64,000 nucleotides of DNA. Origin: Candidatus Kapaibacterium sp. GTDB taxonomy: Bacteria > Bacteroidota > Ignavibacteria > Kapaibacteriales > UBA7675. Both the position numbers and the translations under genes were made by a program. Below, in pieces: positions 1-64,000 of this stretch; the stretch's first letter is position 1; every line of letters starts with the position of its first letter. Location of the stretch: positions 3,256-67,255 of the forward strand of contig JANQRB010000074.1 in the NCBI GenBank assembly GCA_028284775.1, in the 5' to 3' direction. The notes below the pieces were generated by a model, which saw only the letters and a program-made list of their open reading frames with translations, was not told where the DNA came from and ran no database searches.

Positions 1-1
1 C

Positions 2-2377
2 TCACACCCGACCTTTGAACGCAGCGAGGCCGGCATTTACGATTATACGGTCTTTGTAACGGACCCCAGCGGATGCACCATACGCGGCAGTATCCGGCTG
101 ACGGTACCGGAATCGCCGCGTCTGAGCATACAACCCAGTCGGCTGGATTTCGGGAAGCTGGGCGAGTGCGGCAGTTTCAAAGAGGAGACGCTCATTATTC
201 GCAACAGCGGCAGGGAAGACCAGGAAATCAGTATCAGCGCCAGCGACGGCTTTTCGCTTATTTCACCGGCATCACCGTTTTCACTGCGGGCCGGACAGGA
301 GCAGGAAGTCCGTATCCAGTTCCAACCGACGCGTCAGGGGAAACTCAACGGCGAGCTCTTGCTGACCATCGGTCGCTGCGGCTTTCAGGAGCGTATCATT
401 CTGGAAGGCGAAAAAACCGAAGCTTTAGCGGCTCTCAGCACTGAAACAGTCGATTTTGGGACGAGTCTCGTTTGCGATGCCGCTTCGATTGCGCGTGGGT
501 TCTACCTTAAGAACATAGGACGTGAGACAATTACAGCCCGGCGGCCGATCATACTCGAGGGTCCTTTCGCAAATCTGACCGCCTTCCCGCGTGTCGTCAA
601 CCCCGGTGATTCGGTCGAGCTCTTGATGCAGTTTACGCCGTCCGCCGCCGGCAATTTTTCGACTGAAGTGCTTGTGCCTTTCCGGTCGCAGAATTGCGAC
701 GACACGCTACGCCTGGTGCTGCGTGGACGACGCCTGACGCCGGAGCTGCGCGCATCACTCGCCGCAATCAATTTCGAGCAATTGACCGGCTGCGAACAAC
801 AACGCAGCACCAGCATGACGATCAGCAATCCTTCCGATGTTGACATCAGCCTGGAAGGGCTCGGCCCCACGCCGCCTTTCCGTCTCCGTCCGGCGGCGCC
901 CTTGCTAATTGCCTCCGGCGCATCAGTCGAGGTCGAGATTGTATTTGAACCGGCCGGCGAAGGCAATTTCGACGACTTGCTGCAGCTGCGCTATGAGCCC
1001 TGCGGCCGCGACATCGCCATTGCGGTAAGGGGCAGCAAACAGGGCGTCAGCTTCAGTGCGCCCGATGTCCTGGATCTTGGTGAATTGGTATTCTGCAGTT
1101 CTGCAAGCAAGACCCTCAGCTTTACGCTGCGAAACACCGGCAGTGCCGATGCCGACGGCGTGATCAGCGACGTAGCGGTCAGCGGACTGTTCACGACGGA
1201 CGTCAGCATCGGAGATCAGCTTCCTTCCGATGGATCAGGCCGGACCTACAACGTCCGATTTGTCCCTGAGCCTGATAGCCCGACCGGCAATTTTGAAGGT
1301 AAGATCGAGCTGCTGTTCAGTCCCTGCGATGTACGCAAGGAAATCAGACTGCTTGCCCGCAAAACGGAGGCAGATCTGGGCCTGAGCCGGGAATCGGCAG
1401 TCCTGGAGTCCAGCGTGATGTCAGCCGGCCAGACGCGCCGGATCGTATTTTACAATACCGGCAGCAGCAAACTGGCTATCGAGGAGATCGACTTTGACAT
1501 TCCGGGTGACTTTACAATTGTCGGAATCGAAGCATCGGACATCAGCGACCTTTCGCCCGGCGACAGCGTCGTGGTGACCGTACGCTACGAGGGTAATGAT
1601 TTCGATACGAGCGCGACCCTGAGGGTTCGCAGCGTCCAACCCTGTATCGGAGTTCAGGCTACGACAATTGTACGCGGGGAAGGACGCGAGCCGGACATTA
1701 TCGGCAGAGTCACGGTCGTAGCGGGAGTAGTCCGTCCCAACACCGGCGAGCGCTTCAGCCTGCCCGTCTGGATCGAAGGAGCCGTCGACTTGATCGAAAG
1801 CGGCGCAACGGGATTCGAAGTGTTTCTCTCCTACAATAAGACCATTATGCTTCCGACAGATGCCGCCAGACTCGGCAGTATCGTCGGTGAGCGCCGTCAC
1901 GTGCAGATTCAAGGCAGTTTGCCGCTCGACGGCAGCACCCTGGGCCTGCTTGACTTTGAAGCCTTGCTCGGCAACGATTCCTGCACCGAGGTCACCATCG
2001 ATTCGGTCGCATGGCTGGGTGGACAGGTTGAGAGCGCCACGCGCAACGGCGAAGTATGTCTCGAAAATCTTTGCCGCGCCGGGAATCACACGCGGCTGTA
2101 CCAGGGCGGTGCGGGAATCGCGCTGCGAATTCCCTCCGAAGGCGGCCCCGTTCGATCGTCTCTCGAAGTCGACTATACGACAGCTGAAGATGGCGATCTG
2201 CAGCTGCAGATCGTCGATATGAACGGTAAGTCAATACACAAAGTCCTCTTCCGGAATCGGCGACGAGGCAATTACCGCGCCACGATAACATTGGCTGGAA
2301 TTCCATCAGGCGTCTATATGTTGGTACTGTCAAGCGAAACACAACGCGCCGACCGGATTCTACAGATTCTTGATTGA
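2..2377 (+). CDS. Large secreted cell-surface protein, 5'-partial (reading frame is open from the window start). It carries tandem Ig-like/ASH (PapD-like) repeats and a T9SS-type C-terminal sorting domain.
   Basis: The frame of ORF 359..2377 has no stop back to nt 2. A repeated ~100 aa unit is visible: a LDFG..C motif followed by a RNxG...I segment and a F.P...G motif. The C-terminus is GVYMLVLSSETQRADRILQILD, which resembles the Por/T9SS CTD consensus. The ORF 73..444 is an out-of-frame overlap. Confidence 0.55.
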   Translation, partial: SHPTFERSEAGIYDYTVFVTDPSGCTIRGSIRLTVPESPRLSIQPSRLDFGKLGECGSFKEETLIIRNSGREDQEISISASDGFSLISPASPFSLRAGQEQEVRIQFQPTRQGKLNGELLLTIGRCGFQERIILEGEKTEALAALSTETVDFGTSLVCDAASIARGFYLKNIGRETITARRPIILEGPFANLTAFPRVVNPGDSVELLMQFTPSAAGNFSTEVLVPFRSQNCDDTLRLVLRGRRLTPELRASLAAINFEQLTGCEQQRSTSMTISNPSDVDISLEGLGPTPPFRLRPAAPLLIASGASVEVEIVFEPAGEGNFDDLLQLRYEPCGRDIAIAVRGSKQGVSFSAPDVLDLGELVFCSSASKTLSFTLRNTGSADADGVISDVAVSGLFTTDVSIGDQLPSDGSGRTYNVRFVPEPDSPTGNFEGKIELLFSPCDVRKEIRLLARKTEADLGLSRESAVLESSVMSAGQTRRIVFYNTGSSKLAIEEIDFDIPGDFTIVGIEASDISDLSPGDSVVVTVRYEGNDFDTSATLRVRSVQPCIGVQATTIVRGEGREPDIIGRVTVVAGVVRPNTGERFSLPVWIEGAVDLIESGATGFEVFLSYNKTIMLPTDAARLGSIVGERRHVQIQGSLPLDGSTLGLLDFEALLGNDSCTEVTIDSVAWLGGQVESATRNGEVCLENLCRAGNHTRLYQGGAGIALRIPSEGGPVRSSLEVDYTTAEDGDLQLQIVDMNGKSIHKVLFRNRRRGNYRATITLAGIPSGVYMLVLSSETQRADRILQILD

Positions 2378-2463
2378 TTTTTGTGTTGAAAGTCAACATT
2401 CGATTACCAGGGATAATCATCTTGACAGCAATAGCTTAAGCCGATTATCTTCCTGCCTTTTCT

Positions 2464-3711
2464 TTACTTCCCACACAAATCGCGACAGCTGAATGAGCTG
2501 ACAATCGCTTCGGCAGTCCAGCGCTGGCGCTCGACAATCTTTAGTCCGGCAGTACTATCGAGGTCTAGTGACCTGCACAAGGTGGCAGCCAGCGCCCGAT
2601 AGTAGCGCGGTTCCGGATAGAACGGCACACCGAGTTCATTCAGCGCCCAGAGATCAATCGAGAGATACTCGACGCTGCCCTCGACCGGACGATGACGATG
2701 AGGCATGGCGGCGGCAGGGAGCGAGGGCGCCGCATCCGGGGCATAGAACAAAACAGCTTCGCTGTGAATCCCGGAATACAGATGCAATGATGGAATATCA
2801 TCCCAACCGCCGACAAGATTAAATACCGGCAGGCAGGTAACGATGATTAGTGCTGTGCCGATGCGCGCGGAGCTGCCGAGCGAGCGCAACATCCGCGCTA
2901 AGGAGCTGAAGGAAGGGCCGCTTTTCTCCCATGCCGCCATGAGCAACAGGATCACGATCTGCGCCAGGTTCCAGGGCCACACGACGGGATTCCAGCTATT
3001 TGCGATAAGGATAAACAGGAGACTGCAATGCATGGCAATCGCCAGGCCGATAGCCCAGCGCCGGACGCGCGTAATCAGCAAGCCCACGGCGATCATCAAT
3101 TCCACGAGCGGCGCCACGTAGGCCAAATCCGCGTGGCTTTCGGCAAAGCCGGATAAGTCAAAAGCACGCATCAGCCAGGGAAACACATCGTCAGGAAAAA
3201 AAGTGTTGAATTTGTGCAGCGCACTCCAAAAGTACAATGCACTGAACATCAACAGTAAACCAGCCCGTTGGGCCTGTGTTCGACCTGCAGCTGATGTCGG
3301 TATTACGATCGGCAAGGCCAGACAGTAAAAGTAGAACCAGGGTTGCAACCTGGTGATGTCCTCAAGTACAAACAACCCAGCTATCATAAAGAAAGCAACA
3401 AGTACGGCGCTGGGAACGCGGCGCCTTGTAGTCAGCAACAGCAATACGATCGCGCCGCCGAATAAAAGGCCGTCGAAAATGATGCCATAGTTGAGCGGCA
3501 GGCTGGCGAAGGCTGGAACGAGCGGCAGATCGCGCTGGATAGGCAGCCAGACCTTCCACGAAATCAAAAGCTGGACCAGGAGGCACAGAGCAATTAGGCC
3601 TCTGATGACAGTCAGATTTCGCTCTGGCAAGGCCGAGATTGAATCGGAATAAGAACGGAGTAGCGCAAAAGTTCTTAACACATGAATCCCGCAACAAATG
3701 CAGTTCAGCAC
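2464..3711 (-). CDS. Polytopic membrane protein, possibly HTTM-like. It appears homologous to the 26334..27425 product.
   Basis: There are about 8 hydrophobic segments. The conserved core (LYFWSALHKFN ... AIAMHCSLLFIL) has the same K/H pattern and spacing as the 26334..27425 protein (LYAGACLNKL ... TFHGVMIILMNG). Confidence 0.4.
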   Translation of the reverse strand: MLNCICCGIHVLRTFALLRSYSDSISALPERNLTVIRGLIALCLLVQLLISWKVWLPIQRDLPLVPAFASLPLNYGIIFDGLLFGGAIVLLLLTTRRRVPSAVLVAFFMIAGLFVLEDITRLQPWFYFYCLALPIVIPTSAAGRTQAQRAGLLLMFSALYFWSALHKFNTFFPDDVFPWLMRAFDLSGFAESHADLAYVAPLVELMIAVGLLITRVRRWAIGLAIAMHCSLLFILIANSWNPVVWPWNLAQIVILLLMAAWEKSGPSFSSLARMLRSLGSSARIGTALIIVTCLPVFNLVGGWDDIPSLHLYSGIHSEAVLFYAPDAAPSLPAAAMPHRHRPVEGSVEYLSIDLWALNELGVPFYPEPRYYRALAATLCRSLDLDSTAGLKIVERQRWTAEAIVSSFSCRDLCGK

Positions 3712-4344
3712 CTAAACTACAAGTTAGAGATTCCGAATCGATTGCCAAGCCCCGGATAAAAGGGCACTACGTATGGACTTAGACAGTTTTTTTGACTTTG
3801 GACCGAGAAGCTGTTGCGTTTAACGTGAATTGTAGTATTTTTGGTGCTCTTAGCTTGAAGACGTGGTGAATTGTTATATCGCTGATCTCCATGGATTCGA
3901 GCACAGCAATGGTGAGAGCTGGGGTGGGTTGCTTACCAGGGTACGATAGTAAACGCTAAACGAGCAAAAGCACTTGAATCGACTGCATAACGTGAAAGGA
4001 TTGGCTGAGTAATCAGGTCGCAGTACCAATTGGTTATACGCTTAATAATTACCCTCGTGTAGACACACCTCCAATTATTCTCATACGTAAATCACAGCAT
4101 TCGGGCGCAATAGCGGGATGTTGCCGTTCCGGCGACACACCGGGGATGTTTGTGCGCCCGGTACTACATAGCTCCATCGTCGTGCCGACGGCCCGGCACG
4201 AAATTTCACATTCAAATCGGTGCCCGAAGCCGCCTTCGATCAGCGGAATCAGGCATCGTATCTCCCTACTCACTGTCGGAGATATAATGGAGGCTCCCGA
4301 ACCTGCCCCTTGTTAATCTTCGACTCATTCGTGGACTGATCTTT

Positions 4345-6264
4345 ATGCGCTACACCTACCCAATTCAGACAGACGCCGCTACCACTGGCGGCCATCAGGT
4401 ACTCAATGAAAAGCTAAGGGCAATCGAGAACCAGATGCTCCACTCGCCCCCCGCGGCTCTGCGGGCGGCCAAATCGATGTTAGGCGAACACGAACTACGA
4501 AATGCCCCCTTGTATAAAGCCCGGCTCTTTCGCTTAATCGGCAGCTGTCAATTAAAACTGGACCGCTACGATGAAGCGCAGCGAAGTCTACAGCAATCCG
4601 AGCGCCTGCTATTGCGGGGTGGCGGCCTGCGATCCACTACTTGCAGTGAACGCTGTCGCTCGCAGCTTACGATGGCGGAAGTTTTTGCGAATCGCGGCCT
4701 GTATCAGGATGCCCTGCACTATTTCAGCAAAGCGGCACAATGCGCTCAACAATGCAAAGATCGTGTCCTTTTCACGAATGTGCAGCAAGGCAAAGCATCC
4801 GTACTTGCGACGCTGGGACGCTATGACGCGGCATTATTAGAGCTTGGCGAAGCCTACCAGGAGGCAGTCAGACTGGAGGCAGACAGTCTTGTCGAGGAGG
4901 CAGGCAATCTCGTCGGGGCGGTCCTGTGCAGTCAGGGCCGCGTCTATCTGCAGCAGGGCAGGCTTCACCAGGCACTGGCGGCTCTTAGCGAAGGCGCGCG
5001 GAAAGCCGGACGCGACACGAGTCTTGACGCCGATATTAAAGCCGAACTCGCGGTAGTCTACGAGCGCAGCGGGTCGCCGCTGCAATCCATCGCGCTCTTC
5101 GAGCAAGCCTTGCATCTCTACCAGCGAAGCGGCGATCGTTTGCGGGAAAGTCGGCTGCGACTCAAGCTGTCCGAGTCGTATTTGCGCCGAAAGGAGGCTG
5201 ATCTGGCCGAGCCTCACATCGAAAGCTGTCTCCGGCACTTTCGGGAAATCGGCGCCAAGACCTATGAGGCCGAGTCATTGAAACTAAGAAGCGCGGTTTA
5301 CAGCCAGGCGCGGCAGTGGAAGCAGGCGCTCGCACATGCTAAAGCCGCCCTGAATTTGTTTGAGCAAAGCGGCGACGAGCGCAATGCACTACGATGTAAT
5401 CTGCAAATTGCTGATACCTTCCGGCAGTCACGCGATCTCGATAGTGCTCGAAGTTGTCTCCAGGACGTGCTTACGCAATCAGTCGCAATTCATGACAACG
5501 AAGGCGAGTGTATGGCTCGCTTCGGCCTGGGGAGTATCTACCGCGAAGTGGGAAAGACCGACAATGCGCTCGCTTTGCTGAGCGAGGCTGAGGAGCTGGC
5601 GCGCAATTCGCAATTGAGGGACCTGCAGAGCGACATCCACTACGAACTCTATTTGACACATAATGCCCGATCTTCCGCCGATAGTTCGCAACAAGCCATC
5701 CTGCATTTAGAGGAGCACGCCAGTTTGCAGCGCAGTATGCTCAATTCCAACACCATTAAGGAGACCTATCGTCTCGAACAGGGACTTTCACAATACACGG
5801 CAGATACAAAACTGCGAACATTGCAGAATACTCTTGATCGAATCGAGAAAGAAAACTCAAGCCTGAGCAGCCGATTAGACGATCAACGAAAATCCCTAAG
5901 CGCCTTGGCAAAGTCGATTATTAACTACTGTCAGACAGCGCCGCCCGAGGTAGCGCGCGATTTGACCGAGTTACTATCGGAATTCGATTTATCGAAACTT
6001 GCTGAAGTGAAAGAAAAACAGCTGTCCGACGAAGTCAGGCAGCGCAATAGTGATTTTTTCGCGAGACTTTATGCCCGCTGCAGCAGGTTGACCGACACCG
6101 AATTACTCATTGCCGCCTTTGTGCGTGAAAAATTCACAACCAGGACGATCGCCACGGAATTCAATGTTTCGGAGCGAACAGTTGAAAAACACCGCGAACA
6201 CATTCGCAAAAAGTTGGAATTTCGCACCGGACAAACATTTGCAAATTTCTTCGCGACCCTTTGA
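4345..6264 (+). CDS. Transcriptional regulator with an N-terminal TPR-like helical repeat region and a C-terminal LuxR/GerE-type HTH.
   Basis: The C-terminus TIATEFNVSERTVEKHREHIRKKLEF matches the LuxR-family HTH pattern. The long N-terminus is all-helical with repeated LxxAxxYY-like pairs. It is paralogous to 24109..25737 and 40561..42186. Confidence 0.7.
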   Translation: MRYTYPIQTDAATTGGHQVLNEKLRAIENQMLHSPPAALRAAKSMLGEHELRNAPLYKARLFRLIGSCQLKLDRYDEAQRSLQQSERLLLRGGGLRSTTCSERCRSQLTMAEVFANRGLYQDALHYFSKAAQCAQQCKDRVLFTNVQQGKASVLATLGRYDAALLELGEAYQEAVRLEADSLVEEAGNLVGAVLCSQGRVYLQQGRLHQALAALSEGARKAGRDTSLDADIKAELAVVYERSGSPLQSIALFEQALHLYQRSGDRLRESRLRLKLSESYLRRKEADLAEPHIESCLRHFREIGAKTYEAESLKLRSAVYSQARQWKQALAHAKAALNLFEQSGDERNALRCNLQIADTFRQSRDLDSARSCLQDVLTQSVAIHDNEGECMARFGLGSIYREVGKTDNALALLSEAEELARNSQLRDLQSDIHYELYLTHNARSSADSSQQAILHLEEHASLQRSMLNSNTIKETYRLEQGLSQYTADTKLRTLQNTLDRIEKENSSLSSRLDDQRKSLSALAKSIINYCQTAPPEVARDLTELLSEFDLSKLAEVKEKQLSDEVRQRNSDFFARLYARCSRLTDTELLIAAFVREKFTTRTIATEFNVSERTVEKHREHIRKKLEFRTGQTFANFFATL

Positions 6265-6795
6265 GATGACCGACCGAGAAGACTCTAAACAATGTTAAAT
6301 AATTAAGCACATCGGTCGATTACCGGCAATTTGGAAAAAAGACACTAACACCATATTAACGCCTGATCCCTGCAAGCTCACAATAAAATGGGATTTGCAA
6401 GAAAAATCACGATCGACGCTGATTTAAACTTGCATGTTTCCATTTTTTGCTTTAATTACCGACGAGCAAAATCGTTGAACTACGTCGGTCATACAACGAT
6501 TTTGCGCAAGAGGAAAATACCGGTCGTATTGTCCGTTTGCGAAGGATCACATAGTAGATCAAAACAATTCTCTCAGTTGCAGTCAATGCTGGGGCGCAAT
6601 TAAAAGATTGTTGTGCTGGCTTACTGTAGCGCCCTGCCTATCCCTTTCCTTGAATCAAGGCCTCAGCATTGCTTTGACTTAAGATCAGCTTAACATTTTG
6701 TCTAATCAGTCAGTGGTTACATTTGGCGCCATTTGTTTCCCGTGATTGCATGCTATTGCTATGGAGTATTAAGAATTTTCCCTACAGGTGTAGTC

Positions 6796-7149
6796 ATGGA
6801 ATTGAAGCGAATTCTCGTTTTCGGGGCATTTTCAACCTTTTTGCTGCTTGGAATAACAACAGTGTTGTGGGCAGCCTGCTATCCGTTTACCGGCACAGAT
6901 GAGACCGAGAGCGCGACGGTGAGCGTCGTGCCAAACGGCGATTGCGATGATGCAAATCCGCAGTACATTGATCATGGCAACAATGGCAGAACGCAGGTTG
7001 TTAACCTTCCTTGCGACTGCGGCGACGCAGAAGGCATCCATATTAATGGCGGCTCGCTGTTGCCGGTTGGCTACTCGGGAACTGCAGGCGCGACCGGTGA
7101 GTTTTATGTGGTTGTGACAGCTAATGGCTATACGATAACGGACAATTAA
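6796..7149 (+). CDS. Small secreted hypothetical protein. The likely start is MELKRIL, inside ORF 6733..7149.
   Basis: An N-terminal hydrophobic signal-like segment (ILVFGAFSTFLLLGITTVLWAAC) is followed by a Cys/Gly/Asp-rich mature part. An intrinsic terminator sits directly downstream. Confidence 0.35.
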   Translation: MELKRILVFGAFSTFLLLGITTVLWAACYPFTGTDETESATVSVVPNGDCDDANPQYIDHGNNGRTQVVNLPCDCGDAEGIHINGGSLLPVGYSGTAGATGEFYVVVTANGYTITDN

Positions 7150-7164
7150 ACTAAAGGTGCATCA

Positions 7165-7195
7165 GGCCGGGCAGGGGATGCCCGGCCGTTTTTCC
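7165..7195 (+). terminator. Rho-independent terminator after the small secreted-protein gene.
   Basis: GC-rich hairpin GGCCGGGCA-ggggA-TGCCCGGCC followed by GTTTTTCC. Confidence 0.7.
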
Positions 7196-7434
7196 TTCTA
7201 CATTATCTACGTCATTCCGACCTGAGTACGACACGCGACCAGTTAATATTTCGTTAACAAATTCATTAAACCTGAACAAACAAAGAAATGCAATCTGGCA
7301 ATTCCGGTGCCGATGGCATGCTTTATTGCAGCGAGCCGCTTTGTCAGATAGAGGCTTTGACGCCGCATCCGCAAAGACAAAATGCAATCGGCGGCTGCGA
7401 AGATACGACCCGGCATCCGACTGACACGAGAAAA

Positions 7435-9051
7435 CTATTGAGAATTTCCGAGACTGACGGTTACCGCGCGGGCCACGTTCAGACCATCAAGGGCCGCCGA
7501 GACAATGCCGCCGGCATAACCTGCGCCTTCGCCGCAGGGATAAAGATTCGTGATCTGCGTGTGAGCCATTGTTGTTTGGTCGCGCGGAATTCGTACCGGC
7601 GAACTGGTACGTGACTCCAGACCGACCAGATTAGCATCATTGGTGAAGTAACCGGGCATTTTGCTGCCGAAGTGTTGCAGTGCCGTTTGCAGACGTTTAA
7701 AGATTGCAGCGGGCAGCAATTCGTGCAAGGGTGCGGCATACAGTCCCGGGATGTAAGAACTTTGGCACAGTGAATCGGATAAAGTACCGTTAACAAAATC
7801 GACCATGCGCTGGGCGGCGGCGCGTTGGCTGCCGTCGCCCGCATTAAAGAAACTCTGTTCGATCTGCTGCTGAAACCGCATTCCCATCAAAGGGCCATGT
7901 GAATCAAATTCAGGATAGTCCGCCGGCTCCAATGCCACCACGATGCCGGAATTGGCAAAGGGTGAGTTGCGCCGAGACATTGACATTCCATTAACTACAA
8001 GTTCTCCGGGCGCTGTTGCCGCCGGCACGATTAAACCTCCAGGACACATGCAAAACGAAAAGACACCTCGATTGCCGACATGGCTAACCAGCTTGTAAGC
8101 GGCGGCAGGCAGATGCGGCCCGCGAGGATGCTGGTTGTATTGGATCCGGTCGATCAAAGCCTGTTCATGTTCGATGCGCAGTCCTATGGCAAATGGTTTT
8201 GCTTCGAGATGAAGATGATGGCGCTGCAGTAAGAGAAAGATATCGCGGGCCGAATGCCCGGTGGCGAGAATGACGGCCGGAGCGACGAACTCCTTGTTGC
8301 CGTTAACGACAACTCCGCGAATCTTGTTTTCTTTGATGATAAAGTCGTCTACCAGAGCATCAAAATGAACTTCACCGCCATAGTGTAAAATTGTAGCTCG
8401 CAATTGTTGAACTACCAGGGGCAGTTTATTCGATCCGATATGCGGGTGAGCATCAATAAGAATATCGGGCGATGCGCCGTGCTCGACGAGCAATTGCAAA
8501 ATCGTGTGAATGTTTCCGCGTTTGCGTGAATTGGTATAGAGTTTGCCATCGGAATAGGTGCCGGCGCCGCCTTCGCCAAAACAATAGTTCGAATTGGGAT
8601 TGACAATGCCCAATTGTTGAATTGCCCTTAAATCGCGGCGGCGCGAACGTACATCTTTACCACGATCGAGTACAATCGGCTTGATGCCGGCCATCAGCAG
8701 TTGCAAGGCGGCAAAGTAGCCTGCAGGGCCGGCGCCGACTATTATCACCCGCTCCTGATGACGCGCGGTTTTCAACTTCTCGCTGATGCGCTCGGTCGCC
8801 CGCGGTCGCTCGCCGACATAGGCCTCAGCGCTCAAAATTACCCGCGGACGACGCCCCCGCGCGTCGATCGATCGTTTCCGAACCACAAAGCACGTCAGGT
8901 CTTCAGCGGCGATATGGCAACGGCGAAGAAGCTGCGCCTTCACCAGCGACGGATCTGCTGCCTCGGCCGGCGCCAGACTGAGCGTGCACTGTTGAATCAT
9001 AATGTTCCCGATCTTTTTATGGCGGCCCGCGCTAGGGGAGTCTGCAGACAA
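7435..9051 (-). CDS. FAD-dependent oxidoreductase (uncharacterized FAD-dependent dehydrogenase family, COG2509-like).
   Basis: Dinucleotide-binding motif VIIVGAGPAGYFAAL near the N-terminus; 538 aa. A second Gly-rich region (GEGGAGTYSDGKL) is typical of this family. Confidence 0.7.
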   Translation of the reverse strand: MSADSPSAGRHKKIGNIMIQQCTLSLAPAEAADPSLVKAQLLRRCHIAAEDLTCFVVRKRSIDARGRRPRVILSAEAYVGERPRATERISEKLKTARHQERVIIVGAGPAGYFAALQLLMAGIKPIVLDRGKDVRSRRRDLRAIQQLGIVNPNSNYCFGEGGAGTYSDGKLYTNSRKRGNIHTILQLLVEHGASPDILIDAHPHIGSNKLPLVVQQLRATILHYGGEVHFDALVDDFIIKENKIRGVVVNGNKEFVAPAVILATGHSARDIFLLLQRHHLHLEAKPFAIGLRIEHEQALIDRIQYNQHPRGPHLPAAAYKLVSHVGNRGVFSFCMCPGGLIVPAATAPGELVVNGMSMSRRNSPFANSGIVVALEPADYPEFDSHGPLMGMRFQQQIEQSFFNAGDGSQRAAAQRMVDFVNGTLSDSLCQSSYIPGLYAAPLHELLPAAIFKRLQTALQHFGSKMPGYFTNDANLVGLESRTSSPVRIPRDQTTMAHTQITNLYPCGEGAGYAGGIVSAALDGLNVARAVTVSLGNSQ

Positions 9052-9142
9052 AAGGGTGGCCGGAGCTTGAATCAGTGCCGCAGCCCGACAATCGCGGACG
9101 AACGGGGCAGACCGGCCGTTGATGCGGGAGCGCCTTCATTCC

Positions 9143-10774
9143 TTAGTTTTCGGGCTCAAGAAAAGGATAACGATATTCGGTAGGAGACACGAATGTTTCC
9201 TTGATGGTCCGCGGCGAAACCCAACGTAGGAGATTGAGCATCGAGCCGGCTTTGTCATTAGTGCCGGAAGCGCGGGCGCCGCCAAATGGCTGTTGCCCGA
9301 CGACTGCGGCGGTCGGCTTGTCGTTGATATAGAAGTTGCCGGCGCTATTGCGAAGCCGATGGGTGGCATGTTCCACGGCCGAGCGGTCACGAGCAAAAAT
9401 CGAACCGGTCAGAGCATAGGGCGATGTGCTGTCGACAAGGGCCAGCGTTTCATCAAACTGGTTTTCATCGTATACATATATCGTTAGCACCGGGCCGAAA
9501 ATCTCTTCGCACATTGTAAGATAGCCGGGATCGGTCGCGAGCACTACCGTCGGCTCCACAAAATACCCTTGCGATTTGTCATAGTTGCCGCCAAACAGAA
9601 TTTCCATTCCGTCGGCTTTCACCCGGTCGATATAACCGGCGATTTTATCAAATGCTCTTTCGTCAATCACGGCATTGACAAAATTGCCGAAATCCTCCAC
9701 GCTGCCCATGGCCAGACTCTCGAGGTCAGCCAGGAGATAGCTCCGGACATCATCCCAGAGATTCGATGGAATATAGGCCCGCGAGGCTGCCGAACACTTC
9801 TGCCCCTGATACTCGAAGGCACCCCGTGTTAGCGCGGTTGCGACAGCCTTGGCTTCGGCCGAATGATGCGCTACTACGAAATCCTTGCCGCCGGTTTCAC
9901 CCACGATGCGGGGGAAGGTCTTGTACTTGTGGATATTCTGACCGATTGTTTGCCAGAGAAGTTGAAAGGTAGCGAGTGATCCGGTAAAATGCAGGCCGGC
10001 CAAATCCGGGTGATTGAGACAAACCTCGCTCGTCACGGGGCCGTCGCTGAAAACCATGTTTATTACGCCATCGGGGAGGCCGGCTTCGTGGAGAATCTCC
10101 ATGTATAAAGAGCAGGCGTAGTTGGTTTGCGGCGAAGGCTTCCAGACAATTACGTTGCCCATCATTGCCGGAGCGATTGCCAAATTAGCGGCGATCGATG
10201 AGAAATTAAAAGGCGGAACTGCAAAGACGAATCCCTCCAAGGGACGATATTCAAGGCGATTCCACATTCCATCGGGCGAATAGGGCTGCCCGGCGTAAAT
10301 CTGGCTGGCGAATTCTACATTAAAGCGCAAAAAATCAATTAATTCGCAGGCGGCGTCGATCTCAGCCTGATAGACATTTTTCGACTGGCCGAGCATGGTC
10401 ACCGCATTAACACGCGCACGATATGGTCCCGCGATAAGGTCGGCGGCTTTGAGAAAGATAGCTGCCCGATGTTCCCAGGCCATAGCCTCCCATGACTCCT
10501 TAGCGGACAGCGCTGCTTCGATGGCCTGTCGAACATGATCGGCATCCCCTTCATGATATCGGGCCAGCACATGGTGATGCTCATGAGGAGGTCTCATCTC
10601 TTGCAGTCGGGCCGTTCTGACTTCTTTGCCGCCGATGATCATCGGTATGTCGGCCGTTTCCGCCTTCAGCTCCTTGATCGCAGACATAATGGCCCGGCGT
10701 TCCGGCGAAGCCGGGCGATATGGCAAAATGGCTTCATTTCTGGCAGGTGGTATTGCGATTGATCCTTTGCTCAT
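9143..10774 (-). CDS. pruA: L-glutamate gamma-semialdehyde (delta-1-pyrroline-5-carboxylate) dehydrogenase, aldehyde dehydrogenase superfamily.
   Basis: 543 aa ALDH-family protein with catalytic Cys region EIFGPVL...C and C-terminal GGARASGTNDKAGS, which is characteristic of RocA/PruA-type P5C dehydrogenases. Confidence 0.85.
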   Translation of the reverse strand: MSKGSIAIPPARNEAILPYRPASPERRAIMSAIKELKAETADIPMIIGGKEVRTARLQEMRPPHEHHHVLARYHEGDADHVRQAIEAALSAKESWEAMAWEHRAAIFLKAADLIAGPYRARVNAVTMLGQSKNVYQAEIDAACELIDFLRFNVEFASQIYAGQPYSPDGMWNRLEYRPLEGFVFAVPPFNFSSIAANLAIAPAMMGNVIVWKPSPQTNYACSLYMEILHEAGLPDGVINMVFSDGPVTSEVCLNHPDLAGLHFTGSLATFQLLWQTIGQNIHKYKTFPRIVGETGGKDFVVAHHSAEAKAVATALTRGAFEYQGQKCSAASRAYIPSNLWDDVRSYLLADLESLAMGSVEDFGNFVNAVIDERAFDKIAGYIDRVKADGMEILFGGNYDKSQGYFVEPTVVLATDPGYLTMCEEIFGPVLTIYVYDENQFDETLALVDSTSPYALTGSIFARDRSAVEHATHRLRNSAGNFYINDKPTAAVVGQQPFGGARASGTNDKAGSMLNLLRWVSPRTIKETFVSPTEYRYPFLEPEN

Positions 10775-11669
10775 AGTTTACTATCCCGGAATATCGATAA
10801 ATGCGGCCGCCATCTGGCTCCAGGCGACGCGCTGCTTGCGTATTATCAGGTGGTTGACTTGAATCGTTCAAAATTATTGCAGGCCAGGACATTTCAGATC
10901 CTGCGCAAGCGAATCACCAATTGCGCCTACGTTCAGCAGCAATAAACCTACGCTTGTACATTAATGTTCGACGCTTGGTAGCTCTTGCATTGCCGGTGGA
11001 TCTCGCCCTTTGTAGCTTGTCCACAGAAAGGCCGGAGAATAAGCAGCGGACCTGCGAAATCAGAAAAGGATTGAATCAGAAAACTGGAAGGGCGTCTTGA
11101 CAGGCGTTGGTAGAAACCCGGAATGCGATGCTTCCGGGTTTCTTCATTTATCGATTATCCGGTCGGCACTCTGCAATTTCGAGCTAAACCATCGCCACCC
11201 GACTGAATATTAGGTTTCGTGTAGAATATACACGCCAATCAAAATAAATTCAAAAAATCAATTCAAATCGCTTGCTTTTAACAAAAAGAGTACTTGACCT
11301 TGTTGAGCCGGTTTCATATATTTGGCGCGTCAGATTCAGCTAATATCAGTACTTAAAGTGAGTCGTTGTACGTTGTGAATCTGCGTTAGGCGGTGGCCCG
11401 TCTACACAGAGAACTTGAGTTGCTGAATTTTGATTAGCTGCCGCTGCTATTTCCGCCTTTTTAGGTAAGCTACCTTGTGTGAAGTAGGTCGTGCTTATTG
11501 GAACCCACTGGCTAGCTTACAATTTTTGGTTCCAGACGATCACACTGTTCTTCTGGATGCAGTCGGCGGTAAATGCTGAAATGCAGAGTAGGTCAAACCC
11601 GCCGGCGTGAGTGTCTTTGCTGAAAGAATCGTCTGATTCCTGAAGAAGATATCAGACCAATACTGAAAT

Positions 11670-11710
11670 AATAAAAAAAGAGAGACATCCCGCGAAGAAG
11701 TCTCTCTTGT
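11670..11710 (-). terminator. Rho-independent terminator on the minus strand inside a long ORF-free region.
   Basis: On the minus strand: AAGAGAGAC-ttcttcgcgggat-GTCTCTCTT followed by TTTTTTTATT. No annotated CDS lies immediately upstream, so it may end a non-coding transcript. Confidence 0.6.
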
Positions 11711-12397
11711 TCAACCAAAGGGTACGAACGTAAACGAGCTGTTGAACCAAGGAGAATTTACAAAGGTCACAAACCGGCGTCAAAACTTTTCTGACTCAAA
11801 TCATTGAATAAGATTCGGTTGTTACGTATCCGTAGCGCGGCCGGATTTCGCAGAGTTTTCTATTGATGCTTAATACAATTCTCTGCGCCGGCAAGAGAGT
11901 CTCTATTGAGTTTGATGCAATTCTGAAGCGTCTATGCCTAGACCTAGCCTACAGAGGACATCATGCCTGATGTCCACGCCTAGCGACCAGACTTCTGGTT
12001 ATCTTACGAGCTGTTGAACCGGAGCGCAGCCAGGGGAAGAAGCAATTCTTGCCCTGGCCCGGTTCACATCTCGTTGCGTGATACCATACCGTCACTTCAG
12101 TACCCTGTTAAGGATGGTACAGGTTTTTCGCCTGTACAGGATGTAGCGCAATAACCATGGTCCACGGCAGCATTGTCGTTGGACCGCTGCATCCTTCACT
12201 TCGGGTACTTACTTCGTCGCGAAGATAGTTTTCTCGTTTGCCTATTGCACCGCTTTAGCCCGGAGCGGCCGCCTGCCCCCGAACGGCAAACCCGGCAATC
12301 TCCGGTCGCACTTTTCACTAATTGAAGCCGCGATCGAGAGACTGCAATGAAAAGCGTCGCAGTTAATACCTGTCGTTGCATAATCTTCTGAAATCAA

Positions 12398-12441
12398 CAA
12401 AAAAAGTACGTCGGAGCATTAGTGCCGTTGCTCCGACGTAC
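12398..12441 (-). terminator. Rho-independent terminator of the lipoprotein gene 12538..13521.
   Basis: On the minus strand: GTACGTCGGAGC-aacggcactaat-GCTCCGACGTAC followed by TTTTTTTG, about 100 nt past the stop codon. Confidence 0.75.
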
Positions 12442-12537
12442 GATAAAGAATTACGCTATTAGATGGTTTGGCCGAAAGCGCCAATCACAAGATGAGAAAT
12501 CGAGAAAGCCGCTTGACGGAACGCTCTATGCGGGCTT

Positions 12538-13521
12538 CTAGTCGCCGCGCCGGTCGCCGCGATCCTGACGTTTGTTATGATCGCGCTTGATTTTGCAGGG
12601 TGTACCATTCACAAGCCAATCGTCCCAGATCGCCTGCTGGTCGGCGTCGAGTAGCTCGCGAATACTGCTGTAAAGGGTATTTTGAGCTTCCTCCAATGCT
12701 GCTTCCAGCGTCGCCTTGAGCTCTTGGTATTCTTCACTGTCCCGGTCGATGGACACGCCGAATTCTTCACGGAGAGCCTTCAGTTCCGCTTTCAGTTCAC
12801 GAACCTGCTGTACATTTTCCTGCTGAGACTCACGAAGCTCGGCGCGGATTGCGGCAATCTGTTCTTTCGGCTCGGCACTTTGGCTGCGCGTCTCTTCATG
12901 CAGCTCCTGCATCATCGCCTTTGCGGTTTCCCGGTCGATCTCGCCCGCTTCCAACTGAGCTTTGATGGCCGCTTTGGCTTCGCGCGCCTGCTGTCCGATC
13001 TCTTTTAACTCCTCGGCGTAGGGCGCCGCCGCTTCTTTAGCAGCCTCCTGAGCGGCACGGATTTCTTCCAGCAATGCCTGCATTTGAGACTGTATCTCTT
13101 CTACCTGGGCCTGATACTCGGGATCGTCGATGTCCGCTAATTCGATGACACTCTGCCGAAACTCTTCTTTCGCCACTGATGCCGCTTCCTTAAACTCACC
13201 CAGCTCTACCTTTACCGACTCCTTCTGCTCATCGCTTAAGTTAAGACAGATAAAAGGAATACGCCCGCTGCCCTTCGAAGATTTGCCCTTGCGCATCATT
13301 AATGGCTCCGAAGCTGCATCGAGATCGATGTTGAAATCCAATTCGTCGCCAAAAAGATCGTCGCCGTTATCGCCGCCGAATAAAGCGGAACTATTGAAAC
13401 TGTCTGCCGATGACAGGGGACTATCACTTTCCGTACACGCCACGAACAGTACCAACATCGCGATGCTCAAGCCCAGTGCGGTTCCGCGAACTTTCCATTG
13501 AGATTCTTTGTGGATTAGCAT
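12538..13521 (-). CDS. Lipoprotein with a long acidic, Glu/Lys/Ala-rich coiled-coil region.
   Basis: Signal peptide with lipobox LFVAC, then low-complexity EEIQSQMQALLEEIRAAQEAAKEAA-type heptad-like repeats. Divergently transcribed from the ECF sigma gene. Confidence 0.5.
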   Translation of the reverse strand: MLIHKESQWKVRGTALGLSIAMLVLFVACTESDSPLSSADSFNSSALFGGDNGDDLFGDELDFNIDLDAASEPLMMRKGKSSKGSGRIPFICLNLSDEQKESVKVELGEFKEAASVAKEEFRQSVIELADIDDPEYQAQVEEIQSQMQALLEEIRAAQEAAKEAAAPYAEELKEIGQQAREAKAAIKAQLEAGEIDRETAKAMMQELHEETRSQSAEPKEQIAAIRAELRESQQENVQQVRELKAELKALREEFGVSIDRDSEEYQELKATLEAALEEAQNTLYSSIRELLDADQQAIWDDWLVNGTPCKIKRDHNKRQDRGDRRGD

Positions 13522-13833
13522 TGTCCTACCTTTTCACTTGGTTCGTTTTCATTCGAAGAGAAATCATTTGCGAGCGCTCTCAGAGGCAAACAATGCCGGG
13601 TCGATTTGCTTTGTTACAGCAGCGGGGTCAAGGAAGAAAATTCGCACAAAAGGCTTTAAATGGTGTTATTAGGCAAAAAATATTTTATTTGCGGCCGGAA
13701 AAAGCGACATCTCCGATTGGGAGTACGGTCAAGCTGAGGCGACAGATATTTGTAGCTCTCTTTGCAGCATTCACTTCTGTTTCCATGGCGTGTAACAATC
13801 CAGGCGGCGCCGGCATTTCTGAGGATGCACAAT

Positions 13834-14394
13834 ATGAAAGCGACTGAACGAAGCGCAGCAAGCGATGAAGAGTTGTTCGAGCTGGTGCAGCAAGACAACG
13901 AACGACAGGCTTTCCAGGAATTGTATCAACGCTACAGTCGAAGGGTTTTTTCCTACTGTCTGCGAGCAATGGATACGCGCGAGGATGCCGAGGATGTTTT
14001 TCAAACGGTGGTGATGAATATTTATGCTAAGCGTGATTCGTTCAAGGGCGGAAGTTTTGTGGCCTGGTTGATGACAATTACACGCAATCAATGTCTGATG
14101 GGCAAGCGCAATAAACGCATCACCCGCGACATTGACGAAATGGTGGACGTACTTGAAAGCAGCAACAACGAAGCGAAGCAGGACTTTGCCCTGAACGAGG
14201 CGGTGCGTGAGTCAATAGCCGCGCTGCCGGAAGAATTTCGTGAAGCGGTAGAAATGAAGTATTTCGATGATTTTTCTTACGAGCAGATTGCTAAAGCTAC
14301 CGGCGCCTCGTTGTCACTTGTTAAAGTGCGTCTCTTTCGGGCTAAAAAAATGCTGCTGAAAATGATGACGCCGTATCGGGAGAATTTTCTATGA
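13834..14394 (+). CDS. ECF-type RNA polymerase sigma-70 factor. The start is placed at MKATERS, with GAGGA 8 nt upstream, inside ORF 13762..14394.
   Basis: Sigma-70 region 2 (FQELYQRYSRRVFSYCLRAM ... VAWLMTITRNQC) and region 4 HTH (SYEQIAKATGASLSLVKVRLFRAKKML). Its stop overlaps the start of the next gene (ATGA). Confidence 0.85.
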   Translation: MKATERSAASDEELFELVQQDNERQAFQELYQRYSRRVFSYCLRAMDTREDAEDVFQTVVMNIYAKRDSFKGGSFVAWLMTITRNQCLMGKRNKRITRDIDEMVDVLESSNNEAKQDFALNEAVRESIAALPEEFREAVEMKYFDDFSYEQIAKATGASLSLVKVRLFRAKKMLLKMMTPYRENFL

Positions 14395-15299
14395 GAGCTG
14401 AAGAACTTCTTGCCAAATATCTCGATGGTTCACTGACGCAGGCTGAAGAGACCGAGTGGATCTCGCTGCTGGAATCGTCGCCCGATCTTGCCGAAGAGGC
14501 CCGTGCGCTGGGTGGCCTGGAAGAAGCCCTTAGCAGCCAAAAAACAATTCTGTCTCCCGCCGACCAGGCTTACCTGGATTCAGTAGGCGAGCGGGCACTC
14601 GATGCAATGGCGCTGCCACTCGATGGCGGTGCGGCGGCGGCGGGCAGCAGTACGGCAGGCAGCGGGATAACGGGGAGCCTCACGGGAATCGTCTCGGCAG
14701 CGATTGGCGGCCTTCTTATTCTAGGCGGCGTTGCATATCTGACACTGCTGAATGGCGAGGACGACCAGGGCCTGTCCACCAACGCTGAGCGGAATACTCC
14801 GGAAGCCGTGGCAGTTGATGTTCCGCCCGCGGATCTTGATCAAGTTCCAGATGAAACGCAAAGCGCCTCCGACAATGATGCGGCGGCAACGGATCCGCAA
14901 AGCAACGCGCTTAGCGAGCCAACGCTTACGAGTGCTCCACCGGAATCGCAACCGGCAGCAGAACTTCAGGATCCAGCGCCCGAACTTTTCCATGAAAACG
15001 AAGCTTCCGCTGCGGAGGGAAGCAGCACGCAAGATGTTCAGATAGAAGCCCAGGTCAAGCTGCAGCGTATCTATGAAGACATTAAAATAGCCAGACAACA
15101 GCTTAACAAGGCCGAACAGCAGAGCAACACGGTCGGGCAGGCCCGGGCGGCTTTGAACCTGGGCAAGCTCTATCGGCAGCTTGGCAAGACCAGTCACAGC
15201 GCAAATTATCTGAAAATTGCCGAACGCTTCGCTAAAGCCGCCGGATTGGACAAAATTGAATCCGACGCGCAACAGGAGCTGCTTTTACTCGAAAACTGA
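14391..15299 (+). CDS. Putative anti-sigma factor: single-pass membrane protein translationally coupled to the ECF sigma gene.
   Basis: 4-nt overlap with the sigma gene. N-terminal cytoplasmic helix, one TM segment (IVSAAIGGLLILGGVAYLTLL), then a low-complexity acidic periplasmic region with a C-terminal TPR-like end. Confidence 0.55.
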   Translation: MRAEELLAKYLDGSLTQAEETEWISLLESSPDLAEEARALGGLEEALSSQKTILSPADQAYLDSVGERALDAMALPLDGGAAAAGSSTAGSGITGSLTGIVSAAIGGLLILGGVAYLTLLNGEDDQGLSTNAERNTPEAVAVDVPPADLDQVPDETQSASDNDAAATDPQSNALSEPTLTSAPPESQPAAELQDPAPELFHENEASAAEGSSTQDVQIEAQVKLQRIYEDIKIARQQLNKAEQQSNTVGQARAALNLGKLYRQLGKTSHSANYLKIAERFAKAAGLDKIESDAQQELLLLEN

Positions 15300-15348
15300 A
15301 AGTTCAAAGTGCATCCCTGAAGTGCAGGCTAACAACCTCAAACAGCAT

Positions 15349-15386
15349 ACCGGGCCGTGATGATTGTCGGGCCCGGTTTTTCTTTT
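15349..15386 (+). terminator. Rho-independent terminator after the sigma/anti-sigma operon.
   Basis: ACCGGGCC-gtgatgattgtc-GGGCCCGGT followed by TTTTTCTTTT. Confidence 0.75.
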
Positions 15387-15687
15387 CGATCGACGCCAAA
15401 ACTACTTTACTATGGAATCGCCTGATCTTGCCGGATTATCCCTGGCCGTAGGGTCGTCTCCAGCCTTGCTTCAACTCCGGATATTGCTTGTATCACCCTG
15501 ATAACCATATCTGTGAACCGGCGGCTAGCTTAGCAAAAAAAGCATTGACAAATATTTTGCCTGCAGAGGAACTTTAGATTTCATGCTGCTGTTTAATGCC
15601 TCGGTTGCAGGAAACTGCCTCCATGCGGACTACAAAGTTCTTTAGACGACAATTGCTACACAGCAATCATAAATGGCCCCGTTTTGA

Positions 15688-15745
15688 AACGAGGCGTACT
15701 CGAATTATCGCATAAGCGATTGTAGTACGCCTCGTTTCGTTTTTG
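15688..15745 (+). terminator. Second hairpin plus T-run on the plus strand, about 350 nt after the first. It may end a short non-coding transcript.
   Basis: AACGAGGCGTACT-(long loop)-AGTACGCCTCGTT followed by TCGTTTTTG. Confidence 0.4.
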
Positions 15746-15819
15746 CTGCAATCAATGACGAACACAAGCGCCGACTCGGGCCGGACCGGCTGCTGCGATC
15801 ACCCGGCGTTAGCTGCGTT

Positions 15820-17934
15820 TCATTCACGACCTTTGTTATTACGAGTCGGGGATTGATAGATGACTCGCAGCTGAAGTCCCGGACGCCGGATGCGGTTACC
15901 CTTGCCGGCATTGGCTCCTGCCATATCCGCCTCGCGAACCAGGTCAACATCGGCAAGTCCGAGCGCCCCCAGCCGATTCCGCATATTTTGCTGTTGTAAC
16001 TTCATTGCGTCAAGAAAAAGAGCACTCAGCGCAGCGCCGCCTGCCCTAGCCGATTTCACGCTGTTCACTATGTGGCGAACAGAAGAATCAGGGAATTGAA
16101 GGCTGCTTTCCGGCAGAAAAAAGGTCTGACTGTAGAGCGGCAGTTCACCTGCCTGTTGCCGGGGCGCACCGCCCGGCCTCAGATTAATGTCGCCTTCGGC
16201 GATGACAACTGTTTGCTCTTCGTAGTCTGTGACGGTGAGTCGGTAGGCGAGTGCCTGATCGAGCAGAGCGCCAAAATCCTCAATGAAATCCAAAGGGACG
16301 TCGATGGAGGCGGGAGGCTCTCCGTCGCCGTCGCGCCAATGCAACTCCCGCTGTCCAATCAGAATGGTCAGACGCCAGAACTTAACCCCGGACTCGGCCA
16401 GGACAGTCGGAAAAAATCGGAGTGTCGGGAGGTCATTGAGCGGTCGTGCTATCGTATCGACGATTTGCAATGGCGCCTGCAACTGCGTCGTACCGTATCG
16501 CAATCCAATTGCAGCGCTCTCCCTGTTGGAATCGACTTGCTGTTCGATATCGATTCCGATCCGTTCCTCATCTACAGCCCACACTTTTTTTAGATACGCG
16601 CGAATCGACCGGGCACGCGCAAGGGCCAGGTCCGTCTCGGAAGCGTAATCGCCTTTGTGGGGCTGAGCAAGCACATCCAGCCAAGCCGAGCTGTCCTGAT
16701 TCAGACGCCAACCCAGAATATTCAGCAGGTTTGCATTGACTTCATCATAGTTCCAATCTTCCCGCCTGAAGTCGAATTCATTTTTGTGGCGGAGCTGTTG
16801 CTGATGAGAAGGCAGAATCGAAAGACCGTCATCGAAAACCAGGACGCCGGGCAACGCGAATATTTGTTCCGAACGCACTGCTTCCAGCTCCAGACTCATA
16901 GCTGCCTGCTCGCGACCGTTCTCGCGCAAAAAACGAAGGCTCATGCTACCGGAGAGGAGTCCACGAGGCCGGGGCAGCTCCAACACCCATATCTCCTGAA
17001 TCAGCACCGTGGTCAGGACGTCGTTCGTACCGCGCAGGCTGCGTTCGCTGACCTCGCGGCGGTCGAGGCGCAGACGCTCGGCGCTGAGACCATCAACCAG
17101 CATGGTTGTCGTGTCCCGCTGGTACAATGTATCGCGTCGCACGCGCAGATCCGGCGCCGGCCCGATAATCAGGGCGAGGCCAGCATGCAGGGTGCTTGCC
17201 TGCCATTCCGTGTCGCGAACAAAGTTACTAAGACCGTACTCAAGACGCAGTTCGGGCCGCAGGCGCCAGGCGCCCCCGGGACTTATCGCAAGCTCGTAGG
17301 CTATGCCGGCGGTCAAAGCAAGATGCACGGGAGCGATTTCAGCTATGCTGCCTGATTTGTCAGGAAACACCGTGACGACTGACGCATCGACCGGTTCGGC
17401 CAAAACACTGCGCTGTGAAAAATCGGAACCGGGCAAAACGGCAAGCCGTCCTCCGAAGCTAATCAGAAAATGATCGAGCGGCTCATATATAAGGTTCGGC
17501 TCAATGCCGACAGATAGAAATGAGCTTTCGAGGCTGTGCCGAAAGATTCCCTGCACAGGGCGATTGCTGTCGGCAATAACTGTCGCTTCCAGGGCTTCGA
17601 ATTCAACGGCAAAGGGCTGAATACTTAAACGCAGTCCAAGCCTCAACTGCCGACGCCACTGCCATTCGGCCAGAGCCCCAAAACTGAAGCCTGTGCTGCC
17701 GGTGTCGGAAAACGAGGCTTGTGCCTTGGCAACACCGGGAAAGGAATTGAAATCGGCGCGATGCTGTACCAAGTCGCCATGTCCAAAAATTCCAAAGCGC
17801 CACTGGTTGAGATCTGAGCTGTCTGTTGGCGCGGCAAACAGCGAAAAGGCGCTCGTTACTGCAAACAGCAAGGGTACGATAAAAAATGACCGGACCCGAT
17901 TGGGAAGAAAGGACTGCCAAAATGCTTGCGCCAT
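15820..17934 (-). CDS. OmpA-family outer-membrane protein: N-terminal beta-barrel-like region, an OmpA-like peptidoglycan-binding segment, and a C-terminal extension.
   Basis: Signal peptide. Alternating hydrophobic beta-strand patterns in the first ~250 aa. Motif DYASETDLALARARSIRAYL resembles the OmpA_C N..LS..RA..V..YL core. Its start overlaps the stop of the upstream T9SS-CTD protein gene by 1 nt. Confidence 0.45.
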   Translation of the reverse strand: MAQAFWQSFLPNRVRSFFIVPLLFAVTSAFSLFAAPTDSSDLNQWRFGIFGHGDLVQHRADFNSFPGVAKAQASFSDTGSTGFSFGALAEWQWRRQLRLGLRLSIQPFAVEFEALEATVIADSNRPVQGIFRHSLESSFLSVGIEPNLIYEPLDHFLISFGGRLAVLPGSDFSQRSVLAEPVDASVVTVFPDKSGSIAEIAPVHLALTAGIAYELAISPGGAWRLRPELRLEYGLSNFVRDTEWQASTLHAGLALIIGPAPDLRVRRDTLYQRDTTTMLVDGLSAERLRLDRREVSERSLRGTNDVLTTVLIQEIWVLELPRPRGLLSGSMSLRFLRENGREQAAMSLELEAVRSEQIFALPGVLVFDDGLSILPSHQQQLRHKNEFDFRREDWNYDEVNANLLNILGWRLNQDSSAWLDVLAQPHKGDYASETDLALARARSIRAYLKKVWAVDEERIGIDIEQQVDSNRESAAIGLRYGTTQLQAPLQIVDTIARPLNDLPTLRFFPTVLAESGVKFWRLTILIGQRELHWRDGDGEPPASIDVPLDFIEDFGALLDQALAYRLTVTDYEEQTVVIAEGDINLRPGGAPRQQAGELPLYSQTFFLPESSLQFPDSSVRHIVNSVKSARAGGAALSALFLDAMKLQQQNMRNRLGALGLADVDLVREADMAGANAGKGNRIRRPGLQLRVIYQSPTRNNKGRE

Positions 17935-19289
17935 TAATTAGCCACAACGATGATACGAGTCATGGAAAAATCGGGGGTCCGGAGCCACAGGAAATAGAGC
18001 CCCGGCGCTGGAAAGACACTACGTGGCAGAGTGCTGGTAAAACTGTTCTCGTTTCGCGGCAGGATGCGACTCAAGTCACGCAGCGGGTTGCCCAGCGCAT
18101 CGAAAATGCCTAACTCCGTTGGTCCGAAATACTTAACAAAAACGCTGGCTTCATCAATGAGGGGATTGGGAACGATTTCGATTTCGAGTGGTCCCTGATT
18201 CGGATTTACCAGGCGCGGTATTCCATCCTCATAGTAGAGGCCATCAAGGCTGAATACGCCATGCTGTAAGTCAATATTATCGAGGGGTCTGTCCGCGCTC
18301 CGGACAATAAATGAGAATCCTTCAATCTCCATGGTCGACACGGCAACATTGCCGAGCATGGCGATCATTGGAATCTGGTGGAGGGTGTCGCCGACGGCAA
18401 AATCCAGCCCCTGAGCATTCACGGGATTTAAGAGAAGGGTCTGCTTGCCATTAGCTACAATGCTGCGCGTGTCGGGATCGACCGGCGTCATAACCGAGGC
18501 GTTAAAACTGATCCGACAGGAATAACCGACAAGATTGCGACGCGGCATAAACTTTGTTAAAATTACCGGCAGCAGGAATTCTTCACCGGGCGCGGCGCTG
18601 ATCGCCGGAATAGTTACCGCATCGGTAACTTCGCCGGCCGTTCGTTCTTCAACGACGTTGGCGCGGATGGGAAGATCAACAAGTACCTCGTCGTTGTCTC
18701 TCAGCAGCTTGATGCTCGCCAGTTTAAGTCCGGTCTGCGCCGGCGGCACCTGGGCGCCGCCCTGACGATAGTGAATTCTGATGATCCGGTTGCCGCCGGG
18801 GGGGATGTTGATGGTATTGGCCGGCTCGAGCGAAAATAGGGACTCCTGGTTGTTGGAGAAGCTAAAGGAATTAAGCGAAATAACACGGTCGTTACAGTTT
18901 TCCAACAATACGCTGATTTCTCTCCGTTCATCCGGCAGCACGTCGCGGAAATTGACGGCACCGGGACTGGCAGAAATGGTACTTCCGCTGAGAGTTTGGT
19001 CGCGCTGAGCTTTAGCCGGCGCCGAATGCGGAATGTCGGATCGCAGATCGAGGATTGGATCTTGCGCCTGAATAATTCTGAGCCCCTTGCCGGTCATCCT
19101 GCCATCATCCGCCGGCAGGCGGGAAACAGGCTGCGTCAGAAGTAGGGTCAACAAGCAGATCGCGGCCCGAACAACCGACCTTCGCAAATGAAGGAAATTC
19201 ATTATCTCACGTTGTCTTCTGGATCTACAATTCCGCATGAAACAGACCGATAATACAAAAAGAGCGCGGTACCGGCAAGTTGGCATCAC
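17934..19289 (-). CDS. Secreted protein with an ASH/PapD-like Ig domain and a T9SS-type C-terminal sorting domain. The probable start is MNFLHL, 87 nt inside the ORF.
   Basis: Signal peptide AAICLLTLLLTQP. The C-terminus GLYFLWLRTPDFSMTRIIVVAN resembles the T9SS CTD. Probably co-transcribed with the OmpA-like gene. Confidence 0.5.
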   Translation of the reverse strand: MMPTCRYRALFVLSVCFMRNCRSRRQREIMNFLHLRRSVVRAAICLLTLLLTQPVSRLPADDGRMTGKGLRIIQAQDPILDLRSDIPHSAPAKAQRDQTLSGSTISASPGAVNFRDVLPDERREISVLLENCNDRVISLNSFSFSNNQESLFSLEPANTINIPPGGNRIIRIHYRQGGAQVPPAQTGLKLASIKLLRDNDEVLVDLPIRANVVEERTAGEVTDAVTIPAISAAPGEEFLLPVILTKFMPRRNLVGYSCRISFNASVMTPVDPDTRSIVANGKQTLLLNPVNAQGLDFAVGDTLHQIPMIAMLGNVAVSTMEIEGFSFIVRSADRPLDNIDLQHGVFSLDGLYYEDGIPRLVNPNQGPLEIEIVPNPLIDEASVFVKYFGPTELGIFDALGNPLRDLSRILPRNENSFTSTLPRSVFPAPGLYFLWLRTPDFSMTRIIVVAN

Positions 19290-19390
19290 ATCCGCCGCCG
19301 GAAAAATGCGGTAGATGCCTGTGACCGCGAATCAACAGCACCGAGCTTCCAGCGGTCCCGTTTATCTGAAAACCGGCAAGCTCTCGACTG

Positions 19391-19732
19391 TTACATCGGG
19401 TTTATCGGCCGTACTTCAACGCTGCCGCCGTCTGCAAGTATCGGACAGCCCCTGGCAATTTTCTCTGCCTGCGAAAGATCGTCGGCGCGAATGATAAGAT
19501 AGCCGGCGACGACTTCTTTGCCTTCGGCAAAAGGACCGTCGGTGACGATCTGTTCCGGGCCTCGCAATACTTTGCCTTCCTGCGCCAGGGGACGCCCGCT
19601 CTCGAGATGGCCCTGTGCCGCAAGGTTTTCCATCCAACGCTTCCATTTTTGCATGTGAGCCTGCATCAGATCGGCATTGGCAAACAGCTCATCAACGTTT
19701 CCGCCTCGAAAGAGGTAGAGAAAATCATCCAT
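19391..19732 (-). CDS. YciI-like/DGPF-domain small protein.
   Basis: 113 aa, with the characteristic motif run GPFAEGKEVVAGYLIIRADDLSQAEKIA of the YciI/DGPF dimeric alpha+beta barrel family. Confidence 0.65.
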   Translation of the reverse strand: MDDFLYLFRGGNVDELFANADLMQAHMQKWKRWMENLAAQGHLESGRPLAQEGKVLRGPEQIVTDGPFAEGKEVVAGYLIIRADDLSQAEKIARGCPILADGGSVEVRPINPM

Positions 19733-19990
19733 ATCAACAAATCCCGCATCAGATACGTGAATCTCTGTTTAGCAATTATACCGGAGGCCCCGGGCGCACA
19801 GCCTCTGTACCATTCCGCCGAATGACTCGCCGGACGGAAGGTCCGTCAGATACCGGGAGGCGTGATCAAAACGGACGGGGTGCATCGGCGCTCATGGACG
19901 CAGACAAATGTACGCAAAAAAAATCGAGGGCGGGCAAGCCGCGACAGCAAACTGATTGTGCAGCGTCCCGAGGGGCATCGCTGAAAGTAT

Positions 19991-20383
19991 TTGTCACAGC
20001 TCAGCACTTTAGCTAAGTTGCACGCTTTCACATTTGAGGCGACGATGAGTGACTCCGAACGCGATCAGCTCCGCAAGCACATCCTCGGAGAGATTGACGA
20101 CCTGAAATTCGATATAACGGAGCTGGAAGAAGCCACGCAGCCGATTGCACCGGACGGCGCGTATGGAAGGCTCAGCCGTATGGACGCTATTAACAGTAAA
20201 TCCGTAAATGAAGCGGCGCTGCGTTCTGCCAGGGCGCGTCTGTCGCAGCTCGGGCAACGACTTGAGGACATCGACAACGCCGAGTTCGGCCTTTGTGTCC
20301 GCTGCAAACAAAGAATCCCGTTCGCCCGCCTGATGTTTATGCCGGAAAGCGATCGCTGTGTTGCCTGTGCCGACAAAAAATAA
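19991..20383 (+). CDS. DksA/TraR-family C4-type zinc-finger protein. The likely start is MSDSERD at 20045.
   Basis: C-terminal CVRCKQRIPFARLMFMPESDRCVACADKK is a four-Cys TraR/DksA zinc finger. The coiled-coil N-terminus is typical. Confidence 0.7.
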   Translation: MSQLSTLAKLHAFTFEATMSDSERDQLRKHILGEIDDLKFDITELEEATQPIAPDGAYGRLSRMDAINSKSVNEAALRSARARLSQLGQRLEDIDNAEFGLCVRCKQRIPFARLMFMPESDRCVACADKK

Positions 20384-20424
20384 ATTCAATACAGTCTCAA
20401 TAGTTGTTGTAGTCTATCACTCAG

Positions 20425-23109
20425 ATGAGGATTTCCCGGATGCTACTCCCAAAACTGCTTGTTGCCTGTCTGGTGTTCATGATATTTTCAGCCTCATTGC
20501 AGGCACGCGAAAGCGGCAGTATAAGCGGTACAATCACTAATCTCGAAACGGGCGAGCCCTTGGGCGGAGTGTATTTGACGCTGCTGGGGACCGGACGCGG
20601 CGCCATCAGTACGGCTGCCGGAAGTTATCGGATCAACCTTTCTCCGGGCCTGTATACCTTGCGCGCGAGTCTGCTGGGCTATCGGCCGGAAGAGAAGGAG
20701 ATACGCGTCACGGCGGGCGAAGAGTCTATTGTTAATTTTGCCCTGGAACAGAGCGTCATCCAGTTTGGCGAAGTAGCCGTGACGCTCGGTTCGCGAACCG
20801 AGCGCATTGCCGTGGAAACTGCCGTACCAATCGACGTTATCGGCGCACAGTCGATCGAGGAATCAGGTTACGCCAACCTCAGTCAGGTCCTTCAATTTCT
20901 TGCGCCCTCATTTAATTCGTCACCGCAAACTGTTTCGGACGGAACTGATCATATCGATCCGGCCAGCCTGCGCGGCCTTGGACCGGATCAGGTATTGGTT
21001 TTGATAAACGGCAAACGACGTCATTCCTCGGCGCTGGTCAATGTTAATGGTACGGTCGGCCGCGGATCGGTGGGTACCGACTTTAACGCAATCCCGACAG
21101 CTGCCATCGAGCGGATCGAAATTCTGCGTGACGGCGCATCTGCTCAATATGGGTCGGATGCAATTGCCGGTGTGATAAATGTCCAGTTAAAGACACAAAC
21201 CGATGAGATCAGCGTCGACCTCATGAGCGGTATCACCGGCGAGGGCGATGGTGAAACGATTCGGTTTAACAGTAACTACGGTATTCCCATCGGTGAATTC
21301 GGCTATTTCAATGTTACTGCTGAATATCGCGATCGCCAGCCGACGAACCGTGCCGGCACGTATACAGGGCCGGTCTACAGTCAGGATGAAGCCGAAGACG
21401 AAGCATTGATAGCCGAACGCGGCTTTGATCGCGAAGCTATGAAAATCGGCAGTGCCAAGTCCCTGAATGCCGGACTGTTTTTCAATTCCTCGCTGCCTAT
21501 CAGCGACGAAGCCGACATCTACGCATTTGGCGGCACGAATTTCCGCAGCGGCAGAGGATTCGGTTTCTATCGCTATCCTTTCGAGGAGGCAAAGGTAAAT
21601 CTCGGTATTTATCCCGATGGTTTTTTGCCGGAGATTCACACGCTTATTCGTGACAATGCCATCACTGTGGGAGTCGATGGCCTCAATGATGATTGGATCA
21701 GCGATCTGAGTATTACGCACGGCAGCAATGCTTTCGCCTACAAAGTGCGCAACTCACTCAATGCCTCGCTCGGAGCGGATTCCCCCCTCGAATTTGACGC
21801 CGGCTCACTTAACTTTTCGCAAACCAGCGTAAACCTGGATGTTATCACATTTGTGATGCCGGAAGGCTTTCTCATTCCATTGTCGGTAGCCCTGGGTGCT
21901 GAGTTTCGCGTTGAAAACTACCGTATCGAAGCAGGTGAGGAAGCCTCGTACCTGCTGGGAACGGATACGACGTCCACCGGCGACCCGAAATTCCCGGGTG
22001 CGCAGGTATTTCCCGGTTTTCAGCCGTCGAACGAAGTTGACGAGTACCGGAGTAATGCAGCGTTCTTTCTCGACCTCGAAAGCGACATTGCCGATGATCT
22101 ACTGCTGAACCTCGCCGGTCGTTTCGAAAACTATAGTGATTTCGGCAGTAATGTCAGTGCCAAGCTGGCCGGACGCTGGTCGATGATGGAAGCGCTGGCG
22201 CTCCGAGCAGCCTTCAGTACGGGATTCCGGGCCCCGTCATTGCATCAGCTGTACTTTAACAACATCAGCACACAATTCGTAGAGGACGAAGATACGGGCG
22301 ATCTTGTGGCCCGGCAGGTACTTACCAGCAATAACAGCAGTCCGGTAACCCGTTCTTTCGGCATCCCCGATCTCAAAGAAGAACAGTCACTTAACTTCAG
22401 CGCCGGCATCAGCAGTCGACCGCTCGAAAACTTATCGCTCACTATCGATTTTTATCGGATCGATATCGAGGACCGTATTGTACTCTCAGGCCGTTTCAGC
22501 AGGAACGATCCTACGGTCGCGGCGCTGCTTGAGCCGTTCAGCGGAGTCAGCGCGGCTCAGTTTTTCACTAATGCCGTCGACACCAAAACCCAGGGCGTCG
22601 ATATTGTGCTTTCCTATGGTGTTGAGCTGGGCGGCGGCGACCTTGAATTGACCGCGGCGGCCAATCTGACCGAGACCGAAATCGACGGAGCCGTCAAGAC
22701 CTCTGCTGAGTTGCAAGGATTGGAAGAGACGCTGTTTAACCGTGAAGAGCGTTCGCGTCTGGAGCTAGCACAACCCGGACTTAAGTCATCCCTGGGCGCC
22801 AGATACCAGATTGATGATTTCACGGCGCGGGCGCGCCTCAGTTACTTTGGTGAAATCGACTATGTCCATCCGACACTCCCGGCAAACGACCAGACCTTCA
22901 GCGCGCAATCGCTGCTTGATGTCGAGCTCGCCTATGCGCTGACTCGCGGCTTGAAGCTGCGTCTCGGCGGAAACAACATCTTCAATGTCTTTCCGGATGA
23001 AAATATTCCCGCCAATACCAGCAGCGGACGCTTTGTCTATAGCCGGCGTGTGACGCAATTTGGGTTTAACGGCGGGTTTTACTACGCTGGACTTGATGTA
23101 CGGCTCTAA
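20425..23109 (+). CDS. TonB-dependent outer-membrane receptor with an N-terminal carboxypeptidase-regulatory-like (CarbopepD_reg) domain, i.e. SusC/RagA-like architecture.
   Basis: Signal peptide. SGTITNLETGEPLGGVYLTL...GSYRI resembles CarbopepD_reg. The plug has the TonB box and the IEILRDGASAQYGSDAIAGVINV motif. The C-terminal beta-barrel ends in a terminal aromatic-type motif (GLDVRL). Confidence 0.85.
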   Translation: MRISRMLLPKLLVACLVFMIFSASLQARESGSISGTITNLETGEPLGGVYLTLLGTGRGAISTAAGSYRINLSPGLYTLRASLLGYRPEEKEIRVTAGEESIVNFALEQSVIQFGEVAVTLGSRTERIAVETAVPIDVIGAQSIEESGYANLSQVLQFLAPSFNSSPQTVSDGTDHIDPASLRGLGPDQVLVLINGKRRHSSALVNVNGTVGRGSVGTDFNAIPTAAIERIEILRDGASAQYGSDAIAGVINVQLKTQTDEISVDLMSGITGEGDGETIRFNSNYGIPIGEFGYFNVTAEYRDRQPTNRAGTYTGPVYSQDEAEDEALIAERGFDREAMKIGSAKSLNAGLFFNSSLPISDEADIYAFGGTNFRSGRGFGFYRYPFEEAKVNLGIYPDGFLPEIHTLIRDNAITVGVDGLNDDWISDLSITHGSNAFAYKVRNSLNASLGADSPLEFDAGSLNFSQTSVNLDVITFVMPEGFLIPLSVALGAEFRVENYRIEAGEEASYLLGTDTTSTGDPKFPGAQVFPGFQPSNEVDEYRSNAAFFLDLESDIADDLLLNLAGRFENYSDFGSNVSAKLAGRWSMMEALALRAAFSTGFRAPSLHQLYFNNISTQFVEDEDTGDLVARQVLTSNNSSPVTRSFGIPDLKEEQSLNFSAGISSRPLENLSLTIDFYRIDIEDRIVLSGRFSRNDPTVAALLEPFSGVSAAQFFTNAVDTKTQGVDIVLSYGVELGGGDLELTAAANLTETEIDGAVKTSAELQGLEETLFNREERSRLELAQPGLKSSLGARYQIDDFTARARLSYFGEIDYVHPTLPANDQTFSAQSLLDVELAYALTRGLKLRLGGNNIFNVFPDENIPANTSSGRFVYSRRVTQFGFNGGFYYAGLDVRL

Positions 23110-23179
23110 CGAGGGCAAGAGCGCAGCAAGCCGCAATGGCCAGATATTGATGAGAGCGACGCGTTAAGCCGAAGCCGAC

Positions 23180-23794
23180 ATGGATTTGAACCGACAGTTG
23201 CGACTGTCAGATCGCCTTAAAATCACTCGTCACAACGAGACCTTTGTCCACAAAAATATGAATTACCGATTTCAGCCTGTCACCCGGGATAGCTGGTCCG
23301 ACCTGGAAGGACTCTTTGAGAGCAGGGGAGGCCCGCACTATTGCTGGTGCACGGCCTGGCGTACGCTGGACAAAAGAAAGGCGAAACCCGACAAAGCCGC
23401 CAAAAAAGCTGTTATGCATCAACAGGTACATGAAGGCATGGCTGTGGGCATTCTGGCTTATGCGGACGAAGAAGCCGTGGCCTGGTGCTCAATCGCGGCA
23501 CGCGAATCATACAAAAATCTGGGCGGAAGTGAAACGAAGGGCACTGTCTGGTCGCTGGTCTGTTTTTATGTTAAAAAAGCCTACAGGAAACAAGGCCTCA
23601 CAAAACTCCTGCTTGATGAGGCCATTGCCTACGCGCGACGGAATGGCGCTGACTACATCGAAGCGTATCCCGTGGATACCAGCTCGCCCAGCTATCGATT
23701 CATGGGTCTCAGACCAATGTTCGAACAGGCCAACTTTTCTTTCGTTAAGATGGCCGGAACACGACGCAATGTTATGTTGCTTGCCCTGAAGTGA
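23180..23794 (+). CDS. GNAT-family N-acetyltransferase. An internal start at MNYRFQ is possible.
   Basis: Acetyl-CoA-binding motif region VKKAYRKQGLTKLLLDEAIAYARRNGADYIEAYP (R/Q-x-x-G-x-G/A pattern). Confidence 0.65.
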   Translation: MDLNRQLRLSDRLKITRHNETFVHKNMNYRFQPVTRDSWSDLEGLFESRGGPHYCWCTAWRTLDKRKAKPDKAAKKAVMHQQVHEGMAVGILAYADEEAVAWCSIAARESYKNLGGSETKGTVWSLVCFYVKKAYRKQGLTKLLLDEAIAYARRNGADYIEAYPVDTSSPSYRFMGLRPMFEQANFSFVKMAGTRRNVMLLALK

Positions 23795-24108
23795 TGGCAC
23801 CGGCTACATTCCTCTCAGCCAATCGGCTTGCGCATTTAAGGCTGCAGGCCGTCGTAATTTCTTTCAAGCTTTGGCTCTCAATCGCCAAGTACTGACAATT
23901 GAGTATGCCCCGTCTATAAGGCCCAAGCGCAGTATTGCGCGATACAGGAAATGCGATGATTATTTTGCGTCCATTTTAGCTTTGTTTTGTATATTTTTTT
24001 GCCAAATTGTTGCGATATAACACTTCGGCAAAGATACAACACAATTCACACTGTCTTCCCAGCCATGGAGGGCTCGTTTTTTAAACAGTTCGAATTCGAC
24101 TCCAACAG

Positions 24109-25737
24109 ATGGCTTATCGGGTAACGCGCTCCGAGGCAGACCAGGCGTCCATTGACTCTCCCGTCCGAATGTATCGGAAGATATATGAACTATTGTTTGC
24201 CAGTCCTTCGGAAGCGATTCAAGAAGCGGAAAGATGTATTGTCACGCTTTCCGAGGCCGCTACTCCACCCAATGCGCGTGTGGTGTTTCGCTTGTTAAGT
24301 TATTGCTGTGAAGCCTGCTCATACCTGAACTCTGAAAAACTGCTGCTGAGCTATGTTGATCGTATCAAGTCTCTCTGGCCGCAGATATCGCATACGGTAG
24401 ATAGAGTATTCTACCTCCAACAGATAGGTGCCTGTTATTATCAGGCGGGATTGAAAATAGAGGCGATAAAATACCTCGAAGCTGTAATGCCCTTGTCGGA
24501 AGAGTACAAACTTTCAGACTCTGAAATCAGTCAGACGCTCCACCTGCTGGGTTTAGTGAATTTTTGTAGCGGTCAGTATATCGTTGCGCTTGAATACTAT
24601 CACCGGCTCCTGCGACTCGTTCCGGAATCTGACACTAGCCTTGAAAACTGCCCGCTGTACTGCAATCTGGCCGAAATTTACGCTGCATTGAGTCAGCACA
24701 GTGAGGCCATGAAGTTTTTCGAGCTGGGGCTGGCATCCGCCAGAGCCGGTGGCAGGCCCGTTGTGTTATCACAGATGCTTACTTTTCTGGCCGAATATTA
24801 CATCAAAATCAGGCGCCAAATGGATGCCGCACGGTGTATTGCCGAATCGCAAGAGCTTTCAGTGCTCAACGGATTTAGCTACATGCGCGATCTGAATGTC
24901 CTTCTCCTGGCCCGCATTCGCATTCTTAACAATGATTGTGATCTTGCTCTGCAAATGGTCGAGCACCTGTTATTCACCGCTAAAACATCAAACCATCAAC
25001 CATTGTTTAAGTTAATGTGCACTGAAACGCTGGGTCAGATATACGAAGTAACGGGGGCTCACCTACGTGCGCGCGATGTCTTTCTTCGCATGGCGGATCT
25101 GGCTGCTCAACTGGGTCTGCAGCGCGAGCTTGCGGAAGCCTACGGTCATCTATCCGCAATAGAAGAACAGCGGGGCGCATTCGCTCAGGCACTACTTTTT
25201 TATAAAACATCGACAAGTATATGGCTCGGTATTACGGGCCCGGCGATACAGAAGCAATTGGCGGATATCGCCAGACTCCGCGAGCTTCAATTTGAAAACA
25301 AGCTTCTCGACGATGACCCGAACAAGACAAATTTTCGACTATCAAGAAGCGCACAGAAAGTTGCAGAGGACTCGAGATTCCAGCAGGTTTTGAGGACGCT
25401 GAGGCAGGCAGATCATACTAATGCGATGATCAGTGAATCGCCTGGTATTGCATCCGACGGCCACAGCATATCCAACAAAGCAGGTATTCACTTACTGTCT
25501 TCCGACGACAACCGAATGCTGGCTCTGTTAAAATTGAATCTGCTTAGTCGCGCGCCGAATCTCAGTCAAATGGAAACCAAAATTTGTCTGCTTATTGCCC
25601 GAGGCTTACAGTCAAAGGAAATTGCCGATGCGCTGAGTAAGTCGGTGGAGACGGTAAACTCACATCGCAAGAGTATCCGCAAAAAGCTGAAACTCGCGCG
25701 GGGCGAAAATCTGTTTCGATGCCTCAGAGCCATGTAG
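24109..25737 (+). CDS. TPR-like + LuxR-HTH transcriptional regulator, a close paralog of 40561..42186.
   Basis: C-terminal LuxR/GerE HTH ETKICLLIARGLQSKEIADALSKSVETVNSHRKSIRKKLKL. Long collinear identity blocks with the 40561 product, for example CPLYCNLAEIYAALSQH.../CPQFCNLAEAYAAMGRQ... and SARAGGRPVVLSQMLT/SARAGKQPVVLLQMLT. Confidence 0.75.
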   Translation: MAYRVTRSEADQASIDSPVRMYRKIYELLFASPSEAIQEAERCIVTLSEAATPPNARVVFRLLSYCCEACSYLNSEKLLLSYVDRIKSLWPQISHTVDRVFYLQQIGACYYQAGLKIEAIKYLEAVMPLSEEYKLSDSEISQTLHLLGLVNFCSGQYIVALEYYHRLLRLVPESDTSLENCPLYCNLAEIYAALSQHSEAMKFFELGLASARAGGRPVVLSQMLTFLAEYYIKIRRQMDAARCIAESQELSVLNGFSYMRDLNVLLLARIRILNNDCDLALQMVEHLLFTAKTSNHQPLFKLMCTETLGQIYEVTGAHLRARDVFLRMADLAAQLGLQRELAEAYGHLSAIEEQRGAFAQALLFYKTSTSIWLGITGPAIQKQLADIARLRELQFENKLLDDDPNKTNFRLSRSAQKVAEDSRFQQVLRTLRQADHTNAMISESPGIASDGHSISNKAGIHLLSSDDNRMLALLKLNLLSRAPNLSQMETKICLLIARGLQSKEIADALSKSVETVNSHRKSIRKKLKLARGENLFRCLRAM

Positions 25738-25932
25738 ATTCCTCGGAGCAAGGATGTCGCATCTCCCTAAAAGGCAGCCTCATTAGAATATGGATTGTTC
25801 TCGGGATCGGAACTTGTGCCGGAAAAAAGATATGAGGATAATTCGCAGCTTTACAACTTCTTATGTAGATTACAATGGCTATTCGATGTAAAGAGCGAGA
25901 AGTAAATAGAATTCATCCGGCGGAAACAACGA

Positions 25933-26337
25933 GTGTCGAAACAACAATTAGCGTCAGGCAAGACTTTCAGCTTTGCCCGATTTGCAAGAAATTGGAATAT
26001 CGGGCTTGTGCTGGGAATAGTATTTCTCTTGTTGCAGGCGGCATTGGTCATTCAAGCGCAATTCGTCAACACCCGCTATTTCTGTTGGGCGCCTCACACC
26101 ATTCAGGCGCAATACACGCTCCGTGTTGAGATCGACGGCAAAATTCTCAGTGAAGATGATGTTAAGAAGCGCTATCATTTGAAGGGATTCGGATGGGAGG
26201 CTCATTCTATTCATAATGTGTTTGCGCTTCTGGAACAACACGAAGAAACCTACGGCAAAAAGGATCAGGCGCGCCTGACATTGGAGTATCGTGTCAATGG
26301 CGGTGACCGACATACATGGATCTGGCCTAAACAATGA
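25933..26337 (+). CDS. Small single-pass membrane protein of unknown function, first gene of cluster A.
   Basis: One TM segment (IGLVLGIVFLLLQAALVI) followed by a soluble ~90 aa domain. Its stop overlaps the next start (ATGA). Confidence 0.4.
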   Translation: MSKQQLASGKTFSFARFARNWNIGLVLGIVFLLLQAALVIQAQFVNTRYFCWAPHTIQAQYTLRVEIDGKILSEDDVKKRYHLKGFGWEAHSIHNVFALLEQHEETYGKKDQARLTLEYRVNGGDRHTWIWPKQ

Positions 26338-27425
26338 TGCGTAACTTACTGCATGCCGCTAATCCGCTGCGTTGCACGGACAAGTCCCTGCCGCCTGTGC
26401 TGGTTGTTGTCGCAAAAATCCTGGCCCTGGTCCTTATTATCCGCGGCGATCAGCCATTTGAGCTCTATTTGCCATACTTTGAATTCATCGATTCAATAGC
26501 CGCTCCTGAACTTTTCCATTTGGCCTTGCGCGGCATGACATACACAGGATTTGTCCTGTTATTCTTTACTCCGCTGTTGCGCTCGGGCTGCCTGCTCGTC
26601 GGTGCAGCATTCCTGATCGGTCTACTCAGCTGCCGTCCCTGCTTGTCCGTTGCACATACCTATGTAGCGGCATTATTTATTATTCTCGCGCTGAGCAGCA
26701 ATGCCTCTGGCAGCCGGCTGCTGCGTCTGCAAGTCGTGATGCTCTATGCGGGCGCCTGTCTAAACAAGCTGCGCGATGCCGACTGGTGGAACGGTCAGTA
26801 TTTTGAGACTCTGATGGTCACGAGGCACGCCCACGAGCTGTACATAGCAACTGCGGCCCTGTTTCCGCCCATGATGCTTTCCACAGTCATGGGCATTATT
26901 ACAATTTTTGTTCAGCTCGCATTGAGCATTTGTTTTCTCAGGCGCAGCTGGTATAATACCGGCATCGTACTCGGCTTAACATTTCACGGCGTGATGATCA
27001 TTCTGATGAACGGCACCTTCGGTCCGTTTTTTATGGCCATTGTAATCTCCTATCTGGCATTTGTCGAGTGGCCCGAACAAATTCAGATTAGTTCGGAAGG
27101 CTCCGTCTGGAAACAACGTCTGCAAAAAGCACTGTCTGCAATTGATTTCGACCGACTCTACCATAAAGTTCATCAAGGTGGCGCAGGTCCGAGTCGACTC
27201 CAGATTACTCTGAACGGCAGATCCTACTATGGATTTGCCGCCTTCCAGCTCCTGGTTTTTTATAATCCCATTATTATGGCTTTTGCGGCATTCGTCTTGA
27301 CGGAATCACATTTCGGTGTGTTTCGCAGATTCATCGTACTCTTTCTGCTCGTATTCTTCAGTCCGCTAATGACCCGTTTTGTCGAGTTCATTCAGACGGG
27401 CAGTTTGGCTAAGGCAACGAAATAG
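26334..27425 (+). CDS. Polytopic membrane protein, HTTM-like, homologous to 2464..3711.
   Basis: Multiple TM helices. Conserved Lys/His-containing core shared with the 2464..3711 product. Translationally coupled to the upstream small membrane protein gene. Confidence 0.45.
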   Translation: MMRNLLHAANPLRCTDKSLPPVLVVVAKILALVLIIRGDQPFELYLPYFEFIDSIAAPELFHLALRGMTYTGFVLLFFTPLLRSGCLLVGAAFLIGLLSCRPCLSVAHTYVAALFIILALSSNASGSRLLRLQVVMLYAGACLNKLRDADWWNGQYFETLMVTRHAHELYIATAALFPPMMLSTVMGIITIFVQLALSICFLRRSWYNTGIVLGLTFHGVMIILMNGTFGPFFMAIVISYLAFVEWPEQIQISSEGSVWKQRLQKALSAIDFDRLYHKVHQGGAGPSRLQITLNGRSYYGFAAFQLLVFYNPIIMAFAAFVLTESHFGVFRRFIVLFLLVFFSPLMTRFVEFIQTGSLAKATK

Positions 27426-27621
27426 CGGCTCCGCTGTAAAGGCTTGAACATCTGACGGCAGAGGCAGCCGATCAAGTTCTCGAATTCAACATTTCGCCTG
27501 CGCTGCCTGAGACAGGCAAGATGTATATTCAGCTTGCAAGGGCTATTGTAAGTTCGGAAAGGAAGTTCGACCCAATTTGGTATATTACGGATCTTCATTA
27601 TTAAAGTAAGTCGAGTCTTAG

Positions 27622-28449
27622 ATGTATCTCGGTCAGATCTCGGAAAATCTGAGTCTTATGGATTCAGGAATTTGGCGATCCGCGGCAACACGCGATATCT
27701 CATATCCGATGGAAGGAAATGAAATCTGTTTTTCGATTGAGAATGACTCATTCTGGTATCAGCACAGGAGCAGCTGCATCGTGGAAGCGATCAGGGCGCA
27801 TCGACCCGACGGAGCAATAGTTGATGTTGGCGGAGGTAATGGTATAGTTTCGTTGGAGCTTCAGAGGCAGGGAATGGATGTTTACCTATTGGAACCGGGG
27901 TATCAGGGAGTTCTTAACGCAAAGAAGCGCGGGCTCAGGCATGTCATCAACTCGAGCCTTGAAGACGCAGGCTTTAAGCCTTCGGTCTTACCCGCTGTCG
28001 GACTGTTTGACGTATTGGAGCATATTGAAGACGATGCTGCATTTTTGCAACTAATAAACAGAATTCTTGTCCGTGGCGGCAAACTATATTTATCAGTTCC
28101 GGCTTACAATTTTCTATGGTCTCGAAACGACGAGCACTTGGGGCACTTTAGAAGATACAGTCTTTCAACTCTGACTCAACGGCTAAAAAGTGCAGGCTTT
28201 ATACCGGATTATTTAACATACTATTTTCAAGCACTGCCGCTGCCCATATTTCTTACTCGAACACTGCCGGGAAAGTTGGGCTTTTTCAAAGAAATTAGCC
28301 CCGAGCACAAACGCAGAGAGCACGGAGTGAAGTCGAAAAGACTGCGATCGATTGTCGCCAGGAGTCTGAAGAGAGAAGTTCGGTGTATCAGACGACAAAA
28401 ACAGATACGCTTTGGCGCCTCCTGTCTGGTCGTTGCCAGCAAGGCATAA
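27622..28449 (+). CDS. Class I SAM-dependent methyltransferase.
   Basis: Motif I IVDVGGGNGIVSLEL, an acidic residue at the end of beta2 (YLLEP), and post-I motifs LFDVLEHIED ... GGKLYLSVP. Confidence 0.7.
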   Translation: MYLGQISENLSLMDSGIWRSAATRDISYPMEGNEICFSIENDSFWYQHRSSCIVEAIRAHRPDGAIVDVGGGNGIVSLELQRQGMDVYLLEPGYQGVLNAKKRGLRHVINSSLEDAGFKPSVLPAVGLFDVLEHIEDDAAFLQLINRILVRGGKLYLSVPAYNFLWSRNDEHLGHFRRYSLSTLTQRLKSAGFIPDYLTYYFQALPLPIFLTRTLPGKLGFFKEISPEHKRREHGVKSKRLRSIVARSLKREVRCIRRQKQIRFGASCLVVASKA

Positions 28450-28486
28450 GGTAAAACCCCGTAAAGAACGCCGAGGGTTATTGTTT

Positions 28487-29326
28487 ATGCGTGAATGTCA
28501 ATTACTGCTCTTCTCAACGGATGAACACACGATTGCAGCTTCCGACGCCGGGGGAGTAGCGGGTTATATCGTCGATTGGGAATGTAAAGGGAAAGCCGGA
28601 CGCCAAAGCAGATTAGATACCCAGATTAACCACAACAGCCTGGAAGACTTGATTCGGGTGAGATCCGCAACGGATAAGCTAGTACTCTGCCGTGTTAACA
28701 ATTTCGCAACCTGCGTTCGCGAGCGAAATAAAGAGATTGATCTGGCGGTAGACAATGGCGCTGACGAAATACTGCTGCCTATGGTTCGCAGTGTGAGGGA
28801 AGTTGAGAATGTGTTGGATCACATTAACTCGCGTTGCGATCTTGGAATCCTGATCGAGACTTGTGAATCTGTGGCACTTGCCAGGGAATTGGGCGAATTA
28901 CCGCTATCCAGAGTGTACCTGGGTCTCAATGATCTTGCCATAGAACGCAATACACGAAACATCTTCAGCGCATTGGAAGACGGCACCGTCGATCGCGTCA
29001 GACAGCAGGTGCGCGCACCTTTTGGTTTTGCCGGTCTTACTCTGCCCGAGAAAGGCTATCCGATACCCTGTCGGCTTCTCATGAGCGAACTGGTTCGCCT
29101 TACTTGTTCCTTCACTTTTCTTCGTCGCACTTTCCTTGCCGACACACAGGATCGGAATCTCACACTGGAAATTCCGCGAATACTGGATGCACTTAGCGAT
29201 ACAAATAATTATTCCGACAACGAACTAGAATCACAGCGTTTGTGGATCAACGAAGTAATTCGAGAGAGCGCTCCATATTTCCAGAACAAGGGAGGCCGGG
29301 AGCGTGAAGATTTTATTGATGTATAG
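28487..29326 (+). CDS. HpcH/HpaI aldolase / citrate-lyase-beta-like TIM-barrel protein. The start is taken at MRECQLLLF; the longer ORF 28412.. overlaps the upstream gene.
   Basis: Collinear with the family pattern: LLLFSTDE (lfvPg), GADEILLPMVRSVREVENV (d.i.lPKv.s.e.v), LGILIETCESVALARELGELP (l.liEt..gv.n..eIa), LGLNDLAIE (G..Dl). Confidence 0.5.
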   Translation: MRECQLLLFSTDEHTIAASDAGGVAGYIVDWECKGKAGRQSRLDTQINHNSLEDLIRVRSATDKLVLCRVNNFATCVRERNKEIDLAVDNGADEILLPMVRSVREVENVLDHINSRCDLGILIETCESVALARELGELPLSRVYLGLNDLAIERNTRNIFSALEDGTVDRVRQQVRAPFGFAGLTLPEKGYPIPCRLLMSELVRLTCSFTFLRRTFLADTQDRNLTLEIPRILDALSDTNNYSDNELESQRLWINEVIRESAPYFQNKGGREREDFIDV

Positions 29327-30257
29327 CCCCGGCGCTCATCACTTCGAGGCTCTAAGGGAGGCTGCCCCGTCTGCACAGCTTGCTGTTGCGGAAAGCTTGG
29401 CCAGTGCCGCAGAGCAGATTAAAGATGCCGATGTCGTTATGGGTAACCGTTATTTTCTTCAGTCCTTACCCTATGCTCGGAATCTGTCCTGGATGCAGTC
29501 CGGTTCAATGGGCGTCGACACAATTCTTGAGGGCGGCGGCACGGCAATACGGGATCTGACAATAACAAGCTGTCGCGGTGTGTACGATAGCGAGATAGCG
29601 GAGCACGCGCTTTCATTGATCCTCGCCTTTTACCGGGGTGTTCATCTGGCCAGAGATTATCAGCGGCAGGGCTGTTGGAAGCGAATTCCGCTTCGCTCTC
29701 TGGCCGGCACACGTGCCTTGATTCTCGGTTGGGGCGGCGTCGGCCAACGCATTGCGCACTACATGCGCGCGCTTAATGTCAGGGTACAAGGTGTACGGCG
29801 CAGGCATAACGGCGCTCCGCAGAAAAATTCAGATGGTTTTTTGATTTGGGGCGCCGACTCCTGGCGCGATGCGCTGCCGCAGACAGATATCCTGGTGCTT
29901 GCTTTACCAAAAACCGCGCAGACGCATCACCTGGTTTCGCGGCCGGAACTAAACGGACTGCCGCGCGATGCGCTGCTGGTTAATGTGGGCAGAGGCGGAA
30001 CGCTCGACGAAACCGCGCTGCATCTGACACTCGACGAAGGGCACCTGCTGGGAGCGGCCCTGGACGTGTTTGAGCATGAACCATTACCCGAACATCACTG
30101 GATCTGGACACACGAAAAGATTCTGATAACGCCGCATTGGGCCAGGAGTATCGAAACGCCGCCTTACCGATGGGAACCGTTGTTCGTTGAAAATCTTCGA
30201 CGCTTTTATCAAGGAGAGGTTCTGCTCAATGTTGTCGACAAATGCGCAGGATATTGA
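29304..30257 (+). CDS. D-isomer-specific 2-hydroxyacid dehydrogenase family, NAD(P)-binding.
   Basis: Rossmann motif LILGWGGVGQRIA, then LVNVGRGGTLDETAL ... AALDVFEHEP and the catalytic-loop His in ITPHWA, matching the PGDH/hydroxypyruvate reductase-type family. Confidence 0.8.
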   Translation: MKILLMYSPGAHHFEALREAAPSAQLAVAESLASAAEQIKDADVVMGNRYFLQSLPYARNLSWMQSGSMGVDTILEGGGTAIRDLTITSCRGVYDSEIAEHALSLILAFYRGVHLARDYQRQGCWKRIPLRSLAGTRALILGWGGVGQRIAHYMRALNVRVQGVRRRHNGAPQKNSDGFLIWGADSWRDALPQTDILVLALPKTAQTHHLVSRPELNGLPRDALLVNVGRGGTLDETALHLTLDEGHLLGAALDVFEHEPLPEHHWIWTHEKILITPHWARSIETPPYRWEPLFVENLRRFYQGEVLLNVVDKCAGY

Positions 30258-31014
30258 AGCTTTGAGCGTCGTTGTACCTGTGTACAACAATGCACAGACA
30301 CTTGTCACGCTTATCAGCAGACTGAGAGAGGCACTCGAGCCCCTTAGACTTCCTTTTGAATTCATTTTTGTGGTTGATGCAAGCCCGGATGACTCTCTAA
30401 AAGTGCTAAAGCGGACCGCCGAAGTCGACAAGGCAGTAAAGATATTGGCATTAGAAAGGAACCTTGGCCAGAACTGGGCTATATTGATCGGTTTGGCGAA
30501 TGCCAGTGGAGACGCCATTGCAACCCTCGACGCAGATCTGCAGGATCCCCCCGAAGCAATTCCGACGCTGGTTCAGACCCTAGGCAAGGGCGCCGATGTT
30601 GTGTTTGGCGGACGACGAGGAGATTACGAATCTCGGCCGCGATTACTTGGCTCCAGGATTTTCAAAAGACTTGTTCACTTGCTTTCGGGTACTGAGATTC
30701 CTCACGACGCCGGGCTCTTTCTCGTGATGAAAAAGGTCATGGCGAAACACTTGTTGACGTACCGAATACATGATCCTTACGTTATCGCCTTGATGAGCCG
30801 GACGGAATTTTGTCTCAAATCAATCCCGGTGCGGAGGTCCTTGTCTCCTGACAGCGGGTCATCATACACCACACGAACAAGATTTGTGCTGGCGTGGAAG
30901 GCTCTTGCAACTCTATTTCGAGTTCGCCAATCAGCGTTTGGGGATCGACAAACAACGATCTCCGCACGAATCTCCCGGGATTTTGAGCCCCTGTTAATAA
31001 AGTACAATTTCTAA
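30229..31014 (+). CDS. Family 2 glycosyltransferase of the polyprenyl-phosphate sugar synthase type (DPM1/ArnC/GtrB-like). The start is taken at MLSTNAQ.
   Basis: LSVVVPVYNNAQTL, VVDASPDDS (DxD-type), ERNLGQNWAILIGLANASGDAIATLDADLQDPPEAIP are typical GT2 (GT-A fold) motifs. Overlaps the upstream dehydrogenase gene. Confidence 0.8.
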   Translation: MLSTNAQDIEALSVVVPVYNNAQTLVTLISRLREALEPLRLPFEFIFVVDASPDDSLKVLKRTAEVDKAVKILALERNLGQNWAILIGLANASGDAIATLDADLQDPPEAIPTLVQTLGKGADVVFGGRRGDYESRPRLLGSRIFKRLVHLLSGTEIPHDAGLFLVMKKVMAKHLLTYRIHDPYVIALMSRTEFCLKSIPVRRSLSPDSGSSYTTRTRFVLAWKALATLFRVRQSAFGDRQTTISARISRDFEPLLIKYNF

Positions 31015-31016
31015 AA

Positions 31017-31784
31017 TTGGGATATGTAATGAAGACCCAGGAACAGGACGTACAAGTCCACAATAGAGAGCAGGTAGACTATTTCAGCTCTAAGGTCAAG
31101 CCGACGATGGTCCCTGAAGATACGCCGTACATCGTCAGACAGATTGATGAATTACTTGCATTCGGCAATATCGGACCTGGTAATCGGGTACTGGACGTCG
31201 GCTGCGGCATGGGACGATATACGCTGAATATTGCAGGACGAGGCATTAACATCGAGGGCCTTGACCTGACGCCCTTCCTGCTGGAAAAACTGAATGAGTA
31301 TAACAACGGCCGATACAATATTCCTCTTCATTGTGCAGACATTATCGATCATCCGGAAGAAATGAACGGCAGATACGACGCCGTGATTGGTTTTTTTACC
31401 CTACATCATTTGCACAACATCCCGGTCTGCTATCAAGCCATGGCAAAAATGGTGAAGCCAGGTGGATCGATCTTGTTTCTGGAGCCGAATGCCTATAATC
31501 CTTTGTACTACATTCAGGTTGCGATTTCGCCTGGCATGAAATGGAAGGGCGGCGACGAAGGTATCGTTGACATGCGTAGGAGCGTAGTATTCGATGCAAT
31601 GAAGTCGGCCGGATTAACAGATCTACAGCTAAAGCGCTTTGGTTTTTTCCCACCTTTTCTTGCCAACCGGAGCTGGGGTCAGCGCCTGGAAATAGCGCTG
31701 GAAAAGTTTCCGGTCTGGGGTCCGATGTTGCCATTTCAGATATTCAAGGGAAGCAAACCGGGGCATGAGAATTCCGCCGTTTAA
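31017..31784 (+). CDS. Class I SAM-dependent methyltransferase.
   Basis: Motif I VLDVGCGMGRYTLNIAG, acidic residue GLDLTP, motif II-like YDAVIGFFTLHHL and GGSILFLEPN. Confidence 0.7.
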   Translation: MGYVMKTQEQDVQVHNREQVDYFSSKVKPTMVPEDTPYIVRQIDELLAFGNIGPGNRVLDVGCGMGRYTLNIAGRGINIEGLDLTPFLLEKLNEYNNGRYNIPLHCADIIDHPEEMNGRYDAVIGFFTLHHLHNIPVCYQAMAKMVKPGGSILFLEPNAYNPLYYIQVAISPGMKWKGGDEGIVDMRRSVVFDAMKSAGLTDLQLKRFGFFPPFLANRSWGQRLEIALEKFPVWGPMLPFQIFKGSKPGHENSAV

Positions 31785-33294
31785 GAGTGAAGCCGAAGAA
31801 AATGAGCCGGATTTACCTTGGTTCAGGTCAACGCCGTCGCAACTAGCGTTTGTCTATTTGATGTCGATCCTCATATTGCTCCAATATGGAATCGATAAAC
31901 AGGCAATTCAGCACGACTGCGCCTATCTAATGTACATGGGGCAGGTCGTTTTCCGGGGAGATGCGCTCTATTCTTCCACTACCTTCGGCTATACGCCCTA
32001 TGGGCCGATGCTTTCGGCGTTTACAATGCATATCGGCCAGCTATTTGGCTTTAAAACATATCTGGCGCCCCGTTACTTCAGTTTGATTGTGGCGGCTCTC
32101 AATTCCTGTTTATTGTATCTGATTGCTCGCAACATCTCGCGCAGCAGCCGGATGGGTATATTCGCGGGCCTGACTTTAAGTGGATTTGGCTATCTGGCGA
32201 TTCTCAGTATCAGCAGCCTCGAACCAAAATTGATGGTTGTCACATGCATGCTACTGGCAATGCACGCGCTGCAGCAACACCGATGGCTGGTAGCCGGCGC
32301 AGCCAGTGCCGCGGCCGCAATGTTCTGGCAGCCCGCCCTCATCATAACGCCTGCGATAGCGACAATGCTGATCCTGTTTGATTCCGCGGCCTTGTTAAAG
32401 CGACTTGCAAGGTTTTGCGCAGGCTATTTCCTGGGCCTCCTGCCGGCAATCATCTATCTGACGAGTACGCAGGACTGGAGTAATTTTTATTTCCAGGCAA
32501 TCGTCAGGAAAGCCTTAACCGATCTTCCCAATGCTGCCGATGCTCCTATTTCATGGCTGGGTGACGCTCTGACGATATACTATACGGAAGTATTCGTCTT
32601 TGTGTTTGCACTTGCGGGTTTCATTTACTGTATCATCCGCTTGCTGATTCTGTCGAAGGCATCGCGAAACGAACTCTTGATCAATGGAGGATATGGCGCA
32701 GTCATACTCTTAACGCTGCTTTGGTCATTGTTTAACAGCATTGAGTTTGATGGTGGTCAGGATTTGGTACCCATTCTTCCACTCCTGGCTTTTTGGTTCG
32801 CATACCTTCTTGATGAACTACTTCGTAGAGGGCGCCACATTGCACCCCGCTACGCGAAGGCCAAAAAGGCCGTAACAGCCGCCGTTCTGACCCTGGTGGG
32901 GGGCTACCTCTATTTCGATGCCATGTCGTACAAACCGACATACACGCTCTCGGCTCAATACGAAACGCTGAACAATTGTATTGACTCTGCCAATCCGCCG
33001 CCCCGATTTCTAAGTTTTAATGCTGAAGAATTCTATGTATTAACCGAACAGCGCGCCCCCCTGCGCTATACGCAGTTGGGTAGATGGATAGAGCTCTTAA
33101 TCGATCACTACGAACCCGGGAAAATCGATGGTTTTCTGGCTTCCCTAAAAAGAGAATTACCGCCAATCGTGATCATCCGGCACAAGAAAGACAGCGCCGT
33201 TCAGGACAGTATTGAGAGCTTTTTGGCGGATTACACAAAATCGAGCATCGTAGCTCCCGGTTTATACAAAGGATATTCGCTTTACAGAAAGTAA
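31765..33294 (+). CDS. Large polytopic membrane protein, probably a GT-C-fold (PMT/ArnT/GtrC-like) glycosyltransferase.
   Basis: 509 aa with 10 or more predicted TM helices. A conserved periplasmic-loop-like segment follows the first TM. It overlaps the upstream methyltransferase gene and sits immediately after a polyprenyl-P-sugar-type GT2. GT-C membership is an inference from topology and context, not a motif match. Confidence 0.4.
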   Translation: MRIPPFKSEAEENEPDLPWFRSTPSQLAFVYLMSILILLQYGIDKQAIQHDCAYLMYMGQVVFRGDALYSSTTFGYTPYGPMLSAFTMHIGQLFGFKTYLAPRYFSLIVAALNSCLLYLIARNISRSSRMGIFAGLTLSGFGYLAILSISSLEPKLMVVTCMLLAMHALQQHRWLVAGAASAAAAMFWQPALIITPAIATMLILFDSAALLKRLARFCAGYFLGLLPAIIYLTSTQDWSNFYFQAIVRKALTDLPNAADAPISWLGDALTIYYTEVFVFVFALAGFIYCIIRLLILSKASRNELLINGGYGAVILLTLLWSLFNSIEFDGGQDLVPILPLLAFWFAYLLDELLRRGRHIAPRYAKAKKAVTAAVLTLVGGYLYFDAMSYKPTYTLSAQYETLNNCIDSANPPPRFLSFNAEEFYVLTEQRAPLRYTQLGRWIELLIDHYEPGKIDGFLASLKRELPPIVIIRHKKDSAVQDSIESFLADYTKSSIVAPGLYKGYSLYRK

Positions 33295-33425
33295 CAGTAG
33301 ACTGTTCGAATGAACAAGACCGGAGTAACTGGCTGTAGAGGGATGATGAGCTGCTATCTTAATAGTTGGAGTACATGGCCGAGACCTTTCGCTCAGTGCG
33401 AAGTCTTGTCGGAGTGGAAATCAGT

Positions 33426-35063
33426 TTACAGCTGAGCAAGCCCGCGCTCCGCTACTTTACGCTTAAACACCTCTACAATCGAAACTTCGTCCGCTTTACT
33501 TTCCAGCCAGAACAGTAATTCAGTTCGGCCCAGGGGAATGCTCTCGGCACAGCCTTGCACAAGTGTTGTGAGCTCAGCATGCAGCTGTCGGCAGATCGCG
33601 GCTATTTCCGCGGGCCGCGTGGTAGCGGCGATTTTATTGAGACCGGCAAGGTAAGTTTTGACAAAGTCATCGAGGCGTTTCCTGCGCTTCAGATAGCGCT
33701 GCGCTGAACGAACGAGCGAGTCAAGCAAATCCAGGCTGCCCAATTCGACATGCAACACTGGCAACAGCAGACGCGCGCATTCCTGAATGTCACGGCGAAT
33801 TTCAATCTGCGCCTGCGACAGAATTTTTTCGAGCCACTGCAGAGTGCGGGCAAAATCGCCGCTGAAGAACAGGAGCAGCATAATGTTGTAGTGAAAAATC
33901 ATTACGCGTGCTTCACTCAGCTTACCGGCATAAGTGTTTAAGCGATGTTCGATTTCATCTATGAGAGCCAGGCTGTCGTCAAAGCTGCCGGTCTGTAATC
34001 GGAAAGTCAGCTCCAGGTAGTAAACGTTCTCGAAAGTCCTGATTTCGTCATGCAGCGAATCCGAGGGCAGCGCTTTGATCGATTGCAGCACCGGCTGGAT
34101 TTCGTCTAAGCGTTCAGCCGCAATACATGCATTCAGGTAATTGGTAAGGATGGCTTTGTAGCGCGCAGCTTCAAATGAAATTCTCTGCGGATGGTTGTTC
34201 CACAATTCAACCAGGCGTTTTTGATAAGCGTAGGTTTTATTTTTACGGCCGGTAATCATTGAATGTAGTGCGTGGATCTGAAGATAGCTCGATTTTGCCC
34301 GAAAGGTCAAAGCCTGCCTTTCACTCTTCAAAAGCGAGTGCGTCATTATCTCCTGCAAGCGGGCGAATGTTTGCGCATCCTGGGCGTGCATTTGCTGCTT
34401 CACAAGGATTGTCATGCGCGTATTGAGATCGGCGTAAACTTTTTCATTGTTTAACTTGGCAAGTGTCATTTGTTCGCGTTCCAGGATATCCGTCAGTTCG
34501 CCCTCGATGTTTTTCTTTTGCTGTTGAAGGGTCGTCATCCGTTCCATATCCAGAATTTCGAGCAATTCGAGATGCCGGTCGAATTGTTCGGCCTGGACCC
34601 GGGCCTTTTTCAAAAACTTGTGGCCCAGCTTGTATAGCCCGCGGTCAAAAAGGATAGCGATACTCCGCACCATCTCCTGTAGGCCTGCAAGCTGCGATTT
34701 CCCTGTTTGATGCAGGTAGAGACTGTGCACGATAAGTCTGGCGAGTTGATAGCGTGTCGAGGGTAGGTGAGCCACAAAGCTTTCGTGGCGTAGTTTTTTA
34801 CGTAGTCGGTCTTCATCAGTGCCGCCGTAGCGCTCGATGGCCTCAAAGAGTTTCAGGTAGTTATTGCGTCCGAGTTTGCTGTTACGCCTTGCCAACTGGC
34901 GAAACGATCGCTTTTCGCTAGCGCTCATCGATTGAATGAGCTGGTAGACTTCCTTCGTGGCTTTCATTCGAATGTATCTCCTGTCGCTGTTGCAGCTCGC
35001 TCCCGACCGACTCGCAAGGTCTGGCAGACCGACCTTCTCGCTAGTTACAAAAATCAGCGGCAT
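33426..35063 (-). CDS. All-helical (TPR-like) protein of unknown function, paralog of 51413..52969. The likely start is MKATKEVY, 96 nt inside the ORF.
   Basis: Collinear similarity to the 51413 product (KEVYQLIQSMSASEKRSFRQL...RNNYLKLFEAIERY versus DELFQLVKSLTPAEKRYFKVF...RNNYVHLFDAINRM). No enzymatic motifs. Confidence 0.5.
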   Translation of the reverse strand: MPLIFVTSEKVGLPDLASRSGASCNSDRRYIRMKATKEVYQLIQSMSASEKRSFRQLARRNSKLGRNNYLKLFEAIERYGGTDEDRLRKKLRHESFVAHLPSTRYQLARLIVHSLYLHQTGKSQLAGLQEMVRSIAILFDRGLYKLGHKFLKKARVQAEQFDRHLELLEILDMERMTTLQQQKKNIEGELTDILEREQMTLAKLNNEKVYADLNTRMTILVKQQMHAQDAQTFARLQEIMTHSLLKSERQALTFRAKSSYLQIHALHSMITGRKNKTYAYQKRLVELWNNHPQRISFEAARYKAILTNYLNACIAAERLDEIQPVLQSIKALPSDSLHDEIRTFENVYYLELTFRLQTGSFDDSLALIDEIEHRLNTYAGKLSEARVMIFHYNIMLLLFFSGDFARTLQWLEKILSQAQIEIRRDIQECARLLLPVLHVELGSLDLLDSLVRSAQRYLKRRKRLDDFVKTYLAGLNKIAATTRPAEIAAICRQLHAELTTLVQGCAESIPLGRTELLFWLESKADEVSIVEVFKRKVAERGLAQL

Positions 35064-35301
35064 TTGCCAAGCAGTATCTCCTTCAATTTCAGCATTATTC
35101 CTCCGGCAGTTAACTTGTTTGTTATTATGTAATTAGCGAACGTTTCAAGCTCGCAGGTTGGCAAATTTTGTCAGATTTGCGTTTCAAAAAATTATCGAGT
35201 TTGGCTGGTACAGATACATTGGAATACGGTAATTGCAGCTGTTCAATCTGTTGGTCTGTCCGACAAAACAATCTGTCAAAATCATTCACAAGGAGCGAGC
35301 G

Positions 35302-35718
35302 ATGATGAATGAAGTATTAGCAGGCGGAAATGGAATCAGCAATCTACAGGAAATTCAAGTGTCCGATCTGGAACATTGTGCGGGCGCCAATACCTGGAAT
35401 ATCGGCCCCTTTAAGATCATTTTCACCAAATTTCCCAACGACGACACGAAGCTGACCGTTACGGTTTTTTCCTACCGTTGTGGAGGAGGCAGCGGTTACA
35501 GCACTCAACAGACCTTAAACACAATTTCCAAGGCCACCTGGGGATGGCGATTCCCCGAACAAAGTCACATGACAATTGCATTCAGATTAATTACTATGCC
35601 AAACTGTAATGATGTGGCGCAAGTTGCGATCGCCGCGTTTAACGATCTCGAATCACCGGGATGGACTGTCGGGGCCCTTGATTGGGCCGACATTATATAC
35701 GGTGAAGGTTCAGACTGA
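35302..35718 (+). CDS. Hypothetical small protein. The start is taken at MMNEVL, inside ORF 35233..35718.
   Basis: ORF only; no recognisable motifs. Confidence 0.3.
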   Translation: MMNEVLAGGNGISNLQEIQVSDLEHCAGANTWNIGPFKIIFTKFPNDDTKLTVTVFSYRCGGGSGYSTQQTLNTISKATWGWRFPEQSHMTIAFRLITMPNCNDVAQVAIAAFNDLESPGWTVGALDWADIIYGEGSD

Positions 35719-36376
35719 GACATTCATTAGCAGGGGCGAGATTGGTCACGTAGCGGAATCTCACTGACGAGACGCATAATGTTTTGAAGTGTAGGCCGGA
35801 CCATTGAGCGGTTCGGCTGCTCGCTCGCCGGCATGCTTCTGAGTCGAATTGAAGCGGAGGCATGCCGGTACTTTCAAAAGCCGACAATCGCAGATCGGTT
35901 GGCAAGGTTCAAATATCGGCAGACATCGCCAGAGCATGATTTTGGCGCATGCAACACATACCCTGAGCCGTCTTTTAGGATAGTTCGTAAGCTGTGGCTG
36001 TAGTGAGGTATTAACTCACGCCAGGAATTTCCTTGACGCAGTCTTCCGTGGCAACGGACCTCGACGGCTGTCGGCAAAAGTTGACGGAAAACAGAACTTC
36101 GTGCTGTAGCTCGACCGGGCGGGCTGAGCTCCTGAAGTTCATTCGACCTTACTGCAGCAATTGAATTCAGCGAGTTTCCAACTACTTCACTTAGTTGGTA
36201 TTACCTACGTACTGCATTGCCTCCTTGTGTCCTGCTGCAAAAACACCAGGACAACAATTTGATAAAACAGAAAACAAGCTGTCTTTTGCCTCCGAATTGC
36301 TCATAGCGCGTTTAGGCACCTGGCAAGTCGGGACATAAGTACAGGAAGTTTATCATTTGCTAATTTGGAGAGTATT

Positions 36377-36856
36377 ATGGCAAGCGAAACACTTGATAGT
36401 TACTATGAGCAACTTAACGCAGATTCACAGATACGTGAGAGATACGTGCGGGATCTGAGCGCGGCGCTCCGGTCTGGCGGCGTGACGATCGATGAAGCTC
36501 AAATCACACAGATGATCGCAAACGCCGGACAGGAGGCGGCTCAGCCGGCACTCAGCGCATCGGTACCGCTGCCGGAGTTCACGGCGCACTGGTGGGGCTT
36601 TCGGATCAAAATTTCTTCGGAATTCCTCAAGTGGATATCGATATCAGGCGTTGCTGTCGGAGCCCTGGTATTGATGCTGGCGCCTCTGGCGGTGTTGTTG
36701 GGTCCGATTGCGGCAGCGGTCGTCGGCGCGCTGGCGGTCTATCTCCTGGCTCAACATACGGCCCTGCTCATCCAGGCGAATAACTGCGGCGGATTCGTAT
36801 GCCTCGAAGCCTTGTGGATCTCCCCGGTCGTTTTTGTTCCAAAGTGCTGTTCCTGA
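36377..36856 (+). CDS. Small membrane protein: Nif11-like helical N-terminus, one or two TM helices, and a Cys-rich C-terminus.
   Basis: N-terminus SETLDSYYEQLNADSQIRERYVRDL...GVTIDEAQI resembles the Nif11 leader-like domain. It is followed by a hydrophobic AVGALVLMLAPLAVLLGPIAAAVVGALAVYLLA stretch and ends NNCGGFVCLEALWISPVVFVPKCCS. Confidence 0.35.
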   Translation: MASETLDSYYEQLNADSQIRERYVRDLSAALRSGGVTIDEAQITQMIANAGQEAAQPALSASVPLPEFTAHWWGFRIKISSEFLKWISISGVAVGALVLMLAPLAVLLGPIAAAVVGALAVYLLAQHTALLIQANNCGGFVCLEALWISPVVFVPKCCS

Positions 36857-37194
36857 TGCTCACAATGACGGGGAATGGTTGCGACCATTCCTCGTCGGAC
36901 TTTTCTGGCATTTCAATGGCCTCTCTGTCAACGACACTCTGTCAGTCTAATGTGGTGAATAGACAGGTCTGTTGTTCAATTGCCGGTGAATTGAACAAGC
37001 TTGAACGCCTTTGAAAGTTGTCTGTATCACAAGCGGTGACTTGTTGAACGGTGTGTTAAAAGTTGGAGCCTACTTCATTGGCGAATGGAATATGATAATG
37101 GGGAATTATCATATTGCACAAGAGTACTTCACAAAAACACTTGCCTTAGATCCGGGCAATCGGAATGCGATCGAATCGTTGAGAATAATTGCTG

Positions 37195-37264
37195 AAAGAG
37201 AAAAAGAGTCGTCCGATACCGACTAATGCGTTGAGCCATTGCGCTTCGTTGAGTATCGGACGAC
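37195..37264 (-). terminator. Rho-independent terminator of the sulfurtransferase gene.
   Basis: On the minus strand a 12-bp stem GTCGTCCGATAC/GTATCGGACGAC with a long loop is followed by CTCTTTTTCTCTTTC. Confidence 0.55.
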
Positions 37265-37284
37265 TGATAAAACGTTGTAATTCG

Positions 37285-38196
37285 CTAGGCTGACCGCAGT
37301 ACTGTTTCCCTGGGCTCGGCGATGAGACTCTCCATCGGCGTTTTCTCCAGGTTGGCCCATTCCGCCATCGAAGCATCGTAGAGCTTCACTTCGGGATAGC
37401 CCAGCAACTCGAGGCAAAAAGCCATAAAAGAAGCTCGCACGCCAGCCTGACAATGGACGACGATGGTCCTTTCGCGGTCAATTCCCGTTTCATTCAGCAG
37501 ACGCTCCATGTCTGCAGCCGACTGCAATACCTGCGCCCCTTCGAACTCATCGGATGGCCGAAGCATTCGTTTCCATTCAAGATGGTAGGCGCCGGGGATA
37601 TGTCCGCCCCTCGCATTGCCAGCGCGATTGGCGCCGCTGTACTCCTCATCGGAACGGACATCCAGAATCTGCCAGTCATGCTTGCGAAAGTTTGCCAGCA
37701 GCTGATCGAGCGTTGCCAGCTTAGCGCCATGTTCGCATAGGGAAGGGGCTGCCATGGCCGGCGCTTTTGATTCAATCGCAAAGCTGATCGGCAGCCCGGC
37801 CGCAACCCAGGCCTGCCAGCCGCCATCGAGAATGCGAGCATCCCCGAATCCATAATAACGCAGCAGCCACCACATCCGAGTCGCAAAGTGATTCTGCCAG
37901 TCGTCGTAGCAGATTACCGTCGAGTCCGCTTCAATGCCTAATGAATGCACCAGCGTCCGGAATTCATCCGCATCGGGTAAGTGCCGAGACGCCTGCCCCT
38001 CGCCTGTAGATTTGATGTAGGGATGTCCCGGCCTCATCAGAGCTCCGGGGATGTGAGCACGCTTGTACGCATTCGCATCCCAGTTGCAATCGATTATTAC
38101 GACCTTTTCATCGTCCAGCTTTTTCGATAGCCAGTGAACCGTTGTAATGAGTTGGGAATTGAGGAATGACATATTGTTGTCTTGAGATTTGTTCAA
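37285..38196 (-). CDS. sseA: 3-mercaptopyruvate/thiosulfate sulfurtransferase (tandem rhodanese domains).
   Basis: Two rhodanese modules. The active-site loop CQAGVRAS is in the C-terminal module. HIPGA in both halves; 303 aa. Confidence 0.85.
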   Translation of the reverse strand: MNKSQDNNMSFLNSQLITTVHWLSKKLDDEKVVIIDCNWDANAYKRAHIPGALMRPGHPYIKSTGEGQASRHLPDADEFRTLVHSLGIEADSTVICYDDWQNHFATRMWWLLRYYGFGDARILDGGWQAWVAAGLPISFAIESKAPAMAAPSLCEHGAKLATLDQLLANFRKHDWQILDVRSDEEYSGANRAGNARGGHIPGAYHLEWKRMLRPSDEFEGAQVLQSAADMERLLNETGIDRERTIVVHCQAGVRASFMAFCLELLGYPEVKLYDASMAEWANLEKTPMESLIAEPRETVLRSA

Positions 38197-38201
38197 GGAT
38201 T

Positions 38202-38705
38202 TCAGTTATTCTCAACCGCCCGCTTGAGATTGCTTAACATCTTGTCGTAGAATTGAACCTGCTTGGCTATTGATTCCGGCGTTTGGGGACCGGACTCGGT
38301 ATAGGACAGCTTAAAGCGAACGACGGTTTGATTGCCACTGGAATTTAATAACCAGCGTTGGCTGCAGAAGTAGCTGGCGTTTTCCGGGTCCCAGACAAAT
38401 CGCAACTCGGAATTGCGAACGGACTTGATGACAACGAAGCTGCCTTTGTCGCCCCAAACGGCAAGATTGACATTGTCACCCACAGCCGCGATCTTTTTGT
38501 CGCCCGACTCATAGTTGTAATTGAGGAGATTGCAAAATTTCTTCGTATTCGTCAGAACTTTCCAGACATCCGCCGGGCTGGCATTGATCGTCACGCTGCC
38601 CTCAAATTTCTGGCCGCCCAGTTTAACGTTCGTTGCCGGAGAGTTAGAGAATGAGTCCGACGTGCAGGCCAAAAACAACAGTGCAATAATTAAATAGCTC
38701 TTCAT
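38202..38705 (-). CDS. SRPBCC-family (START/Bet v1/polyketide-cyclase-like) lipoprotein.
   Basis: Lipobox FLAC; VTINASPADVWKVLTNTKKFCNLLNY is typical of the SRPBCC N-terminal strand-helix. Paralogous in architecture to 48640..49137. Confidence 0.5.
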   Translation of the reverse strand: MKSYLIIALLFLACTSDSFSNSPATNVKLGGQKFEGSVTINASPADVWKVLTNTKKFCNLLNYNYESGDKKIAAVGDNVNLAVWGDKGSFVVIKSVRNSELRFVWDPENASYFCSQRWLLNSSGNQTVVRFKLSYTESGPQTPESIAKQVQFYDKMLSNLKRAVENN

Positions 38706-38877
38706 GATTAACTCAGCTGGAAAATGTGTACTTGTGATTACGGGTTAGTTTGATTTGCCAAAGAGGACCGACTCAAACAATTACAGACTAAGAGTATCGA
38801 TGACCGTAAGTGAAAGCTATTGTTGAGTCAGTCGTATGAAATCACTTCATCCAATGGATGAGGTCGGCATTCTTTCA

Positions 38878-39324
38878 TCACTGGCTGCTTAAATAGGCGC
38901 CGACTTCCTGTAGTTCTTTCATGAATAGCTCTCTGTCATAATTGGTCCCGTTAAAATAGCCGCTCCACCCGGCTCCAAAACGGGCCAGGAGAACGGCCTC
39001 TTGAATCTCTTCCTCACTGGCGCCGTGAAGCCCGGCAACGCCGGTATGGAAATTTGTGCAGTACCAACATTGTTTAACCGCGGCGGCCGCGATTCCGATA
39101 AGCTCGCGGTACTTGGGCGGAATGGACGTATCTTCGCGCAAGACGGCTCTCTTGAACAAGGTCCATTCACTCTCAATAGTGTCTTCAGGCATTTCGCGCA
39201 AAAACTGCGGCACCTGACCTAAAGTTTCCGTGACTTCGGCGAACACTTCATCGCGGCTCATAAATCTTCCATTGTAGATTTGTAAAAAACATTTTGTCGG
39301 CCTTGGCGAAAGTCCTTGACTCAT
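38878..39324 (-). CDS. Carboxymuconolactone decarboxylase / AhpD-like family protein.
   Basis: AhpD-core helix with a Cys pair (IGIAAAAVKQCWYCTNFHTGV) and conserved His. Confidence 0.65.
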   Translation of the reverse strand: MSQGLSPRPTKCFLQIYNGRFMSRDEVFAEVTETLGQVPQFLREMPEDTIESEWTLFKRAVLREDTSIPPKYRELIGIAAAAVKQCWYCTNFHTGVAGLHGASEEEIQEAVLLARFGAGWSGYFNGTNYDRELFMKELQEVGAYLSSQ

Positions 39325-39427
39325 TCACGTGCTTGCTCAAAGCCTGAGCCAAGCTAAGGCTTGGGTGATACAATAAAAAATAATATATTTGAGCATCTGA
39401 TATAAATATATTTATTTGTGACTTTCT

Positions 39428-40309
39428 ATGTCAATCAATTTGGAATGGCTGCGGACCTTCCGGGCCGTCTACAAGAGCAAATCCTTAACCAGGGCATCGA
39501 AGCAATTGTTACTGACCCAACCGGCCGTCAGTCAACATATCGCGGCCCTGGAAGCACGGGCAGGCATAAAGCTCTTCACCAGAAAATCAAGAGGAGTAGC
39601 GCCAACCGAGTATGCCAAAACCCTAAATAATATGGTGGCTAATTCACTTGATGATCTGGAGAAAGTGGAAGCTTTATTCAGTGATGAGTCAAAGATCCAA
39701 AACCCCATCATCACAATTGGTATTTCAGAGCATTTGTACAAGGCCACGCTGGCGGGAATTTTGTCGCAAATCGAAGAGCAGGTTCACATAAAGTTCGGAG
39801 ATCAGGGAACTCTGATCAAAGAGGTTGAGGCAAGCAACATTCTCATCGCTGTTATCCCGGAAAAAATTAACACTTTTGACACTGTCTGCCATTCGCTGTT
39901 CAAGCAAAAGCTGATCCTGGTCTGTACTCCCGACATCGACATTGCTGAATTCGAGCAGTTGTTCCAGGTGGACAAAAAACTCGCCGAACGCTGGCTGTCG
40001 CAACAAGCCTGGTATTCGCATCGGCCGATCACTCCATTTATTAAACAGTTCTGGCTGAAAATTTTTGACAAAAAGAGACCTACGATCGTTCCCCAACGCG
40101 TGATTCCCAATGAAAATGAAGTACTGTATCAGTTGTCCCAGGGATCCGGCATGGCCTTGTGTTATGACAACAACGCCGCCCCCTACATTGCCGATGCCAC
40201 GCTTGTTGCCGCGAGCATTGACACGTCCATTAGCAGAGAAGTGTGTTTACTGGCTAACAGAAGCACGGACTCAAGACTTATCGAATTGATGCTGGGAATG
40301 CTCACCTAA
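39428..40309 (+). CDS. LysR-family transcriptional regulator.
   Basis: N-terminal HTH LEWLRTFRAVYKSKSLTRASKQLLLTQPAVSQHIAALE plus a C-terminal substrate-binding domain. Divergent from the CMD-family gene, the classic LysR arrangement. Confidence 0.85.
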   Translation: MSINLEWLRTFRAVYKSKSLTRASKQLLLTQPAVSQHIAALEARAGIKLFTRKSRGVAPTEYAKTLNNMVANSLDDLEKVEALFSDESKIQNPIITIGISEHLYKATLAGILSQIEEQVHIKFGDQGTLIKEVEASNILIAVIPEKINTFDTVCHSLFKQKLILVCTPDIDIAEFEQLFQVDKKLAERWLSQQAWYSHRPITPFIKQFWLKIFDKKRPTIVPQRVIPNENEVLYQLSQGSGMALCYDNNAAPYIADATLVAASIDTSISREVCLLANRSTDSRLIELMLGMLT

Positions 40310-40560
40310 TTTGGTGCTATCAGATTATCTATCTCTCATCATTCAGTGTCAGCAGATCTTACGAAGTTATAGTTTCGACTCGATGATTGCTGTCGCTGTC
40401 ATCATGCATGAGTTCCGAAGCATTGAGCGCAGGCCTGATTATTAACCAACAAAAATTCATCAATGTTACACATTGTTATCACTATATTGCCTAACAACCG
40501 AATTAGTCGTTTTGAGGAGTTTCGAACTACAATCTGATACAATTTGTCCGGGCGCTGACT

Positions 40561-42186
40561 ATGTCTTCTCAACAGAATTGCTCCACTATGAATCGACATT
40601 CATCTGAATCTCCCTTCCAGAAATGTATGAATGTCTACAAAGATTTGTACTCAGATCCGGCCGGGGCACTGCGAAAAGCCGAGCACTATATCAATCCTTC
40701 ATCCGCGCAGGCCGCAGCTCTGAGTGCCTCGGTCAAACTGCGATTGCTGATGTACTGCTATGAAGCCTGTACCTACCTGGGCAGCGATAATCTGCTGCCG
40801 CAGTATATGGCGCGAGTTAAAGCACTCCGGCCGCAGCTTTCACACGCCAATGAGTTAGTCGATTATTTTCAGTCAATGGGAGTCTGTTGCTATTTTGTCG
40901 GTCAAAAAAACGAGGCACTGAAGCATCTTTCGAAAGTACTGCGTCTGGCTGTCGTTCACCAGATTTCAGACAGAGAGATACGACAATCGTTACAGCTTTT
41001 GGGACTAATGCACTGCCGAAGCGGACAGCACGCCGACGCTGTTGCCATGTATCAGCGCATACTGCAGATATACCCAAAAAACACGATCGACGCTGATATC
41101 TGTCCGCAATTTTGCAATCTCGCCGAGGCATACGCCGCTATGGGCCGGCAAGACAAAGCCGTTGTGTATTTTGAACTAGGATTGAAATCCGCGAGAGCCG
41201 GCAAACAGCCCGTGGTTCTCTTGCAGATGCTTACTTCGATTGGCGAATTTTCCGTTAATACGAAGCAGCAGATGGCGGCAGCCGGTTATATCGCTGAAGC
41301 ACTCAAACTGTCGCACAAGATTAACATGCGGCACTCCCGGGATAAGAACACACTGCTTTTGGCCCGTATTCATGTACTCAACAACGAGCATGATGCAGCA
41401 CTGAAAATAGTCAGTCAATTGCTTAAACGGACGGAAGAATCGGATCGCCAGACTTTGTTCAGGGTCTTGTGCCTTAAATTGTTCGCTAAAATACTTGAAG
41501 ACAAAGGTGCGCATTCATCGGCGCGTGAAGCATATCTTCGAATGGCTGAGATTGCAGCATTCCTGGGCTTACGACCTGAGCTGGCTCAGGCATATAATCG
41601 GCTTTCGGCAATAGAAGAAAGAAGGGGAGAATACGCTCAGGCATTACTTTATCACAAAGTGTCGGCAAATTTGTGGCTTGACGTGCTGGCGCCCTCATCA
41701 CAACTGGAACTTGAGGAAGTCGGTCCGAAGGAAAAACCTGCCAGTAGGAGAGTGGCACACAATGGTCAATTATTGAGCGCGGATGTTCAGTTAAAGGCAT
41801 TTGAGCAAGAAATCGCCGAAGACGAAATTTTTCACCTTGCAATGAATTCGCGTTCATTTAGTGAACATTCTGCAGACAGAGCTGTCAATACGGTCACTGA
41901 AACGGAAGTTCAAAAGTACGGTGTCGACGAAGCATTGCGCATGAAGGCGGCACAGACCGTACCACTGCTGGCCAGGCTAAAGTTCAACCTGCTACGGCGT
42001 GCTCCCAAGCTGACTCCGACCGAGATCAAAATCTGTCTTTTAATTACCTGTGGCCTGCTGTCAAAAGAAATCGCGCCATTGCTGTGCAACTCCGTCGAGA
42101 CGGTCAACACTCATCGCAAGAACATTCGCCGCAAGCTTAAGCTCTCCTCGGGCGAGAATCTCGTCACATTCCTCAACTCTCTTTGA
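40561..42186 (+). CDS. TPR-like + LuxR-HTH transcriptional regulator, a close paralog of 24109..25737.
   Basis: C-terminal TEIKICLLITCGLLSKEIAPLLCNSVETVNTHRKNIRRKLKL. Extensive collinear identity to the 24109 product. Confidence 0.75.
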   Translation: MSSQQNCSTMNRHSSESPFQKCMNVYKDLYSDPAGALRKAEHYINPSSAQAAALSASVKLRLLMYCYEACTYLGSDNLLPQYMARVKALRPQLSHANELVDYFQSMGVCCYFVGQKNEALKHLSKVLRLAVVHQISDREIRQSLQLLGLMHCRSGQHADAVAMYQRILQIYPKNTIDADICPQFCNLAEAYAAMGRQDKAVVYFELGLKSARAGKQPVVLLQMLTSIGEFSVNTKQQMAAAGYIAEALKLSHKINMRHSRDKNTLLLARIHVLNNEHDAALKIVSQLLKRTEESDRQTLFRVLCLKLFAKILEDKGAHSSAREAYLRMAEIAAFLGLRPELAQAYNRLSAIEERRGEYAQALLYHKVSANLWLDVLAPSSQLELEEVGPKEKPASRRVAHNGQLLSADVQLKAFEQEIAEDEIFHLAMNSRSFSEHSADRAVNTVTETEVQKYGVDEALRMKAAQTVPLLARLKFNLLRRAPKLTPTEIKICLLITCGLLSKEIAPLLCNSVETVNTHRKNIRRKLKLSSGENLVTFLNSL

Positions 42187-42410
42187 GATCCGGCGAACGG
42201 AAGTTGTCTATTTGCCATCGGATAGCGAGTCACCTACCCATTTAATACCCAACCGGTGTTATTGTCGTGCCCCTTCTGCCTATGTAATTTCGGCGCTGTG
42301 ATCACATCTGTGGCGCAAGTGTCGACACGCAAGACAGTCACGCAAAACTATCATTTGTACAACCCTATCGGCGCTGATACGGTGGCCGGTTACATAATCA
42401 TCGAATTCCT

Positions 42411-42794
42411 ATGAAAGCTCTCTGCATACGTTTTTTAGTCATGACCGCTTTGATAACGGGCGGATTGATGGCGGAAGTTAACGCCCAAACACTGGAAATC
42501 CACTATACCTCCGGCTGTGCTCCGAACGTCGAATATCAGTACAAATTCTTCGGCAGCCCACCGTCCGCCTGGATACCGATTTCAAGCGGAAACTCAGACT
42601 TTTATTCATTGGCCTTAAGAACACCTGAGTGGGTTAAATTCAGGTCGGTCGGGCCTTGCAGCGGCCTTCCCTGGACGATTCAAGTCGGAGACATCACGGT
42701 TTACACATGTTCGAGTTGTAGCCCCAACCCGCTCTTTGACGCAGCATTTACAATAGACCCACTCGGCAATTATCTGTGCAGCCTTACTAACTGA
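42411..42794 (+). CDS. Small secreted Cys-containing hypothetical protein.
   Basis: Signal peptide ALITGGLMAEVNAQ. Six Cys in the mature ~100 aa. Confidence 0.35.
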   Translation: MKALCIRFLVMTALITGGLMAEVNAQTLEIHYTSGCAPNVEYQYKFFGSPPSAWIPISSGNSDFYSLALRTPEWVKFRSVGPCSGLPWTIQVGDITVYTCSSCSPNPLFDAAFTIDPLGNYLCSLTN

Positions 42795-43415
42795 CAAAGT
42801 AGAGCACAACGGATAGCCTCGGGAAAGCAAACTGCCAAAAGCCCTTGCAGAACCTTGTTTTGCAAGGGCTTCATAAGTCTCGGGTCGTACTCAAATGGAA
42901 TCCTGCAATGGTCATGTACTTGTCATACTCTGGCTGCGACTAGTAATCATAAGCTACTCAAATTTGTTTCTTTTATACAATTCTCCGATCAAAATTAGGG
43001 ATGGGGCGTAGACTGGGCACCAGGCGTTTAAATTTTATGAGCATTAGGTGTTTCGAACTCCCCTGGCTCCTCTTTCGCAAAGTGGGGAACTTGAAAGCAA
43101 CTTAGTTGAAAGACTCCAGGCCCGAACATCGACGTTGCCGCTAAGTCTGTAGAAAAAGCCCTTTGATTCAAACAGTAGGCCCGCCTGCGTTATTGTTCGC
43201 TGCAGCTATCTACGCCATGCAGCTCCTGAAACTGTACTTCATCGGCCTCCACAAGTTTACAATGAAAGTCAGCACTCAGTCCAAGCAGCGTAAAGTTTTT
43301 CTACTGATTGGGGCAGCTCGCGCGAATTCTCTGCCTTTTTGATTTAAGACTACACTTCAACACTGCCTATTACTGAGAGATGAATTCCGACGGTCCTTAA
43401 ACACCGGATATGTTC

Positions 43416-45716
43416 CTACTCGAGCACGAGCGCAAGACGTAAAAAAGCATTCCGCCCCTGGTTGAGCAATCCGCCAATGTTTAAGTGTTCCCGATACAAA
43501 CGATCAAAGATATTCTCGATACCGCCGTTCAGCGCAAGATGATCATTTATCTGATAGCGCGCCTGAAATCCGAAAAGGACCGTGCCCTTGCTCGCTTCTT
43601 CTTCAAACTGGACGGTGGCAACGCGATTCTGGTCGGCCAGCAAACGCGAACTAAAGTCCAGCCAATAGGTCTCGCCGCGAAAACGCAGCGCCAGCTTTGC
43701 TTCGGGCTGCGGCGTGAAGGGGAGGGGATCATCAATACTTGTATTGTGTGCGAAGAGGTAGGCAAAGCCGCTGCGCAGCTCCCAGACTTCGTCTATCTTC
43801 AACTGCGCTTCAAGCTCGATGCCGTACTTCAGCGCTTCGCCGGCATTAGCATAACTGCGGAACTGATCGTTAAGCTGTACCGCGCTGATGATGTCCTGCA
43901 GATGATGAATAAACAAATTTGACTTGAGGGCATAGCGCTCGTCTTCGAGTGAGTAGGCGATTTCCGCCTGCCAGGCCCTTTCCTTGTCCAGCTCCGGGTT
44001 TCCGACATAGAACCAGCCGTCGGATACATTGTAGAGAAAGAACCCGTACTGCTCCAATTGGGTGGGCAGACCCTGGGCGAATGCGAGCGTTGCCGTCAGA
44101 CTCTGGTGATCCGTCGGCAGCCAACTTAAGGCAGCGCTGCCCCTTAGCGCGCTCATACTTCGTGGCCCTGCCTTCACATCCGCACTCGCTTCAAGAGTCA
44201 GCCGACCGTCGGCATGTTGCAGACGACGCGCAGAGAGCTCCGCCCGCGCATTTGTCCGCAGCAACAGCGTTTTGGAAAGGGGCATCCGAAGATCGGCAGC
44301 CAGCGCATAGTTATCGGCATGCATATCGGCAATGTTAATCAGATACATGTCAGCGATGTTTTCATCCAGCGGCAGCATCCGCATATCCGCAAAGGCCTGC
44401 AGTTGATGGTACTCAGCTTTAAGATCGAGCGCTATGTCACTCACAATCAGCGACGCCTGCTCGATCAGGCCAATGGTCTGGGTGCTGCCAAACATCGGCA
44501 TGGTCATGCCTGGCATGGCGGCGCGCGTGCGAATTTCTTCCCGTGAACGATCATCGTCGTCCATCCAGTGACGAATACGATTGAAGTACAGCTTCGTTTT
44601 CAGGGACCGCAGGATCTCAATGTCCGGGCGCCATTCGCAGGACGCGCTGCTCATCAGAGCCTGAGCTTCACGAGTGTCCATCAAGAGTGCCGGGTAGCCG
44701 ATATCATAAGCGACGTCGCCCAGCAGCATAGCGCGCAGCGTCGTATTCGGGGCGATGCGATAAGCGGCATCCAGCTTAACATTGTATTTGTCGTAAGCCG
44801 AGTTTTTAACTGTCATCCCATCGCCGGTCCGGTAGTCACCGGCGGCGCGGGAAGCAAAGCTGCCGCGCAATGCGAGTGGTCCAGCCCCGTAACCAATCGA
44901 GGTCTGCAGATCACGTGCGCCCGCCGCACTGGCCAGTCCCGCCGCCGCTGTCAGGCGCAGCGGCTGGTCGAAGCTTGCACCCTGCGTCACCAGGTTGATA
45001 CCGCCGCCGACACTGGCGGCATTGTCCGCATCGCCGGCGTTGCGTTTGACTTCGAGGCGTTCGAGATTGTTCGGCTCCACATAGGATGTTATCGGGTCCA
45101 TGTGGTCGACACATGCGGCCGCAATCTGCATGCCATCGATCGTTACAGCGACGGCGCCCGCGCGATAGCCGCGCAAACTGGCTTCGGCGGCAAAGTTGGC
45201 CCGCCGTATCAAGCGCAGGGCGGCGCTGCCGGCCATCAGCTCATCGATAGATGCAACTGCTTGTCCGCTTTCCCGCTCGTCGTCTGCGCGTTGACCGACG
45301 ACCAGCAGTTCATCGCTTGTGAAGTTCAGACTCGGCCTGAGCTCCAGTATGATTAGCTTTGTCGATTCCCGTCGCAGGTCGATTGTTCGCGCAAGGGGAT
45401 GATACCCGGGCGCTATGCAATGCAAGCGATACGAGGCCGGCGGCAAGAAAAGTTCGAAGCTACCGACCGAGTCGCTGACGGCACGCCATTCAAGTGAATC
45501 AATTCGAATCACCGCGCCGACAATCGGCTTGTCGTCTTCTGTCCGCACCAGCCCCTGAACCGAGCTTAGCGAATGTAGGCTCGTCGCAAAAATTAACAGC
45601 AGCGGGGCCGCCAGAAATAAGGTCCTTTCAGTGGTCGACATTCTCTTCCTATCGGACCGTGACAAAAAACTCATGTTTCGCCACCTCTTGGCCGCCTCGC
45701 TTGAGATGCAGCACAA
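43416..45716 (-). CDS. TonB-dependent outer-membrane receptor with a CarbopepD_reg-like N-domain. The real start is probably MSTTERTLF at 45638, which avoids overlap with the upstream gene.
   Basis: Signal peptide; LVRTEDDKPIVGAVIRIDSLEWRAVSDSVGSFEL (CarbopepD_reg-like); plug-domain motifs; C-terminal barrel ending ...RLALVLE. Confidence 0.8.
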   Translation of the reverse strand: MCCISSEAAKRWRNMSFLSRSDRKRMSTTERTLFLAAPLLLIFATSLHSLSSVQGLVRTEDDKPIVGAVIRIDSLEWRAVSDSVGSFELFLPPASYRLHCIAPGYHPLARTIDLRRESTKLIILELRPSLNFTSDELLVVGQRADDERESGQAVASIDELMAGSAALRLIRRANFAAEASLRGYRAGAVAVTIDGMQIAAACVDHMDPITSYVEPNNLERLEVKRNAGDADNAASVGGGINLVTQGASFDQPLRLTAAAGLASAAGARDLQTSIGYGAGPLALRGSFASRAAGDYRTGDGMTVKNSAYDKYNVKLDAAYRIAPNTTLRAMLLGDVAYDIGYPALLMDTREAQALMSSASCEWRPDIEILRSLKTKLYFNRIRHWMDDDDRSREEIRTRAAMPGMTMPMFGSTQTIGLIEQASLIVSDIALDLKAEYHQLQAFADMRMLPLDENIADMYLINIADMHADNYALAADLRMPLSKTLLLRTNARAELSARRLQHADGRLTLEASADVKAGPRSMSALRGSAALSWLPTDHQSLTATLAFAQGLPTQLEQYGFFLYNVSDGWFYVGNPELDKERAWQAEIAYSLEDERYALKSNLFIHHLQDIISAVQLNDQFRSYANAGEALKYGIELEAQLKIDEVWELRSGFAYLFAHNTSIDDPLPFTPQPEAKLALRFRGETYWLDFSSRLLADQNRVATVQFEEEASKGTVLFGFQARYQINDHLALNGGIENIFDRLYREHLNIGGLLNQGRNAFLRLALVLE

Positions 45717-46455
45717 TACTCCACTCGCCCGTCATTGTGAAGTTAACACGCCCATGATAATGGCCATTCTGAACATGAAGCGGATTCTCATTATTCGGAG
45801 AACCATGCCCCATAGCCGGCATGTCCGGTTCTATCTGCAACTCCAGGTCCTCGCGGGCCGGAAAGCTCATCATCGAAGTCCGCTCGTGAATCGTAAATTC
45901 AATATCATTCATTCCCACTGTCCACTGTTCAGGCTGTAAAAGGGTCACGACCAGCGAATTACCATCGGACGGAACCAGCATGGTACTATATGAGGATGGA
46001 ACGACTTGCAGCGGTATCGCAAATTCGCCGAGGCTTTGCTGATCTACGCTACACTTTACGTTCAGCGTCCATTCATTCATTTCGCCGCTGGGCATCATAA
46101 ATACAAGGCCGAAGATATGATCGTCGTGACGCTCGTGATCGTGGATAGATTCGAAGGGCGCTGAGTGCATCATCGACGGCATTGTCATCAGGGGAGTCAA
46201 CTCGACGCTCAGGTCGTGCGGGACGCTGTTATCCGCTATGCTTCTGACATCCGCCAGAATCTTGTTATAGCCGACGGTCGGATTGTCGTTCCCGTACAAC
46301 CTGACTCGAATGTTGTCGTTAGCCGCTTCGCCAAGCAACAGCGAATATTCATTGTGTTCTTCTTCCTCGGTAGACAAGGCTGGATCATCATCACTGCAGG
46401 ATGCTAAGTTTATTACGGTCAAGGCAACAAGTGAGCTTAGTATTATTTTACTCAT
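45649..46455 (-). CDS. His/Met-rich lipoprotein cotranscribed upstream of the TonB-dependent receptor. Possibly a metal- or heme-binding accessory protein (HmuY-like role).
   Basis: Lipobox LASC. Motifs such as MTMPSMMHSAPFESIHDHERHDDH and MPAMGHGSPNNENPLHVQNGHYHG. Its position immediately 5' of the receptor gene parallels the known hmuY-hmuR organisation. Confidence 0.45.
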   Translation of the reverse strand: MSKIILSSLVALTVINLASCSDDDPALSTEEEEHNEYSLLLGEAANDNIRVRLYGNDNPTVGYNKILADVRSIADNSVPHDLSVELTPLMTMPSMMHSAPFESIHDHERHDDHIFGLVFMMPSGEMNEWTLNVKCSVDQQSLGEFAIPLQVVPSSYSTMLVPSDGNSLVVTLLQPEQWTVGMNDIEFTIHERTSMMSFPAREDLELQIEPDMPAMGHGSPNNENPLHVQNGHYHGRVNFTMTGEWSIVLHLKRGGQEVAKHEFFVTVR

Positions 46456-47673
46456 TTCGTAATTCCGCTTGGGTTTTTATGTTTTGTAAATCTGATTGAC
46501 AGGAAGTCATAGCGCCGCCAGCAACTGTCAGCGACAGGCAGGCAGATCTTTCCTAAGTTTACATTCACACTAAGGCAAGAGCGCTGACACAGACTTGTTA
46601 ATGTCTGTGCGATGAGTCGCGTACCAATGAGTTTCCGCGTTTTCCTGATATTAAAATCGAAAAGTCAGGGAATGCGATCCGGCAGTAGAAGTTGCAGGAG
46701 CCCGCAAGATCCCAGTTACAAACTGAATATTGCACAGAGGAAGTCCCTACAACGCGAGCGACACACTAACTGCAAGGGGAAAGCGAGGATTATGTCAGAC
46801 AGACAGAATTGGCGGTTGGTGAATCTCGTCCGTATAGCCAGGCAGGGGATTGCCGACGCTAAGTGTTAAACGATACTCTGAATTGTTCTCGACGGCGTAG
46901 CACTGAAAAGTAGAATCGGGCAAAGGCGCCGATTCGGGAGTCCGGTCTACAATCAGAATTGGATTGTTGGAATGGTCATTCTGTTCGGCGACTTTGCGAA
47001 TATGGCATTTGCCGTGGCACTGCTCAGACGCTGGGTTTTCGCAAAAAGCCGCCGCGATCTGATCCGCAAAGATGTAATAGGAACTCCACAACACGGCGGC
47101 GCCGTGGAAATATGTTCCAAGCAACACAAGGAGAATTATGGCGACACATTTGCGCATCACACAAACTTAACTCATTCGGGATCTGATTGCAATTTTTTAT
47201 CAATCCAGATCGGTTCGGATTCTTCAAAACTCGTTTGCTCAAACAGCGCTCGCGCCGCTACCCTCTGCTGCTGTCTGATACTCGCGATTCCGACACAGTG
47301 AAATTGGCCGCGCCCACTGCTTCAAAAATTGCAGCGTCAAAAGCGCATTGCCTTGGCAGTATTTATTGTAATCCACATTAATTTCATTGATGCAGAAATA
47401 GTCGCCGCTGCATTCAATACCGGAGTAAAGTAAGGAGTATTTAGATTTAGATGCCTATATCTTCGACTCTCTGATCCATGGCCGGTCAATTTCCGTCGAG
47501 TGAGATAGGCGATACAACAGGGTACGGACGCAACAAGCGTTGAAAAACCGAAGGCCGGCCGATTTCCTGGCGAGATATGAAGTTATCTCTGAGCAGCCCG
47601 CACTCTAACTGGACTACTATAAACACACATTTCTGTAGTTGATTGAATCTAAAGGGAAAATCTACAATTCCAA

Positions 47674-48582
47674 TTAGTTCAAGCTTCTATACTTCGCAGG
47701 AGTCATGCCTGTCTTTTTCTTGAAGAGCTTAGAGAAATACTCCGGATAATCGAATCCTAATTGATACGCCAGCTCGCTGATTGACAATTCTGAATTCAGC
47801 AGTCGATTTTTTGCTTGGTTAATAACAAAGCTATGGATGTGTTCTTGGGTATTCTTACCGGTTTCTTTAACCAGCAGATCACTCAGGTAGTTTGGTGAAT
47901 AACTCAATTGTTCGGCGAAAAGCTTTACTGTCGGCAATCCACTTTCGCGCAGACTCTCCGATGCAAAATAAGCTCTTAGTAATTTTTCGAATTTTGCAAC
48001 TACATCTTTGTTTAAGTTACTTCTTGTATAAAATTGCCGATCATAATACCTTTCGCAGTACTTGAGTAACAGGTCAATATTGGAGATTATTAGTTCCTGA
48101 CTGTGCTTATCTATGTTCTGACGATACTCGTTTTCTATTTTTTGAACAAGTTCGGTCAAACTAACTCTTTCTTCTTTTGATAGATGTAATGCTTCACTCA
48201 CTTCGTATTCGAAGAAAGAATAATTGTCTATGTTTTTTCCTAAATCGGATTTCCTCAATAAGTCGGGATGAAAGATTAGCGTCCAACCGGAACTCTCTTC
48301 ATATCTTTCGGTCTGTTCTATTTTGATAATTTGCTCAGGTTTTAGAAACGTCATCGTACCATCATGGAAATCATAAGAATTCCTTCCATACGCTAGTGAG
48401 CCTGAAATACCTTGCTTGAGGCTGACATGGTATAACTCCATCGCATAGGTTTTTCCGCCATAATCGTAATTAGTCATTTCATCAGTTATCGGAAGAACAG
48501 TAATAAGTGGATGTCTGGGACTCTCTAAATCCCAGAAATCATGAATCTGTTGAATTGAGGTAATTCTGATGATATCACTCAT
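47674..48582 (-). CDS. AraC/XylS-family transcriptional regulator.
   Basis: C-terminal double HTH LSISELAYQLGFDYPEYFSKLFKKKTGMTPAKYR; N-terminal cupin-like sensor domain. The gene is AT-rich relative to its surroundings. Confidence 0.85.
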   Translation of the reverse strand: MSDIIRITSIQQIHDFWDLESPRHPLITVLPITDEMTNYDYGGKTYAMELYHVSLKQGISGSLAYGRNSYDFHDGTMTFLKPEQIIKIEQTERYEESSGWTLIFHPDLLRKSDLGKNIDNYSFFEYEVSEALHLSKEERVSLTELVQKIENEYRQNIDKHSQELIISNIDLLLKYCERYYDRQFYTRSNLNKDVVAKFEKLLRAYFASESLRESGLPTVKLFAEQLSYSPNYLSDLLVKETGKNTQEHIHSFVINQAKNRLLNSELSISELAYQLGFDYPEYFSKLFKKKTGMTPAKYRSLN

Positions 48583-48639
48583 TTTACTTGCTCTTAGGTC
48601 TTAGATATACATTGACATGGGTAATAGCATTTTTTTCTA

Positions 48640-49137
48640 TCAATCTGATTTTCTTTTCAGAACCTGATCTCGAAGAGCTTCATTTACATTCGAATATGCA
48701 GGTTCCACCCAGCTTGCGTTCCAGAACCAGACTCCAATTCCACGGTATATTTCGTACTGCGTTACTTTTGTTCCACCTTCAACAGGCTCAAGAATGTAAT
48801 AGTGATCAAATGTTAAGATGCCCCACAGACCGCCATATTGGTTCAACTCCTTCGGCACCTCCATTTTTACTACTTCAGCTTGGATTTGAGTTTTTGAGCT
48901 GTCAGGTCCCGTCATTTGATATACCATACTTTCTCCTTCAAGAAGTCTGCCGGATACCGGAACAAGTACAGGATTCCAGTCTTTATATGAATCAGAATCC
49001 ACTAGCACCTGCCATACTTCATTAGGTTCAGCAGGGATGACAATTTCAGTGTGAACAGTTTTACATCCTGTCAGTAAAGACACAAAGACTACCGATACTC
49101 CAAGGAAAAGCAACTGCTTGGATGTCAATATGTTCAT
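48640..49137 (-). CDS. SRPBCC-family lipoprotein.
   Basis: Lipobox LLTGC; PNEVWQVLVDSDSYKDWNPV is the hallmark SRPBCC N-terminal segment. Confidence 0.55.
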   Translation of the reverse strand: MNILTSKQLLFLGVSVVFVSLLTGCKTVHTEIVIPAEPNEVWQVLVDSDSYKDWNPVLVPVSGRLLEGESMVYQMTGPDSSKTQIQAEVVKMEVPKELNQYGGLWGILTFDHYYILEPVEGGTKVTQYEIYRGIGVWFWNASWVEPAYSNVNEALRDQVLKRKSD

Positions 49138-49172
49138 TTTTCACTCCTAATTTACAGCAAGACTCTGCTTTC

Positions 49173-50141
49173 TTATTTCATAAAGTAGTTGTACCAATCG
49201 ATCATTTGCTGAGGATGGTCTGAGAAATATTGATACCCCCTAAATCTCCACGGAGTATCTTCGATGAAATAGATTTTTTTGTCTTCTACCTTGGTATTAT
49301 CATACATCCATTGAACATCAGCAGCTCTTGAGTTCATGTCGTTTCTAACCTGAAGGTAAAACGTAGGAATCCTGACATATTGAATGTACTTCATAATGTC
49401 ATGATCTTCAACATGTAAGCCGGACATTTCATTATAAATCGGCTCAAAAATCTTTACTCCCTCTTCAGGATCAATGCTCAAATTTTCACATGCCCTCTCG
49501 ATTGTAGTTCTTCCTTTTAGTGGTTGAATGGCGATCCATGACACAATATGTTCAAATTCTTCAGGGTGCTTATACATAGCGAAGAGAGTTGCATTCGCTC
49601 CCATACACATGCTTTGAAGCGATATTCTCATTTTAGCAGTTTCTCTTCTCTCTTTTGTATATTGGATTGAAGCAATAACATCTTGCCATTCCCAATATCC
49701 GACACCGCTTAGGCCATTTGATACTGTGTCGTTTTCACCATGGTTTCTCATATCGTAAGCAATAATATTGTACCCGGCATCATGCAATGCTTTATACTTT
49801 GGGAGGAAATTAACTTCGAATCCGCCGGCATAGGTAAATGGTTCTTTGTGTCCGGCAAATCCATATTTATTGCCAGGGGAAAAATGATTGCATATTATTA
49901 ACTTATCTGAATCGGCTGGTATGAACCAACCTTTTAATTGTACACTGTCTTCAGTAGTTATAGTAATGTCTTCATATGCCAATCCTATTTCATCAGGAGT
50001 CCTCAAAACCGGAGTTCTTGGCGGTGTTGTCAAGCCATATGATAATGTAGTTAGAAACTCTGTTGCTTCAGTTTTGTTCATCTTATGATATCCTCTATTT
50101 GTTTCCTGAGCTTGGAGTGAATTTGCAGCTAAGAACTGCAA
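49173..50141 (-). CDS. Alpha/beta hydrolase, dienelactone-hydrolase-like (Cys nucleophile). Start possibly at MNKTEAT, 60 nt inside the ORF.
   Basis: Nucleophile-elbow-like SMCMGA, with Cys in the nucleophile position as in dienelactone hydrolases. Preceded by HGENDT and followed by conserved His/Asp candidates. AT-rich. Confidence 0.55.
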   Translation of the reverse strand: MQFLAANSLQAQETNRGYHKMNKTEATEFLTTLSYGLTTPPRTPVLRTPDEIGLAYEDITITTEDSVQLKGWFIPADSDKLIICNHFSPGNKYGFAGHKEPFTYAGGFEVNFLPKYKALHDAGYNIIAYDMRNHGENDTVSNGLSGVGYWEWQDVIASIQYTKERRETAKMRISLQSMCMGANATLFAMYKHPEEFEHIVSWIAIQPLKGRTTIERACENLSIDPEEGVKIFEPIYNEMSGLHVEDHDIMKYIQYVRIPTFYLQVRNDMNSRAADVQWMYDNTKVEDKKIYFIEDTPWRFRGYQYFSDHPQQMIDWYNYFMK

Positions 50142-50185
50142 TTGTACTGCTTCGGCACAATATTGAGATTGGATTATCTCTTATC

Positions 50186-51025
50186 TTATCCCTCTTGAGG
50201 CATTATCATCTTAGAAAGCTTGTCAATAAACTCCTGATGGTCTAAGGAGTTTTTCATTCCGATCATCATCTCAGCATCTGAACCTGACACATTGTGAATG
50301 GGCGTATCTTGTGTTGCGCATTCCCAAATCTTTTCAGCTACTTCCTGCGGATCAGATTCCTGCCCACTGTGCATGCGCATTTGTTCTGCTACTTGCGCAA
50401 GATGGGAGGCCAGAATTTGAGCGTAGGAGACTAGCTCAGGATCGCCACTTGCAATATTGTTGACGGTGGATGCATTAAAATTGGTACCAAATGCCCCAGG
50501 CGCGACTGTTTTGACTTTGATATTCAATGGCTTACATTCCATAGCCAGAGCTTCGGAAAAACCTTCGACTGCAAACTTTGACGCGCTGTAGGTCGATGCA
50601 AAGCCAAGTCCCAGGATACCGGCCATTGAAGTGACATTAACTATTGTACCTTCTTTTTGTTTTCTCATTTGTGGTAACACAGCTCTGCAGACTCTCATCA
50701 ATCCGAATACATTTGTTTCAAACATAGAATAGATTTGCTCTTCGCTAAACTGTTCAAATAGTGAAAGCCCGCCATACCCGGCATTATTTACTACAACATC
50801 TATTCTACCAAACTGTTCAATTCCACTTGCAACTGCCTGCTTTATACTTTCCTTGTCTTGTACATCAAGTCCGACAACGAAAACATCTTTCAATTGTGTT
50901 AATTCTGTCTCTTTCTCCGGCGACCTCATGGTCGCAATGACATTCCATCCCTTTCCACCAAATAGTATAGCTGTGAGTTTACCAAACCCTGAGCTGCAGC
51001 CTGTGATCAGAACAGTTTTTTTCAT
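50186..51025 (-). CDS. Short-chain dehydrogenase/reductase (SDR) family oxidoreductase.
   Basis: TGCSSGFGK cofactor-binding motif at the N-terminus; NNAG; catalytic YSASK (YxxxK). Confidence 0.85.
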   Translation of the reverse strand: MKKTVLITGCSSGFGKLTAILFGGKGWNVIATMRSPEKETELTQLKDVFVVGLDVQDKESIKQAVASGIEQFGRIDVVVNNAGYGGLSLFEQFSEEQIYSMFETNVFGLMRVCRAVLPQMRKQKEGTIVNVTSMAGILGLGFASTYSASKFAVEGFSEALAMECKPLNIKVKTVAPGAFGTNFNASTVNNIASGDPELVSYAQILASHLAQVAEQMRMHSGQESDPQEVAEKIWECATQDTPIHNVSGSDAEMMIGMKNSLDHQEFIDKLSKMIMPQEG

Positions 51026-60575: not shown

Positions 60576-61538
60576 TTGCGGCACTGTCTTGTTGGAAGTA
60601 AAGTCCCAGTCGGTATAGTCTTGCATTCCTTCCGTTTTTCCCATCCCGAAATGACCTAAGGTCTGAATTGATTACTTTGCATGTGATGCACATACTCGCC
60701 AGGGCAAGTATAGTTGAACATCGCAATCACGAGATTCAGTTAACTGGCGGGATACACTTCGGCCGTCGGAGTAGGTGTTTTGAGTTTGAGAATATTCGAA
60801 CATTACGAGTTATACTTTCCCGTTGCAGCGATTGCGAGAAGGAGGGGGGATGATTTTTTCCGGCACGGTTCCCGACCTTCAATACTTGGGATCCCCTTGA
60901 CGATGAGAACCTCTCCGACACCTTCACTGCTTTACGATCCTTTGCCAATAATTCAACTTCACAATTATGACCGATGCGCTTACCATCCGTTGCAACATAT
61001 TGCTGTTGCCCCACATTCAACTGGCTCCATTCTAAAAAATTTGCCTATTTAAGCCGCCAAAATCGAGGAATTTTTGTCCTCTTGAGTCTATCTCAATTAG
61101 AAGCCGATTTTTCGTATTCAATCCTGGCAGCCGGATAGCGCGGTCGTCACGACAAAGTGATGATAGTGTTAGAGCAATGATCGATACTGATGGAATCAGT
61201 GTAATCATTAAAACGGTTGTACAGGCAGGGCTTTCGGCTTCGCAGGCGCGACAATAGAATGCCCACATTTTGATTCCGATCCATTCCGTCGTCTTTCTGG
61301 CAACTCTTAAGATTGATTGTGTTCTCACGTTGAATGCAAGGGTGATCCCGGCCTGTGCACGCAACACAATTTTAGCTTGATTCGGACTGCACGCGAAAGT
61401 ACCGAATTCAGTCGTGCAATTGCTGAGAATTATTTAACAACTCTTTAGAAATGCCAGCGACTTAACTACCCAGCTACCTGATTTCTCTGCCCTACCCACA
61501 GAGTTAATCTTGTAAAACTACACGATCGATTTATACTT

Positions 61539-62414
61539 ATGAAAACTTCACGGTTTGGACGCGTGTGCGCCCTGTGCCTGGGTATTTATGTATTTCTGGC
61601 GGGGACAAGGGTAGCGGCTGACGAAAAACTGCTAATCTTTGACTTCAATCGCGACTGCGCGGCGGATACTTTATGCGGAGATATCAATGGCGATACGGTC
61701 GTCCCGACGCATATCCGCTGGGGCGATCATGCACCATGTCCGCCGCCGCCCGATCCCTTTCCCGACTCACTGCGGCATGCCCGCACGATGCTTAAACTGC
61801 CGCCCTGGCTGTGTATGAAGGTCATGGCGATCGCGGCGAATATGAATGCGGCGCAGGATGCGACAGATGACCTTACGATGTTTATGAAGGGCAAAAGCGA
61901 GGACGGCCAGGGCGGCTACCTCGACATGAAATGCGTCCTGCTGGTCTTTGGCCGTTACGGTCTGGATACGCTGGATACCTTGAATCTCTGTCTGGTGACC
62001 TCATCATCACTCAGCCTGCCCTTTGCGGCAATGAAGCTGAGCAGCAGCAACTTCAGCCGACCGACGGAGCTGTGGCCGGGTTTCAACAGCGCCCTGGCAT
62101 CACCCCTGACCATACCGACGCCCAAGGAGGGCATCGAAGCCTCGTCCGCCGCAGCGCCGGCGTTGAGCGGCAGCATCAGTCCGACACCCAGTAAGGATCA
62201 TGCGCTGCTCACGGTTCGTGGCCTGCCCGCCACAAGGCAGCACTTTCACATTGTCGATGCGCGCGGACGCCCTGTCCAGCGCTTCAGTCTGCCCGGCGGC
62301 CCGGAGCTACAGCATCGCCTCGACCTCAGTGCCCTGGCGGCGGGACAGTACTCCATTCTTGTCGCGCCCGATCAGACTTACTCGCTCAGGCTGCCCCTTA
62401 TTATCGTTCGTTAA
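61539..62414 (+). CDS. Secreted protein with a T9SS-type C-terminal sorting domain.
   Basis: Signal peptide RVCALCLGIYVFLAG. The C-terminus GQYSILVAPDQTYSLRLPLIIVR resembles the T9SS CTD. The middle is low-complexity Ser/Ala/Pro-rich. Confidence 0.45.
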   Translation: MKTSRFGRVCALCLGIYVFLAGTRVAADEKLLIFDFNRDCAADTLCGDINGDTVVPTHIRWGDHAPCPPPPDPFPDSLRHARTMLKLPPWLCMKVMAIAANMNAAQDATDDLTMFMKGKSEDGQGGYLDMKCVLLVFGRYGLDTLDTLNLCLVTSSSLSLPFAAMKLSSSNFSRPTELWPGFNSALASPLTIPTPKEGIEASSAAAPALSGSISPTPSKDHALLTVRGLPATRQHFHIVDARGRPVQRFSLPGGPELQHRLDLSALAAGQYSILVAPDQTYSLRLPLIIVR

Positions 62415-62477
62415 GCGCACGCGCTGTCGGTACTACAGTTCTATTGTCAATATTTCCCACGATTCAAGATACATACA

Positions 62478-64000
62478 ATGAATATTTTCAATCGCATCGT
62501 CCTGTGCGGTCTCGCCGCGCTCTGCTTGCTTGTTTACTCTGACGCGCCGCTGCGCGCGCAATATTCCGGCTATGTGCTCAACATGGAGCACGCCGCCGAC
62601 CTGCACAATGAACATGGCATGTTCAACGGTTCGTCGGTCTTGGTCGATGGTAACCTCCAGGTGTCGAATTCCACCGGAGTTGTTAGCTATTCCTATCCGA
62701 TATCGAATCACAGCGTGATGGGCACGCCAATTCCGGTGAGCTTGAACTACTGCGGCTCGGTAAAGTTTACTGCCTACCGCCATTTTTATGCCGGCAGCGA
62801 CGGTGCCGACCCTGAATACAGTGTCTTGTGGCCGGAATTCGGCGAGTCGGTGACGGTCTTCAATGGAGTGCCGAACGCTTCACACTACGACTCGTGGACA
62901 CAATTTTCCGTTCAGCGCCCGGCATGGGTCATTTCGGTCGGCGGCTTCGCTGTGCAGGTGCTCCACCACAATACGGATTTAACCTTTGACTACGACGTCA
63001 TCGGCAATGATCAGCTCGAATTTTTTGATGGAGCCTTTAACTGGAACGTCGACGGCTACGATGTCTGCGGCGGTATGAATCTGTTTCAGAACAATGAAGA
63101 CAGAGATCGCATCCGCCTGCTGCGCGGCGACGGCTCAGTGCTGGAATTACGCAACCGCGTGTTTAAGGAATACAGCTCCGACAGCGATCCTTACAAGTCG
63201 GCAGATCTCTGGACGGGCTATTACTATCCGGACAACTCCAATCCTTCAGGATATGCAATAGTCGAAGTCAATCAATCAGGCTTTGAGATTCTTCAGAATC
63301 GTACGGGCATCGGAGCCGACGATGTCGGCTATGCGCCGCGCATCGTGCGCTGGTTTCCGGGCGACGGCCTGGAGTATGTGTTTTACGAGGAAAAAATGCC
63401 CTACGGCGAGGCCGCCTACAAAGGCCACATACGCAAGGGCAATAAGTCCAGTGGGACAAGTATGTTTTATCTGCGCGAAATTAACAGCTCCGCCGGTCTT
63501 GTGAACAGCATCGGCTACGCACGTCACTATGACGTCTTCGAACCCTCCACCGGACGCGCGGTGATGACGGATCTGCACGGCCACCGTTTTTCCTATTCCA
63601 ATTCCGGTGTGTCCATTGATGCGCTCGGACGCAATATCAAGGTGTTCTTTTCGGCGACGGGCCGCGGTCATGCCGCGGGCAGCGCTCTGCCGCTGGGCAG
63701 CCTGGGCTACGCCGGCTACGGCGCTGAATCCTACAGCTCCTGGACCGGCATGGTTAAATGGATCGTGGATCCCGAGGGCCGCCGTACAGATTTCAGCTAT
63801 GACGACCACTTACGCGTCTATCAGGACTTTAACTTCCCGGTGAAAAACTCTGACTCCGGTCCGGTGAAGCTGACACTCAGTCACAAACGCCTGGCTACGA
63901 TCAAAACACCCACCTTCGATCAGCAGCTAAGCTACTACAATGGCGGCATAGAGACAATCACCGGCAGTTTCGCCGAATCGAATACAAGCCCGCCCTTTGT
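62478..64000 (+). CDS. Secreted protein, 3'-partial (no stop before the window end; absent from the ORF track), with RHS/YD-repeat-like segments.
   Basis: ATG at 62478 followed by an uninterrupted frame to nt 64000, by manual translation. Signal peptide LCGLAALCLLVYSDAPLRAQ. YD-like motifs GRRTDFSYDDHLRVY and GDGLEYVFYEE. Confidence 0.45.
   Translation, partial: MNIFNRIVLCGLAALCLLVYSDAPLRAQYSGYVLNMEHAADLHNEHGMFNGSSVLVDGNLQVSNSTGVVSYSYPISNHSVMGTPIPVSLNYCGSVKFTAYRHFYAGSDGADPEYSVLWPEFGESVTVFNGVPNASHYDSWTQFSVQRPAWVISVGGFAVQVLHHNTDLTFDYDVIGNDQLEFFDGAFNWNVDGYDVCGGMNLFQNNEDRDRIRLLRGDGSVLELRNRVFKEYSSDSDPYKSADLWTGYYYPDNSNPSGYAIVEVNQSGFEILQNRTGIGADDVGYAPRIVRWFPGDGLEYVFYEEKMPYGEAAYKGHIRKGNKSSGTSMFYLREINSSAGLVNSIGYARHYDVFEPSTGRAVMTDLHGHRFSYSNSGVSIDALGRNIKVFFSATGRGHAAGSALPLGSLGYAGYGAESYSSWTGMVKWIVDPEGRRTDFSYDDHLRVYQDFNFPVKNSDSGPVKLTLSHKRLATIKTPTFDQQLSYYNGGIETITGSFAESNTSPPF

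Follow-up and report, generated by a model that had tools for sequence, protein, structure and literature searches.

In the Arn pathway (ArnA/ArnC/ArnT), a polyprenyl-phosphate sugar is made by a GT2 enzyme of the same subfamily as the one described below and is transferred outside the membrane by a GT-C enzyme, resulting in lipid A aminoarabinose; the steps before flipping involve further tailoring enzymes of the cytoplasm, one of them an NAD-dependent SDR. The same two-part logic of a GT2 lipid-sugar synthase and a GT-C transferase is found in GtrA/GtrB/GtrC-type systems (also GacI/GacL and CsbB/YfhO). MtxS/MtxT and PpgS/Rv3779 belong to small clusters in which a GT2 makes an unusual sugar linked to decaprenyl phosphate, accessory enzymes build this donor sugar and a GT-C transfers it to an envelope glycan. 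Some lipid-phosphate sugar synthases, for example M. tuberculosis PpgS and human DPM1, have no transmembrane helices. The Haloferax volcanii AglD/AglS/AglP N-glycosylation pathway also pairs a Dol-P-sugar GT2 with a SAM methyltransferase that acts on the lipid-linked glycan. The M. tuberculosis MtxS/MtxT methylthioxylose capping cluster is covered in PMC8081860, in the part that cites Angala et al. 2017. A widespread and modular system comprising a polyprenyl-phosphoribose synthase, a MATE flippase and a GT136 GT-C with an auxiliary SDR epimerase was described by Kelly et al. 2024 (PMC11127046), and provides a precedent for a cytoplasmic SDR that alters a lipid-linked donor later used by a GT-C enzyme outside the membrane.

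The locus described here lies in a window of 64,000 nucleotides (the whole stretch of DNA analysed) and contains a six-gene cassette of which no published description was found in a literature search. Unlike the Arn pathway, the cassette has no homologues of the ArnA formyltransferase, ArnB aminotransferase, ArnD deformylase or ArnE/F flippase, its GT2 is without the hairpin, two methyltransferases and a CitE-like TIM barrel are added, and it occurs in bacteria without lipid A. It differs from the Gtr-type systems in having no GtrA-like flippase, four additional soluble enzymes and a GT2 without membrane anchor, whereas the phosphoribose/GT136 system uses a PRPP-dependent donor synthase instead of a GT2 and has neither methyltransferases nor a TIM barrel (PMC11127046). 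The accessory enzymes of MtxS/MtxT are different (an MTA phosphorylase and an epimerase), and the likeness drawn here is one of the roles described for the enzymes; PpgS shows that such a synthase can lack transmembrane helices. In comparison with the Haloferax volcanii pathway the cassette is bacterial and has TIM and oxidoreductase genes, and the best Pfam match of its GT-C, PF15971, is the AglS Dol-P-mannose mannosyltransferase family but stays below the gathering score.

Organization of the locus

Eight co-directional ORFs were found on the + strand at 25933-33294, and a second, independent gene call for this contig returned the same eight genes:

25933..26337, + strand, small membrane protein (134 aa), one N-terminal transmembrane helix and a C-terminal domain of about 90 aa
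26334..27425, + strand, HTTM-like polytopic membrane protein (363 aa), resembles the vitamin-K-dependent carboxylase (HTTM) domain
27622..28449, + strand, MT1, soluble class I SAM-dependent methyltransferase (275 aa; Pfam)
28487..29326, + strand, TIM, TIM-barrel enzyme of the pyruvate kinase / HpcH / CitE superfamily (279 aa; model and profile)
29304..30257, + strand, 2-HADH, NAD(P)-dependent D-isomer 2-hydroxyacid dehydrogenase (317 aa; Pfam, NCBIfam)
30229..31014, + strand, GT2 glycosyltransferase of the polyprenyl-phosphate sugar synthase type (ArnC/GtrB/DPMS; 261 aa)
31029..31784, + strand, MT2, soluble class I SAM-dependent methyltransferase (251 aa; Pfam)
31765..33294, + strand, GT-C, putative GT-C-fold membrane glycosyltransferase (509 aa; weak Pfam matches and structure model)

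The coordinates are those of the initial annotation except for the corrected starts of TIM (28487, previously 28412), GT2 (30229, previously 30187) and MT2 (31029, previously 31017). With these starts, overlaps occur at four of the seven junctions (small protein/HTTM-like, 4 nt; TIM/2-HADH, 23 nt; 2-HADH/GT2, 29 nt; MT2/GT-C, 20 nt) and the others are gaps (HTTM-like to MT1, 196 nt; MT1 to TIM, 37 nt; GT2 to MT2, 14 nt), which confirms the arrangement with several overlaps reported before. All domain types proposed earlier were recovered, with weak matches in the case of the HTTM-like protein.

Conservation of the cassette

The eight genes are real, and the gene set recurs across many bacterial phyla. 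The cassette is made up of the last six genes (MT1, TIM, NAD(P) oxidoreductase, GT2, MT2 and GT-C), and this content is kept in at least ten phyla, often with the order rearranged; of 80 genome loci examined, dozens have it. The order types are MT1-TIM-redox-GT2-MT2-GT-C, [MT1 TIM][GT2 SDR, inverted][MT2 GT-C] and [GT2 SDR, inverted][MT1 TIM GT-C], and the redox and GT2 genes remain neighbours throughout. Given that the same gene content is found in dozens of unrelated genomes and in several orders, the clustering goes far beyond chance, and the grouping of GT2 and GT-C with two methyltransferases, a TIM barrel and an oxidoreductase that had been noted in this one locus proved to be a conserved set. 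Lineages in which the cassette is common include Chloroflexota, Actinomycetota, Firmicutes, Pelotomaculum and Heliobacteriaceae. Every other neighbouring family occurs in at most five loci, which indicated that the cassette is apparently self-sufficient.

From the sequences, we lean, at somewhat better than an even chance, towards the cassette being a self-contained module for two-step glycosylation via a polyprenyl-phosphate carrier outside the cytoplasmic membrane. On the best reading, the gene content points to a donor sugar that is tailored, i.e. methylated and possibly acid-bearing. At the cytoplasmic face GT2 would, as a member of its family, charge polyprenyl phosphate with a sugar taken from a nucleotide sugar. 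To judge only from the conserved gene content, the four soluble enzymes (two methyltransferases, the NAD(P) oxidoreductase and the CitE/HpcH-like TIM barrel) would tailor the donor or its immediate precursor, probably by O-methylation and possibly by adding a branch or substituent from a 2-oxo acid or acyl-CoA that is subsequently reduced; the CitE/HpcH-like enzyme would be Mg2+-dependent and stabilise an enolate. The lipid-linked donor would be flipped by a protein encoded outside the cassette; that the window cluster lacks a flippase gene (GtrA, ArnE/F or MATE type) counts against the reading as a whole. As its fold and conservation suggest, GT-C would use the invariant Asp51 to pass the sugar on to an acceptor in the envelope. 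The first two genes of the locus, for the small and the HTTM-like membrane protein, are regarded as an optional membrane accessory.

The GT2 sugar transferase

The earlier assignment of GT2 to the polyprenyl-phosphate sugar synthase type agrees with its matches to Glycos_transf_2 (Pfam, 8e-28), to the ArnC equivalog model (8.7e-32, the best NCBIfam match, N-terminal half only) and to the solved relatives GtrB, ArnC and DPMS (PDB, 1e-26 to 1e-17, top match GtrB sll0501), whereas chondroitin and heparosan synthases matched more weakly (1e-4 to 1e-5), so that a grouping with processive synthases was not seen. The protein carries a DADLQDPPE motif, has retained a juxtamembrane region of the ArnC type and can be aligned colinearly with ArnC up to that region; the comparison with ArnC covers the DADLQDPPEAIP motif and the stretch up to the G-x-S-x-Y motif. 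The likeness to ArnC and GtrB holds for the family and not for the membrane anchor, since GT2 has no predicted transmembrane segment and the C-terminal transmembrane hairpin of ArnC/GtrB is absent. A lipid acceptor is therefore not guaranteed.

GT2 might instead charge no lipid and glycosylate a small hydroxy or phospho acid (glycerate-, lactate- or malate-like) provided by TIM and the oxidoreductase, in which case the methyltransferases would methylate the product and GT-C would use another lipid-linked donor; the models for this are glucosyl-3-phosphoglycerate synthase and the glucosylglycerate primer of methylated polysaccharides. The missing helix, the lasting adjacency of the redox and GT2 genes, the intact 2-oxo-acid reductase motifs of 2-HADH, the binding of 2-oxo acids in the TIM superfamily and a weak GpgS match of GT2 (4e-9) are all compatible with such an acceptor. 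We nevertheless consider it unlikely, given that the ArnC match of GT2 is stronger than its GpgS match by about 23 orders of magnitude and that the juxtamembrane region is retained, that a GT-C without dedicated donor synthase would be odd in an otherwise self-contained cassette, and that helix-free synthases such as PpgS and DPM1 do exist.

The GT-C membrane protein and the acceptor

A GT-C fold, as proposed initially for 31765..33294, is supported by a moderately confident model of the 509-aa protein (pLDDT 64.6, pTM 0.68), in which about 11 transmembrane helices are followed by a C-terminal alpha/beta domain. In a Foldseek search with this model all 13 matches at E <= 0.001 were GT-C enzymes, including ALG12, AglB, ALG9, STT3, PglB, DPY19 and ArnT. 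The Pfam matches were weak (PF15971, AglS-type, 5e-6, with a score of 26.8 against a gathering score of 33; PMT_2, 5e-4). The family has 891 representatives at E <= 1e-3, and among 42 diverse members D51, Y69, R103, G178, G220 and Y231 are invariant, with D51 placed in the first outer loop, where the motif was expected. In 42 other loci the gene after MT2 encodes a membrane protein of about 530 aa to which GT-C is distantly homologous (hhalign probability 96.7%, E 3.6e-10), and the membrane proteins located 3' of MT2 elsewhere are PMT_2-positive.

Lipid A, LPS core and T9SS cargo glycan had been suggested as acceptors, and none of them can be the general one because the cassette is common in single-membrane phyla. 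In the window organism the cassette could still be an Arn-like resistance or remodelling system that decorates one of these three, as GT2 resembles ArnC, the GT-C model resembles ArnT, T9SS cargo and TonB-dependent receptors indicate that the organism has two membranes, and Wzm/Wzt O-polysaccharide export genes adjoin the cassette in four loci (L001-L004). This reading is distinctly unlikely in view of the many cassettes in bacteria without LPS or a second membrane (Chloroflexota, Actinomycetota, Pelotomaculum, Heliobacteriaceae), the lack of ArnA, ArnB and ArnD homologues and the position of ArnT as only 12th among the fold matches, after ALG12, AglB and STT3; as the acceptor may vary by lineage, it could hold locally.

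The soluble enzymes

Both SAM methyltransferases of the initial annotation were recovered by Pfam. MT1 (Methyltransf_23, 1.8e-13; Methyltransf_11, 2.2e-10; no transmembrane segment) has orthologues of 31-55% identity in L001, L004 and L005, and its gene is usually directly upstream of the TIM gene, being located beside it in 39 of the 80 loci at a strict threshold. MT2 matched several methyltransferase families at about 1e-15 and is the most conserved cassette protein (orthologues 60-62% identical); its gene usually lies directly 5' of the GT-C gene and overlaps it, and its best solved relatives are plant phosphoethanolamine N-methyltransferases (1e-17, SAM-binding domain only).

TIM belongs to a separate family that is highly conserved and marks the cassette best, with more than 1,800 homologues at 50-63% identity and 46 invariant columns in alignment A1. 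The window protein has no significant Pfam match, and its homologues only have weak ones that do not reach the gathering score. The AlphaFold model is a TIM barrel (pLDDT 91) matching pyruvate kinase, citramalyl-CoA lyase, HpaI, CitE and CLYBL in Foldseek at 12-20% identity, and the best PDB match of the profile was P. aeruginosa citramalyl-CoA lyase (E 4.5e-5), aligned in register at the D-x-E, R-I-N, P-M/K-V, E-T/S and D-L motifs. The HpcH/HpaI aldolase-like assignment was thus right for the fold, and the profile places the protein closer to CitE-type acyl-CoA lyases than to HpaI. The TIM fold is common to the CitE-family lyases (citramalyl-CoA lyase, malyl-CoA lyase, CLYBL) and the HpcH/HpaI class II aldolases, and their metal and enolate site motifs align with those of TIM, but the identity is low (see above), D-W-E, K36, R39-Q40, D44-T45-Q46, C68 and R213-R214 are additional invariant residues of TIM, and its context is always glycan genes rather than central metabolism. 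More distant relatives outside the canonical cassette lie beside GT2, methyltransferase and PMT_2 genes or inside a nonulosonic-acid polysaccharide locus (NeuB), and the non-canonical loci include a GT2-methyltransferase fusion.

2-HADH was identified as a D-2-hydroxyacid dehydrogenase (2-Hacid_dh_C, 1.3e-44; NCBIfam, 1.7e-49, below the equivalog cut-off) with the R/E/H catalytic motifs NVGRG, FEHEP and TPHWA. Across the 80 loci the redox slot was occupied by 2-HADH in 12 and by an atypical extended SDR in 55, never by both, and the hydroxy-acid chemistry originally proposed is therefore not secure, since most relatives have the SDR. Arg stands in the place of the canonical catalytic Tyr in 25 of 46 SDR partners, which makes the redox step uncertain; the SDR of the phosphoribose/GT136 system (PMC11127046) keeps YxxxK, whereas most cassette SDRs have RxxxK.

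If TIM, the oxidoreductase and the methyltransferases made an unrelated small molecule or lipid, they would merely be co-located or co-regulated with the GT2/GT-C pair. The generic methyltransferase matches (UbiG, UbiE and PEAMT type) would agree with this, and no cassette enzyme visibly couples acid to sugar chemistry (the cassette has no nucleotidyltransferase, acyltransferase or CoA ligase joining the TIM/redox chemistry to the sugar, which also counts against the two-step reading). However, the six families travel together across phyla and rearrangements in interleaved orders such as MT1-TIM / redox-GT2 / MT2-GT-C, and the non-canonical loci and distant TIM relatives are also found in glycan contexts (the fusion, the PMT_2 gene and the NeuB locus), which makes an unrelated product very unlikely. 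That the ORFs lie together by chance, or that the cluster is an artefact of annotation, would be compatible with the promoter- and terminator-like sites, which are not enriched above shuffled sequence, but was rejected as having next to no probability because orthologues of five window genes are 43-62% identical in unrelated contigs, the set recurs across the 80 loci and the domain matches are strong.

Upstream regulator and accessory pair

The LuxR-type regulator reported just upstream is present, but its link to the cassette was not borne out, as the window has three such paralogues, this one included, and the gene does not travel with the cassette.

The small protein has a single hydrophobic segment (residues 22-40) and no Pfam or NCBIfam match. 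The HTTM-like protein has 10 hydrophobic windows, some of them overlapping, corresponding to roughly 8-9 helices. It has no Pfam or PDB profile match and a weak NCBIfam match to the SdpB family (2.3e-3), and hhalign against residues 210-316 of human GGCX gave E 0.006 at a probability of only 6%, with K-L-R-D-A-D-W placed on K218-L-D-A-D-W, followed by H, FH and G.F motifs. These matches leave the HTTM-like identity weakly supported, and the pairing with a small membrane partner recurs: three further HTTM-like homologues were found (L065, L091 and L092), all three beside a cassette, and small-protein homologues lie directly upstream of the HTTM-like homologue in L065 and L091/L092. The two proteins are an optional accessory pair of the cassette.

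Organization of the gene cluster

The cluster consists of eight genes on the forward strand at 25933-33294 of the window, and an independent gene call on the public copy of the contig returned the same eight co-directional genes that had been described in the initial annotation. The first two genes are referred to here as the accessory pair and the last six, from MT1 to GT-C, as the cassette.

Genes of the cluster (window coordinates, strand, product, Pfam result)
25933-26337, +, small protein, no significant match
26334-27425, +, HTTM-like membrane protein, no significant match
27622-28449, +, methyltransferase MT1, class I SAM methyltransferase
28487-29326, +, CitE/HpcH-like TIM barrel (TIM), no significant match
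29304-30257, +, D-2-hydroxyacid dehydrogenase (2-HADH), 2-Hacid_dh_C 1.3e-44
30229-31014, +, glycosyltransferase GT2, Glycos_transf_2 (PF00535) 8e-28
31029-31784, +, methyltransferase MT2, class I SAM methyltransferase
31765-33294, +, glycosyltransferase GT-C, PF15971 5e-6 and PMT_2 5e-4

In the independent call the starts of three genes were moved inward from those of the longest open reading frames (TIM to 28487, GT2 to 30229 and MT2 to 31029), and the TIM start was additionally backed by the alignment of homologues. With the corrected starts four of the seven junctions are overlaps, of 4 nt (small protein/HTTM-like protein), 23 nt (TIM/2-HADH), 29 nt (2-HADH/GT2) and 20 nt (MT2/GT-C), the genes at two further junctions are a short 37 and 14 nt apart, and a 196-nt gap sets the accessory pair apart from the cassette. 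Promoter and terminator sites did not exceed the level of shuffled sequences in a simple scan, and no Rfam element, tRNA or rRNA was detected in the window by Rfam and tRNA scans. Assignment of MT2 as a phosphoethanolamine N-methyltransferase was dropped, since the similarity is confined to the SAM-binding domain.

The two glycosyltransferases

The best curated model for the GT2 was ArnC (8.7e-32) and its top solved relatives in the PDB were GtrB, ArnC and DPMS (1e-26 to 1e-17), whereas processive GT2 enzymes (chondroitin and heparosan synthases) matched at about 1e-4 or worse. This argues against a processive type of enzyme and agrees with the proposal of a lipid-linked glycosylation locus in the initial annotation. 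A GT-A catalytic domain with the D-x-D metal/nucleotide motif (DAD) is present, and DADLQDPPE is kept in the consensus of 45 cassette GT2s. This consensus is colinear with ArnC up to a juxtamembrane G-x-S-x-Y motif, at which the homology stops. No hydrophobic segment was found in the 261-aa protein, and the C-terminal transmembrane hairpin by which ArnC and GtrB are anchored, and which makes up their lipid-phosphate site, is thus missing; PpgS and human DPM1 are genuine polyprenyl-phosphate glycosyltransferases that are also devoid of transmembrane helices. By similarity the GT2 is of the polyprenyl-phosphate glycosyltransferase type and is predicted to glycosylate polyprenyl phosphate with an NDP-sugar as donor.

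The GT-C structure model was built from five sequences and is of moderate confidence (pLDDT 64.6, pTM 0.68). In this model 11 transmembrane helices are followed by an alpha/beta domain at the C-terminus, and all 13 Foldseek matches at E <= 0.001 were GT-C enzymes (ALG12, AglB, ALG9, STT3, PglB, DPY19 and ArnT being among the matches; TM-scores 0.44-0.49). The GT-C fold consists of a conserved N-terminal module of about seven transmembrane helices plus a variable module. Six residues (D51, Y69, R103, G178, G220 and Y231) are invariant in 42 members of the family with 19-34% identity, and D51 comes directly behind transmembrane helix 1, in the first extracytoplasmic loop, where it is aligned with the D-E of a sister family of ~530-aa membrane proteins. 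The fold match together with D51 suggests that the GT-C fold and the acidic first-loop motif anticipated in the initial annotation are both present, and the predicted donor is a lipid-phosphate-linked sugar. The protein scored below the gathering thresholds of PMT_2 (GT39/GT83, ArnT-like; 20.7 versus 26.1 bits) and of PF15971 (AglS-like; 26.8 versus 33 bits). An exhaustive HMMER profile search of cluster representatives gave a family of 891 representative clusters. A word-indexed search returned 5 relatives among 5.8 billion proteins and no further relatives when repeated with the GT-C alignment, an apparent rarity that is an artefact of the low sequence conservation in the family.

Conservation of the cassette across genomes

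On the contigs of the closest GT-C homologues, orthologues of MT1, TIM, GT2, MT2 and GT-C were found with 43-62% identity, with MT1 dropping to 31-33% in L001 and L004 (JGI and Logan loci), and the slot of 2-HADH is taken by an extended SDR. With the TIM alignment as query, scanning a single genome from each species gave 181 loci, 80 of which were kept. These are distributed over Acidobacteriota, Chloroflexota, Actinomycetota, Chlamydiota, Planctomycetota, Thermodesulfobacteriota, Firmicutes, Armatimonadota, Gemmatimonadota, Verrucomicrobiota and others, and include the cultured Pyrinomonas methylaliphatogenes; Thermoflexus hugenholtzii has a TIM homologue too. GT2 was found beside TIM in 63/80 loci, MT2 in 49/80 and MT1 in 39/80, while an SDR was present in 55/80 and 2-HADH in 12/80, with both in none of the 80. 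Clustering of the open reading frames identified a sixth family, the ~530-aa membrane proteins, located after MT2 in 42 loci; no further neighbour family occurred in more than five of the 80 loci. The PMT_2 threshold was reached by two of the five ~530-aa proteins tested, and the family is distantly homologous to the window GT-C (hhalign probability 96.7%, E 3.6e-10, 401 columns).

Gene content is constant and gene order variable, with a tendency for redox-GT2, MT1-TIM and MT2-GT-C to persist as pairs. In a neighbour-joining TIM tree computed without support values the 2-HADH loci were scattered among the SDR loci, a pattern suggesting that functionally equivalent enzymes have replaced one another repeatedly. 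The cassette adjoins Wzm/Wzt export genes and a second GT-C paralogue in four related loci (L001-L004). In L001-L003, which are JGI metagenome contigs, this second paralogue, of 562 aa and belonging to the sister family, follows a 219-aa non-membrane protein (e.g. L002 5706-8062), and the flanks carry Wzm/Wzt (with a Wzt_C domain) on one side and a 925-aa sulfotransferase-GT2 fusion, a GT4 and a sulfatase on the other. In these three loci the cassette forms part of a polysaccharide locus of the ABC-transporter-dependent type.

Close homologues of GT-C and TIM (P0005 and P0008; KAR91_14620 / KAR91_14600) are filed as 'Candidatus Pacearchaeota archaeon', and the TIM homologue of L013 is filed under a Bathyarchaeota MAG. 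The homologues labelled in this way are either from archaeal carriers or from mis-binned bacterial contigs.

A CitE-like TIM barrel and two alternative oxidoreductases

More than 1,800 homologues of TIM were found at 50-63% identity (E <= 0.001), with 46 invariant columns in the alignment. The structure model is confident (pLDDT 91) and resembles pyruvate kinase, citramalyl-CoA lyase, HpaI, CitE and CLYBL at 12-20% identity. The sole significant PDB match of the family profile was the citramalyl-CoA lyase of P. aeruginosa (E 4.5e-5), with the motifs D-x-E, R-I-N, P-M/K-V, E-T/S and D-L in register and the invariant residues R69 (RIN), E124 (IET) and D149 (NDL) aligned to enolate/metal-site residues of the lyase. 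The window protein has no PF03328 match at E <= 0.01 and the homologues carry precomputed matches classed as 'weak'; TIM is a distinct family within the CitE/HpcH superfamily, the chemistry of which involves a Mg2+-stabilised enolate next to a carboxylate or thioester. A role as PEP mutase or phosphonate enzyme, raised by weak precomputed PEP_mutase matches, was dropped because the profile aligns with CitE-type lyases.

Outside the canonical cassette, TIM lies directly downstream of a GT2-Methyltransf_23 fusion in a Chthoniobacterales MAG (L032 7628-8998) and of a PMT_2 GT-C gene in a Gaiellaceae MAG (L028 18-1436). A distant relative (33% identity; L093 9007-9828, Pseudohalocynthiibacter plasmid NZ_CP049039.1) is immediately upstream of a NeuB-like synthase, with genes for NeuC, a CMP-nonulosonate synthetase homologue, AsnB, DegT and a HisH/HisF-like amidotransferase nearby. 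Given these contexts (GT2-methyltransferase fusion, PMT_2 and NeuB-like synthase), the TIM family is tied to glycan biosynthesis. The plasmid gene is annotated as 'aldolase/citrate lyase family protein' and is situated within a polysaccharide locus (Rhodobacterales); a distant relative was also seen in Roseovarius pelagicus NZ_CP106737.1.

The original call of a D-2-hydroxyacid dehydrogenase holds (PF02826, 152 bits; threshold 25.1), and the catalytic Arg/Glu/His motifs NVGRG, FEHEP and TPHWA are present in its sequence. No NCBIfam equivalog cut-off was reached by 2-HADH, and the family assignment points to a 2-oxo acid as a candidate substrate. The alternative oxidoreductases were examined in ORF cluster 3 (46 SDRs) and in an alignment (A4) of those from L010, L005, L024, L004, L065, L019, L040 and L015. 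Cassette SDRs match the NCBIfam model of D-erythronate dehydrogenase (up to 6e-15), another member of the extended SDR family. The cassette SDRs are atypical: at the Tyr position of YxxxK the 46 proteins have Arg (25), Tyr (12), Phe (6) or His (2), the Lys is retained in 45/46, and beta strand 2 is followed by an Arg of the NADP type. Their identification as NDP-hexose 4,6-dehydratases, raised by RmlB/LegB matches below cut-off, was rejected because the D-E pair of RmlB is missing and so, in most of them, is the catalytic Tyr.

The accessory pair

The small single-helix protein and the 363-aa polytopic protein are absent from most cassettes. The sole further homologues found were in a Bryobacteraceae genome (L065) and on two near-identical marine metagenome contigs (L091 and L092), in all three cases directly beside a cassette and with the small gene just upstream of the larger. 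The 363-aa protein gave an SdpB-family match of 2.3e-3 and nothing in Pfam or PDB profile searches. Its alignment by hhalign to residues 210-316 of human GGCX is weak (E 0.006, probability 6%), and places K-L-R-D-A-D-W on K218-L-D-A-D-W of GGCX with later H, FH and G.F in register. The HTTM assignment from these comparisons is a weak one.

Proposed mechanism and acceptor

The best-supported model is a two-step glycosylation via a lipid carrier. On the grounds of family membership, fold and conservation, the GT2 would charge polyprenyl phosphate with a sugar; the soluble enzymes might then tailor this donor on the cytoplasmic side, a flippase not encoded in the cluster would move it across the membrane, and the GT-C, for which the same three kinds of evidence apply, would pass the sugar to an envelope acceptor via D51. 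There is a documented case (PMC11127046) in which a lipid-linked donor is altered by a cytoplasmic SDR before a GT-C enzyme uses it. Three observations speak against the lipid-carrier model: the cluster was found to encode no flippase, a membrane anchor is missing from the GT2, and no enzyme links the acid chemistry to the sugar.

In the main rival explanation the GT2 glycosylates a small hydroxy acid, and this is disfavoured given that the GT2 is much closer to ArnC (8.7e-32) than to GpgS (4e-9). A substituent of the di-O-methylglycerate kind known from the flagellin sugars of Campylobacter would fit two methyltransferases and a glycerate-type dehydrogenase but was rejected for want of a gene-level precedent and of an acyl-activating enzyme.

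Lipid A, LPS or T9SS glycans, among the acceptors named in the initial annotation, are not the general acceptor because the cassette is present in single-membrane phyla; the acceptor may differ between lineages. In a joint reading of all components, which we hold to be improbable, the cassette would make a lipid-linked donor of a type not known before. The sugar on polyprenyl phosphate would acquire a carboxylic-acid unit bound through carbon or an ether, which the CitE-like enolate enzyme would put in place and the SDR ('RxxxK') or 2-HADH would fix. Two methylations and transfer by the new GT-C family to an acceptor common to one- and two-membrane bacteria might conceivably follow, at similarly low odds, and it is a speculative, rather unlikely extension that in some lineages the putative vitamin-K-carboxylase-like protein adds a quinone-dependent step outside the membrane.

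Relation to known systems

The cassette would work like the Arn, Gtr, mycobacterial MtxS/MtxT, PpgS/Rv3779 and pentofuranose three-component systems but belongs to none of them: it has its own accessory enzymes, the flippase is absent, the GT2 is truncated and the GT-C stays under the PMT_2 and PF15971 gathering thresholds. Unlike in Gtr, where the flippase is GtrA-like with about four transmembrane helices, none of the eight cluster proteins matches GtrA and the one small protein has a single transmembrane helix. The gene set was not found described in the open-access literature searched by gene content, which is not proof of absence.

Lipid carriers serve two-step glycosylation in the Arn, Gtr and mycobacterial arabinan systems, and glycosylation of this kind is the basis of antibiotic resistance, serotype conversion and cell-wall assembly. 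The present genes form a widespread, self-contained glycosylation cassette of familiar architecture and uncharacterised tailoring chemistry, with an enzyme set new to characterised systems: a CitE-like lyase, two methyltransferases and interchangeable oxidoreductases of two unrelated families, sometimes with a putative vitamin-K-carboxylase-like membrane protein. Its interest lies in the conservation across phyla, the swappable oxidoreductases, a glycan pathway that includes a CitE-like enzyme, and an accessory protein that may resemble vitamin-K carboxylase. The carriers belong to many poorly studied phyla and include the cultured Pyrinomonas and Thermoflexus. Identification of the product would expose an apparently common envelope modification and give functions to TIM (>1,800 homologues) and GT-C (about 900 clusters), which are at present generically annotated.

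Surroundings of the cluster

Several features of the window outside the cluster were recorded.

24109-25737, TPR + LuxR(GerE) regulator upstream of the cluster
4345-6264 and 40561-42186, two further TPR + LuxR(GerE) regulators
33426-35063, -, convergent gene downstream of the cluster
51413-52969, -, paralogue of the convergent gene
359-2377, +, T9SS C-terminal sorting-domain protein
20425-23109, +, TonB-dependent receptor (CarboxypepD_reg)
43416-45716, -, TonB-dependent receptor (CarboxypepD_reg)

The 64 kb thus hold three LuxR-TPR regulators; those at 24109-25737 and 40561-42186 are 42% identical over their full length and that at 4345-6264 is a third relative. No relative of the upstream regulator was detected in the 80 genome loci, nor any GerE-family gene in the gene tables of the related loci L001-L010. 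With three paralogues in the window and none in the related loci, a dedicated cluster regulator was dropped as an interpretation. The two paralogous proteins at 33426-35063 and 51413-52969 (about 520-545 aa, 29% identity) are each encoded downstream of a LuxR-TPR paralogue, and the match of the former to the 'ribose utilization' domain model BT2802 of NCBIfam falls far short of the cut-off. The LuxR-TPR family and the family of these two proteins may bracket separate gene islands. The T9SS sorting domain and the TonB receptors point to a host with two membranes, of the Bacteroidota/FCB group.

The G+C content is 0.38 at 48001-50000, against about 0.50 elsewhere in the window. The genes in this region encode an AraC regulator, an SRPBCC protein and a protein with a weak sub-threshold alpha/beta-hydrolase match, and a classical SDR gene is located just downstream (50186-51025). 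The low-G+C region may have been horizontally acquired.
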